NCBI RefSeq assembly: GCF_040938485.1
Contig: NW_027271595.1
Span: 434,001 to 498,000, forward strand
Origin: Diadema antillarum
Lineage: Eukaryota
Length of the DNA: 64,000 bases
Reading direction: 5' to 3'
Below, one piece after another: positions 1 through 64,000 of the stretch (position 1 is the first letter of the stretch; every line of letters begins with the position of its first letter). A program made the position numbers and the translations under genes. The notes beneath the pieces were generated by a model. The model searched no databases. It had not been told where the DNA came from and saw only the letters and a list, made by a program, of their open reading frames with translations.

Positions 1-563
1 ACCTTTCACCCCTTAATTTCCTACATGATCACTGCCAGTCAGTACATGCATAAATACTAAGTTCCATGAAGATACCTTGAAATATTTGTGAGATATGGAG
101 AAAAACGTGAAATTTTAACATTTTCACTTGACCTTTGACCCTTGACCTTTGACCTCATGACCCAAAGCTCTCTCTGGGGAATCTTTATTTGGTAGTTCAT
201 GTATACACCAAGTTTCAAGAAAATACCTCCAGGCATTGCATAAATACAGGGAAAATAGTGAAATTTTGAGCATTTGACCTTGACCTTTTGACCTTTGACC
301 TTGATCATGTGCGCCCAAAAGTTGATAGGCACAACTTCGCCCACTCATACATTTACATGCCAAGTTTCATTAGGATACCTCTAACAGTTTTTTAGATACG
401 CTGTCCACAAAATAACATTACGGACGGAAGGACGGACGGAAGGACGGACGGACGGAAGGACGGACGGACGGACGGAAGGACGGACGGACGGACGGAAGGA
501 CGGACGGACGGACGGACAACCCGAAAACATATTGCCTCCGGCGACACTTCGTGGCGGAGGCAT
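1..563 (-). mobile_element. Helentron/HINE (pearl/DINE-1-like) non-autonomous element, cut by the window edge
   Basis: On minus it starts ATGCCTCCGCCACGAAGTGTCGCCGGAGGCA (subterminal IR plus hairpin), then a (CCGT/CCTT)n microsatellite at 421-516 and GGTCAA-rich core repeats. It shares its first ~45 nt with 24749-26110. Confidence 0.7.
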
Positions 564-1497
564 AAAAATGGGGGAGGGGTGCGTGCGCCACCCCTTTAAT
601 TTTGTAAACGCGCCCCCTCTTTACGGAATTCCTGGATCCGCCCCTGACGTACGTGTACGTGTTTCTATCTATATGTGTATTACTTGTTTATGTGCTATTT
701 CAATATTTCTGCAAATCCCCCTGCCATCATGAGGGTTGCCCATATAAAAACAAAACAAGAACGAACAAACAAAAACAAACAAACTGACATTTGAGTCTTC
801 TGCTCGAGTAATTTCCATAAATGATAGATTCTGAATAGGGTAATCATACTAGTACAAGTGTATTACTATCTTGGCTGCCAGGGGGCAGATAACAAGTACG
901 TGTATGTAGTATATAGAATATAATGACATGAAATACATGCAAACATATACATATACAGTGTACATANNNNNNNNNNNNNNNNNNNNNNNNNNNNNNNNNN
1001 NNNNNNNNNNNNNNNNNNNNNNNNNNNNNNNNNNNNNNNNNNNNNNNNNNNNNNNNNNNNNNNNNNNNNNNNNNNNNNNNNNNNNNNNNNNNNNNNNNNN
1101 NNNNNNNNNNNNNNNNNNNNNNNNNNNNNNNNNNNNNNNNNNNNNNNNNNNNNNNNNNNNNNNNNNNNNNNNAATTACACTAGGCTGAAAATTGCTATCC
1201 ATATTCCATCCCTATTCAATTAAGTAAATCACTCTACTCCCAATTCATCTTCCATTAGTAGAGATTATGAGGCAATACTTTACTGCAAAAAACTGACAGC
1301 AGTAGATATTTCATCCAATGTAAATGCAAAAATTCCCAGTTACTGTCATCATTATAATGGTACTATGCTACATACTGTATTATCATCAGTAGCAGTACTA
1401 GCATTATTGTAATTCAACAAATCTTTGAGACTTTCCCTCCCCTGATTTCTTTGTTGTTGATTTTTCCCTCGACTTGCGAGCTAAAACCTTCCAATAG

Positions 1498-1677
1498 CAG
1501 CGCTGCCAACATTGGAAACTAGTTGAGAGTGAGACTCCCATAGGCAATGTATAATATAATTTAGGAGTCAAATGAGTGAGATCAATAGAAATGCATGCAA
1601 GTGAAATAAAGTTTTAGAGTGAGAAAGGACCAAAATGAGTGAGTCTCACTCTCAATGAGTGAGAGTTGGCAGCCCTG
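1498..1677. mobile_element. MITE with 13-bp TIR and 6-bp TSD (hAT-like)
   Basis: TIR CAGCGCTGCCAAC / GTTGGCAGCCCTG; flanked by CAATAG at 1492-1497 and 1678-1683; second copy at 42172-42358. Confidence 0.8.
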
Positions 1678-2466
1678 CAATAGCATGAGCCTTCAAAACT
1701 CTACCCCATTCTGTGCATACTTGCAAATGAGTGCAATATGCTAGCGTACTCTCAACTTCAAGCATTGCTCCTTTTGTTTTGTACTTCTGATATGACTCAA
1801 AACCTATTATTTCCCAGCTTGCTTCGGTCCACGTAATATTGTACCATTACATCATGTAAAATGTAGAACATAACTCCATATCGATAGGAAAGTAAAAAAC
1901 TGAAGACTGCTGTGAAGTTTTTGTACACCTTTAATTCAATGACAGAGAATACGTATAAAAAAAATGATTAAAAAAGATATACATGTACATTGTACTACTA
2001 GCATTACTTGAAAGACTGATCTACCAATATTCTTGAAAATATCTTCATTCATTTACTAAAGTACTGATTGTTCAATGCATAACCATAATATACAAATATG
2101 AAATCAAATTCATTCATGTTTTTTTCCTGTATGACCGCTGAATTGTCAAGTGGTGTTGAATTCAAAGTTTCACATGAAATGGAACTAGAAACTCTAGCTA
2201 ACTGAAGTGTCACATGCTACATGATGCAAAGCAACCATAATGTTTATTCATTGCAGGATATGAAACAACTGAACTTGACAGAACTGATATATGGAGTAAA
2301 ATATATCACCTACTATAGAGTATTGTTGATGTTACAAACTAAAGTGAACTGTCTAAACATGAGTTTTTTTAATATAAACATGTAGTACTGTAATATCAGG
2401 GAGGTAGGATTATATCTCCATGGTAACATCACTTCCTGCTGGCTAACATCTCACAGAATACCAATA

Positions 2467-5400
2467 TCAAATTTTGTTGGCCAGGACCGGTTGGGAGTAG
2501 CGCCATCCATTTTGTAACTCTTGACTCAACTTCTTCACCAAGTCCTTATACTCGCTGTCATCTGCCACATTGTTGTCCTCCAGTGGGTCCACGCCTCTTA
2601 TGTAAAGCTCCCTTGCTTTCACGTCCGACCAATCAGCTTTGATCGTGGTGCCATTGAATCCGACCCATTCTGTGTAGTGGTAGTCTTCAGTCAGCATGGA
2701 ATAACCCATGACAGTGATGATCTCTAGGTTAGGCAGGTCTGTGTAGACACTCGGGGTCGTCCCTGGCCGGGGATACTGGCTGAAGGTAGCATTCTTCCAT
2801 CTGGAGAACTCTTGCTTGATCTCTTGTCTGCTGTGTGCCTTTACCAGGGGTGCAAAACTGTTCCCCTCTGCACAGAAGTCCACCTTGAATGGCTGTGGAG
2901 GGCAAACAGGTGGCACCTTCAGCCCAGCTAGCTCAGAAAGACTTGGAAACATGTCCACCAGTTCTACCAGCTCTTCGACCGCCACTCCAATATCACCCTT
3001 TAATTGTCTCTTTTGCTTTGTTGCAATTTTAGATGACAGCTTTGATTTCTCCCTTCTCTCCTTGGTAGCACGCTCAAAGGGGTCTCTAAGAGGGAATTTC
3101 CTCTTTGAACGCTGATAGTTTATGTCTGTCATCCCAGGAACGTGAACCATCAGAGGCACTCTTGTTGCCACTTCAAAGTTGGAATACTTGCACCATTCCC
3201 CATGCTCACCTAGTTGCCAACCTGTGAGATTGTTGACAGCATGTAATCATATAAATGCTGAAATATAGGAATACATTGCTCATGTTAATTAATATTTACA
3301 TCAAACTTGGTCGAAAATCTCTGTGCATCATGAGCCAAAGCCAACCAACGTGTAGAGAGTTATTTATATTGGGTGTCAGATCACTCTACACCAAGTGTAG
3401 AGCATATAGATCTGTGTAGATCTGTAATGTGTAGACACCAAGTGTAGATCTGTAATGCACATTTCTTGCCCATGGCTTTTGTGAGTATGAAAATGATGAT
3501 CATTTTGTTTCTCTTAGCTTGAAAAAGAAATGCTATTTACCTGCTGAAAAATTTCGGTACTGACATAATTTCATCAATACAAGTACACTCATACCGACAG
3601 CTTGGATTTTGGTTATTATCTAAAGATGCAATCACCTTTCACCAATAGGCAGTGAACTTTTGTCAAAGCTATAACTGTCACATACTTTGCCTTCTGAAAC
3701 TTTTGAGATAGCAAGTCAAAAATTCTTGGAGAGTTTCAATTTTGTCATGGTTTATTCCTTTATCCAGTCAAAGCCAATGTCTATACATTCCTTGATAGAC
3801 AGTCCCAGAAATGCAGAATTATACCTTCAACTTTGACCCACCCAATCCCTCTCAAACAGATAAGAATATCAAGATCATCATAACAAATTTTTCTGTGCTA
3901 TTACAGGTCCACACAACAACACTATTTATCAAAAAATACACCCACAAACAATGAGACATAAATTTGTAATACACACAAGTATATTGTGCATATGAAAAAC
4001 TTCAACTTGATGGCTTCAGTGTTACGTGAGAATTAAGAATGACAATGTCTGAGTGTTAATGTCATGCATAGAATCTCTAAAAGATATCATACTCTCTCAC
4101 CATGGTCTCCTACAAATGAGATGATGGTGTTGTTGGCAAATCCAGCCTCTTCCAGACCTTGGAGAACTCGGCCCAACTCGTAGTCAACGAAGGTTGATGC
4201 AGCATAATAACTCTGTCTCATCAAAGCCTGCACAGAGGCAGAAAAGAATAATTTATTGATGTTAAGATGGACACAGAAATGATATTCTTGTGCCGTCAGC
4301 AATGGCATTCCTGAGCAGTTAGAATTGTAAACTGTATGAAGCAATGCAAATGTGCATTTGTACTTAGATTTGACATCACAGAAACTGTCCTCTACTCGCA
4401 TGCCTCTATAACTCTCCTAAGATATAAGAAAATATTCCTCCCCCCAAAGAAAACAAAAAACAAAAAACAAAGACTAAATTATCTACACTATCAAATCGTG
4501 ACAACATCACTGTTTTTTTTCTTTCTTGTTCATGTTGAGAAGCATGTTTTGTGTGATATATCACCACAGTTGCTCACATGAAGTAGTGTTGAACTGCAGC
4601 CTATGGCTTATGGACAGCAGAGAACTGAGGCTGGCACTAGGGAGGACCACTCACATGATGGTCATCTGGAATGAGACCATACGGAAAGCTGAGGTTCATG
4701 GCTTTCATATCATCTCTCTGTCTGGCTGTAAAGAAGTCTTCCCAAGCCACGCTGGGCATTTTGGCTGGAATCTGCCTGTTGGGGGCGATCTCCACAGACT
4801 CCAGGGGATATAGGTCGCGGAACTCTTCAGGGTACTTCCAGTTCAGGTGTGGCTTCCTGAAGCCAACTGCCAGGAAGAAAGGCGAATCCCTGGTTGGTGA
4901 ATCTGGTGAGGAATTTTTCCTGTAAGAGTTCAAATGCTTATCATCAAATAAACCTGAATACACAAATAAAACTGTAGATACATGCATGATCATTAATACA
5001 TTATATGCTTTGTTCATTGTGCATGATAACATTTACATGACAAATTATTGCTCTGTCTTTTGTTACACATGAACAAACAATGAAACTCTTTGAATTTGTA
5101 TGAAAAACTTTTTTGGTGCTTTGTTAAATTCAATCTAATTTTTTTTTGTTGCAATCTCAAGTAAGTTTTAATGACTTAACACTTGATTTATCACAATAGC
5201 AGATAGTTCTACCAGCTATTCATATCATGCCAATTCAGCTTTTGTGAACACTGTTATACGTAAGTATTAGTGAGAGGGTGATGAACATTTTTAGCTGTAA
5301 AACAAGGAAAAGTAGAAATTACGCGGTGGGTAATATATGTCCCCGCCGGAAGTAGCATTTAGTAGCAAAAGGTACAATATAGGTAAAAAGATCAAGGTCA

Positions 5401-8400
5401 AAGGTCAAAGAAGTCAAAGGTCAAAATTCTGTGTAGAAGTTTTGAAGCCCTCACCTAGTGCCATCATATAAAGCAAACGGAATCAAAATCGGGTTAGAAA
5501 TGGCGAAGGAGTAGCATTTTGAAGCAAAATGTACAATATAGGTCAAAGGTCAAGGTCAAAGGTCACAACTGAAATTCTGTATAGAAGTTTCAAAGCTCCC
5601 ATGTAGTGCTATCATATAAAGCAAACAGAATCAAAATCGGGTTAGAAATGGCGAAGGAGTAGCATTTTGATCAATTTGATCACACACGGACGCACAGACG
5701 GACGGACGGACGCACGGACGGACGGACGGACAGACGGACGGACAGACGGACGGACACACACACGTACGGAGCCCGTTTCATAGTCCCCTGCTCGAACTCG
5801 TTCGGCGGGGACAATTAAGAGTGATAAAGAGAATGTTGGACCTCACCTGGCAGCAGACAAGTTAGCCAGGATCTCCAAGGCTCTCTCAGTGGTCTGAAGA
5901 TCTGGAAGGGAATGTTCAGGCATCCTGGACACGTTGACTGGACACACCACATTGTTGTGAAGTTTTCCATCTTCTGAGGGACACACCTATTATCAGACAA
6001 ATTAAAGGGCAATGATATTTGACCGCAATAATTACAGAGTGTTTGTTGTGCATTATTTATGTACATGTGCGTGCCTATGTGTGTGCATAAGGATTTACAG
6101 ATTAATAGGGACGAAAGATAGAACAGAGCACAAGTGTATCCTCAGATATAACCTACAACCATTTGTTTGCATCTTCTTCCTTGAATGATTATGAAACAAT
6201 GATCTAGTCTAATTCAAAACAAACAAACAAACAAAAAACAAACAAACAAACAAATAAACAAACAAACAAACATATGTGCATATATATCGCGGATTCAAAA
6301 ATAAATACATTTTATGTGTGGTTGCATTACTTTGTTTCATAAGTTCTTTATTATATAGCCTTCATTGGAAACATTTGCTTACCTTGGCATAAACATACTT
6401 CTCTGTAGAAGCATGATATGGAGGAATAGACCAGCTGTATGGGTAGTCATCTGTTCCATTAGAAGCTACACCTGAATTTCCAGTGAAATCAAAGGATATC
6501 TTGACATTCCACACACAGACACTGCATTGGACAATGCATCTTATAAAGTTATATTGCACTTAATGGATCAATAGCATGTATCTATGTGAAATTGAATTTT
6601 CAACAGAAATTAATAATGCTAGTTTGAAGCGTATGTGCTAGTAAAAACCATCTGAATGATTTGTTAACAGTGATAGATCTATAAAGAATCACTGCAATAA
6701 ATGACATGTGAAAGTCTATTGATACGATATGTAATTCATGAGCTATTAGTATCATCATAGACAACAGTGACGGATCATGGGGGAGTGCACCGGATGCCCC
6801 CTTTTATTTTTTGTTAAAACAAAACAAAACAAAACAAAAATGGGGGGGCATATGCACCTCCACTTTAATTTTGTAAAGGTGTCCCCCTCCCCCCTTTTAC
6901 AGAATTCCTGGAAACGCCCTTGTAGAAAGTAAGCTAAATTTGATAAGATGCATTATATCTTACAGACTTGGTATGGGGATACCATGCAATGGGAAAGCTA
7001 ATCTGACTCAAATATATTCAAGCATCCCAGGAATAAATTGTGAATAACTTTATCACTGATCTCTATGTAATTACACAAGTAGCCAAAGAACACCAATGAG
7101 AGTATGCTTCCATGCACATATTCATGAACAGGCAAGTCTATTCCAACAGGCCGACAATGGCCATGGTTTTTTAATGTACAGATATTCAGGGGGGCATTTC
7201 ATGAAGGAACTTGTCGGATAAAATATCAGACAAGTCAATTATATCCGACAAGTTTTGAGAAATTCTTTAGTCTGATTGGCTGATTTCTCTGAACTTGTCG
7301 GATATAAATGACTTGTCGGACATTTTATTCGACAAGTTCCTTCATGAAACGCCCCCCAGATGGCAGCGAAAGAAGACTGATTCAATCAGGCCAGCCTTAT
7401 CTCTCCACACTACAGAGATTTTAACCCATTGAGGACGGACTGATTTTGCTACAACAGGGATTTCCCATAGACACCTGTCTGAGTACACTTGGGACTCGTC
7501 CTCAATGGTTCAAGAGAAAAAGACTGATTCAATAAATTGGCAGAAAACTTTTGTGTTTCATTTGGTTTGGGATGTCTCTACTTAGAGAAGCACAGAAGAC
7601 AATTTTCAAAACATTGAGACTTTGATTTACATGTAGGTAGTCACAATCCATTTGTGACTGCTGACTATGTCCACATGCTGAATCTGAGTTTCGAAAACAA
7701 AAACAACAACAAAACCCTTCCTAGTTTAATAGTAAATATACCTGGATGAAAAACCTTGCCAACTGATGCAGTAAAGTAACCATTTTCCTTGAAGTGTTGA
7801 GGGAGAGTGGTGTAGTTTCCTGCGAAGGTTCTCCAGTAGAAGCCAAAGTCATAGAGTTTGGTTGTGTCTGGTCTGCGTCCTGTCAAAAATGAGATTCGGC
7901 TTGGGCCACAGACAGCTTGCTGAATTTAAAAAAAAAAAACCACCCAAATGAAAAATAATCAGTTTGACAACCGATATCTCATCACTGTGCATATCAGTTG
8001 CAATATGTATTTCCTGTGTACTGTAGGCCTATAATCCTACCTCCCCTCCCTCACCACCATAAAAAGAAAAATGACAATAAAAGAAAAAAATGCAGATCAA
8101 CAGACTGTATTCAAAAACTATGATCCACAAAAATCATGATAGACTTATTGTACATTGTATATACCCACCAATGCAAGTGGATTGAAAGTCAGCTTTTCTT
8201 TTTTTGTGTACAGAGAACTTTAATTTAGAGAAGCTTCCAAAGATCTTTATTTGATTGAGTGTGTGTTTGGGCATGCACTTCTTGACCTTCTGATTTAGTT
8301 CATCAAGCCATTTTTTTTTAACCTGCCTATGATGGAGATGCTGTAATGCAGACAATATTTTTGATAGAAATGAATAAATATCTTCACCCCAGTTATACAT

Positions 8401-9070
8401 GCAACACATTACCTGCACAAAGGCATTGTTGAAGACTGCAGATTGGGAAGCCAGTTGGTCAAGGTTTGGGGATATAATTGGACCACCATAGCAATTCAGC
8501 GATGCTCGTAGATCATCAGCAACTATGAACAGCACATTTGGTTTTGAGTTTGACGCTTCTCCTGGAAAAGCAATGAGAAACGTGTTTTAACCATTTTTGC
8601 AAGATTGGTTAACAAACTTTAACTTCCTTAATAAAAAAAACACCCTTGGTATATTGAAGCATGGTTGCAGCAGCTTACACAATGTCATGTCAAAGAAAAC
8701 ACTCTGTCTCTGTCATATGAAATATGGTGGAGTACAACGTATCTGAGCAGAGCAACTAATTCGACATTCTAGAGCACTGCAACTTTATTTAAAGACCAAG
8801 GGGGAAAAAAAGCAAATCTCACTTTCAATATCTCATCTGATGCTTTAATATACAACAAATTTCATCAATTTTACTAGGGTCTACACCAATTGTAGAAGTT
8901 CAGGACACCACCACAGCTCAGCCACACTGACATGACCACAATAGGGTAAAATTTACTGGTACATGTAGTTGATAGATGTGCAGGGGGCGGATCCAGGAAT
9001 TCGTGGTAAAGGGGGAAGGGGCGCAAAAAAAAAAAATTCTGGTGCCACTTCCAGGTTTAATCAGCTGACA

Positions 9071-9106
<36 letters not shown>

Positions 9107-9986
9107 AAAAGCCTCACATACTTTTTTTTTTGTTTTTTTTTTGTCACGCGTCATTCTTTTAACTTTGTGCCAATAATCCAAGGAAATACTCTTCTTCCTG
9201 GTGGTGAGCAACCACAAAACAACTAGGCCTAGATCTCAGCCCCATCTAGTTTGTGTCATGGTTTACTATTATGAGAACTAGATTTTCAATATGTCACTTT
9301 CAAATTTAAATTGTTGAATTGGATGTCTACGGGCCGGACGAATCAGTCAACATGGACTAAAAGGAGGTCGGCATATGTATATAAATTCATAAATAACCAT
9401 CAATCATAGCTAGTACTAGGTAGTAGAGACTAGAGTAGTAAACATGGTAAATAGTAGGCAGCACGGTCATTTCCTGTTCCCTGGTAGTTTGTGTCTTCCT
9501 AACCCCGTCGCGGGACGCGTTTTTTTTTAAAGACGGCACAGATTGGGGCATGGCGCGTGTTAAACCTATTTTATGGGAAAAACGTTGGGTTAGGGTTTTT
9601 GGTTATGGTTATGGTTAGGGTTAGGGTTAGGGTTAGGGTTTGATGGTTAGGGTTAGGATTAGGATTAGGGTTAGGTTTAGGGATAGGGTCCCCGATAGAT
9701 TTTTAGTTTCCCCAATCTGTGCCGTCTAAAAAAAACACGCTCGCGGGACGCTGTAACACAGTAACAGCCCGTATTTGTCCGTATGGGGTCGCTGCTGCGG
9801 TTAGTGTCTTCCATAATATTTGTCTTTGCCTTTATACTGCCTTGGCTTTTAAGTTTTATCTCATTTTGCCGAGGGTAAATGAATAAATAAATCGTTACCT
9901 CTCCTGGTAAGTAACAGTATGAAAGGAATGACGAAGTACTGGTATCTTGAAAGGATCATCCTGTCCCTGGTTGTGGCAGAAGACAT
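2467..9986 (-). CDS. IDS: Iduronate-2-sulfatase, copy A (8 coding exons)
   Basis: Exons 9986-9899 ([30 protein letters not shown]), 8561-8413 ([11 protein letters not shown]), 7919-7742 ([20 protein letters not shown], CxPxR formylglycine motif; GKVFH), 6471-6383, 5986-5847, 4919-4655 (KPH), 4227-4101 (GDH), 3221-2467 ([13 protein letters not shown]..stop). All introns are GT-AG with consistent phases. The 178/89/127-nt exons match human IDS exons 3/4/7. Exon 1 is the least certain. Confidence 0.93.
5300..5814 (-). mobile_element. HINE/pearl-like element, second family, in IDS-A intron 5
   Basis: 11-bp subterminal IR TGTCCCCGCCG (5338-5348) / CGGCGGGGACA (5803-5813); (GACG)n tract 5685-5760; ~150-bp core repeats; hairpin ATTAC..GTAAT at 5318-5334. 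Confidence 0.7.
7187..7359. mobile_element. Palindromic MITE
   Basis: ~30-bp TIR C(A/T)GGGGGGC(A/G)TTTCATGAAGGAACTTGTCG at both ends. Confidence 0.75.
7421..7513. mobile_element. piggyBac-like MITE
   Basis: TTAACCCATTGAGGACG...CGTCCTCAATGGTTCAA; reverse-oriented relative at 61789-61881 with TTAA at both ends. Confidence 0.65.
9517..9740. mobile_element. Mutator-like MITE carrying (TTAGGG)n-like repeats
   Basis: TIR GCGTTTTT..AGACGGCACAGATTGGGG / CCCCAATCTGTGCCGTCT..AAAACACGC; perfect 9-bp TSD TCGCGGGAC at 9508-9516 and 9741-9749; GGTTAG repeats at ~9587-9688. Confidence 0.8.
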
Positions 9987-10064
9987 TGTCCAGAGGAAGT
10001 GAAGCAAGAAGCTCAGCACTCAGCGAACGCACGTCGTTGCATCTTGGTTCGTGTTGCCAACGAT

Positions 10065-10122
10065 GTGTCACGTGACACTAGATGCATCATGTGACACGAA
10101 TCTGAGTACACTGTCACGTGAT
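10065..10122. promoter_or_regulatory. CLEAR/E-box cluster (MiT/TFE sites) between divergent IDS copies
   Basis: GTCACGTGAC 10067-10076 (inside the 14-bp palindrome GTGTCACGTGACAC), TCATGTGAC 10087-10095, GTCACGTGAT 10113-10122; ~80 nt upstream of the IDS-A ATG. Confidence 0.75.
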
Positions 10123-11820
10123 CGTACTCCTAGGTTCGGGCTGCAGCTACAGAGACAGAGGCGACGGTCCGGTCCGTGTTTGATAACTCCTTGGAAAGGT
10201 TGAAAGAAGGCACAGCTTGTGAGCCAGCCACCCACAGGGATCCGATCTGAAGGATGATATCACTAGTGGTGTCACTTCAGTCAGTAACTATCCGTTTACG
10301 TTTGGCGTTTCTACACAGCCCAACCGTTAAGTTCTAGAATCTAGTAAGTTTTAATTCCCACTCCCAGGCATGATTCCTCATGTAATTTTTTATGTTATCT
10401 CGTTATTTTCTAGCTCCCTTGACCAATTGATTGTTGACCGCCGTGTGCATTACTAAATTAGGTATGCAGCACTTAACTTAAAGTAATTTTAACCATTCCA
10501 AAATTTATCATGATTTATATTCAGTATTAAATTATTTGTGTAATGTTACATTGTCATTGTGCCATTGAATTGTCACATTGATGATGCAGAAATCCAGTGG
10601 GGGCAGTGGCAGTGAATTGACCTTACAAATTACAATGAATGCAAAACATTTCATTTCGATGATCAATGCAAACAAGAAGTTGTATACCGGTAAGCTGTTA
10701 TTTACGCTAGGGTTTAAATTTTGCGAATCACAGTGGGATCGCAAATTTAACAACATGGGAAAATGCCTCCATGCACTTTGTTGATACAGCATTAACGTAA
10801 GCATCAACGTCAGTTCGCGAAAACAACATCTCGGGAAATGTCTGCGACCAGGTCATTCGCAAAAATAACAGTGTATACAGTAGCTGACAAATGGAAGGTT
10901 GCACTGTTTGTAGGGCAGTTTAGAGTATGGTAACTAAAATTAGTTGGGAGGGCTGAGGGGGGATAAGGAAGTCTCAGATTTCCAGGAAGAGTGCCAGTAT
11001 TGTCCAGACCAAACAAAAAAAAAAGCGAGGGAAGGGAGGGGAAGTGTTAGTGCATTGATAATGACTAAAGGAGTGAGAATTTAATTAGATCTAATTATCA
11101 ATACCATTGCTTATAAATTTGATGATATAATTCTAACAGAAGTTCAAAATAATGAAGTCCCCAAAGATATATCAGAAAGAGTTGGTTTCCTTATGTCCCT
11201 CCACTTGTCTATACCACTAACCTATCCTTTTTAAATACAACTGTAGCTCACTCACAGATGCATGCACTCATAGTCCCACGCCATTGGAAAGTGGTGGGGT
11301 GGGGGAGGGGAGACATAAAGAAGGCTAATGTTTCAATGTGACACAGCAGAATTAATGGCAGTCAATGCATCATGTGACATGATCATGACTTATCCAGCAA
11401 ATTATTGTGTAATTGAAATAAGAACATGCAGAAAAGGTGACTAAAGAGGATGAAATCATATGGAAAAATTTTCCAAACAGCATGCCATTTAACCACATGA
11501 AATGGAGGGTGTAGAGAGCTTAATGCATTGGTTTCCCTGCGAGTGAATGCAAGAATCCCTATGACAGATGTTAGTTGGAACATGATTTGACATGGCCTGA
11601 CCTTTGCATTGCTAACAAATGGTGCTTCTGGTGATTTTGCAGCTCTGATTCATGAGTTTTACAGCCCAGGTCGGATCACTAGACTTACCCAGAGCCTATC
11701 AAGTGAACTGGAAATGGGACCCATGGTCATGAGTTGATGCTGATTGCTGAGTAAAGAAATTTAGTTGAGGAAACACCTTAATACTACTAGGCTGGTGGAC
11801 ACAGATGTAGCCGCCCCAGT

Positions 11821-23800: not shown

Positions 23801-24564
23801 GTAATTGTTTTGCAGGGTACCAACTAGGAGAGCACGGAGAATGGAGTAAGTGTTCCAACTTTGAAGTGGCAACGAGAGTGCCTCTAATAGTGCACGTTCC
23901 TGGGATGACCGACACAAAGTTTCCACAGTTAAAGGCTAAATTTCCTCTCAGAGATCCTTTCCAACAGGCTTCCAAGAACATAAAGGAGAAATCAAAGCCA
24001 ACATCTAAACTTCCAGTTGGTGCAAAGAGACGCTTAAAGGGTGATATTGGAGTGGCAGTTGAAGAGCTGGTAGAACTGGTGGACTTGTTTCCAAGTCTGT
24101 CTGAGCTGGCTGGGCTGAAGGTACCACCTGTTTGCCCTCCACAGCCATTCAAGGTGGACTTCTGTGCAGAGGGGAACAGTTTTGCACCCCTGGTAAAGGC
24201 ACACAGCAGACAAGAGATCAAGCAAGAGTTTTCCAGATGGAAGAATGCTACCTTCAGCCAGTATCCCCGGCCAGGGACGACCCCGAGCGTCTACACAGAC
24301 CTGCCTAACCTAGAGATCATCACTGTCATGGGTTATTCCATGCTGACTGAAGACTACCACTACACAGAATGGGTCGGATTCAACGGCACCACGATCAAAG
24401 CTGATTGGTCGGATGTGAAAGCGAGGGAGCTTTACATCAGAGGCGTGGACCCACTGGAGGACAACAATGTGGCAGATGAAAGCGAGTATAAGGACTTGGT
24501 GCTGAAGTTGAGTCAAGAGTTACAAAATGGATGGCGCTACTCCCAGCCTGTCATGGCCAACTGA
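11821..24564 (+). CDS. IDS: Iduronate-2-sulfatase, copy B (8 coding exons)
   Basis: Exons 11821-11878 ([20 protein letters not shown], signal peptide), 12483-12625, 13324-13501 (VCGPSR), 15057-15145, 21345-21484, 21860-22124, 23306-23432, 23816-24564. All GT-AG with the same phases as copy A; no stops or frameshifts; AATAAA at 24657-24662. Confidence 0.93.
13524..14460 (-). mobile_element. 5'-truncated L2/CR1-group LINE (C-terminal ORF2 plus 3' tail)
   Basis: ORF 14453-13728 with [35 protein letters not shown]; 3' end AAGCGCTTTG..GAAAAAGCGCTATATAAAT then (TAT)n. Confidence 0.85.
15186..16325 (-). mobile_element. 5'-truncated CR1/L2-group LINE, second family
   Basis: ORF 16319-15906 ([28 protein letters not shown]); AATAAA then a (TTGAA)n tail at 15186-15230. 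Confidence 0.75.
16442..17583 (-). mobile_element. hAT-like non-autonomous element with internal ~167-bp minisatellite (copy 1)
   Basis: 8-bp TSD CTATCGTA at 16434-16441 and 17584-17591; termini CAGGCGCGCCGGAAG..CCTATG; reverse complement of 19195-20709; N-gap inside. Confidence 0.85.
17691..19063 (+). mobile_element. HINE-like element, third family, with ~330-bp tandem cores
   Basis: 5' GCTCACCTGAGCCAAAGGCTCAAGTGAGC hairpin; 3' CTCAGGTGAGC subterminal IR (19031-19041) plus short stem-loop; T-rich flanks; about four core repeats. Confidence 0.75.
19195..20709 (+). mobile_element. hAT-like non-autonomous element with internal ~167-bp minisatellite (copy 2)
   Basis: 8-bp TSD GGTACTAG at 19187-19194 and 20710-20717; TIR CATAGGCGCCGGAAG / CTTCCGGCGCGCCTG (12/15 match). 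Confidence 0.88.
22173..22320. mobile_element. Small TIR element with degenerate (CCCTAA)n interior
   Basis: AGGGCAATTACCCC ... GGGGTAATTGCCCT enclosing CCTAACCCTAACCCTAA-type repeats. Confidence 0.6.
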
Positions 24565-24748
24565 AATTAGCAAGACTTTCCTGAGACCATGTATATTATG
24601 TTATACTTTAACATGTTATTTGACCATTTGTCAAATACATAAGAAATTCAAAAAACAATAAAATACTTTTTCTGATGGCACAATTTTTTTCTCTTGCATT
24701 TGCGAAGGACACTAAAAAGAATATTTACTCAAAAAATGTGCCTTTTTT

Positions 24749-26110
24749 ATGCCTCCGCCACGAAGTGGAGCTGGAGGCATTATGTTTTCGGGTTGTCCGT
24801 CCGTCCGGCCGTCCGTACGTCCGTACGTCCGTACGTACGTCTGTACGTACGTCCGTACCGTATGTACGTCCGTCCGCTTTCGTTTACGCGATAACTTGAG
24901 TAATATTTACTGGAATTTTACCAAACTTGGTCCAAGTATGAAGTATGATGGGGCAATGATTTGATTAGATTTTGGGTGAAATCGGCTAAAGGTCAAAGGT
25001 CAAAGGTCAAGGTCAAATCATGAAATTTATCCATTTATGCGATAACTCAAGACTGTATGGAGCAAATTTCACCAAACTTTGTTGGAGGATGATGTATGAT
25101 GGGACAATTACTTGATTAGTTTTTCAGTGAAATCGTACAGAGGTCAAAGGTCAAAGATCAAGGTCAAATCCTAAAATTTATCTGTTTACGTGATAACTCA
25201 AAACTGGATGAATCAGCTTTCACAAAACTTGGTCCAAGGATGATGTATGATGGGACAATTAGTTGAGTAGATTTTAGTGACATTGACAAGAGGTCAAAGG
25301 TCAAAAGGTCAAGGTCAAATGCTAAAAATGTTGCTATTTCCCCCATATCTATGCAATGCCCACAGTTATTTTCTTGAAACTTAGTGTAGACATGTACTAC
25401 TGCATAAAGATTCTCCAGAGAGAGTTTCATGTCATAAGGTCAAAAGGTCAAAAGGTCAAAGGTTAGGTGAAAATGTTGCAATATCACTTTTCTCGCATAT
25501 GGTTCAATGTATCTTCATGGAACTTGGTACATATGCATGTACTGACTGGCAGGGATTATCTAGGGAATTTAGGGGTCATGGGTCAATAGCCAGGGGGTCA
25601 AAGGTCAAGGTCAACTCCTCAAAATGTTACTATTTCCCTCATAGTATATGCAATGATTGCATTATTAGTTTTAAAATTTAATATATGTACATGTATTACT
25701 TAATGGAGATTCTCTTGGACATTTCAAGCCAGAAGGTCAAAGGTCGAAGGTTAAGGGTCAAAGGTTAGGTTTAAGTTAAAAAAAAAGAGATATTTTGTAC
25801 TGTAATTACACACTTTCTTCATATCTTGAAAATTATACTCAATGCATAAACTTATAATAAGGTCGGTCAGAAGTCAAGTAAAAATTTTCAATTCCCCAAA
25901 TATGTGTACCTGCACTCTCTAATAGACAATTATAGCAAACCCAGTTCGTGGAAAGTGAACATTCAAGATATTTCTGACAAACCTGCTATTTCGATATTTT
26001 GCCAGTTATGTGAAACTGTCATCACACATTGTGAAGACATTGTACTATACACCTATTGGGAGAATCATGTATTATGGCGGAGGCATCAGTCGCCGTAGCG
26101 ACATTTCTAG
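24749..26110 (+). mobile_element. Complete HINE/Helentron-associated element
   Basis: ATGCCTCCGCCA 24749-24760 / TGGCGGAGGCAT 26075-26086 subterminal IRs; 3' hairpin GTCGCCGTAGCGAC 26089-26102; (CCGT/ACGT)n tract; ~150-bp cores; T-runs on both flanks; no TSD. Confidence 0.8.
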
Positions 26111-26460
26111 TTTAGCTTTATTTTATAATAATACCAAAATGTCTGATTTCATGCATCATTATGCATAAATTAGCATAATTTAGCATAAATGATAATTTGT
26201 TTAGAAATTAACTTCATGGTACTTTAGACTACGTCATGGTTAAGCAATGTGTGTGCCAATTTGCATGGCGATCGCGCGGTCGACGGCTGAGATCTGGAGG
26301 GGGGGGGGGCCTGGGATAGCTGAATAGCAATAGCTGAATAGTGTACAATTTTGTTGAAGGTAATTTCAAAATGAAAGCATAAATCAGTTTCATTAAATTC
26401 AAGATTTATTTTTGAATTAGGGTTCAGATTTTGATCTATTTTCAACCCTCTGTAGAAAAC

Positions 26461-26880
26461 TTTAACTTTGCACAGGGGTCAATTGGTGTGTATGGTTGTG
26501 TGTGGTTAACATGCAGACAATGGTCCTGAACAATGGCCAGGATTGGAATGCTCTATTACATATTCACAAGAAATTCCACTATCACAGCTAGTCTTTATTC
26601 ATCCTGAAATGTAGTGTATGCAAGCACACAAAAACATGTGCTTTAATACTTTTTTCATGTGCATGCAGTTTACCCTTTACCATTAATTCAGACTAGCAGT
26701 GCCCAGGGCAATTCGTCATGAATTATTAATCAAGCATTCAAGTGCCTTGGAGCAAGAGACCAGAAATGTAGTCAGCAGAGCTCTGAAAAGGTGGTATTCA
26801 TGGTATTCTTGTCCATTGTTCAGGGTCATTGTAAGCACACATTGACATACACATCATTGGCTCCTGTGTAAAGCTCAATT
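26461..26880. mobile_element. Degenerate TIR element
   Basis: Left ACTTTGCACAGGGGTCAATTGGTGTGTATG..CCTGAACAATGG matches the reverse complement of the right end (GCTTTACACAGGAGCCAATGATGTGTATG..CCTGAACAATGG). Confidence 0.55.
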
Positions 26881-27095
26881 TTGTACAGAGGGTTTAAATT
26901 TGACCAAAATCTGGAACTTAACTTTCAAATTAATCATGGATTTTGTGAAACTTCATGCTTTTATTGTCGATCACCTCCAACTAAATTGTACACTATTCAG
27001 CTATTACTAATATCAGACAGTGATATCTGATATATAATTTTTTAGCTATTAGGGATCAAAAGTGGGAAATGTTTTTTTGTAAAACCTAGCACATA

Positions 27096-27299
27096 CTGTA
27101 AAACAATATTTTCGAGGCATGAAATTTTTGCGAATTGGAGCCGATGGCCTTTTTCGCAGCATGAAATTTTATGAGCTGCCTCTAACATTCAGGGCGTATA
27201 GTGTAGACAAGAACTTTCATGTGCATTTTGATTTTGCAAATCTTGGCTCTTGCAAAATTCACAAAATTAAAATGCACGCAAACATTCCTAGTTTTACAA
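27096..27299. mobile_element. TA-flanked CTGTA..TACAG MITE (Tc1/mariner-like)
   Basis: TA|CTGTAAAAC..GTTTTACAA|TA; homologous copy at 56431-56637. Confidence 0.65.
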
Positions 27300-27930
27300 T
27301 AGTCATGGAGTCAATAATACAGATGATGTTGGCCTTCTGAGCAACATTACTACATGTACATCGACAATCAGTTTACTACCAGGTATGTTTTGAGCACTGC
27401 ATACACCTATTTGTAAATAGTGCCTAGTGTTGTGTTAGTGAAGTGTGTAACCCGAGTACCAAAAATATTAACGTTAAGCTCAAATAAATATTTTGTTTCT
27501 TAATTGTTGCAATCAGAATACAACATATATGGAGTGTGTAATCATTAGATATGATACTGGTAGAAGTATCAACATTATGTGTTTCTTAATTCTGAGGTTG
27601 AACCTCAAATGGACTTGTGTAGGGACGATTCCAAGTCAAAGCTGCTACACATACATCTACATTGCAATGGCTATATTAAAGTGCACTTTGTGAGGGAAGA
27701 ATTATTTAATGGTGCCTATTCATGCTCCATATTCTATTTTGATGTACATATCTTTAAAATGATATGCATTAATCATGCTCAAGCTTAAGCTGTATATTTT
27801 GCATTTTGATAGAGGCAATGCTAAGAGTTTTGATTGACGTAGCAGTCATAAAATTTGTGTACTAACTTTGGCTGTATGTTGTATTGTAGGATACCACGGG
27901 CACCTTCAAGCTTTGAATTGAGGATTGTCA

Positions 27931-28350
27931 ACTCACCTGAGTCAAAGACGAAGCTCCAAATTCAAGAATCTTTGCAAATCTTCTTATTGAACCAGAAGTG
28001 ATAAGCTAAGTTAGTGCTATGAGTGAGTGGATTGGTGGCTGTCTTTTTCAAATTTTGTTCATGGAAGTTCGGGGGGGGGGGGGGGGGGCAAATTGGGATC
28101 AAATTTTCTGGCTTTCATCTGCTCTTTGAAAATTAGTGCATGGTCAAATTCCCTACACACTTGGCAGGTATTATGGCAATTGTGATATAATTTACAAATG
28201 GACACCATGCCTCCCTGGAGGCTCCATGTAACATAGTCTGCAAGAATGTGTGGAAGGTGAACTTGTGATAGTTGGAGTTTGCAAGAATGTGTGGAAGGTG
28301 AACTTGTGATAGTTGGGTGAGCACTAGATCCATGATTGGTGTCTCTTTGT
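27931..28350 (+). mobile_element. Decayed relative of the 17691-19063 HINE family
   Basis: CTCACCTGAG start, AACCAGAAGTGATA..GCTAAGTT core motif, GGTGAACTT..GGTGAGCACTAGA end. Confidence 0.6.
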
Positions 28351-29508
28351 GTTTTTCTTCCATCCCATTAAAACAAATAAGGATAACGATTGAATAGAAA
28401 CTGTGTCAAAGTATTGCTCTAGATCAAAAACTTCTACCAGTACACATGGTTTTGTAGTCTAAAATCTGGTACTTTTTGATGGAGCCTTGCAGTTTTCATT
28501 AACCCTATTATAACTGGGCTATTTGAGACCAAGTTTTTACTGGGGGGGGGGGTCAATTTGACCCGGGAACGGTGTACCCGGAGATCGCAAATTTGGTCTC
28601 AAAATATGCGGGAGACTTCAATGCCTGGCACAGTGAAGTATTGATTGATTTGGTTTGATTGCTTATGGATGGAATAAGGGCATATGTAAAATCTTACCTA
28701 GCTATCTGCGAAATGTGTTTGCTTGATGTTAGACATTTGATAAATGATTGATTTAAGTTGCTGTACAGGGAAACCCAGATATAATGAGTTTGCTCATGAG
28801 GTACAAGTACCACTTATAACAAGCTAAAATCAGTGGTCCAGAATTTGGTCCCACTGACCTTGTTAAAACAGGGTTTTCCTGTGATGTAGACTATTCATTT
28901 AATACATTCTTCTACACTCGGGTCATTGAAATGAAACTGAAATCAACCGTGTGAATCACACAGCAAAGCTAGTTTTGCATTTGGCTGTGGCGAGTGTAAT
29001 GAACTTTATGTTGTGTGCCATTCTTCATGTTTGAAATAATGCTGTATGGGTAGGCTACTACTACTTAGGCATCACTTTTAACAGTACTATTTGTGATTTC
29101 CATGGAATTATGGCAATACATGTAATAAAATTAACACACATTTTATGCATTTGCATCTGTTGTAAATTATTTCCCATTGATGTTTGTATGAATTTGCTAG
29201 AATGATTGCTTTCTGATCATAATTAACCCCATTTGAATACTGTAAGAATGGATATTTTCGTGCGACTACCCGGCCGGGAAAATTTTCACTTTTACAGTAA
29301 ATGTCCAGAAAAAGTTTGTACAGTGATAATTGTGGCTACTATGACAACAGCTAGGCAACAGAGATAGAAGAGCTTGTTAGATGTTGCTATGGTAGCTTAT
29401 ATCATGGCAACTGCAAATCTCTGAACAATAGACAAAACACACAGACACAGACACAGACCACACACCACATCCCACACATACGCCACACACACACATGCTC
29501 ACAGAGTA

Positions 29509-29676
29509 CTGTATGAGCTGAATTTTTCGCGTACAGATATTTTCGCGCATTGCTACTTGGAGGACATTTTCGCGTGTTGTTAATTTCGTGGTTGCGTGGG
29601 TCTAAATGAACTTAGTTATTCACGCGTTGTTATTTTCACGGTCCAAAGGCGATTCGCGAAATTTCAGCTCGTACAG
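29509..29676. mobile_element. TA-flanked MITE
   Basis: TA|CTGTATGAGCTGAA..TTCAGCTCGTACAG|TA; relative at 40386-40592. Confidence 0.7.
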
Positions 29677-30581
29677 TACATTTTGTACACATACTCACAC
29701 CTACAGTGCACTCCCATAATAATAAACACGGATACATGTATTGTATAACAAAACTCTTGTTGCAAGGAAGTAAAAATTGAAGTCCTAAGATTATCACTAA
29801 TCTATATCTTTATTATTTATATACCGGTACTATATTGTTTGGCTATAATGAAATTTCGATATAATGAAAGAAAGCTGGCAGTTCCAAGGACTTCATTTCA
29901 AACAGAGCCGTGCATCTGTACCACACACACACACACACACACACACAAGAGATGTATAATTTCAACTTTGTCATTTCGAATGGCAATGCGTTTTTACTAC
30001 AGTATGTGAAATACATTTTTAGATTACAGTCAATACAGGGTTTACTGAGATATGCTCTTTCTGTCTTGTTTTATGTGTTTGTGTGTTAGTGCCCACATGA
30101 TAGATTGGTTTTATATGAATAGTTGGATCCATGTTCATCATGGGTCTTTTCTACATTCATGTACATTTACTTGTGACAGTACAGCCCTATCAGATCTGGT
30201 AAACACACCCACAATGTAAATGCGCAAGTGCTGACGTAAAGGTTGTAATTTTATTGGTCACACACTCTTCAATGCAATCGGGTGGATAATTTGTTGCAGG
30301 ACGATCTCCATTCACAACATTAAATGGATGTAGCTCTTCAAGTATACAGTGTACAATATTATGTCACGTGTTGACCACCTCTGAGGCATCAACTCTGCAG
30401 TGAATTCTACTAACAACTGGCGGGGCACTAATAAAAACAACTCTTATCTAGTTTGATGAAGAGCAAGTCGCACAACATTCACAACTCTTCCAGTTTTGAG
30501 AGAATACCAATTTGAGCTTAATCTACAGTAAGACTGGTTAATCCATGTTGAGTATGGTTGTACTTGTATGATGTAATTAAT

Positions 30582-30962
30582 AAATTACTCAACTCTACAG
30601 TGTATGTGTGCCTATCATAGCATCCATGGAAGACACATAGCAAATGGATAAAACCAATTTTATTCAGTCAAGACAATGGTAAAAACGAACATTCCTGCAC
30701 CCTCCTAAAAACATATCTAATTTCATTTACTACCCCAGTATACTGCACCACTTCAATTCTGCTAGTTAAATTACTCAACTCTGCAGTGTATGTGTGCCTA
30801 TTATAGCATCCATGGAAGACACACACCAAACAGATCAGACCAATTCTATTCCTGAAGTCAAGACAATGGTAAAAATGAACAGAATTCCTACCCCCTCCTA
30901 AAAAAAAATATCTAATTTCATTTACTATCCCAGTATACTGCACCAATTCAATTCTGCTACTT
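30582..30962. repeat. Two-unit tandem duplication (~185 bp)
   Basis: AAATTACTCAACTCT(A/G)CAGTGTATGTGTGCC... at 30582 and again at 30767. Confidence 0.85.
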
Positions 30963-32239
30963 AGAAACATATTTCAAGAATATCTGAATGCTCAAGGTTG
31001 GTTTACACAGTTATGTATGCAGTGTAGATCTGAATGCATACTGGATTGCATGGATTTGCAAAGAATTTGACATGGTTACAAAATTTTCTGCAGACTGACA
31101 GTAATTCAAAACAAAACACTGATAATTACACATGTGTGTCAGTTATAGTAATTACCAAGAGAATCCCCAGTTTAAATTTGTTGTGCTGTCTTTATAGAAA
31201 ATGTTCTCTCAAACGACACAAAATTCTTTGTGTGATTAATCATTTATACGCATAAATATTCTATACACTCCAATATGCACAGGTAAGTGCACATGAACTG
31301 TGGGCACGACAGGGCTTATTTTTCATAATAATTTCAAGGCTTGTGTGTATATATCATTACAGAAAAAACAACAACAATACTCCTGTGAAGATGTATGTGG
31401 TGTATACATCACATCCAATATACTGGAGAGAAAATGTAATGGCCATATCAGAAGCATGACCAACTTTCATTTGCACAATACTTTCTTCTGGCAAAAGAAA
31501 GATCCAACACTTCAGTGTTTCCATTAAGATATGTATTGAGGTATCTAAATATCAATACACCTGTAGGTAAAATAGCTTTCGGAAAGCAAGGTGCACATAT
31601 ATGCAGTACGTACATTGACAAAAGCACTGAAAGGTCATGTAAGCACAATATCAATCTTTTTTTTTTTTCCCCACAAAATTACCACCATGCTTCTAAAATC
31701 TGGTGGGGTGTACAGGCATTGATACCTGAACAAGATTCACATACTAAGTATTTGGTAGTAGCTGTGTACGTGTATATAAGTGATAAGATGGTCTACATAA
31801 ATATTGGTCTGTTTTTCGTCATACACACAATCCAGTGACTTCTACAGCATGGAACAGCATTGTTATATTGCCTGCAATGATGTCACATCAGGTAATATAA
31901 TCCAGAATTTGACTAGCTGCAAAAGGAGATTGAATAAATTTATGTGTATTCATGTAGACCATATAACAAATATCACTATGTCTGATCACTCCCCCCCCCC
32001 CCCCCCCCCAAAAAAAAAAATACTTGCCCTCATAGTGTGAAGCGCTTCTCAAAGATATGATCTCTTCAGGAAAATATAACTCCTGTAGGGATGTCAAGTG
32101 CTTTAATGCACCTCCAAAGAGGCAATCTTTGCATAATACAGCTGTGCATTGAGCTGCATATCGACTATCACCATTATTCTCTGCTGCACATTCCCTCATC
32201 TATTGGCACTGATAACACCTCCAAAACGCTAAAATGGTA

Positions 32240-35200
32240 TCAACTGTGTCGGTCTTTCCACATCCTCAATTCCCCTGGCTTCATGGACTGGTCCACTCCG
32301 CAGATGGGGGTGGCATCGTAGGGAGATATTGTGTAGCCATTCTCGTAGAGGAAAACCTTCTTGCAGGCCTCAAATGTCATGAACATGAAACCAGCATAGG
32401 GTGCTATCTGGAAGATAGAGAAAGAGAGAGAAAGAGCATGAGAGAAGGGGGGGGGGGGGGAATAGAAAAAAAGCAATACACAAAATGTTCATCATTTCAT
32501 TTCAAATTTGCATTTGAGTACGGACTCTCTTATAATCCCTAATATTATATAAGTTGGTCATATACCAGTTGAGTTGGTATTAAAATGGATAATTAATTGT
32601 ATGTGATAGTGGACCATTTGCAGTGGTCTTCCAAGATCACATCATCACTAGACATATATTATGGAAAAAGAAACTAACAATACAAAACAAAACAAAACAG
32701 AATGAAATACGCACACATTATTGTGCATGTGTCAGGGTTCGCAAAATAATGGCAAATTAGAAAAGCAGCAAAAATGATGTTGGGGGATGTGATTTTGGTA
32801 TATGTTGTGGACATGAGACACTAAAGTTGTGTACAGTCGGTTGTGAATTTATTACAACCATCTTACGTTTGGTTTAATGGTGATGCTTTGAAAATGAGAA
32901 ATTCATGTTGGCTGTGTGTGCTACTGCCAAATTTCTTTGACTATCCTATATAACAGTCCATAATAATGATCTTTCCCCCCCCCCCCTTTTTTTTTGGGGG
33001 GGGGGTGGGGGTATAAAGAGAATGTTCTCACCACAATGTTTGAAATGCCACTTTGTTTCCACACTTATCAATCATTCTGCAGATTCTGCCTCTTTCCATC
33101 CTTCATTTTATGTAATGGTGTTTACAAAGAAATAATATCAAAGACCCCCCTCCCACCTTGCATAGATTTGCTGTGTTTCCTCGCCAGAATCCTTGCCAGC
33201 CGTATGTCGTCTTGATAGCTCTGTAGCATCCTACCATGCCATGGAAATTCAGATCTACCCCACCTCCATTCTTCATCACTCTGCTCTGGGCCTGGGGAAA
33301 AAAAAGGAAGAAAAAACATTTGTAACATCAAACCCTTTTAGACCGGAATTCATAAGCAACATTTGATACAAGGCATTGGAGAAGGAAAGTTGAAGATGGT
33401 ATGAAATCCCTCTCACTACTCTCCCACATCAAATCTTTCAAACAGCTCATTTTGAAATACAGTGCACAATCTCATAGAAACAAGCAACTCTGCATTTTTG
33501 TAAAATAGAATAAAATTGGCATATCATTGATCAAAAACCAGAAGGGCTTTATCGCAATTTTTTTTTTTTTTTTTTTTTTTTTTTGGGGGGGGGGGGGGAG
33601 GGGGATGGGGTATTGAGTTATTGGTATCATGTATTAGAGCTCCATTTGCGATACACTATGCTGTCAATTCTAATTATTTTCATGTCTAGTAAAATGCTAA
33701 AAATTAACACCGCATGGGTGCTATTTTACCTCATATTTGGAATAATGTATACATCTACCCACTTTTGATTTAAATTAACTTTTTATTGATGAAAATCAAT
33801 TGTATAATTTTCTTTTTTTCAAATGCTAAAATCTTAGAACGCGACAGCGCCCCTCTGGTTCTCAGCAGATGATATCATTGTAGTGTTGTTGTTGTTGATT
33901 TAAAGAAAGAAAGAAGAGAGAAATTGTAGCGTCTATGGATGAGAATCTCTACCTGCAGCTTCTTCCTGACTGTGTCGAATGGATAAGACAGTGTCTGTGC
34001 AATAGCACCAGCAAGGCATCCATTGATGAAGTTCTCCAGTGGAGTCAGCATGTAGCGAGGTTTGGAAGAAAACATGTCCAGAAACTCATAGGCAGCAAAC
34101 GTTCCAGCACTGAAGGGTATGGAGCCTATGGAAAGATTTATTTTCAAAGGTAACTCAGATGTTGATTCAATCTTCTTTTTTTTCTTCATTTAAAGGGTAT
34201 GTACACAGTTCTGGTTGAGGTGAGGATTTAGCTTTTAATGTTTTGCGAGATATTCAGAAACCACTCTATGAGATGTCAATGAGCATGCAATTCTAAGGGG
34301 TATCAAAAGTTTATTTGATGAAAATTGGTTTTGAAATGGCTGAGATATCCAAAAACAAGGTGAAACAGAGAGATCCTAATAAAAGGCGTGGCCTGTCGCC
34401 TTCTATTATTTTCAATTTTTTTGATATCTTAGCCATTTGGAAACCAATTTTCATCAAATAAATGTTGAATCCTTCTTAAAATTACATGCTCTTTCATATT
34501 TCATAAGAGGTTTTTCCTTATCTCACTTATTAATGTTATAAACCTGAATCCCCACCTCAACCAGTACTGTACAGTCCCTTTAAAGACATCATTGATATTT
34601 GTTGATTTGGCAAGAGTTCTGTTGTAATAGTGGACCGGATTCAATGATGAACAGAGGACATAGTTGTTTAACGATAAAATGAACAACTTTAATCCACTAT
34701 CACAAACTAGCGTCATGTAATGACTGCTGCTCTGACCGTATCACTCAAATATAGAATACATGGAATATGCGTACACTTGTGATAAATGTAGTGCGCTCAT
34801 ATAACACAACATCCCCCTCCTTCTGAAAAGATACAATCACGAATATTTTTAAACTGCACTTGTACTTAATTATGAAAACATTCACATTGATCTTCCAAGT
34901 ATTATAAATGTGAATCTCTAACACAGAATGCTGAAAAAATGGAGGAAGCTTGTTTGAGATTTGCATAGATACGTTGAATTACAATCAGGCAGGCAAATAA
35001 AATCTATTCTTCTTGAAACAGCTGGTCTCACAAATGCAATGTACCAGAAATTCTTTTTATCAGTATAAGTTTTTACATTTCTCATATATACTGAACAAAT
35101 CTCGACATATCTGGTATCGAAAGATAAGACGAATAAAACGATAACATTATTCAAACTTATTGTCACAAAATGCGTGCAGTTTAACGTACACCAGCATATT

Positions 35201-38200
35201 TACAAATAATATCACGTATATCTTCGTGATATCTTTAATTGTATGAGACAGGAACAATTATATTCATATGGAATGTATATATAGTATATAATATAATAGA
35301 AACAAAATGATTTAGCATTAGAGTTTGTACTCAGATTGTCATCAACACATTATGTTTGTTGTTTTTTTTTAACATTCAGTTGAGATGAACTTTTGTGTGT
35401 GAAATTAGTGAACAGCTACATCATAGTTTCAATGCATAAATGTGATTAACAGTTATACACAGATATATATATAGCATGCAACAACCATTTTGATAAATGT
35501 AGCATATGTCGTAGTTGTTATGGTTCCTGACTTAAATTTCAAATATTGTCTTGTGAAATAAAATGATGTGTATCACTTGGTTACACAAATGTGCTGTAAA
35601 TAAATCTACACTAAACATAATGAATGAATATACTATTTACACTGACAATGCTGCTAGTTTATCTTCCAGCATTGCATTACTCTTGGTACCGCGATGGGGG
35701 TCTGACTTCACGTCCATATCGCGTTATGTACCGGGTAGAGACTGATTTCCTATCAGATTGTCTTTGTCTTCTGTCTGGATGTTGTCTCCTTTCCTCACTC
35801 CTGTCGTCGTCTTCGAAGTGAACCCGTTTTGGAACTGTTGGCTTCGTTCCGGTTGGCATCTCTCTCAGGTGAGATCTATTTCTCCTCAAGATGCTACCGT
35901 TGGGAGTTGCTACTTCGTAGGATCTTGGTTCCTGACGTACTTTGCTCACTTCGGCAGGAAGCCAAGTGTTGTCTTTGGGATTCAGAACTCTCACTTTCTG
36001 TCCAACGTGCAGAGGTGGTAAATCCCTACCTCCATGCAAGTCGTGATTGTGTTTCATGTTCTCCTGTCTCTGAAACAACAAATCAGGCGTAGACGATTGT
36101 TTGGTCAAGTGGTGACTTGGAAGTGTTGTCCTGATTGGTCTTCCAAAGAGTAATTCAGCAGGTGATGGTAGGTTGGAGTCGATTGGTGTGGCACGAAAAT
36201 GTAGTAGTGCTGTCTGGATGTCTTGTCCAGTTCTGGTACACTTGGTCATGATTCCTTTCACAGTTTGTACCATGCGTTCAGCGAGTCCGTTGGATCTTGG
36301 ATATCGCGGAGACGATGTAATGTGATCAATTGACCATTTCTCACACATCTCTTGGAATGGTCTTCCAACGAATTGTGGACCATTGTCTGATATCAGAGTT
36401 GCTGGTGGTCCGAAAAGACTGAAGATACCACTCAGTATGTTTGCGACTGCCGCACTGGATGTATCCGTCAACTTGCGAACGATTGGATACTTTGAATGGT
36501 AGTCGGTCACCAACAGGTATTCTTCCTTGTTGAAAGTAAACAAGTCAGTTCCAAGCTTCGTCCACGGCGAAGTTGGTATGTCGTGAGGTTGCAAGGGTTC
36601 TCTTTGTTGCTTGACCTGATTTTCTTGGCAGGCGTAGCAATTCTTTGAGATTTGCTCAATGTCTTTATTGATGTTCGGCCAATACACGGTTTCCCTTGCT
36701 AGTCTGCGGGTACGTTCAATACCTTGATGACCCTGATGAAGTTGATTCAGGATGTCTTGTCTGAGGTCTGTGGGAATGATGACTTGATTGCCTTTGAAAA
36801 GTACACCATCTGATACTCCGATTTCATCGCGGTATGGCCAAAATGTTCTGACCTCTCTAGGTACTTCCTTGATTGTATCTGGCCAACCATTCGTGACGAT
36901 TTGCCACAGAGCTCGCAAGGTAGGATCTCTCGACGTCTCTTGTTGCAGCTCATTTCTTTTCTTTTGTCCAAAGAAGATAAGGTCAATCTGTGATATGTCG
37001 ATTTCCTCACAGATCTCTTCCACATTGACATCAAGGGGAACGTCTTGATTCTTGCTTGGATTAGGCATTCTGCTCAAAGCATCTGATATGATCATCGATT
37101 TGCCTGGCTTGTACTTGACATCATAGTCATAGCCTTGAATTTTGATGAGAAGTCTCTGCAAACGTGGTGGCGCACATCTCAGTGGCTTTCTGGTGATCAT
37201 CTCTAAGGGTTTGTGATCAGTTTGGACAGTGAACTGGTTTCCGAACAGGTATGTGTGGAAACGTTGTATTCCAAACACGAGGGCTAGCGTTTCTCTCTCT
37301 ATGTTGGAGTAGTTAGCTTGTGACGATGAGAGAGACTTTGAAGCAAATGCGACAGGTTTGCCTTCTTGCATCAAACAAGCTCCTAGGCCTTTTGATGATG
37401 CGTCGACTTCTAGGATCGTTGTCTTCCTTGGATCATAGTACTGCAAACAAGATTCTGCAGAGATCGCTTTCTTGAGTTCGTTGAAGGCATGTTGATGATC
37501 GTCTTGCCATGTGAATGGCACATCTCGCTTCAGTAGTTCACGTAAGGGTGATGCCTTTTCAGAGAAGTTGGCGATGTGTGGAGCGAGATAGTTAAGAAGA
37601 CCAAGGCACTTCTGTAGATCTTCTTTGTCTTGAGGTGTTGGCATGGCATGAATGTCTTCGATCTTCTGTGGATCAGGGCGGATGCCATCTCTGGTATATA
37701 CAGAGCCGAAGAAGTTGATGCTGTCAGTTTTGATGATACACTTCTTACTGTTGAAGACAAGTCCTTCTCTTTGGGCAACTTCCATCAGTCTGTGGAGGTT
37801 TTTGTCATGCTCTGCCTCGGTACGTCCAACAACTGCAATATCATCAGCGATACAGATGCATCCATCTACTTGACCAACGATACGGTCCATGTGTTGCTGG
37901 AACAAGTCTTGGCTGACAGAAAGTCCGAAAGGTAGGCGTGTGTAGCAGTATCTGCCAAATGGAGTACGAAAAGTTGTCAGCTCCTGGGATTCTTTGGATA
38001 GGTGAACAGACCAATATCCGGATTTCGCGTCGAGTTTAGAGAAATACTTTGCTCCGGAGAAAGCTGGGTTGACCTCTTCAAGAGTCGGAATCTTGTGGGG
38101 ACATCGTTTGAGATTCTGGTTTAATCTCCTGGGATCTAGGCATACTCTCAAGGATCCATCCTTCTTGAGAACTGTAGTAATCGAACTACACCAGTCGGTG

Positions 38201-41200
38201 TGATGGTCGATTTGTCTGATGATGCCTTGCTTCTCCATTGAGTCAAGCTCAGCCTTGAGTTTGTCTTTGATGTGGACGCTGCACTTTCTTGGTGCATCAA
38301 TGGTGGGGACAGCTCCTTCTTTGACATGTAGTGTTGCTTCTCCACGAAAGTTACCAATACGATCAAACTGTTGCGGATAGAGCACTTGCAGGTCCTTGAC
38401 AGATTTCAACGGAGACGGTCTGTTAGTTGGACTACGACTCTGAGGGTGCATCTCATGGATTGTTACCACGTGTAACTCACTGCACATAGGTAGTCCAATT
38501 ATCACTGGTCCTGAGACATCGACCACGTAGAAAAGTTGATCTCTCCACTCGGAGTCTTTGTACTTGCACGTGATCTGAAGGGTGCCCAAACAATGTATCG
38601 GGGAACCGTTGTATGCGGTAAGACGTGCTGAAGTCGGGTGTACAACTGCTTGCCACCTGCTTCCATACATGGCCTTGATTGTCCGTAGAGGGAGTGTATT
38701 TCCACTCGCTCCGGTATCGACCTTTGCATGTAAGATGTGTTGTCCACGTTTGCTGGGACAGATGATTCCAATCTTCACGAATGCTTCTTTCTGATGCACA
38801 GAATCGATAGATGCGTCTAGGTCGTTTCCCAGTATGATAGTGTTAAATTCCTCAAAATCTTCCTGGGTTTCTCCTTCTGGCTCTTTGGAGAACTCGGCTA
38901 CCTTTTGTTTGGTTGGCTGCCTGGTGGGTGTCTTCTGTCTTCGTGGTGAAAAACTGCGGTTACCACCTTGGCGTCCTCTGCTTGGACTTCGTCCTCGAAG
39001 CACTTTTCCGTGTTTTGTCTTTCTGCAGCATTTAGCCCAGTGTCCTTTGGAACCACATGCTTTGCAAATGTCTCTGTAGGCTGGACACTTTCGTGGTGGA
39101 TGATTCAAATCACAGTTACCACACTTCTTGCGTCTATCTTGGTTATGTGATAGAGCATCTACGTTGCTTGCAGAGGACTCGATCGAACGAAGACACTGTT
39201 TGCCTACGGCTATGGCTTCGTATTTCCTGCCTTCATCAAGGAGGTTTGCTATCTTGTAGCCTTTGGTTTGGTCTAGAAGATCTTTCTGGAACGCCTCAAT
39301 AGGTGTAGACGCAATGACTAGCTCTGTCACGCGTTCTGAGAGCTCATTTTCGGTAAAGTCACACTCTTTGGCTTTACTCCGGCATCTATTTACAAATTCG
39401 TCGATAGTTTCATTTGCGTGTTGACGATATCGCATCAGCTCCAGTCTGTGGATGCGAAAATTCAGCTTGACTTTCAGCTGACCTTCAAGAGTAGACCACA
39501 ACATTGCAGGTTTTTCTTGATCCTCATTGGATAGACCGGATGCGTTAATTCTACGCAAACCTTCATTTCCTACTGCAAGTTTGATTTTGATTGCTTGCTT
39601 CTTTGGGTCTTGGACATCGTTGTCTTGGAAGTATAACTCCATGCGTTGTTTGAATAACTTGAATTCTTCCGGCACATCAGCACTATTCCAATTCATTTCT
39701 GGATACTTTGCCATCGTGCGTTTTGATTTAGATTGAGTTGGAGATACAAATGATACAATGCTTGATATTAATGTCACACTTTGCAAACTTACGGCTGAAA
39801 GGTTACAGATATAGTTTACAAAGTAAACAAATCAAGAATAGTTTGCAAACATAGAAATATATGACACAAAGTCACTACTGATATACATGTATCAATAATG
39901 TACACTCTCCATGAATATGCCCTTAGAATGATAGTACACTTGCCCAGTACTTTAAGTAATTCTATGTTGAAATATGCTGCTCCTGACTTTCGTACTATAG
40001 CTCTATGGTATGCCTGTACCTGTGGGGATAGGGTTTAGGGTTGGGGTTGGAGTTAGAACATGAATGTGAGTCCTATCAATGCCCCTACAGTTCATATAGA
40101 AAGGGTTGAGATAGGGGTAACCGAAAAAGAGACCCTAACAAGTATGTGTTACTGGTTACAGCGCCCCACAACTCCTACAAGGGGGTTGAGATAGGGGTTT
40201 AATAGTTAGGGTTTTTCTCTGACTGAAGTGAGTTGATCGAGGGTACAAAATGATAACTTTTTTGTATGTGTTTTAACTGTTATACGCACGTTGGGGATGG
40301 GGCAAGGGGGGTGGGGGCAGATGAGCCAAAGACAAAAACAACAATAACAATAACAACAGGTTGTGTGTAGACAGTATACCAAATACTGTATACGCTGTTA
40401 TTTTCGCGAATGACGAGGTCATAGACATTTTCGCGAGATGTAATTGATTTCGCGAATTGACGCCAATGCTTACGTTATAAATGCTCTAACACAGCACATG
40501 GAGTCATTTTCGCGTGTTGTTAAATTCGCGATCCAACTGTGATTCGCGAAATTCGTGAAAATTAAACCCTCCGAAAATAACAGCTTATACAGTAAAAGTT
40601 AGTAACGTTAATCGTTAGATACGATTCCGATAATATTCGAGTGTGACACTGAGAGTGGTAGCAATATGAAATAGAGCCAATCGTGATCATGTTGTTGTCA
40701 ACTGTTGACTTGCCAAGTAATGATGTGAACATCCCTTTGTAAAATGCCAGCAATCCTTCCTCCCTGAGAATAAGTCTGAATGCGTGAACGATTCCCTTGT
40801 ATCTTCTCCTCTGACGATCGGTAGGCTGCACAATCAACCTTGTTTTTACCATGTCTGTTGGGTAAGTCACTATCGTCGCAGTCATCCCGCCGAGAGCTCC
40901 AGCAAGCATCGCTCCCGACGCAGTCAGACGACCGGTGTCGTCTGCTAGCAACACCTTGCACTTAGAAAATGCCATGAACTGGACGGCACTAAATGGACTC
41001 AGTCGCAAACAGCCGATAAGATTTCCTTTCCAAAATGCTCTGACTCCGTGTGAGGTGTAAATGTTGGCAAACGATCGCAAGAAACCTTGCTGAAGAGTCT
41101 CTTTCGAGCCTACTTGCATCCGAATTTTCACGACATCAAGGGGCGATGTGAACGTGCGACTGGTTAACCCGGCTACAGCGCCGCATGACAAATTCTGAAG

Positions 41201-41236
41201 ATAGGTAAGCCGACTGTCTCTACCCCCTCGAACCAT
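32240..41236 (-). CDS. SLC25A43: Mitochondrial carrier SLC25A43 (4 exons, ~332 aa)
   Basis: Exons 41236-40714 (MVRGGRDSRLT..PLDVVKIRMQ, PTDMVKTRL), 34125-33953 (PFDTVRKKLQ), 33291-33157, 32407-32240 (YENGYTISP..GVDQSMKPGEL). Three Px[DE]xx[KR]x[KR] carrier motifs; total 999 nt in frame; intron 1 uses a GCAAGT donor. Confidence 0.92.
34193..34579. mobile_element. Kolobok-like MITE
   Basis: TTAA|AGGG(T)A(T)GTACA..CTGGTTGAGGTG ... CACCTCAACCAGTACTGTACAGTCCCT|TTAA. Confidence 0.75.
34620..34811 (-). repeat. 3' LTR of the Gypsy element
   Basis: Starts TGTTGTG immediately after the polypurine tract and ends TTACAACA. Confidence 0.75.
35677..39714 (-). CDS. Gag-Pol polyprotein (1345 aa from ATG 39714)
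   Basis: Zn knuckles CGNC..H..C and CKACGSKGHWAKC; protease VDTGA; RT LPFGL and IADD; RNase H VDAS/TDHKPL; integrase H..H..C..C, DLF, SDNGPQF, SNGLAER; no stops. Confidence 0.95.
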   Translation of the reverse strand: MAKYPEMNWNSADVPEEFKLFKQRMELYFQDNDVQDPKKQAIKIKLAVGNEGLRRINASGLSNEDQEKPAMLWSTLEGQLKVKLNFRIHRLELMRYRQHANETIDEFVNRCRSKAKECDFTENELSERVTELVIASTPIEAFQKDLLDQTKGYKIANLLDEGRKYEAIAVGKQCLRSIESSASNVDALSHNQDRRKKCGNCDLNHPPRKCPAYRDICKACGSKGHWAKCCRKTKHGKVLRGRSPSRGRQGGNRSFSPRRQKTPTRQPTKQKVAEFSKEPEGETQEDFEEFNTIILGNDLDASIDSVHQKEAFVKIGIICPSKRGQHILHAKVDTGASGNTLPLRTIKAMYGSRWQAVVHPTSARLTAYNGSPIHCLGTLQITCKYKDSEWRDQLFYVVDVSGPVIIGLPMCSELHVVTIHEMHPQSRSPTNRPSPLKSVKDLQVLYPQQFDRIGNFRGEATLHVKEGAVPTIDAPRKCSVHIKDKLKAELDSMEKQGIIRQIDHHTDWCSSITTVLKKDGSLRVCLDPRRLNQNLKRCPHKIPTLEEVNPAFSGAKYFSKLDAKSGYWSVHLSKESQELTTFRTPFGRYCYTRLPFGLSVSQDLFQQHMDRIVGQVDGCICIADDIAVVGRTEAEHDKNLHRLMEVAQREGLVFNSKKCIIKTDSINFFGSVYTRDGIRPDPQKIEDIHAMPTPQDKEDLQKCLGLLNYLAPHIANFSEKASPLRELLKRDVPFTWQDDHQHAFNELKKAISAESCLQYYDPRKTTILEVDASSKGLGACLMQEGKPVAFASKSLSSSQANYSNIERETLALVFGIQRFHTYLFGNQFTVQTDHKPLEMITRKPLRCAPPRLQRLLIKIQGYDYDVKYKPGKSMIISDALSRMPNPSKNQDVPLDVNVEEICEEIDISQIDLIFFGQKKRNELQQETSRDPTLRALWQIVTNGWPDTIKEVPREVRTFWPYRDEIGVSDGVLFKGNQVIIPTDLRQDILNQLHQGHQGIERTRRLARETVYWPNINKDIEQISKNCYACQENQVKQQREPLQPHDIPTSPWTKLGTDLFTFNKEEYLLVTDYHSKYPIVRKLTDTSSAAVANILSGIFSLFGPPATLISDNGPQFVGRPFQEMCEKWSIDHITSSPRYPRSNGLAERMVQTVKGIMTKCTRTGQDIQTALLHFRATPIDSNLPSPAELLFGRPIRTTLPSHHLTKQSSTPDLLFQRQENMKHNHDLHGGRDLPPLHVGQKVRVLNPKDNTWLPAEVSKVRQEPRSYEVATPNGSILRRNRSHLREMPTGTKPTVPKRVHFEDDDRSEERRQHPDRRQRQSDRKSVSTRYITRYGREVRPPSRYQE
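40386..40592. mobile_element. TA-flanked MITE
   Basis: TA|CTGTATACGCTGTTATTTTCG..CGAAAATAACAGCTTATACAG|TA. Confidence 0.75.
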
Positions 41237-41689
41237 TTTGCAGAGATTGTGAACTGATCCCTGGTAATAAACGACACGTGAAGTCTAACTTCTAAGATAA
41301 TACAGGTCTTCGCAAGTCTACTCGTAGATTTACTTCAAGGAACGAACAGTTTCTCGTCATCTTCTCCCGGTTCCCTCCCTGAGCTGCGCTACCAACTCTG
41401 TAAAATCTGCTTTTCACGTTCAACGACTCACACCCACACACACACGAGAGATTCTGGAGTACGAGAATTTTATAACGTAACAGAGAAATCGTGATCAGTG
41501 TTAGAAATAGAAACCTGGGTAATTTCTAATAAATTTTCAAGAAATCGATTGCTTAAAATATATTATTTGTCATATTATTATTTGACTTGACTAATGATAT
41601 GTATTTTGGTGAAAATACTATTTATAAAATTTGATCAGAGCAAACGTTGTATTAATCGAGACAAATTTCATTTCTACGTCATCGTCAAG
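41237..41689. promoter_or_regulatory. Putative bidirectional promoter SLC25A43/UFSP2
   Basis: 453 nt between divergent ATGs; CpG-containing; YY1-like CAAGATGGCAGC spans the UFSP2 start. Confidence 0.6.
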
Positions 41690-44600
41690 ATGGCAGCGCC
41701 CTGTGGTCCTGGCGTTACGATTTTCTCTGGCGCTATTGAGGTATAGTTATCGTATTTTCTTCGACAAAGAGTAATGTAAACTTGTGTAAAGAGATTTATT
41801 GTTATTTTTTCAAGTTTTCTGTACAAGTTATTTGTTGGCTTGTCCTAACGGTACCACTTAAAAGCTGTTCGTTCCAATTCCATATGTGAGTGAAAGGTCA
41901 AACCTAAGTCCCATCCACGCTGAATCACGTTGGTTAGCCCCAGCTACACAGCTACAACTAAGAAAACTCGCTGATGCGCTGACGCTGCTAGTCCTGTGCC
42001 TGTCACAATGTGCAGGCTGTGGAACTTGGCTATACCCATAGCATGATAAAACCTTCATCATTTTAGCCTCTAGTAATGGCACTGGGAGGTCTAGGTCAAA
42101 CTTCGTTACTCATCGGTATGGTAACGTACGGGTATGGATAGAATAGAAGCTATAGTAATACTCCGCAGCTCCAAGGCTGCCAACTCTCACTCATTTGACA
42201 TTGAGAGTGAGACTCACTCATTTTGGTCCTTTCTCACTCTAAAACTTTATTTCATTTGCATGCATTTCTATTGATCTCACTCATTTTGACCCCTAAATTA
42301 TAGCATTGGCCTATATGGGAGTCTCACTCTCAACTAGTTTCCAATGTTGGCAGCGCTGCAGCTCTGGCATGGCTCAAACCCCATCCAGGCATCTTAGGCC
42401 AAGTAAAAAAAGAAACCAGTTTCTCGTCCTCGCGCGCATCGATTTTGGCCGCCGCATCGATTTTTTTACTATTTACTATTTTCAAAATGGCGCTGAAAAT
42501 ACCAAGAAATTCATAATTCTCGTCCCAGCCCGCTCCCCGCCCGCATCGATTTTCAGTTGCCGCATCGACTTTTTTGATATTTACTATTTTTTCGGCCGTG
42601 TCTGTAACTTGCTAGCTGTCCAAATCGGTTCCCCAGGCCATCGCACGCATGAACACATTCGAATGTGTAGAGGCCCGTACACTCTGCTCTGTAACGTTGC
42701 ATCTGATGGCGATGTATTTGAAGAGAAAATGAGTGCGCTTTTCCAGCAAATGTGGAATTATAAAATGGGTGTATCTACAAAATAAATAACTTTTCCACGG
42801 ATTCTGGTTTGTATCGTATTTCTGCGGGATACTTTTCTTTACGACGTAAATTCACGGACACGGCCATGAATCGTAACATCTGTAGTGTGGTATACAGGGC
42901 AGGGGAAGCTCGGTATATAAAACGAACACTGCTATAACGAGATATCGGTTATTACGAGGAAATTTTCCCGGTCCCAAATTTCCTTCCACACAAGTCCATG
43001 TAAAATGCTACTCTTATAGCGAGATTGGCTATAACGAAATAACTGCTATAACGAGATAAATTTTGTGATTTTCAAACAAAGAAAAACATAGCCAATCAAA
43101 CCTGATATAGCGAGGTAAAGCAAAATGTCTTCGGGTAAATCGCCTGTGCTATCACGGTCCGAGATTGTAAAGCTCGATGCGCCAAAAACTGTCTTGTACA
43201 CACACATTTTCTTCATGACAGTTCACTCTACAGCTAGCACCGCGTGTTGTACGTGTATGTGTGTGTGTGTGTGTGTGCGCACTGATACATGCAGAAAATG
43301 TGGTGGGACGGCCGTATACATGACATCATCATGACATTTAGCAAGTGTGAGGCAATCTGATGCTGTGATTGGCTTTCTACGTAGGGAATTCCCCATCTAC
43401 ACACACACATGCAGTCATGTACATACAGAATGTGTCACACACACACACAGCATTGTGCAGACCATATTCAAGCTTTCCACACACAACACCCATACCATAA
43501 CCACATACCAATCCACAGACGATCTTCACACAATCGCAAGCTATGTAGATTTACAAATTCAAACATCTATTCTACAATTAATAAGAAAAACATTCTTGAT
43601 ATCGGATTTCATTGGCGAAAAAACATCTTCTTACCCATAAAGGTGAGTAATTACCTCACACACATTAGCAAGTTATCAGTATTGATTGAAAGATGATGGG
43701 TAGTCCCACGTGTGCAAATTAATGTCTTTATGTTATGTTATGCCTTCTTTTATGCCTACTGATATAACGAGATATCGGCTAAAACGAGGAACACGACTCG
43801 TACCCGACCATCTCGTTATATCGAGTTTCCACTTGTACAATCATCATCCAAATGATGAGTGATTATCAAATGTCTTTTTAGAACATGAAGAAACATCTTT
43901 GTTTAATGCTATAATGCCATAAATCGTATCATTTTGACATCCATCTGCAATTGTACAAGCCAGTTTCCAGTTGAATGTGCTACAACACTACTGTGAAGAA
44001 ATGCATATATACATACACTATACCAGCTGTGTGGACACAAAATGTCACAAACACAATAATAAATAAAGCAGTGTTTTGAATATCATGGAATTCATTTCAG
44101 TCGTACATTTGTTGAAAGACATGTTTTATACCTGTTTCAATTAATAGCACAATGCATCAGAATTGCAAGTACACTGGTATCAGAAATGCCATTACAACAC
44201 TAAATACCAGTATTAAGATGGTCATTTTCCCTTGACATCTGTAATGGAAAGAAAAAGCAAAGGTATTTCTGCATGCATGAAGTTTCATTTCAAGTATGGT
44301 ACATATATCTATTTGTTTGAAAATGTTTGAGAGTGCAGGCAAGACATACACTTGGGACCTGGTTTTTCATAACACAGCTACCACTTAACAGAGTGATATT
44401 TCATTTCATAAATTGGATATAGAAAATAGTAAAGCCCTCTCTCGTTACTTTTCTCAGAATTACCGGACGAGAAACACATATTACTTTGATTTTGACAATC
44501 CTCGAAAAAATAGTAAGATATCAAATAGTAAGGACCTCCCTCATCGCCTTGCTCAAAAAACCCGGACGAGAAACTGCTTTCTTTTTTTACTTGGCCTTAA

Positions 44601-46609
44601 CGGCATTAGCTACGTTAGACCGATTGTATCTGTCTCTTCACGCGATCACGGTGAGCTTCTTATCCAGTGCTGGGACATGTATGGTCAGACATGTCCCAAC
44701 ATCACTCAGATAAGAAGCCCACTGTGAAGAAACAGATATTATCGGTCTAACCCCATCCCTGATTAATTACGAACGGTGTTCATTCTTGATTGGAATATGA
44801 ACATGATGTCGGTCAAGTTTCTATGATATTGAAGTTTTGAAGCTAAAATTGTAAAAATTAAAAGTGTTCATGTCTCACAGTGAACAGGGAGAGTTCTCAC
44901 TACATGTTTTACTTGTCAGTCAGTCAAGATATCCAAACACAATTTTTGTTGAAAATATCAAATTTATATTCAATGGCTCGATCAAAATTTCACAATGAAT
45001 AGAACTAAAGTTTAACCACTGTCCTATGAAATTTTACCTAAAACACTCATTTTGATAGCTCCTACAAATCATTCTTGCCTCACCAAGTTTTCAGAATAGA
45101 GAGTACCATAATACAGTAATAAATTTCAGTACCTGGTATATGTAGTCTATTTTGAAATGTGTGGGGTTTTTTTTAATTCATTCTCATGATTTTGTGAGTC
45201 AACCAATATTTACATTATACATGTATGAACAGTGACTCTTTAAAATTGCATTTTTCTACTCCTGCGAGGAGGATACTAATTACTCCACAGAATCCACATG
45301 TCAGGATGTAAATACTGAGGTTTTAAAACTGGTGCGTAGGCCATTGAGTAGAAATCAGTAACATCACATTAAACACTCTATCTGTGACAGTAACACAAAT
45401 TGTGATGTGGGTATCGTATCCAAAGTGGGAAATCACCAATTCTTCTCTTGAAAGTTTTATATCTTCAATACTTCTTACTCATTCTCTCAATGGGATTGTG
45501 GATGAAAATGGGAAAGTGATTCTATTTAAAATGGTCTTTTCTAAAATAAATTCATGTTTTCTTTGAATGTAGAATTACAGCAGAATTTGTCACATTGCAT
45601 ATAAATTCCTTTATTTTTGTCAGACCAATTGACCAAATCCTTGTTGTTGTCATTATTTATTTTTTCTTTATAGCAAATAAAGAATTTCAACTTTGCAAAG
45701 ACACTGCTGCTGATTGGACCTGATAATGAAGGTTCAGGAAATGATGATGGACCGATCACCATCTTGAGCTGCTCTCAGCTGGCCGGGGGCAGAGATCTGG
45801 CAGAGGAAGCCATCATCATCAATTCCTTACTTCCAGCAGGTAGACAGATTTAAGCACCTTGGGAGGGAGTACATCCATCAAACTTCCTTATAGTATAAGA
45901 CTTCCATATATAATAAATACGTCTACACAAACTCATGATCTTATTTGTTTTCTTTTAGTGTGTTCAATATCTTTTTATATGCTTTTTAATTCATTACAGT
46001 AGTATATTTATGCTTTGAAATATTAATGATTGTCAATGAGAAAAAAATGGTTTGTGAGTTATGCTACAAGTCTCAAACTTCCTTTCCAGCAAATGGATTT
46101 CTGTGCTACAGACTGTATGTTGATAGAGACATTGAAAAAAAAATAGAGTCATTGTGTCAGTATGCATATCATCCCAATTGTTTATATTGATTGTTTATTG
46201 ATATTGCCCATCCTGAACTATGTGGTATGTTTTCGTTGTTGCAGGTGTGAATGTGCTGGGCCTTTTCCTAACTCAGTCTTCAACATCAACTCTACCAAGC
46301 TATGTCACTGAAATGCTCTCTGGTGAAATTGCGAAGGTGAAACACTGCAAAAAGAAGCTTCACTGCCTCATAGCATACATGCTATCTTATTCCATCCACT
46401 GAGTACATTGTGGTAGCGACTGTAGTATAACAATCCTGCCTCATCAGTACAGCATGGTCATCGTTGGTCACTAGAATAAGATTCGTGATTGCTCAATCGA
46501 TACTTGTGCAAAATATTGAATCATATGGCAGTGATCATATGAAAAATAGTATATACCTGATGCATATCCTAATCATAATCTGTCACTCTTGATGCCTTTG
46601 AGAGGGAGA

Positions 46610-46653
<44 letters not shown>

Positions 46654-46654
46654 A

Positions 46655-46688
<34 letters not shown>

Positions 46689-49600
46689 GGGGAGAGATTG
46701 AAGGAGAGCAATTGCACAAATATAGATATGCTGAAATGTTCTATTTGTTTTTATCATTAGACAGCTGTCACAAAGTCATAGGATTCGATGACAATTTTCC
46801 ATTTTATTTCGTGAGTTTACGCAAGAACTCACAGTGAGAGAGCCCGCTCAACGCGCGCGCAGTCATATCGCTTCTTCGCACGTTTTGCACGAGGGGCTAA
46901 GTTCCCTCATCGCAGTCTAAATCCAGTTTTATTCGTCCTTTTAACTGTGCATCTTCGCAATATCTTATCATATTGTGGATTGTTATTATTTATAGCTCAG
47001 TTAGAGCTGACTTTGCTTCGGAAGTGGATTTTTATTCACGAGATATCGCGGGATGGAAATTCCGCTTTCCGCTCCCCCACAGCATACAGCTAAGCCTGTC
47101 GTGGGTGGCACCACTAGTACGAGCGCCCTGCATACAGCTAAGTCTGTCGTGGCGATGGTGACTACAGCCGTGCATCATGAACCCAAGTGTTCGCCGGCTA
47201 GTATTAAGGCTCCAACAAAGAAAGAAGGGAATGGGAAAACCCTTAAAAAACCCACCAAACCGGGCCTAAGTAAGAAGGCAGCCCCCCCTAAAGAGAAGAC
47301 GGACGCGGAGGTGCTTTCCCGCCTTTCTAAACTCGAATCCATGTTTGAAAAGGTCATGGATATACTGCCGTCTCAGCCTACTCGTATCCAACAACAGCAA
47401 CTACGTGCCGGCCATGTTGGCACGGCTTGTACCGCAGAAAACCACGGTGGTGTGCCGTTTGGGGGCATGGATGTGTGTGCTACAGACGATAGTACGCAAG
47501 CACGCGGTACGCTGCACGACGACCACGGCGGCAGCAGCTACAGTGGGGATGAATGCGATTTCCCTGCGGCGGCAGCGGGTTACGCACCCGCAGAGCTCAC
47601 GGGGCAGCCAGTACAAGTGCCATCCTTTGCTGCAAAATTTGCGGTCTCCGCCTGTGTGGGCGACCCTATCAATGACGAATTGGCAAATTCTACAAATTAT
47701 CTCATCTCCCATTGTCTGGAGGAAAAATCTATGGAAGAGTCAGCGGCAAACTACCCAGCACCGAGCAATTGCCCCAACTTACTAGTCCCTAAAGTCAATC
47801 CAGTGATTTGGGATAATGTGACACAGACTACGCGCAGCAGAGACGTTAAGCTGCAGAGAGTACAGAAATCTCTTACCCGCGGGCTGTGTGCGTTCCTACA
47901 AACTCTTCCTACTGACTTGAACGAGGCGCAACAGGACGCACTCGCTTTACTCTGTAATGCCAATTACGAGATGAATTGCCTGAGAAAGGAGCTGATCAAG
48001 CCCGATATGAACGCTGCTTACGCACATCTGTGCAAGCCTACTACGCCCGTGACCGCGTTTCTATTCGGTGATGACTTGGGACAACGTGTAAAAGATCTCA
48101 AGGAGGAGAATAGGGCTGCCTTTAGTGTGGTTAAAGGCCAGGCTAAGAGATCTACTCATCAGCCGTACCACCCATACAAGCGCACGGCCAGCGGTGGATT
48201 CAGCCGGAAGCAATATCGGAGCGCAGGCTGGCTCGCAGCTGGCGATACATCCAGGCCTTTTTTAGGCCAGCAGCAGCGGGGATACAGACATTCAGCCCCG
48301 CACACGCAGACTCGCCCACCTCCAGCTCATGCGCACAACCGGGGGCAGAGCTACTCGACAGCAACCCCAGCCAAGCCAAACACTGTGTCACGGAGAAAGT
48401 AACTGCACTACCCAAGGAGGTAAGTTGCAGGCCTAGCTCTTGTTGTGGAAATACACAATCTACTCACACTGTACAGTCAGTTTTTGACATTGAACATGTA
48501 GATGTTCCATTAGACCTGCCCGTTGGGGGTCGATTGAGGCATTTTAGCAAACAGTGGAATCATATTACCACTGATCCTTTCATACTTGATGCAATTAGCG
48601 GTTACAAACTTGAATTTCAAGAGGCGTATAGCCCACCTCACAGAGGTAAACCGCCTTACCACTACAGAGTGGGTAATGCTGAGGAGAGCAAGATTGACAT
48701 TGAAATTCGAAAACTGGCCGAGAAAGGCGTAATCGAAGAATGCCAGCATGTGGCTGGAGAATTTGTGTCCAATATCTTTACACGCCCAAAGAAAAATGGG
48801 GACATACGCCTAATTTTAGATTTATCGGACCTCAATGACAGTCTGAATGTACAGCATTTCAAAATGGATAACATCCATACGGCTACAACCCTAATTTCCC
48901 CTGGTTGTTACCTTGCCTCAATCGACCTTCGAGATGCCTACTACTCTGTCCCTGTTCACCCCTCATATCGCAAGTATTTGAGATTTGTCTGGCACGAGAA
49001 ATGTTGGCAATTTAAGGTACTCCCCAATGGCCTTAGTACAGCGCCTAGGCTCTTCACAAAGCTTATGAAGCCGGTGTTCGCAAAGCTGCGACAGGCAGGC
49101 CACCTGGTTGTGGGGTATTTAGATGACACTCTCATAATCGGTGAAACTGAATCACAAGCACTAGAAGCGGTGCAAGCAACCACAAAACTGCTCTCTGACC
49201 TTGGTTTTGTCATTCATTCAGAGAAATCCATCCTAGAGCCTCAGCAACGGCTCCAATTTTTGGGGTTTATCTTGGATTCGGAAAGCATGACTATAACGCT
49301 CCCGCATGAGAAATGTCAAAATATCAGGGCAGTATGTGCGGAATTGCTAGGGAAACAAAACCCTACTATCAGGCAGGTGGCGCAGGTCATTGGGAAACTG
49401 ATTGCTACTTTCCCTGCTATTCAATATGGCCCCCTCTTCTATCGTAACCTAGAAAGAGACAAAATTCTTGCACTAAAATCAAGCAAAGGGCATTTTGATC
49501 GACCTATGAATTTGTCTGAAGCTTCTAAACAGGAGTTAATGTGGTGGTTCAATAACATTCACTGCCAGTCGGCACCAATTAGTCGAGATCGGCCAGCTTT

Positions 49601-52600
49601 AGAGCTACGTACTGACGCCAGTGGGCAAGGATGGGGTGCCACTGATTTAAGCAGTGAAACTGGCGGTAGATGGGATGATCAGGAGATAGTGCATGCTCTA
49701 AACAATGAAATCAACTATCTTGAAATCTTAGCTGCAGGGCTTGGTTTGAAGTCATTTTGCGGCCACCTGCATGATACACATGTGCTCATTAGAACTGACA
49801 ACACAACAGCTGTAGCCTACCTGAACAATATGGGAGGCATTAAATCTCGAGCCTGCGACAGGGCAGCACGAGACATTTGGGTTTGGTGTAAGGAAAGGAA
49901 TATCTGGATCACAGCAGCCTATTTACCAGGTCGTGACAATACAGAAGCAGACAGGAGATCTCGTCATTTTAATGACAGAACAGAATGGATGCTGAATAAG
50001 AAAGTTTTTACTGATATCACTAAGAAATGTGGTACTCCCCAAATTGATCTTTTCGCGTCCAGACTCAATAAGCAGCTGCCTGCGTACGTTACGTGGCTGC
50101 CTGACCCAGATGCGGTTTCTGTGGATGCATTCACTCTGAATTGGGGTGATCTGTATTTCTACGCATTCCCTCCTTTCTGCCTCATCCCCAAATGTCTCCA
50201 AAAAATAGAAAACGACAAGGCACATGGTCTCTTGATTGTCCCAAACTGGCCTACGCAAGCGTGGTTTCCTCGCATGAGGAGAATGCTTAAAGATGAACCA
50301 CTCTTAATTCCTAGACACAGGAATTTGATTACGCAACCAGTATCTGGGGAACCGCACCCTTTACACGCTTGCCTTGATCTGTTATGTTGCAGGTTTTGAA
50401 GCTGCCGTTCGAGAACTCTGGCATGAGCAGCAGAACGGTGGACATCTTGGCAGCATCTTGGAGGGCATCAACCCAAAGACAATATTGTACATATATAAGG
50501 AAATGGAGAAAGTTTTGTACACTTAAGAAGGAAAGTCACCTTCATGCCAAGATTAATTTTGTTTGGAGTTTTTTACACACATGTTTTATGAAGAGAACTT
50601 GAGCTATTCAGCTATTAACTCAGCACGGAGTGCACTTGCTACCTTTCTAGTGTTAGAGGATGAACAATTTACTGTCAGCACTCATCCGCTTCTCTCTCGT
50701 TTTATGAGAGGTGTGTTCCAGCTCAGGCCCCCAAGGCCGCGGTATTCGGAAATTTGGGACGTGAATATTGTTTTTAGATATTTGAGAAGTCTAGCTCCCG
50801 CTAACTCGCTTAGCTTGAAGCAATTAACGATGAAGCTGTGCATGTTACTGGCCTTGATATCCACCCAGAGGGTACAGACTTTGCATTGCCTGAATCTAGA
50901 CAGCATGATTCTCAAACAATCTATGGTGTCATTCAAAGTTAATGAACATCTTAAGCAGTCTAGACCTGGGAATTTTGGATTGGACGTACTTTTGAAAGCG
51001 TACCCCCCAGACAGACGTTTGTGTGTAGTTACATACATTAAGGCCTACCTTCGGAGAACCAAAGAGATCCGAGGAGAGGAAAGTCATCTCTTCATTAGTT
51101 TTCGCAAGCCTTTCAAGAGAGTAACGGCACAGACAATTTCTCGATGGATCAAAGAAATCATGACTGGCGCTGGCATTGACACCACAATGTTCAGTGCACA
51201 TTCAACCCGAGCAGCATCTAGCTCAGCAGCAAACAGGGCGGATGCACCTATTCCTCTGATCCTCGCAAAAGCAGGCTGGTCAAAAGAACGAACATTCCGT
51301 AAATTCTACGACAAACCTCTACAAGAAGAGGGACAGTGCCTGTCACAACTCATTGTGAGGGAATAATGGCCTCAGACCAAGGTAATTTGAGCTTACATTT
51401 TGCTTGCCATTGTGCATGCTTGAGTTTGTTCAGTTGGAACAAATGTGACTTCTGTGCTACAAAATCTCACTGTGAGTTCTTGCGTAAACTCACGAAATAA
51501 AATAGAAAGATTAAACGAGAACTTACCTGTTTGAAGTTTGATCTTTATTTTATGAGGGAGTTGGAGAAAGAATTCACAGTCCCTCCTCTCCCTTCCCATG
51601 GCATGAATACTATTACAAAATGTATAGATCAACTTCAAGTAAGTTCTCAATCTTTCCACTCTGACAGAAGTCACATCTTGTTGCTACGAAGTATGACTGC
51701 GCGCGCGTTGAGCGGGCTCTCTCACTGTGAATTCTTTCTCCAACTCCCTCATAAAATAAAGATCAAACTTCAAACAGGTAAGTTCTCGTTTAATCTCTCT
51801 ATTATGCTCTGTACACTCGGTTGTACCCAAGCTCTGTGATAACCAGCAGTTAGTTTATGTAGGGACTTCATCCAATAAAATTCATCCCAGTTCTCTAGAC
51901 ATCTCTATCATCTGTGTCTGATCTGTTGCCCCTCCTTCAGAACTTGTTTTCTTGTGGTAGAGTGGTGCTGCTTTTCACCAATGAGGAGGACATTGTGCTG
52001 GAGGAAGCTGGACAGATCTTTGATGTAGAGACCCAGGAGCGACGGCCGTGTGATGTCAAAGTTGTGACCGATGTCGGTGATTTCACCAGAAATGTTCTGA
52101 TGTTCAGAATCAGATCTACGATGAGCATGAAGTGCCACTACCAACAAAAGACAGGTATGATCATGCTGCTCTAACAGCAGGTGGGATTGTTGATATTGCA
52201 TTGAAGTATCATTGTATTTCTCCTTTTTTTTGGGGGGGGGGGGGGTAGGTGTGGTGGGGAACTTTCTTTCTGTTAGGAATACTTTAAGATCATTACTGTG
52301 TGCTAAATTTAGAAGGAAATATGAAATATATATGGTGTGAATTATATATTTTGTTTAAATACCTGATGATCATTTGTGTAAGATAAAAGTGATTGATTAT
52401 TAACCGCAAATTGTAAAGTTTGAGCCCTGACCTGTAAGACATTTAAATATATCTTTTCATGTGACATTATATGCAGATGCTATACATGGGCTGAGATTTG
52501 GTATTTCTTTGGGACAGGAATTAACTAAGGGCTGTCTGACATGCCACTTATGGGAAATCATGCCTTTCAACAATGTGATTCTACAGAGCCTTGGATGAAC

Positions 52601-55600
52601 CAAATGATATTAACAATGAGTCTGCGACAGTACTAAACAGAAGTAAAAAGGTGATGTGACATCGGTGATATGCAATCAGGTTGATCTGTCATAATGCTGT
52701 TGTTTATTTCAAACTCACTTTGTAAACTTGTCTTTAAATGAAATGTATTTGTTTCAAGCCTGAATGGAGGATTCACAAAATTGCATTCTTAGAATGATAT
52801 TGTAATGTAATTGCTAAAATGTTTGTGTGTCTTACATCCAGTCAGTACGGATGTACATTCATTGGATCATATTGTGTCTTTAATGCCATGCAGAGTTGCC
52901 AGATGTGTTTCTGTCACAGTACGCTCTCCTGAAGAACCAGCTGCAGTCCCCCACCACCCTATACCAGATCCAGGAAACAAGCATCCTTGTCAGTAATGGC
53001 TCTCCGCCATCTTCCTCCAGTGGTGGCAGTGGTGATGATGGTGCCGTGGTGATGGGGCCGGTATCCCCCGGGAACCGCATCCAAGATATACTCCAGCATA
53101 AGCAGGATGAAGGAGAGGATGATGGGTTTGGGGTGGCAGGAGGCAAAGGCGGGGCTGGAAAGAAGAACAAGAAGGTCAAAGTTGAGGGCCAGGTAATTAT
53201 CAGGCACCATTCCAATTCATTACTATATTCTCGGTGAGAACTGCGAGACTCATTTTGGCTGCTGGTGGCATGTTAAATCAGTGTGTTTGTTCAGGTTGTT
53301 GATACACACACACACATAAGCAAAGTAATACCATTTCATCATGATTTTAAGCCAATTGTAACTTTGTAACTGCAACATTTAAATTTTTCTGAGCAAAGTA
53401 ATATCTCTATTGATTGCCATTTTATAGATGTCATCCACTCACCTAAAGCGGCTAGAAATGAATGATGAGAATTTTCAAAGGATGATATCTTATTTCATGA
53501 ATTTGTAAATTTAAGAGTTCAGTGCATATATAAGAAGTGACTGTAACCAACCTTCATCTTCATCATGCAGATGGAATGGACAGTTTATCATTGTGTTTTA
53601 TTATTGTTGTGATTATGATGATGATGGTGGTGATAGTAGTAACATAAGTGATGGTGATGACAGTAGTAATTCTATCTTAACCATTACCATCATTACTAGC
53701 ACAATATTATGTGTTGATTGAAGATTTACAATTATCATCATCATCATTGTCATCGTTTGCCATTTAGGTTCTAGATGTGGAAATTCTATTCAGAACTGGT
53801 ACAGCACAGAACCAGGAAGAAGACGCACATGTGCCTATAGTACAGTACCAATCCTGTACGTTTGTCTTCTAGCATTCAACCTACTTCTATGTATTTATAT
53901 TTTTTGCCATTTCCCAGGCATTTGAGTTGTAGCAGTAAAGGGAAATTACCTCAATGTTTTGTTTCTGCAGAAATATTAGTTGTATCAGTAGAGTGTGAGG
54001 ATAATCCAATAGTTTGTACAAAAGCTATGAATCCTTAAAGTTTTGGTTAAATCCATGTACCATCATAACTAGATAAGATGACTAATGAATGGTACACCAA
54101 TATGTGATTTCAGAGTTTGGCAATAATGTAAAGAAAATACAAAAAGACTTCAACACATTTCTATTTTTCTAGCATGATGACAGGGCACTTGACTTGCTTG
54201 TACATCTTTTACAAGACGGGGAAATGATAGTACTCCTAACACCTGTCAGTAACAAGTTGAAGGAATGTGTACATTTCTTATAAGGTGTCATTTTGTTGAA
54301 TATCTGTACATTTTCTTTTTATTATTCTACTGTTGAGGCAAAGTATTTGCTCTGGGATTGCCATCTTATGATATACTCATCATAAGAAATGTCTTGGACA
54401 TTGCAATGAATATTAGCATGGATGTTATGGAATCAAAATTTGAGATTTGAGATTCAGAATCTGTTTCTTCCTGCTTTCTTGACAAATTTTGGAGCTGCTG
54501 TCTGATTAAATGAGTTAACATTTATTTGGTGTTCATTCAGATGACACCGTATTGATTATTTGAATTTTTAAAGACTTCATACAATCTAAAGCATAGTCTG
54601 CGTGTTATGAATTTTAGACCATGTACTTTTGGGAGTACAATTAAGTAAAGACCAGGTTTCAAGTGATCATGCATTTTTCCCCTTGATGAAGCATTTTTTT
54701 TTTCACTGCACCATAGATCAGGCAGATATGCAAAGTCTGATGATGAGCCTTCCCCTGGATGTTGTTGTCATGGCACCTGCATCAGCACCTGTCTCCCATC
54801 TAGCTCCCATTTTCTTTGAGGGTGTGTGTAGACAGCTGAGAGCCATGGAGATGTGCATAGCAAGGCACTACATGGTAAGGCTTAGACCGATCATACACCA
54901 CTTTCATCCAAGATATGTCTAGTGCTTTTTATCTCAGTGAAAGGGGGCAGAATTGGAATATATACTGCTCATACTTACTTTTTGTTTTGAAATGCCACAG
55001 TTTTCTAAAATGAAGATGTTTGTTTATTTTGCTTTGTAATATGGCATTTTTCAGTCAAGTGGTGGTAGCATAGAGGATCTCAAGCAGGCTGAATTAGTTC
55101 TTTCCCCAATGTAGATGCCTATTCTCTAGCATTTCAGTTTTCTCTATTCCTTTTTTGAACAAATTACTAGTAAAGTGTCCAATGGTTTTAGGTTTGATTC
55201 AAAGTGCAAAAATTAGAGAGAAAGAAAAAAAAAAGGAGAAAAATGTGAATAAAAATTATTAGTATAGCTCCATTTTAAGCTAGCCAGGATGTGACCCACT
55301 CCAGAGGAGGAGAAGAGGGGTGCAGGCTCAGGAGAACAAAGAAATAGAAAAGCTGCTGTAGTCCATATCAACTACTAGAAGCTCCTCCCAATGTAACTGC
55401 AAGACTGTATATAAAATGTTAAACTTCAAAGGACTTGCAAAAGGAGGCTGCTGCATGCATTGAGGATGATGAGGGAAATATTAGAGTGTGTTGTTTTGAT
55501 GAAGGTATTCTATTATTTCTATTCATCTTTCTCTCTATTCTCCCTTCTCCCTCTCTCAGGAACACGATATATGCCAACCCCAGCCGTATCACTTCCAGCC

Positions 55601-58600
55601 TTCCAGCCTGCCCCACCTTATTACTGTTGTCTATCCAGTTGGTGTGAATGATGCAAGTTTAGGTAAGCTAATTTTTTCCCCTTTTTTTCTGTTTTTTGGA
55701 AATGGCATGTTTTGATCACTTTCTCCTGATTCACACAGTGGGAAGAGAGAGTGTGTGTGTATTTGATAGTGGACAAAGCTACTTTGCCTTTATTTGTCTC
55801 TTTTTGCATCCTCTCATGTTTCTACCTTGAAATTAATACAACTTTTATATCCTTTGAGTAGATTCTATATTCTATGATACCTGTACCATTTATATCACAT
55901 TTGTTTGTTGGTTTTTTTTTCTTTCACAAAGGTATTGAGACCTGACTCTCAAACTGCATTGAGATTACTCACACTTCCATACACAGCAAATTTGCAGTTT
56001 ATGTGATATTACTCCAGCAAGCATCTCCAAGTGGTAAAATCACTGCATATTTCTTTGCCGTTGTTGTTTCTACCTGACCCCAAAGTGTCCACCAGGCAGT
56101 CCCTACACCAGCAGTTCATCCTCCCACTGGACAGGCCCCTGCTGAGGAGGTGTAATGCGTTCGTCTTTCCAGAGGACAGCAAGAGTCGGGTCTACCTCAT
56201 GAATACCCATGTGGGGCTGTCCCCCTCCGGAGGTGAGAATTGAGCAGAGTGGATGCACCCTTTTGAGTCATGTTTGTGAGATGAAGTCGTGGGATTCAGC
56301 TGTCACAGTTTTTATATTTGATACCTATGCAACCTTGCTGTATCGTAATTTACTAACCTAAGGTTTTGATATTGCTAACTTACATGTCATTTATATAGAT
56401 TCTCCAAGACCAAGCCCTGACAGTCATATACTGTAAAGCAAGATATTTTCGCGGCATGAAATTTTTCACAAATTGGAGCCAATGGCCTATTTCGATGCCT
56501 GAAATTTCCGCAACTTGCCACTTGCATTAAATGCATGTAGTGTAGACAAAAACTTCACATGCATTTTGATTTTGAAGATTTTGACTTTTGCAAAATTCAC
56601 CAAGTTGAAATGCACTTGAACATTTCTGGTTTTACAGTAGTCATGATTTTTTTTTTAGCTTCTGTCAAACGGCACAGATTTTCTGTAAATAATGAATTAT
56701 CGTTTTGGTGCTTTTGCTCAAGATAAAAGTTTCTCTAAAGATGAGTTTTCAGCAATATGATTTCCTTCTTTCTCTAACCTCCGTCCTCTCTTCCCTCTCC
56801 CCTTCCAATCATCCCCTCTAGTGGCTGGTGGAAAGCAGTCCATCGTCTTTGGCAACTACACTTACCACCACTACATGCAGGACCACTTTAATGACGACAA
56901 GTGGGGCTGTGCCTACAGATCATTGCAGACGCTGTGTTCCTGGTTCAAGTTACAGGTGAGCTGTGCCACTGTGGTATAGAGAGTGATATGTTGTTTAAGT
57001 GTGTAGTATTCAAAACAGCCTGTCTTTCCAACACAAATCACCAAACTAGGCGTCTCAGCAATTAATTGCATATTTCTCACCAAGAGTGGTGATATGAAGT
57101 CCACAATTTTCACATCTTTTCTTCTTCTTTTTATTAGTGGAAAAATGAGCAAAGAAAATGGGATTCCGTAGGGATTCAAACCCAAGACCTCCGGATTGCT
57201 AGCCCGGCGCTCTACCAACTGAGCTATAGAAAGTCCTAGTTCAGTGTTCGTCCCAGAAACCCTAAATTCTCAATGCTTGAATATTCAGAAGCTATAGCAG
57301 TGTGTATGTGTGTGACACACATGTACACATTTAAACCTGCCATAAACGTGAAGGATAATTCAACTTGGGTATAAATGCAAGGGATCACTGAAGTGATGCA
57401 GCTTTTTGAGTATGTAACAAATGCAAACAGAAGGAAACTGACCAGAAATGAATATAATTTATTAGTGGAGAAATGAGCAAAGAAAATGGGATTCCATTGG
57501 GATTCGAACCCGAGACCTCCGGATTGCCAGCCCATTGCTCTACTGACTGAGCTATCTTTTTTTTTTTAGTGCAATACTGTCCAAGCTGGTGAAGTGTTAC
57601 CGTGAATTCTTACATAGAAATAATTTTTGATCCATAATGATAACATGTATAATATTTCTCAGTTCCTAGAAATATAGAATGTTATTTTCTTTTTAATGCA
57701 ACCTTCCCCTTCCCTTGACTGAATGACAGATGATGCAATGGTAGTAGATGAAAACTAAAAGATATGAACAATGTGTCGTGTACCATTGATAATAATTCAA
57801 AAAATATTCAAGATCATAAATATGCTCCCTATCTGTTTGATTGTTGGTTTGTTATTTTGCAAAAAATTGTGTGTAGTTGCTAAATGGAGATAAATTTGAT
57901 TTTCATATTCGACCAGGGTTATGTAGACCACACCATCCCCACCCACAAGGAGATCCAACAAGCATTGGTGGATGTTGGTGACAAGCCAGCCAAATTTGTC
58001 AGCTCTCGGCAATGGATCGGCTCCATTGAAGTTGGCACTGTGCTCAACCAGCTCCTAGGGGTAAGAAACAAAAAGCAAGAAACAAACAGAAACAAAGAGA
58101 ACACACATGCAAAACAACAATGCAGCCATAAAAAAAAGAACAGTACATAGAGAGGAGACTATTCGGTATGATTAATTCACCTCAGGTTAGGTAAATTCTG
58201 TTAATTAGTTCAAGATCTCATTCTTGAAATCTAATCCCAAGATTGAGCCAGCTGATAGACAGTGAGCATGTGGTTTTGTCTTTTAACCAGTGTATATTAT
58301 ACTTGACAGTTCACAGGAAATAATCTAGTCTGATTGCTACAGTGGACTCCCGTTATAACAAAGTCCTCGGAACCGGCAGATTTCTTTTGTTATCTCAGAA
58401 TTTCGTTATAACTAAACAAATAAACAATAAAAATATATAGAGTGGATAATGAATAGATGCGGCCTGAATTTTTACTTCGTTGTAACCGGAATTTCGTTAT
58501 AACTGTGTTCGTTATAACGGGAGTGCACTGTACTTGGTCATACTCTTGTACAGGCTGGAAGGGAGAGATACTCCCTCATCACTCTGACCAGACGAATAAT

Positions 58601-61600
58601 ATTTAACGACATGGACACAAGTTATTGATGAATATTTGGGGAAAATGACAACAGTGGGATTTACCAATCCAGCATCATCACTGCCTCTGCATGCAGTGTT
58701 TATGACGTCCATTTGGCAACAAAAGGATAAATTGATCAGCTGGACAAAACTTTCTTCTTTAATGCATGAGGAACAATGATACAAAATAGGATAGTGTGAG
58801 TGCTACATGGTTATCACCAGTATTGGGCAGCTTTATCAGAATGTGCCAACCAGCCCAATATCTTTGGGATATTTACTAGACCTTGCTCTCATGAAAATGG
58901 CATTGAAATCTACTTAAAAGAACCATATGTATGAAAGTAGAACTAGAAAGTATCATGATTGATTTTGTAATGATGAATGTATGTCCAATTACAGATATTT
59001 TGTGCCAAAATGTGGGTGGGGACAGAGAAATACAGTCTGTGATGCAAGTGCCGCCATAACACTATGTTTTAGCAGAACATGCTTTTGGGACAATAATTTA
59101 ATTTTTCATTTCAGTCGTTACCTATGAATTAAAGTTGACAGTATCATTTGCCTGACTATATGTACAGAGTGTACTAAGATTTGCAGCTTCTTCTATTACT
59201 TTGAATATGAGACTGAAATGGAAGCTGTCCTCAATTTAACTCGAGCTTGGCTACTGCACCGTCCAACTAAATCCATACTGTTCATCAATATCATGATTCG
59301 TTGCCTTCCAGATAACAAGTAAGATCATGTTCGTCCCCAACGGAGAGGAGCTTGCTACCAAGGGAAGGGAACTAGCTCTCCATTTTGAGGTGCAAGGAAC
59401 CCCAGTCATGATTGGTACGTTTCTCTCCGCAGTGCATCCCCAATAAGATACCTTGATGAAAATGGTTCAAAGGCCACCTTTGTGTCAAACTGCTGGTATG
59501 ATGGTAGTTGGTGTACAGGTCTGTTTATGGGCAAGTCCAAGATAACACGCGCGTTACATACAGGACATTCAGAGACTTTTATGACCTGAAAAATAGTGTT
59601 AATGGCCTTTGATCATATTGAACTTTATCATGGTGATTGATATTTAAGAGAAGTATAATCATGTAAAAAATAGAGAAAAATGACCTGGACAATTGTATTC
59701 TAGAAGAGAAAATATGTGCCGTTATGTGTGGGACCAGAAAAATTTTGTTTTTTTGAACATTTTTTTCAACCTCAAAACTCTCTGAAAGTATTTCATTCTA
59801 CAACTTGTAATTCACTGTGATGAAAGTCACAACAATAAAGATTATCACAGGTAAGTTTCATGTCATTAGGCAAAAAGCTCTAATTACAGGTTCTAATTAA
59901 AGACAGACATGACGTGTTACGTATGGGACAGTTACGTATGGGACACTTTGTCCCCCATTCATTTAGTGTGTGGAGAACCATGTTTATGGGTATTTTGCAT
60001 AATCATTGAAGTAAAATCAGTTGAAACTACTCAAATACTGATCCAGATTGTCAAGGAAACAATATTCCCCAAATATTCACCATCATAGTCATATTCAATC
60101 ATATATTTATATTTTTATGACCAACCTGAGTATGCATGCCCTTTGTCCCCCATTCGTTTAGTGTGTGGAGAACCATGTTCATGGGTATTTTGCAAAATAA
60201 TTTTGCAAAATACCCATAAACAAATTTTTGCATAATTATTGAGGTGGAATCAGTTGAAATTACTCAAATATTGATCCAGATTGTCAAGGGAACAATATCC
60301 CCCAAATATTTACCATCATAATCATATTCAATCATATTCTATATTTTTTATGACCAACCTGAGTATGTATGCCCTTTTTTTATCAGGATAGTTACTACTA
60401 AAAAAATGAATAGTTTAAAGTGTTAACTTCCATTGATGAAGGGCAGTTTGCCATTTAGTTTCAATAAAAAACAACTTGACAAAAGAAATATTAATTTTGA
60501 TAGATGAGCAATACCTGATGCGTGGAATTCCAGTAATAGAGTATATGTATGATGTCTGTCTAGCTGTCAGGACATTGATTTGAGTCACACCTCAGTATGT
60601 ATACCTCAGTATGTATACCCATGAATTTTGTTGTGGCTACTATTGAAAACTGAATAAGGACAATTTGTGTATCACTTGCAATTAAAAAAAAAAAAAAATC
60701 ATTTTACTTTTTTTTTTATATCACAACCGTTTCAAATTGGATCTCCATCAAATTATCTTTGAATTCCTCTAGTCTTAGAATTGTATGCTCTTTAGTAATT
60801 CATATTATTGGTTTCCAGTCATCTCATAAGATGTTCAAAACTGAATTCCCATTTCTACAAAAACTATACCATCCCTTTAATGCTGATTTTCATAAGTGTA
60901 TTTTGCCATCTTCCCCTCCCTCTTTCTGAAAATTGTTCAGTCAAGTACATGTATTGTTTCACGTGTCTATAACTCAAAAAGTATCTACAAAGTTGGGATG
61001 CTTTCTTCAGGATGATTGACCATTTGTGTACTGAGAGACCTTCCCAGCTAGCTACATGCATTTACATGCAATGTATATGAGGATGTCCCACACGTAACGC
61101 ATTTGTCCCATACGTAACATTATTTCAATGCCTAATAAAAAATATTTCTTATACTGTTTTTTCTTTCTTCTATGGTATTTAATTTCTCTATACAATAAAT
61201 TAGAACTTTACAAAAGGGCATTCAAATAACCTTAGCAATTTCAGAAAAAACCTAAAAAAATGACCTCATTTTGTTACGTATGGGACATCTCATGATAGGA
61301 CACGAGCTAATTTGCATAATCATTTGCATAATCCCTAAATTTTCATACCAAGTTAAACTATTTGATGAACTTCTTATGTCCACATATTAATCAAATATCA
61401 TTTGCTTTCCTTTGAATAAATATGAATTTTTATAAATGTCCCATATGTAACGATGTGTTTTACATTCATGCAAATGAAGCCCTTGAAATTTGCATAAATT
61501 TACATAATATCATTTTTTCCTCCATGGAAATCAAAACTTCAACTCATAAGCTTCAAAATGATACCAAATATATCAATATTGAGCAAAGATGAAATTTTGC

Positions 61601-63554
61601 CTTCTGAGGGGACCTTATCTTGGACTTGCCCTTATGCAGACAGCTAGTATATTACCTCATAGAAAAAATTGCGTGTAGTGTCGTCAATCAGAATTAAGAG
61701 CCAAAGTGCAATTCACTCTATGTTTAATTTGACTTTAATGAACAGAATGGTAAACGTTTCATCAATGTCAGACAATAAGATTGAGAAGTTAACCCGTTGG
61801 GGATGAGTCCCGAGTATACTTGGGCAGGTGTCTATGGGAAATGTGTGTTGTAGCAAAATCAACCTGTCCTCAATGGGTTAAGGGAATTTTACAAATGTAC
61901 ATGTTTTCACCACAAAATAGCAATTGTGAAAACTACTTCTGCAAATTAGCTGATATGTTGATTTCAGCTCACAGCTGTCCATTTGGTTCATGCACTGAAA
62001 TTTCCTAATGTCATATTTTTATTCATTTTTTGGGGAGTCTACAACCCTTGCCATGAAAATATGCCAATCTATTGCAATACAAACCAAACTGAAGGATACA
62101 TTAATTGTATCNNNNNNNNNNNNNNNNNNNNNNNNNNNNNNNNNNNNNNNNNNNNNNNNNNNNNNNNNNNNNNNNNNNNNNNNNNNNNNNNNNNNNNNNN
62201 NNNNNNNNNNNNNNNNNNNNNNNNNNNNNNNNNNNNNNNNNNNNNNNNNNNNNNNNNNNNNNNNNNCACATGTCATTCAGATTAATGTATGTATGTCTAA
62301 GTCAGAAGTTGCTAGGAGGGTCATCGGTAGTCGACAATCAGACTGATGTGTTTCATGTTCAAACTGAAATCTCTCCTGTGTCAGGTGGTGGCGTCCTTGC
62401 CCACACGATCCTGGGAGTGGACTTCAATGAGAAGACTGGTGACCTGAAGTTTCTCATCCTGGATCCCCACTACACGGGTGGCGAGGATCTGAAGATCATA
62501 CAAGACAAGGTGAGGTGTTGTGGTGGCTACCAGTCTTCCTTTGCTGGAGGTCCTCTTTGGAAAGTTTTGTCAATTGCCAATGGCACCAGATGACAAATGA
62601 CCATCAAGTGAATACTTTCTACCTCTGGGGGAAATATTGACAGAACATGTAGGAAGTTTTTGTCATGACCTTGCTGGAATTCAGCAATTAAAAACAAAAA
62701 GTGTCAATTATTGTGCCTTTGATCTTTACTTTGATACTAATCATTCAATTGTGATCAGAATTTTGTTGCTTGAACCAGATATGATTGGTAAACATTGTCG
62801 AAATGATACATATTGTCGTTATATTGCTATCAGTTGAAATTTGATCGTCCATTATTACTCGCACATTTTCATCCATTATTACTCACGACTCCTCCTTTCC
62901 AGCACTCCTTTTCATTGTAGAAAGAGAGCATCATCGTGTCTCTTAAAACAAAAGGAAGGTAGAAATTGCAATTAATTACCTAATGGGTTAATTATATGTA
63001 ATATGCTATAAATGAAGAATTCCAGTAGAAGCTTATTTCCTTAGATTAAAACAGAGCAAGCAAAAAAAAAAAAAGTCAAACAGAATAAAGTAACAGATAA
63101 TACATTTATTATGTAATACAGATATGATTTTCCTTACCTGAACAATTGCCTACAGCTGTTATAAAGACATCCTGCAAAAATCCTGTGTTTGTTTGTGTAT
63201 TCATTAGTTTCTTTTTTTGTATGGGGAGTTGGGGGTTGCGGTTTGTGTTCTTTTTTTTCCCCTCTTTTTTGTTTTCGTTCATAGAAAACAGTTCACAGTG
63301 GTGCAAGAGTTGAATTTTGCATGGCGATGTACTCAACCTGATGTAAATAGATGACACTAATGCTAGACTAGCCACGCAACATCCTATGTTTATGATAGTA
63401 ATGCATCTTTACCAGTCCTCGATGATTTACAGTAAAATTTATTTCTCCATCCCTCTCCTTTCCCCAGGGCTGGTGTGGATGGAAAGGCATTGACTTCTGG
63501 GACAAGACAGCCTACTACAACCTCTGCCTCCCTCAAAGACCCCGGGAACTCTGA
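41690..63554 (+). CDS. UFSP2: UFM1-specific peptidase 2, long form (14 exons, ~636 aa)
   Basis: Exons 41690-41740, 45674-45839, 46245-46336, 51941-52154, 52894-53192, 53768-53855, 54717-54874, 55560-55662, 56086-56232, 56822-56955 ([17 protein letters not shown]), 57917-58060, 59312-59414, 62385-62509 ([17 protein letters not shown]), 63468-63554 ([17 protein letters not shown]). Sum 1911 nt with phases consistent. N-terminal exons are less certain than the catalytic ones. Confidence 0.9.
42172..42358. mobile_element. Second copy of the 6-bp-TSD MITE (opposite orientation)
   Basis: Reverse complement of 1498-1677; TSD CAGCTC at 42166-42171 and 42359-42364. Confidence 0.8.
42397..44596. mobile_element. 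PIF/Harbinger-like non-autonomous element with a nested insertion
   Basis: ~33-bp TIR GGCCAAGTAAAAAAAGAAA(C/G)CAGTT(T)TCTCGTCC at both ends; TTA at 42394-42396 and 44597-44599; TTATAACGA-rich pogo-like element nested at ~42893-43835. Confidence 0.7.
47053..48402 (+). CDS. DIRS ORF1 (Gag-like)
   Basis: 449-aa open frame preceding and overlapping RT; DIRS-like [10 protein letters not shown], [11 protein letters not shown] and LFGDDL motifs; true start may be ATG ~47156. Confidence 0.8.
   Translation: MEIPLSAPPQHTAKPVVGGTTSTSALHTAKSVVAMVTTAVHHEPKCSPASIKAPTKKEGNGKTLKKPTKPGLSKKAAPPKEKTDAEVLSRLSKLESMFEKVMDILPSQPTRIQQQQLRAGHVGTACTAENHGGVPFGGMDVCATDDSTQARGTLHDDHGGSSYSGDECDFPAAAAGYAPAELTGQPVQVPSFAAKFAVSACVGDPINDELANSTNYLISHCLEEKSMEESAANYPAPSNCPNLLVPKVNPVIWDNVTQTTRSRDVKLQRVQKSLTRGLCAFLQTLPTDLNEAQQDALALLCNANYEMNCLRKELIKPDMNAAYAHLCKPTTPVTAFLFGDDLGQRVKDLKEENRAAFSVVKGQAKRSTHQPYHPYKRTASGGFSRKQYRSAGWLAAGDTSRPFLGQQQRGYRHSAPHTQTRPPPAHAHNRGQSYSTATPAKPNTVSRRK
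48534..50399 (+). CDS. DIRS ORF2: reverse transcriptase, RNase H and adenine methyltransferase-like domain
   Basis: [28 protein letters not shown]; RNase H TDAS / LEILA / RTDNTTAV; MT IDLFAS..DAF..YAFPPF..IVPNWP. The frame stays open upstream to at least ~48240, overlapping gag. Confidence 0.95.
   Translation: MRHFSKQWNHITTDPFILDAISGYKLEFQEAYSPPHRGKPPYHYRVGNAEESKIDIEIRKLAEKGVIEECQHVAGEFVSNIFTRPKKNGDIRLILDLSDLNDSLNVQHFKMDNIHTATTLISPGCYLASIDLRDAYYSVPVHPSYRKYLRFVWHEKCWQFKVLPNGLSTAPRLFTKLMKPVFAKLRQAGHLVVGYLDDTLIIGETESQALEAVQATTKLLSDLGFVIHSEKSILEPQQRLQFLGFILDSESMTITLPHEKCQNIRAVCAELLGKQNPTIRQVAQVIGKLIATFPAIQYGPLFYRNLERDKILALKSSKGHFDRPMNLSEASKQELMWWFNNIHCQSAPISRDRPALELRTDASGQGWGATDLSSETGGRWDDQEIVHALNNEINYLEILAAGLGLKSFCGHLHDTHVLIRTDNTTAVAYLNNMGGIKSRACDRAARDIWVWCKERNIWITAAYLPGRDNTEADRRSRHFNDRTEWMLNKKVFTDITKKCGTPQIDLFASRLNKQLPAYVTWLPDPDAVSVDAFTLNWGDLYFYAFPPFCLIPKCLQKIENDKAHGLLIVPNWPTQAWFPRMRRMLKDEPLLIPRHRNLITQPVSGEPHPLHACLDLLCCRF
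50384..51366 (+). CDS. DIRS ORF3 tyrosine recombinase with one frameshift
   Basis: N-part [15 protein letters not shown] (50384-50560) joins [16 protein letters not shown] after a 1-nt slip at ~50563; catalytic R (TQRVQTL), HSTR, AGW, KFY present. Confidence 0.9.
56431..56637. mobile_element. TA-flanked MITE (family of 27096-27299)
   Basis: TA|CTGTAAA..TTTACAG|TA with internal homology to the 27096 copy. Confidence 0.7.
57131..57229 (-). repeat. tRNA(Ala)-derived repeat unit 1 (SINE-like/pseudo-tRNA)
   Basis: TAGCTCAGTTGGTAGAGC (A box)..GGGCTAGCAATCC..GGGTTTGAATCCC (B box); acceptor stem not intact. Confidence 0.65.
57459..57556 (-). repeat. tRNA(Ala)-derived repeat unit 2
   Basis: GATAGCTCAGTCAGTAGAGC..GGCTGGCAATCC..GGGTTCGAATCCC, followed by the same tail GGAATCCCATTTTCTTTGCTCATTT..CCACTAATAA as unit 1. 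Confidence 0.65.
58340..58530. mobile_element. pogo/Tigger-like MITE
   Basis: TA|CAGTGGACTCCCGTTATAAC..GTTATAACGGGAGTGCACTG|TA. Confidence 0.8.
59529..61631. mobile_element. 2.1-kb non-autonomous TIR element (Sola2-like)
   Basis: 17-bp TIR GGGCAAGTCCAAGATAA / TTATCTTGGACTTGCCC; TTAT at 59525-59528 and 61632-61635; internal ~200-bp duplication and repeated GTTACGTATGGGACA motifs. Confidence 0.65.
61789..61881. mobile_element. piggyBac-like MITE
   Basis: TTAA|CCC..GGG|TTAA; homologous to 7421-7513. Confidence 0.7.
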
Positions 63555-64000
63555 GAAGATCTCTGCTCCCACTCCCCTGCATACGGACACGGGATGATGC
63601 ACTGCTCTGCACGTAGAGTTTCACTTTCAACCTCTTAGATTGGGGCACAATAGACCAGTTTCACTAATATGTTCGTAGTGTAGACAATTATTGTGTTCTG
63701 TTTTGTTTTGTCTATACAGACCTAATTACCATCTCCATAATTCACCTGTTCCTGATGAATGCACTTCAGTAGGCCCTACATGGAAACCAGTTGGCATGCA
63801 TGCAGTTGTTACTGTGTCAGGCAAGCCTTTACACAAGTTGTTTTGTTGCCTTGAACAACTGCTATGACATGGCATGTCTGGCAGGTGTGCACCAGCTCTG
63901 AATATGTTTGTGAATTGGCCCATTGCTGTTAAACCGAGAGATGGTTTGAAATCGAATTCATTGTGACCCATGTGGCAGGCATTGTTTGATTGTATACATG

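Follow-up and report, generated by a model that had tools for sequence, protein, structure and literature searches.

Homogenised exons and diverged introns in an old head-to-head pair of iduronate-2-sulfatase-like genes of Diadema antillarum

A head-to-head pair of predicted iduronate-2-sulfatases

The window analysed here, a stretch of 64,000 nucleotides from Diadema antillarum (positions 434,001 to 498,000 of contig NW_027271595.1, assembly GCF_040938485.1), carries two iduronate-2-sulfatase-like (IDS) genes in inverted orientation. These had originally been predicted to be intact; both are indeed complete, with open frames and GT-AG splice junctions throughout. The two genes form the end of a lineage-specific array that holds at least seven IDS genes. 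The main features are as follows (positions are those of the window):

2467-9986, minus strand: gene A, iduronate-2-sulfatase-like, eight coding exons with open frames and GT-AG junctions (exons 1 to 8: 9899-9986, 8413-8561, 7742-7919, 6383-6471, 5847-5986, 4655-4919, 4101-4227, 2467-3221)
11821-24564, plus strand: gene B, the inverted paralogue of A, eight coding exons with open frames and GT-AG junctions (exons 1 to 8: 11821-11878, 12483-12625, 13324-13501, 15057-15145, 21345-21484, 21860-22124, 23306-23432, 23816-24564)
9987-11820: spacer between A and B (1.8 kb between the start codons), colinear with that of Diadema setosum
~10640-10835: high-copy repeat inside the spacer
16442-20709: 4.27-kb insertion in intron 4 of B, with inverted repeats at both flanks
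14829-14966 (intron 3), 16507-16635 and 20506-20644 (both intron 4): gaps of N, all in gene B

The spacer is presumed to be the bidirectional promoter region of both genes. The summed exons of B amount to 582 codons, the length of the NCBI gene model P0239, with which B agrees in the N-terminus and the last-exon region. The peptide encoded by exon 1 of A equals the N-terminus of the allelic NCBI model P0125, except for a 3-nt deletion in the haplotig. None of the three gaps in B overlaps an exon, and B exons 3, 4 and 5 follow one another across them in an order and orientation that recur in haplotig C1325 and in D. setosum, both of which are assembled without gaps here. The second and third gaps occupy mirror positions, each 65 nt within the ends of the 4.27-kb insertion, which itself sits in a stretch of ~5.8 kb that is faced by only ~0.5 kb in C1325. 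Gapped introns were either left out of the comparisons or compared after the Ns had been dropped. Two reverse-transcriptase-like open reading frames in the introns of B gave no match in a Pfam search.

Judged by their sequence, both genes encode predicted iduronate-2-sulfatases (type I sulfatases, PF00884, with an IDS/SGSH-like C-terminal subdomain), and NCBI names both gene models 'iduronate 2-sulfatase-like'. Searched singly, the exons match the human IDS structures 5FQL/6IOZ (E = 1e-27 for exon 3, 1e-23 for exon 6 and 2e-36 for the last exon), while their matches to the Pfam families Sulfatase and SGSH_C are weak. When aligned to human IDS, A and B both contain the formylglycine motif C-x-P-S-R and the metal-binding and catalytic residues, namely DD in exon 2, K..H in exon 3, the second H of HKPH, DH in exon 7 and the K of EWxKY (which reads GEHGEW.K). 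Around this last motif, B carries W to Y and Y to C replacements in both species. In size and phase, three exons (178, 89 and 127 nt) presumably correspond to exons 3, 4 and 7 of human IDS; relative to the human gene we take intron 5 to be shifted and the counterpart of human intron 8 to be absent. Substrate divergence among the IDS paralogues of the array (at least seven) is possible.

A mosaic of homogenised and diverged segments

Exons were searched and compared singly, and site-pattern counts were summed over exons. The difference counts initially given for A and B are reproduced: one in 135 nt of exon 2, five in 178 nt of exon 3, two in 89 nt of exon 4 and three in 127 nt of exon 7. Exons 5 and 6, for which no counts had been given, differ at 4 of 140 and 20 of 265 nt, and the first 14 nt of exon 2 hold two extra substitutions and a 6-nt indel. 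Exon identity between A and B ranges from 90 to 99%, and the overall exon pS is 0.15. The last exon had been described as similarly close; this is true of its middle (~97.5% identical over exon nt 285-686), but not of its first ~284 nt (~78%). The segments that matter for the argument are these:

2938-3221, minus strand: divergent 5' part of the last exon of A, including the GWxLGEHGEWxKY motif and a basic loop (partner in B, 23816-24099)
2536-2937, minus strand: central, homogenised part of the last exon of A, covering its nt 285-686 (partner in B, 24100-24501)
6383-6471, minus strand: exon 4 of A, an 89-nt island of homology (partner in B, 15057-15145)
4920-5846, minus strand: intron 5 of A, with residual homology to its paralogue (partner in B, 21485-21859)
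~5298-5829: haplotype-specific repeat insertion in intron 5 of A

The claim that synonymous sites are kept homogenised holds for 1231 nt of exon sequence, in which the paralogues are as close to each other as orthologues are, but the pattern is a mosaic from which another 460 nt have escaped. Escape is seen at both ends of the last exon (at the 5' end, over 284 nt), in the 3' part of exon 6, where exon 2 begins, and in exon 1. In codons 1-50 of the last exon, paralogue pS reaches 0.53 in D. antillarum and 0.38 in its sister species D. setosum, against 0.16-0.27 between orthologues; in codons 96-228, the paralogue value is 0.09 and the orthologue value 0.08-0.15. Synonymous divergence is heterogeneous between codons 1-50 and the rest of this exon (P = 1.6e-7). 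Its divergent start holds the clustered paralogue-pattern sites of the exon and not a single species-pattern site, while its middle holds one informative site that groups by paralogue and two that group by species. The longest identical run in this middle part is 107 nt (P = 0.0008 by permutation; P = 0.0095 when the longest-run permutation is carried out over all exons). Where the last exon is homogenised, GC3 reaches 0.60, against 0.41-0.45 at its divergent start; the other homogenised exons span 0.31-0.62.

A search among the other paralogues for a donor of the divergent last-exon start found none, and since the loops of A and B resemble each other and those of no other copy, the segment represents escaped divergence rather than import. 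The older paralogues P1-P4, at 62-68% protein identity, gave no polarity for the differences in exon 6, and no donor emerged for the states private to A.

Similarity had been said to fade within a few nucleotides of each splice site. It does so at exons 2, 3, 4 and 7, and it ends at the stop codon as well, but it extends ~30 nt into both flanks of exon 5 and continues in weaker form for 50-100 nt past exon 6. All six introns (2 to 7) lie at identical positions in A and B, in both species. Introns 2, 3, 4, 6 and 7 of A and B are no more similar to each other than shuffled sequence is (z < 2.5 in every allele combination), whereas intron 5 retains a weak colinear homology (~70% in aligned columns, z 6-11). 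Calling the introns unalignable and saturated was therefore roughly right for five of the six and slightly too strong for the remaining one. The intron sequence of A is mostly single copy, so repeats do not account for the absence of alignment. The homology that persists next to exons 5 and 6 and within intron 5 indicates that the introns are of common origin and that exchange operates on DNA. Instead of the ~22-kb inverted repeat that had been proposed, we find inverted islands of exon size; a continuous repeat is not present. Set side by side, exon dS and the intron comparisons bear out the expectation of exon sequence that is largely homogenised at synonymous sites between introns that, in five of six cases, have diverged beyond alignment.

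Could this pattern be an artefact of assembly, scaffolding or polishing, with haplotigs set in inverted order or exon sequence copied across paralogues? Gene B contains three gaps, the assembly contains the uncollapsed haplotigs C1325 and C1348, and the shared exon 2 is a point where De Bruijn contigs break or cross. However, the gap-free haplotig C1325 has the same architecture, exon sizes and paralogue-specific indels, and these features recur in an independent chromosome-scale assembly of D. setosum as well as among contigs from a separate D. antillarum sample (X2). Moreover, 85 differences between A and B are fixed on both haplotypes, and the introns of the two genes would be alignable were these haplotypes of a single locus. 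We reject this explanation as almost certainly wrong.

A duplication older than the split from Diadema setosum

The orthologous locus of D. setosum was reached via a partial protein (P0004), the members of its cluster and then the genomic locus. The same head-to-head pair is found there. Introns 2-7 are 73-87% identical between the orthologues of the two species, while paralogous introns gave no BLASTN match in any of 24 comparisons. Because orthologous introns align and paralogous introns never do, the duplication is older than the species split. The age that the original prediction had ascribed to it is thus borne out: the pair and its paralogue-specific introns are already present in D. setosum. 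The unconverted parts suggest that the duplication is ~2-5 times older than this split.

These data bear directly on the alternative that A and B arose by a recent duplication, that repeats and indels quickly scrambled their introns and that the similarity of the exons merely reflects young age. Intron lengths do differ strongly and haplotype-specific insertions are present: intron 5 of A measures 927 nt versus 369 nt in its allele, intron 3 of B 1555 nt versus 604 nt in C1325, and intron 4 of B 6199 nt versus 1507 nt. The overall exon pS of just 0.15 would also fit a young pair. Pairs of similar pS within this genome nevertheless retain alignable introns. The alleles on C707 and C1325 have a pS of 0.04-0.09 and most of their introns are 87-99% identical (~75% in intron 5 of A, across the repeat insertion); the neighbouring tandem pair P3/P4 has a pS of 0.085 and introns that are 82-90% identical. 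Introns in this genome hence remain alignable at comparable synonymous divergence. Further evidence against a recent duplication comes from the mostly single-copy nature of the A introns, from the pS of 0.38-0.53 at the start of the last exon across both species and, above all, from the presence in D. setosum of both genes with their own introns, which align between orthologues and not between paralogues. We consider a recent duplication extremely unlikely and reject it.

In the homogenised 1231 nt, the paralogue distance is 2.7-3.8% and the orthologue distance 3.6%; dS is 0.10-0.14 between paralogues and 0.13-0.15 between orthologues, and dN is 0.006-0.011. Intron K, at roughly 0.15-0.33, compares with an orthologue dS of 0.13-0.18. 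Over the other 460 nt, paralogues are three times as distant as orthologues. The ratio of paralogue to orthologue distance is therefore ~0.9 for homogenised and ~3 for divergent sequence (Fisher P = 1.8e-7 for the difference); restricted to synonymous sites, the test gives a modest P = 0.025. The two partitions were drawn after the D. antillarum data had been viewed, so that the paralogue pair of D. setosum alone provides an independent test of them; there the division holds, with distances of 3.8 and 15.2% (Fisher P = 0.007).

An old duplication without any conversion, in which strong purifying selection extends to synonymous sites (for instance through splicing enhancers, codon usage or mRNA structure), would likewise produce similar exons. 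The very low dN of the homogenised exons (0.006-0.011) is in keeping with such constraint, and so is the fact that exons 2 and 3 are also the best conserved ones among the older IDS paralogues. Constraint, however, lowers paralogue and orthologue distances alike, so that the ratio test cancels differences in it; it predicts a proportional drop instead of the ratios of ~0.9 and ~3 that we observe. The orthologue dS of 0.13-0.15 in the homogenised exons is, in addition, ordinary. Nor can constraint yield shared polymorphisms, or an exon 4 that is closer between paralogues than between alleles. Constraint by itself is thus a very improbable explanation.

It had been expected that converted exons would group by species and not by paralogue. 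The 1231 nt carry no paralogue signal, but the grouping by species is weak: six informative sites group by species, two by paralogue and two are crossed, and 6 versus 2 is not significant. In the other 460 nt, all 46 informative sites group by paralogue (46:0:0). The homogenised parts show a star-like pattern with no clean species clade, and clear grouping by species is seen in exon 4 only. Much of the homogenisation could date from around speciation instead of being ongoing.

The clearest sign of recent conversion between A and B is exon 4. Here A differs from B at two sites, from its own allele at five and from its orthologue at eight (B from its orthologue at five), and two sites 3 nt apart are common to the haplotype and not to the paralogue. 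Across the exons, A and B share a state that differs from the one shared by their allelic counterparts A' and B' at three sites (nt 53 and 56 of exon 4, nt 25 of exon 6), where 0.07 are expected by chance (P = 5e-5). These polymorphisms shared by A and B, three sites on the two haplotypes of one individual, point to recent conversion.

Probable short-tract gene conversion and related systems

We regard it as highly probable that A and B are an old inverted duplication whose exons have undergone repeated short-tract interlocus (ectopic) gene conversion. An inverted duplication created the pair well before D. antillarum and D. setosum separated. Our inferred account of the mechanism, of tract lengths and of the part played by selection is as follows. 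Conversion at the DNA level would since then have repeatedly copied short tracts between A and B wherever local homology, its presumed requirement, persisted. Purifying selection would have kept indels out of the exons and preserved much of their similarity, whereas indels and repeat insertions would have gathered in introns, UTRs and exon 1. With the exons constrained and the rest eroding, convertible homology would have been reduced to exon-sized islands, within which synonymous sites remain homogenised while the sequence between them diverges past alignment. Segments in which the proteins diverged (both ends of the last exon, the 3' part of exon 6 and the beginning of exon 2) have left the exchange in both species and retain the actual age of the pair. 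Conversion within an 89-nt island that lacks flanking homology would need very short tracts, which is plausible.

Exchange might instead be templated by the spliced RNA or cDNA of the partner gene. Such a template would fit similarity that ends at the stop codon and, in exons 2, 3, 4 and 7, within a few nucleotides of the splice junctions. It would also fit the homogenisation of islands of just 89 nt, since a spliced template offers ~1.7 kb of continuous homology. Yet erosion of homology down to the edges of constrained exons predicts boundaries that are equally sharp. Tracts crossing exon junctions would also delete introns, yet the two genes keep all six of them in each species; the mRNA includes exon 1 and the first 14 nt of exon 2, neither of which has been homogenised; and the graded similarity in the flanks of exons 5 and 6 and in intron 5 points to homology at the DNA level. 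We give an RNA template very little credence.

An unlikely, if conceivable, further reading is that the shared exons serve as recurrent 'flip-flop' inversion breakpoints; a second option at this level is that spliced RNA templates some of the exchange. If such flip-flops occurred, A and B would trade promoters, first exons and 5' introns, and Diadema populations would vary in the 5' end that drives each gene body. One contig of low depth from sample X2 joins the upstream flank of B, exon 2 and intron 2 of A, the junction expected of an inversion, and on this reading it would be the earliest sign of one; graph mis-joining at 3-6x depth explains it equally well. The loci of C707, C1325 and D. 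setosum are all colinear.

Returning to DNA-level short-tract conversion, the pair opens no new kind of biology but offers an unusually clear natural case of the end state to which similarity-dependent gene conversion is predicted to lead: six introns have fully or almost fully escaped, yet exons down to 89 nt are still exchanged, and coding segments have left the exchange at the same places in two species. With two haplotypes and the sister-species locus assembled, it could serve to measure how much homology ectopic conversion minimally requires in an echinoderm and how long its tracts are. It could also reveal protein changes that are protected from homogenisation, such as the Y/C difference in the GWxLGEHGEWxKY motif and the basic loop. 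A practical warning follows for dating: coding sequences would place the duplication near the species split, while the introns and the unconverted exon parts show it to be clearly older.

The process itself, interlocus gene conversion confined to exon islands, is already known. Human IDS has an inverted neighbouring partial copy (IDS2/IDSP1) that recombines with it in Hunter syndrome; this copy is a truncated pseudogene, and the outcome in humans is pathogenic rearrangement. The original prediction saw in Diadema an independent origin of the same architecture with both copies coding. The independent origins and the coding capacity hold, but the parallel is one of analogy only: enzyme family and an inverted neighbour are shared, with exon-level homology that could sustain conversion and inversion, whereas in Diadema both copies are complete, each haplotype and each species having all eight coding exons and the catalytic motifs in either gene, and both are under purifying selection at the end of the IDS array. 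The inverted Amy duplicates of Drosophila melanogaster evolve in concert within the coding region only, their flanks having diverged; they resemble the Diadema pair as inverted copies with homogenised coding regions, but show essentially no intron mosaic, while in Diadema the effect operates exon by exon across six introns.

The mammalian pairs BMP8A/B (inverted), DDX19A/B and TUBG1/2 exhibit long-lasting concerted evolution, as shown by comparing paralogue with orthologue similarity (PMC2720389). Like A and B, they are old duplicates that evolve partly in concert and partly apart; their converted tracts, however, cover exons together with the introns between them at >97% identity (PMC2720389), whereas the introns between the converted Diadema exons are not homogenised. 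Similar in pattern and in proposed explanation is the HMA4 triplicate of Arabidopsis halleri, in which exons are homogenised, synonymous sites included, introns escape and carry the age signal, and polymorphisms are common to the copies, all of which was modelled by similarity-dependent conversion with purifying selection on exons (bioRxiv 10.1101/2025.10.29.685298). The HMA4 copies are direct repeats in which only introns >1 kb escape and are ~5-6% different (bioRxiv 10.1101/2025.10.29.685298), whereas the Diadema copies are inverted, every intron from 370 nt up has escaped, five of the six beyond detection, and part of the coding sequence has escaped as well.

Structure of the head-to-head gene pair

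In a self-comparison, the first 30 kb of the window (taken from a 1.75-Gb assembly) yielded seven inverted matches with no matches between them, and these represent exons of two head-to-head genes, A and B. Exons were searched and compared singly, not as a joined spliced model; single exons matched the solved human iduronate-2-sulfatase (IDS) with E values of 1e-23 to 2e-36. Both genes carry the formylglycine motif CGPSR and the metal/catalytic motifs, and the corresponding Diadema antillarum proteins are named 'iduronate 2-sulfatase-like' by NCBI.

2467-9986, minus strand: gene A, eight coding exons with GT-AG junctions and open frames
11821-24564, plus strand: gene B, eight coding exons with GT-AG junctions and open frames
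9899-9986, minus strand: exon 1 of A, a signal-peptide-like ORF with a phase-1 donor, in an island conserved in a related species
11821-11878, plus strand: exon 1 of B, with the same three properties

By summed exon length, A encodes 596 residues and B 582. The NCBI protein model P0239, likewise of 582 residues, begins with the B exon 1 peptide, while P0125 (595 residues), the model of the allele of A, begins with the A exon 1 peptide save for a 3-nt deletion in the haplotig. A further NCBI model, P0235 for haplotig B, uses an alternative first exon without a signal peptide (10051-10203, plus strand) about 80 nt from the A start codon; this exon probably belongs to the 5' UTR, in a very compact bidirectional promoter. 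Intron 1 of A contains an interstitial telomere-like (GGGTTA)n array of about 100 nt (9587-9689); read depth is very high across the surrounding segment (9464-9855).

The original prediction took near-identical exons and unalignable introns as a sign of exon-restricted gene conversion between A and B; the pattern was confirmed, and the interpretation holds in substance, subject to corrections. Its difference counts were reproduced for exon 2 (1 in 135 shared nt), exon 3 (5/178), exon 4 (2/89) and exon 7 (3/127), to which exon 5 (4/140), exon 6 (20/265) and the first 14 nt of exon 2 (two further substitutions and a 6-nt indel) have to be added. The last exon, described as similarly close, is so from nt 285 to 686 (about 97.5% identity) but not in its first ~284 nt (about 78%), where the protein is heavily changed. 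Between A and B, pS is 0.15 overall and 0.09 without the divergent parts; dS by exon ranges from 0.04 to 0.25 and reaches 0.65-1.3 in codons 1-50 of the last exon. At exons 2, 3, 4 and 7, similarity is lost no more than a few nt from the splice sites, and it ends at the stop codon too; around exon 5 it reaches about 30 nt to either side, and past exon 6 it fades out across 50-100 nt.

Introns, haplotypes and assembly gaps

After removal of 15-20 nt next to each splice site and scoring of every allele combination, introns 2, 3, 4, 6 and 7 of A and B gave scores equal to those of shuffled or reversed sequence. Intron 5 departs from the claim of unalignable introns: in the allele without a repeat insertion it aligns colinearly, with about 70% identity in aligned columns (z 6-11). 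Hence, the introns are of common origin, but very old.

Contig C1325, a colinear second haplotype of the whole region, provides a same-genome control: it shows 86-99.6% identity in megablast-aligned blocks, introns included, and both alleles occur at similar depth in the contigs of the source individual. The alleles of A (pS 0.089) retain 87-99% identity in introns 2-4, 6 and 7 and about 75% in intron 5 across a repeat insertion. In the tandem neighbours P3 and P4 (pS 0.085), exons and introns both align, at 82-90%. Introns of A and B should therefore still align at a pS of 0.15 or 0.09. Repeats are not the reason for their failure to do so, since the A introns match only themselves and the haplotig, save for two short stretches in intron 3 and, in intron 5, a high-copy element of about 530 nt. 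This element (5298-5829; at least 40 genome copies, 95-97% identity) is absent from both the allelic haplotig and D. setosum and is thus a recent, still polymorphic insertion.

Allelic divergence shifts sharply inside A, introns 2-3 being 98.6-99.4% identical and introns 4-7 only 75-94%; in the comparison with C1325 the change lies between 6500-9500 and 2467-6500, and exon 6 has an allelic pS of 0.23. The B alleles are near-identical in their 3' half, with a last exon at 100%.

Three N runs lie within introns 3 and 4 of B and touch none of the exons; N-bearing introns were either skipped or compared with the Ns dropped. An assembly or polishing artefact as the source of the exon identity is contradicted by the gap-free haplotig C1325 and by D. 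setosum, in both of which B exons 3, 4 and 5 keep the same order and orientation across the gaps and the whole locus is colinear. Within B intron 4, inverted repeats flank a 4.27-kb element (16442-20709); gaps 2 and 3 are mirror-placed in it, each 65 nt inside one end. The surrounding stretch of about 5.8 kb faces only about 0.5 kb in the haplotig. The terminal inverted repeats measure about 1.1-1.5 kb, consist partly of 160-165-nt tandem units, and enclose a 330-nt tandem array (17781-18884).

Age of the duplication and probable exchange between paralogues

The 90% protein cluster of A and B includes two Diadema setosum proteins, whose genes lie head to head, 1.5 kb apart, on one chromosome-scale record (locus L019). 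Along its whole length this locus is colinear with the window: one of its genes matches A in body, introns and 3' flank, and the other matches B in the same way. Exon sizes are identical by orthologue, and this extends to the 6-nt differences that set the paralogues apart in exon 2 and at the last exon's end. Orthologous introns 2 to 7 share 73-87% identity in alignments that span a large part to nearly the whole of the shorter intron, whereas none of 24 comparisons of paralogous introns 2 to 7, within or between species, gave a BLASTN match. This result is matched by contigs from public runs of a second labelled species. Hence, the inverted duplication is old, as the original prediction held, and clearly predates the split of the two species; a recent duplication is contradicted.

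We ran the proposed exon trees as site patterns on two partitions. The homogenised one comprises exon 2 from nt 15, exons 3, 4, 5 and 7, nt 1-160 of exon 6 and nt 285-686 of the last exon; the divergent one holds the remaining exon sequence.

Differences and informative quartet sites (species : paralogue : crossed) in the two exon partitions
Homogenised, 1231 nt: paralogues of the same species 2.7%, 3.3%, 3.8%; orthologues 3.6%, 3.6%; non-orthologues between species 3.5%, 3.7%; sites 6 : 2 : 2
Divergent, 460 nt: paralogues of the same species 15-17%; orthologues 4.9-6.1%; non-orthologues between species 15-17%; sites 0 : 46 : 0

At 6:2:2, the homogenised part is star-like and the expected grouping by species is weak; the divergent part groups purely by paralogue. 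In the former, dS is 0.10 (D. antillarum) and 0.14 (D. setosum) between paralogues and 0.13-0.15 between orthologues; in codons 1-50 of the last exon, pS is 0.53 and 0.38 between paralogues, respectively, and 0.16 and 0.27 between orthologues. Site patterns and synonymous distances place the last common ancestor of the homogenised parts at about the species split or later; the introns and divergent exon parts are several times older. Pure synonymous constraint without conversion is contradicted by the paralogue-to-orthologue ratio, in which differences in constraint cancel and which nevertheless differs between the partitions (P = 1.8e-7; P = 0.007 with D. setosum only, from which the partitions had not been defined).

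The same segments escape homogenisation in both species. At 23818-23856, B reads [12 protein letters not shown], where A (3181-3219) and human IDS read W...KY. These B changes also occur in D. setosum B. They are thus old and fixed, have been protected from conversion, and may be signs of functional divergence.

Among the four D. antillarum sequences (A and B from two haplotypes), 85 sites are fixed between paralogues, and three are common to haplotype rather than paralogue (exon 4 nt 53 and 56, exon 6 nt 25; 0.07 expected by coincident mutation, P = 5e-5). In exon 4, A differs from B of the window at 2 positions and from its own allele at 5, while orthologues differ at 8 and 5. At 8 sites within nt 29-161 of exon 6, window A differs from haplotig A and both B alleles, which are identical there. 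This pattern fits a polymorphic conversion tract, but may also reflect private mutation in A, whose two haplotypes are deeply diverged there. In X2, an independent D. antillarum sample, one 772-nt contig links the upstream flank of B (11955-12490) to exon 2 and then to A intron 2 (8311-8547). An inversion that broke within both copies of exon 2 may have produced it, or else it may be a de Bruijn graph artefact, given a depth of only 3-6x; of the two junctions that such an inversion would create, only this one was covered.

Exchange through a spliced-RNA template would account for the sharp exon edges, but fits poorly with the retention of all introns, the graded similarity in the flanks of exons 5 and 6 and in intron 5, and the escape of exon 1 from homogenisation. 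The best reading is interlocus gene conversion at the DNA level, its reach reduced to exon-sized islands of homology. As conversion depends on local similarity, purifying selection on exons would lead to an equilibrium with such islands.

The IDS array and known systems

The pair belongs to an array on C707, the contig of the window, that comprises five tandem minus-strand genes (P1-P4 and A) and the inverted B, together with an isolated fragment of a last exon and a further copy located 200 kb downstream. Coordinates are those of C707.

372979-458561 and 656745-657404: IDS expansion, at least seven genes and a fragment (loci L012-L018 and L005)
391641-397619, minus strand: P2 (L014)
404859-410626, minus strand: P3 (L015-L017, with the next two)
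416143-416691: last-exon fragment
420188-428392, minus strand: P4

Last exons of the array are 52-60% identical to that of A; of five D. antillarum protein clusters examined, four include D. setosum proteins at the 90% level. P3 and P4 are a younger tandem duplicate; the isolated fragment that lies between them shares 98.8% identity with P4 and 96.5% with P3. P2 and P3 share 92% identity in exon 2 and 89% in exon 3, with 68-70% in the other exons. Either an older conversion, limited to exons and affecting the family's 5' end, or simply stronger constraint may account for this.

The remainder of the window (window coordinates) contains:

35677-39786, minus strand: open gag-protease-RT-integrase ORF of 1369 residues, Ty3/Gypsy-like retrotransposon, classed by eye from its translation
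40562-41236, minus strand: mitochondrial-carrier-like exon
47053-51366, plus strand: three-ORF element (gag-like, RT/RNase H, tyrosine-recombinase-like) resembling DIRS, classed by eye from its translations
62105-62593, plus strand: exon resembling UFM1-specific peptidase, running into an N gap (62112-62266)

The suggested parallel to human IDS/IDS2 holds as an analogy only: in Diadema, both copies are complete and conserved, and the pair sits at the end of a lineage-specific IDS array. A/B is a clean new case of an already known process. For HMA4 of Arabidopsis halleri, the same conversion-selection equilibrium has been modelled and described (bioRxiv 10.1101/2025.10.29.685298), with escape limited to the long introns. 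In long-lived mammalian pairs, converted tracts take in the introns between exons (PMC2720389), and compared with these the Diadema pair represents a more extreme, exon-only form.

What the first reader, a model, noticed from the sequence alone, without database searches (positions are those of the whole stretch)
23816..24060. Divergence island at the GWxLGEHGEWxKY active-site motif and the following basic loop
Seen: the first ~245 nt of the last exon escape homogenisation. Copy A reads [18 protein letters not shown] and copy B reads [18 protein letters not shown], with many silent differences. Then comes a ~40-aa K/R-rich loop that is mostly different ([19 protein letters not shown] vs [19 protein letters not shown]). 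After it the proteins are essentially identical for ~130 aa. Established: human IDS has D334-H335-G-W337..K347-Y348 here, with metal-binding and catalytic residues. Inference: selection protects W>Y and Y>C substitutions from conversion, so copy B may have altered substrate specificity, for example towards invertebrate sulfated glycans or fucans.
Basis: partly seen in the sequence, partly recalled or inferred. Interest (0 to 1): 0.78.

Follow-up and report, generated by a model that had tools for sequence, protein, structure and literature searches.

The report
Old divergence island in twin sulfatases
Two back-to-back iduronate-sulfatase-like genes of the sea urchin Diadema keep their coding exons alike by copying from each other, except for a 245-base stretch that covers part of the catalytic pocket and a floppy basic loop. 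That stretch has stayed different in two species, which marks copy B as a working enzyme with a remodelled pocket, a known kind of pattern seen here in a new gene family.

Summary
The window (Diadema antillarum) holds two head-to-head S1_7 (iduronate-2-sulfatase-like) genes: A on the minus strand (9959-2467) and B on the plus strand (11821-24564).

- **Exons versus introns:** Exons are 94-99% identical, but introns and 3' UTRs cannot be aligned between the copies. Orthologous introns of D. setosum do align. The exons are therefore homogenised, most likely by gene conversion.
- **The island:** The first 81 codons of the last exon have A-B dS 0.57 and dN 0.20. The rest of the gene has dS 0.12 and dN 0.015.
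- **Tree depth:** The A|B branch is 0.229 in the island, 0.014 in the rest, and 0.003 in 1241 nt of core exon sequence.
- **Not private to this assembly:** The same head-to-head pair occurs in D. setosum and on a second D. antillarum contig. [13 protein letters not shown] is fixed in B and [13 protein letters not shown] in A.
- **Polarity and constraint:** B's W337Y, C346S and Y348C are derived. Since the species split, B's motif has evolved at dN/dS 0.03.
- **Catalytic residues:** All ten are kept in both copies.
- **The loop:** It is modelled with low confidence (pLDDT below 50 at residues 393-408) and is hypervariable across the family.

Passive loss of homology started by the fast-evolving loop is a live rival. 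Divergence islands in gene pairs under conversion are a known kind; this is a new member.

The parts
23816..24060 (+). Divergence island in copy B: first 245 nt of the last exon. The clustered differences end near 24033.
   Evidence: A-B p-distance is 0.19-0.23 here against 0.038-0.049 elsewhere. dS is 0.57 and dN 0.20. The A|B branch is 0.229 with 100/100 support.
2977..3221 (-). The same island in copy A.
   Evidence: blastn and codon alignment of the two last exons, with no indels.
23816..23913 (+). Active-site motif part of the island in B (33 codons, [13 protein letters not shown] ... P-G-M-T-D). Y, the human W337 position, is at 23818-23820. S (position 346) is at 23845-23847. K (K347) is at 23848-23850. 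C (Y348) is at 23851-23853.
   Evidence: A-B dS is 0.50-0.60 and dN 0.07-0.08. B orthologues differ by 8 synonymous and 1 replacement change, dN/dS 0.03.
23914..24057 (+). Basic K/R-rich loop part of the island in B (48 codons). It matches the human surface loop around 366-398 but is about 20 residues longer.
   Evidence: A-B dS is 0.55 and dN 0.30. B residues 393-408 have pLDDT below 50. Human residues 386-392 are poorly ordered. Length and sequence differ in every echinoid paralogue.
3184..3219 (-). Copy A codons for W (3219-3217), C (3192-3190), K (3189-3187) and Y (3186-3184). These are the ancestral states.
   Evidence: Polarity from 13 echinoid paralogues and 17 other deuterostome sequences.
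22004..22124 (+). Second, smaller patch of divergence shared across species: 3' half of exon 6 of B. Fixed differences lie at human positions 270, 272, 276 and 292, flanking R273 and D269 of the substrate cleft.
   Evidence: Orthology-type sites cluster here. Difference counts are, the list of fixed differences, and the cleft residues.
4655..4775 (-). The same exon-6 patch in copy A, which carries the derived states M276 and H292.
11821..24564 (+). Copy B gene. Exons: 11821-11878, 12483-12625, 13324-13501, 15057-15145, 21345-21484, 21860-22124, 23306-23432, 23816-24564. Product 582 aa.
   Evidence: All splice sites are AG/GT and the reading frame is continuous. The translation is identical to XP_071504146.1 (P0238).
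2467..9959 (-). Copy A gene. Exons: 9959-9899 (exon 1, putative start), 8561-8413, 7919-7742, 6471-6383, 5986-5847, 4919-4655, 4227-4101, 3221-2467.
   Evidence: The C-terminal 407 aa are identical to XP_071504145.1 (P0237). Exon 1 is 100% identical to that of the full-length model on the second contig.
10068..10121 (.). Shared region between the two first exons, with two TCACGTGA (CLEAR-type) boxes at 10068 and 10114.
   Evidence: Both boxes are kept at matching places in D. setosum (L002) and on the second D. antillarum contig (L003). Their function was not tested.

Best explanation
Copies A and B are an old inverted (head-to-head) duplicate pair of formylglycine-dependent sulfatases of subfamily S1_7, found in Diadema. 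Their introns and UTRs have diverged beyond alignment. Their exons have been repeatedly overwritten by each other through interlocus gene conversion confined to exon-sized stretches of homology. The last broad homogenisation fell near the D. antillarum / D. setosum split.

The first ~245 nt of the last exon, together with a small patch in exon 6 and the C-terminal codons, kept the original divergence. In that island copy B acquired W337Y, C346S and Y348C beside the catalytic lysine. Both copies also diverged freely in a flexible basic loop.

B is a functional, constrained sulfatase whose sulfate and sugar pocket differs from A's. I infer that convertants which reset these pocket residues are removed by selection. 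Once the neighbouring loop had diverged to about 28%, lack of homology reinforced the barrier.

Shown: the island, its age, its conservation across species, the polarity of the changes, and the constraint on B. Inferred: that selection is the cause, and that specificity has changed.
For: 1. Exon-only homology. Paralogues align over about 1850 nt, which is the exons. Orthologues align over about 80% of the gene, introns included.
2. Outside the island, A-B dS is 0.11-0.155 and orthologue dS is 0.13-0.14. In the island, A-B dS is 0.57 against an orthologue dS of 0.20.
3. Trees. The island A|B branch is 0.229 (100/100), and the concerted topology is rejected at p = 2e-6. In 1241 nt of core exons the branch is 0.003, and the concerted topology is not rejected (p = 0.15).
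4. The same head-to-head pair, with the same A-type and B-type motifs, occurs in the D. setosum chromosome assembly and on a second D. antillarum contig.
5. B's motif changes are derived. W is present in 128 of 135 relatives. Since the species split B's motif has dN/dS 0.03, and the rest of B 0.06.
6. All ten catalytic residues and the CxPSR motif are kept. The model has pLDDT 89 and TM-score 0.94-0.95 to human IDS.
7. An isolated 89-nt exon (exon 4) is still homogenised, and exon edges in general are only slightly more divergent (0.047-0.067 against 0.037). Short length or an edge position alone does not explain the 14% divergence of the 99-nt motif.
8. The second patch of fixed differences flanks R273 and D269, which also line the substrate cleft.
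9. The characterised S1_7 xylose-2-sulfatase P18_S1_7 (6HHM) has Y at position 337 and H at 348. Y337 is therefore compatible with activity, and here it goes with a different sugar.
10. Contigs of run X1 join exon 6 to exon 7 exactly at the exon borders. They come in two forms...DDYH (B-type) and ...DDHH (A-type), and one contig runs on into a B-like 3' UTR.
Against: No biochemical data exist for either enzyme.

The loop makes up 59% of the island. It evolves at dN/dS 0.5-1.1, is partly modelled with low confidence, and is hypervariable in all paralogues. It would escape conversion without any selection. The motif then sits between an unalignable intron and a loop that is 28% diverged, so its escape could be collateral.

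Position 348 is variable family-wide (Y, F, H, C, Q, N, T, S), so Y348C need not be a large functional step.

Evidence for conversion after the species split is thin: 6-8 concerted sites against 2-4 background sites. Conversion pressure on the island today may be weak.

Expression of B in D. antillarum itself was not shown. X1 is another, coded organism, its RNA status is inferred from the splice joints, and none of its contigs covered the island at 90% likeness or more.
Confidence: 0.55

Rival explanations
1. Passive escape. The island is real and old, but no selection holds it. The weakly constrained loop diverged as fast as the introns and lost the homology that conversion needs. This left the adjacent 99-nt motif stranded between two stretches without homology. 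B's W337Y, C346S and Y348C are then neutral or mildly compensated changes in a redundant copy, and both enzymes do much the same job.
For: Loop dN/dS is 0.5-1.1. B residues 393-408 have pLDDT below 50, and the human equivalent is poorly ordered. The loop is hypervariable in length and sequence in every echinoid paralogue. Concerted evolution confined to coding sequence, where only constrained sequence stays similar enough to convert, is described for yeast duplicates (PMC3924837). Position 348 is naturally variable. GC3 is 0.37-0.44 in the island against 0.53-0.56 in the rest, which fits less conversion there whatever the cause.
Against: Exon 4 is 89 nt, has unalignable introns on both sides, and is nevertheless homogenised (2 differences within the window). 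Edges of exons 2, 3 and 5 show no excess divergence. All four polarisable changes in the conserved motif stretch (V332I, W337Y, C346S, Y348C) are derived in B, and they were followed by strong constraint (dN/dS 0.03). That looks like a burst followed by a hold, not drift. W337 is kept in 95% of relatives. A second patch of fixed differences also lies on the substrate cleft.
Confidence: 0.33
2. The island was imported. A and B are a young duplicate pair, and one copy received this segment by conversion from a third, more distant IDS paralogue of the same cluster.
For: The contig carries at least seven IDS-like genes, one of them directly downstream of A. One of these, P0242, also has K-C at positions 347-348.
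Against: Introns and UTRs of A and B cannot be aligned, although orthologous introns align well. The pair is therefore old. Across the island, A and B are each other's closest relatives (70% identity), and no other protein exceeds 60%, most of that within the conserved motif. The loop motifs [12 protein letters not shown] and [12 protein letters not shown] are shared only by A and B.
Confidence: 0.03
3. Copy B is a decaying or non-functional duplicate. Its reading frame is kept open only because copy A keeps overwriting it. The island shows its true, degenerating state.
For: B carries substitutions at positions that are strongly (W337) or moderately (Y348) conserved. Expression in D. antillarum was not shown directly.
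Against: The island is not being overwritten, yet its motif part shows 8 synonymous changes against 1 replacement between the B orthologues. The frame, splice sites, signal-peptide exon, CxPSR motif and all ten catalytic residues are intact in three B genes. The model is confident. A B-type spliced contig exists in X1.
Confidence: 0.05
4. Assembly artefact. The two copies are alleles (haplotigs) joined head to head by mis-assembly.
For: The window has five N gaps, three of them in B's introns. The D. antillarum assembly holds two contigs with the same gene set.
Against: The same head-to-head pair lies in the chromosome-level D. setosum assembly and on the second D. antillarum contig, each with one A-type and one B-type gene. 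Genomic contigs of runs X2-X4 carry the B-type island joined to B's intron 7. Divergence of 23% with unalignable introns is far beyond allelic.
Confidence: 0.01

Closest known systems
Human iduronate-2-sulfatase (IDS; PDB 5FQL, 6IOZ), SulfAtlas subfamily S1_7
   Same: The match to 5FQL has E = 5e-168 over nearly the full length. About 48-49% of residues are identical in the structural alignment, and the TM-score is 0.94-0.95. The CxPSR formylglycine motif and all ten active-site residues (D45, D46, C84, R88, K135, H138, H229, D334, H335, K347) are present in both copies. R273 is kept.
   Different: Both Diadema copies have Y for N167, L for K479 and R for H226, all of which are docked-substrate contacts in human IDS. 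Copy B also has Y for W337 and C for Y348. The surface loop is about 20 residues longer and strongly basic. Echinoids have five IDS-like subfamilies and Diadema at least seven genes, so no single gene is 'the' IDS orthologue.
P18_S1_7 (FA22070, PDB 6HHM), the endo-acting xylose-2-sulfate sulfatase for ulvan of Formosa agariphila
   Same: It belongs to the same S1_7 subfamily, is the third-best structural match, and removes a 2-O-sulfate. It has Y at the W337 position, like copy B, and does not have Y at 348 (it has H).
   Different: It is bacterial, only 26% identical, and has H, not C, at 348. Its substrate is an algal polysaccharide. The resemblance is a lead about which residues can vary with specificity, not a sign of shared function.
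Peaks of divergence in paralogues under gene conversion (primate red/green opsin exon 5, colobine RNASE1, Tigriopus GOT1; theory of Teshima and Innan as reviewed in PMC3924837)
   Same: Paralogues are kept alike by conversion except in a narrow peak around functionally important replacements. The differences in the peak are shared across species, so the tree follows orthology in the peak and is star-like or concerted elsewhere.
   Different: In opsins and RNASE1 the introns are the homogenised part. Here the introns are completely diverged and only the exons are homogenised, so the island has no homogenised non-coding flank on its 5' side. This makes the test for selection weaker.
Coding-restricted concerted evolution of yeast whole-genome-duplication pairs (PMC3924837)
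   Same: Homology and conversion are confined to coding sequence. Non-coding sequence cannot be aligned, which the review explains by purifying selection keeping only coding DNA similar enough to convert.
   Different: Here the coding sequence is split into seven exons of 89-749 nt, and each behaves as a separate piece of homology. The pair is inverted and 1.9 kb apart at the 5' ends.

Membership tests
Formylglycine-dependent (S1) sulfatase | C-x-P-S-R motif for formylglycine formation | tested here: met
   C-G-P-S-R is present in A and B, aligned to human C84-R88.
Formylglycine-dependent (S1) sulfatase | Pfam Sulfatase domain above the gathering score | tested here: met
   PF00884 scores 131.5 bits for B and 126.9 bits for the A copy on the second contig (P0121). 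The cut-off is 25.
Formylglycine-dependent (S1) sulfatase | Metal ligands and catalytic residues (D45, D46, R88, K135, H138, H229, D334, H335, K347 by human IDS numbering) | tested here: met
   All are present in B by alignment to 5FQL, and in A by the family alignment.
Subfamily S1_7 / iduronate-2-sulfatase fold | Overall fold matches solved IDS | tested here: met
   The AlphaFold2 model of B has pLDDT 89.2 and pTM 0.90. Foldseek gives TM-scores of 0.95 to 6IOZ and 0.94 to 5FQL, with the S1_7 ulvan sulfatase 6HHM next. Copy A was not modelled.
Iduronate-2-sulfatase in the strict sense (EC 3.1.6.13) | Residues that contact docked iduronate-2-sulfate in human IDS (N167, R273, Y348, K479) | tested here: not met
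   R273 is kept. N167 is Y and K479 is L in both copies. Y348 is kept in A and is C in B. These contacts come from docking, not from a solved complex.
Iduronate-2-sulfatase in the strict sense (EC 3.1.6.13) | Hydrolysis of the 2-sulfate of L-iduronate in heparan or dermatan sulfate | not testable with these tools
   This needs an enzyme assay.
Lysosomal or secreted enzyme | N-terminal signal peptide | tested here: inconclusive
   Exon 1 of all six genes encodes a short hydrophobic N-terminus, for example [17 protein letters not shown] in B. No signal-peptide predictor was available.
Paralogue pair under concerted evolution by interlocus gene conversion | Paralogues are far more alike in part of their length than their age allows | tested here: met
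   Exons are 94-99% identical while introns and 3' UTRs cannot be aligned. Orthologous introns align over about 80% of the gene.
Paralogue pair under concerted evolution by interlocus gene conversion | Outside the island, paralogue divergence is no greater than orthologue divergence, and the tree is star-like or concerted | tested here: met
   dS is 0.11-0.155 between paralogues against 0.13-0.14 between orthologues. The A|B branch is 0.003 in core exons, and the concerted topology is not rejected (p = 0.15).
Paralogue pair under concerted evolution by interlocus gene conversion | Conversion events after the species split | tested here: inconclusive
   There are 6-8 concerted-type sites against 2-4 cross-type (background) sites. 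Exon 4 of A and B in the window differs at 2 sites, while the two A haplotypes differ at 5. The numbers are small.
Selection-maintained divergence peak (opsin-type) | A narrow peak of divergence with fixed differences shared across species | tested here: met
   31 of 47 orthology-type sites fall in 245 of about 1680 nt. 15 of the 23 fixed amino-acid differences lie in the island (B residues 335-403).
Selection-maintained divergence peak (opsin-type) | The peak is held by selection against convertants, not by loss of homology | tested here: inconclusive
   In favour: derived pocket changes followed by dN/dS 0.03, a homogenised 89-nt exon, and weak edge effects. Against: the fast-evolving loop that forms most of the island. 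Population data are needed.

The most novel reading that the evidence does not exclude
The echinoid IDS-like expansion (five subfamilies, at least seven genes in one Diadema cluster) is a toolkit of 2-O-sulfatases for echinoderm-specific sulfated glycans such as 2-sulfated alpha-L-fucans and galactans. The position after the catalytic lysine (348: Y, F, C or T) acts as a recurrent specificity switch. Within this toolkit the A/B pair would be a case where natural selection holds a three-residue pocket rewrite (W337Y, C346S, Y348C) against gene conversion. Copy B would then have a substrate that no characterised animal sulfatase handles.
Probability: 0.15. Interest if true: 0.75.

Novelty: new member of a known kind. 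Interest (0 to 1): 0.45.

Why it matters
This is a clean natural experiment with replication across species. Gene conversion erases most differences between two sulfatase genes, so the few that survive point to the residues most likely to matter.

Those residues sit at the sulfate and sugar pocket of an enzyme family whose human member causes Hunter syndrome. They include one position (348) that varies among paralogues across animals. This gives a short, testable list of candidate specificity determinants for S1_7 sulfatases: 337, 346 and 348, plus 270-276 and 292.

It also shows that sea urchins have a large, unstudied IDS-like family. For molecular evolution, it adds an example in an intron-rich animal gene where conversion is confined to individual exons, the reverse of the opsin case. 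The phenomenon itself is already well described.

Tried and rejected
- A megablast of the last exon against the phage collection found nothing and was irrelevant.
- The first word-based protein search, using the 248-aa last exon, returned only distant paralogues (55% identity or less). Its length filter excludes the 580-aa orthologues. A profile headed by a 421-aa relative (A2) then found them.
- Assembly artefact or allelic copies: rejected, because the pair is conserved in D. setosum and on a second contig.
- Import of the island from a third paralogue: rejected for the sampled proteins.
- Exon-edge effect as the cause of the motif's divergence: tested, and only a weak general effect was found.
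- Synonymous-site selection as the cause of exon similarity: rejected, because orthologue dS equals paralogue dS while only the paralogous introns cannot be aligned.
- The main text of the review of human IDS variants was searched for W337 and Y348 variants with no hit. Its supplements were not searched.
- RNA evidence in D. antillarum itself: no RNA run is indexed for this sequence. The single read-laying run gave genomic contigs of a D. setosum-like organism and spliced contigs of another coded organism.
- Model coordinates are not exposed to scripts, so distances from the fixed differences to the active site could not be computed. Positions were judged from the human structure paper instead.
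- The N gaps were left as they are.
Full report
**What is in the window**

The finding lies in the last exon of an iduronate-2-sulfatase-like gene. The window holds two such genes, head to head.

- Copy B is on the plus strand, with eight exons from 11821 to 24564.
- Copy A is on the minus strand, with eight exons from 9959 to 2467.
- All introns have AG/GT borders and the reading frames are continuous.
- The B model is identical to NCBI protein XP_071504146.1 of Diadema antillarum. The C-terminal 407 residues of A are identical to XP_071504145.1.
- No further copy lies in the window.

Both proteins are formylglycine-dependent sulfatases. The Pfam Sulfatase domain scores 127-131 bits. The match to human IDS (5FQL) has E = 5e-168. 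An AlphaFold2 model of B (pLDDT 89, pTM 0.90) superposes on 6IOZ and 5FQL with TM-scores of 0.95 and 0.94.

**Check of the observation**

Divergence between the copies, by Nei-Gojobori:

| Region | Codons | dS | dN |
|---|---|---|---|
| Island (start of last exon, 23816-24057) | 81 | 0.57 | 0.20 |
| Remaining exons 2-8 | 480 | 0.12 | 0.015 |

The excess of synonymous differences in the island is significant (Fisher p = 2e-6). A sliding window shows one sharp peak. After the island, 130 residues are identical. The clustered differences end near 24033. A thin tail of fixed sites runs to about 24100, and two more differences sit in the last 12 nt of exon 7. In the mRNA the island therefore straddles the exon 7/8 junction.

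**Are the exons really homogenised?**

Yes. Between A and B, identity drops from 94-99% to nothing within 5-25 nt of every splice site and right at the stop codon. I fetched the locus from the D. setosum chromosome assembly (L002) and from a second D. antillarum contig (L003). Both carry the same head-to-head pair.

- Orthologous genes align over about 80% of their length, introns included.
- Paralogues align over only about 1850 nt, which is the exons.
- Outside the island, paralogue dS (0.11-0.155) equals orthologue dS (0.13-0.14).

A young duplication would have alignable introns, and an old unconverted one would have diverged exons. Only exon-confined interlocus conversion fits both facts.

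Maximum-likelihood trees of the six genes:

| Partition | A-B branch | Support | Concerted topology |
|---|---|---|---|
| Island (245 nt) | 0.229 | 100/100 | rejected, p = 2e-6 |
| All other exon sequence (1430 nt) | 0.014 | 100/99 | rejected, p = 5e-4 |
| Core exons, without two small patches (1241 nt) | 0.003 | 64/82 | not rejected, p = 0.15 |

By branch lengths or by dS, the duplication is at least 3 to 4.5 times older than the species split. The last broad homogenisation fell near that split. Evidence for later events is modest. There are 6-8 concerted-type sites against 2-4 background sites, and exon 4 of A and B in the window differs at 2 sites while the two A haplotypes differ at 5.

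**Are B's residues private to this assembly?**

No. [13 protein letters not shown] occurs in both D. antillarum B genes and in D. setosum [14 protein letters not shown] occurs in all three A genes. Genomic contigs of runs X2-X4 also carry the B-type island joined to B's intron 7. Their differences match D. setosum.

**What the residues do**

In human IDS (PMC5472762):
- W337, together with K347, positions the calcium ligand D46.
- Y348 hydrogen-bonds the docked iduronate-2-sulfate and, through a water, the sulfate.
- R273, N167 and K479 are further docked contacts.
- D269 and K479 are flexible.
- Residues 386-392 are poorly ordered.

Both Diadema copies keep all ten catalytic residues and R273. 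Both have Y for N167, L for K479 and R for H226. Neither is therefore a plain copy of the vertebrate enzyme.

Among 135 relatives, position 337 is W in 128, Y in 5 and F in 2. Position 348 is Y in 77, F in 34, H in 12 and C in 5. Comparison with 13 echinoid paralogues and 17 other deuterostome sequences shows that B's Y337, S346, C348 and I332 are derived. A is derived at M276 and H292, in a second, smaller patch in the 3' half of exon 6, beside R273 and D269.

In total, 23 amino-acid differences are fixed between A and B in both species. None lies in exons 2-5.

**Is B functional?**

- Since the species split, the 33-codon motif of B has 8 synonymous changes and 1 replacement (dN/dS 0.03). 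The rest of B has dN/dS 0.06. The island is not being overwritten by A, so this constraint is B's own.
- The signal-peptide exon is intact in all six genes.
- Run X1 (a coded organism, 5-8% diverged) has contigs that join exon 6 to the first base of exon 7. They come in two forms, one ending D-D-Y-H (B-type) and one D-D-H-H (A-type). One contig continues into a B-like 3' UTR.
- This is indirect evidence that both types are transcribed in a relative. It does not cover the island, and it is not D. antillarum.

**What holds the island?**

Two readings remain.

In its favour:
- B's pocket changes look like a burst followed by a hold.
- A second fixed patch also lies on the substrate cleft.
- Exon 4, an isolated 89-nt piece of homology, is homogenised. 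Exon edges in general are only slightly more divergent (0.047-0.067 against 0.037), so short length or an edge position does not explain 14% divergence in the 99-nt motif.
- The characterised S1_7 xylose-2-sulfatase 6HHM has Y at 337 and H at 348. Y337 is thus compatible with catalysis and, in that enzyme, goes with a different sugar.

*Passive escape.* In its favour:
- 59% of the island is a basic loop that evolves at dN/dS 0.5-1.1.
- B residues 393-408 have pLDDT below 50, and the loop differs in length and sequence in every paralogue.
- Such sequence loses homology as introns do. It would then wall off the motif from the homogenised 3' part of the exon.
- The review cited above gives the same explanation for coding-restricted conversion in yeast.

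I put the selection-assisted reading at about 0.55 and the passive reading at about 0.33. Import from a third paralogue is unlikely, because across the island A and B are each other's closest relatives (70% against 60% or less). A decaying B and an assembly artefact are also unlikely.

**Context**

A protein tree places A and B in a Diadema-only clade within an echinoid expansion of five IDS-like subfamilies. At least seven IDS-like genes lie on this one contig. Subfamily S1_7 is known to hold several specificities: iduronate-2-sulfate, xylose-2-sulfate and galactose-4-sulfate of kappa-carrageenan. A change of sugar within the family is therefore plausible, but for the urchin genes it remains speculation.

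**Verdict**

The phenomenon, a divergence island in a pair evolving in concert, is well known. This is a new, well-replicated member in an unstudied gene family, with a short list of candidate specificity residues that can be tested at the bench.

Noticed in passing
window 9560-9700 (intron 1 of copy A) and about 22190-22310 (intron 6 of copy B): Telomere-like (TTAGGG/CCCTAA)n runs lie inside introns. The run in B's intron 6 attracts enormous contig depth (up to about 270,000) and loose ends reading CCTAACCCTAACCC in the genomic runs, so it belongs to a highly repeated family.
   Followed up: no
window 15146-21344 (intron 4 of copy B; N gaps at 16507-16635 and 20506-20644): This intron is 6.2 kb here but only about 1.5 kb in the B gene of the second D. 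antillarum contig (L003). This looks like a large insertion or haplotype difference, partly unassembled. The gaps were not filled.
   Followed up: no
L002 14361-19270 (D. setosum, intron 2 of copy A): A 1079-aa open reading frame with integrase and aspartic-protease domains, apparently a retroelement, sits on the opposite strand inside the intron. It stretches D. setosum A to 17 kb.
   Followed up: no
window 10068-10075 and 10114-10121: Two palindromic TCACGTGA boxes (CLEAR/E-box type) lie between the two first exons, about 100 nt upstream of A's first exon. Both are conserved in D. setosum and on the second D. antillarum contig. This fits a shared promoter of the lysosomal-gene type.
   Followed up: partly
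window 8-571 against 24741-25576: Inverted matches of 81-85% identity lie beyond the 3' ends of both genes, although the 3' UTRs next to the stop codons do not align. They may be remnants of the original inverted duplication or a shared repeat.
   Followed up: no
L003 22872-27837 and proteins P0122, P0128, P0130, P0239, P0240, P0242: D. antillarum has at least seven IDS-like genes on this contig, one directly downstream of copy A. Echinoids as a group have five IDS-like subfamilies. The paralogue P0242 (P0003 in D. setosum) independently has C at position 348. A Lytechinus variegatus paralogue (P0126) independently has Y at 337 with T at 348.
   Followed up: partly
L003 against the window (the two D. 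antillarum contigs): The two A genes differ at dS 0.10, nearly as much as the species do. The two B genes differ at dS 0.045 and have identical last exons. Per-exon distances are mosaic: exon 6 of the second A gene is closer to B than the window's A is. This suggests that conversion tracts are segregating as polymorphisms.
   Followed up: partly
island against the rest of the coding sequence, all six genes: Third-position GC is 0.37-0.44 in the island and 0.53-0.56 in the homogenised exons. This is what GC-biased gene conversion would produce, but the island has only 81 codons and is rich in Lys and Arg codons.
   Followed up: no
window 24800-24880: An imperfect short tandem repeat (CGTCCGTA-like units) lies about 250 nt downstream of B's stop codon.
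   Followed up: no
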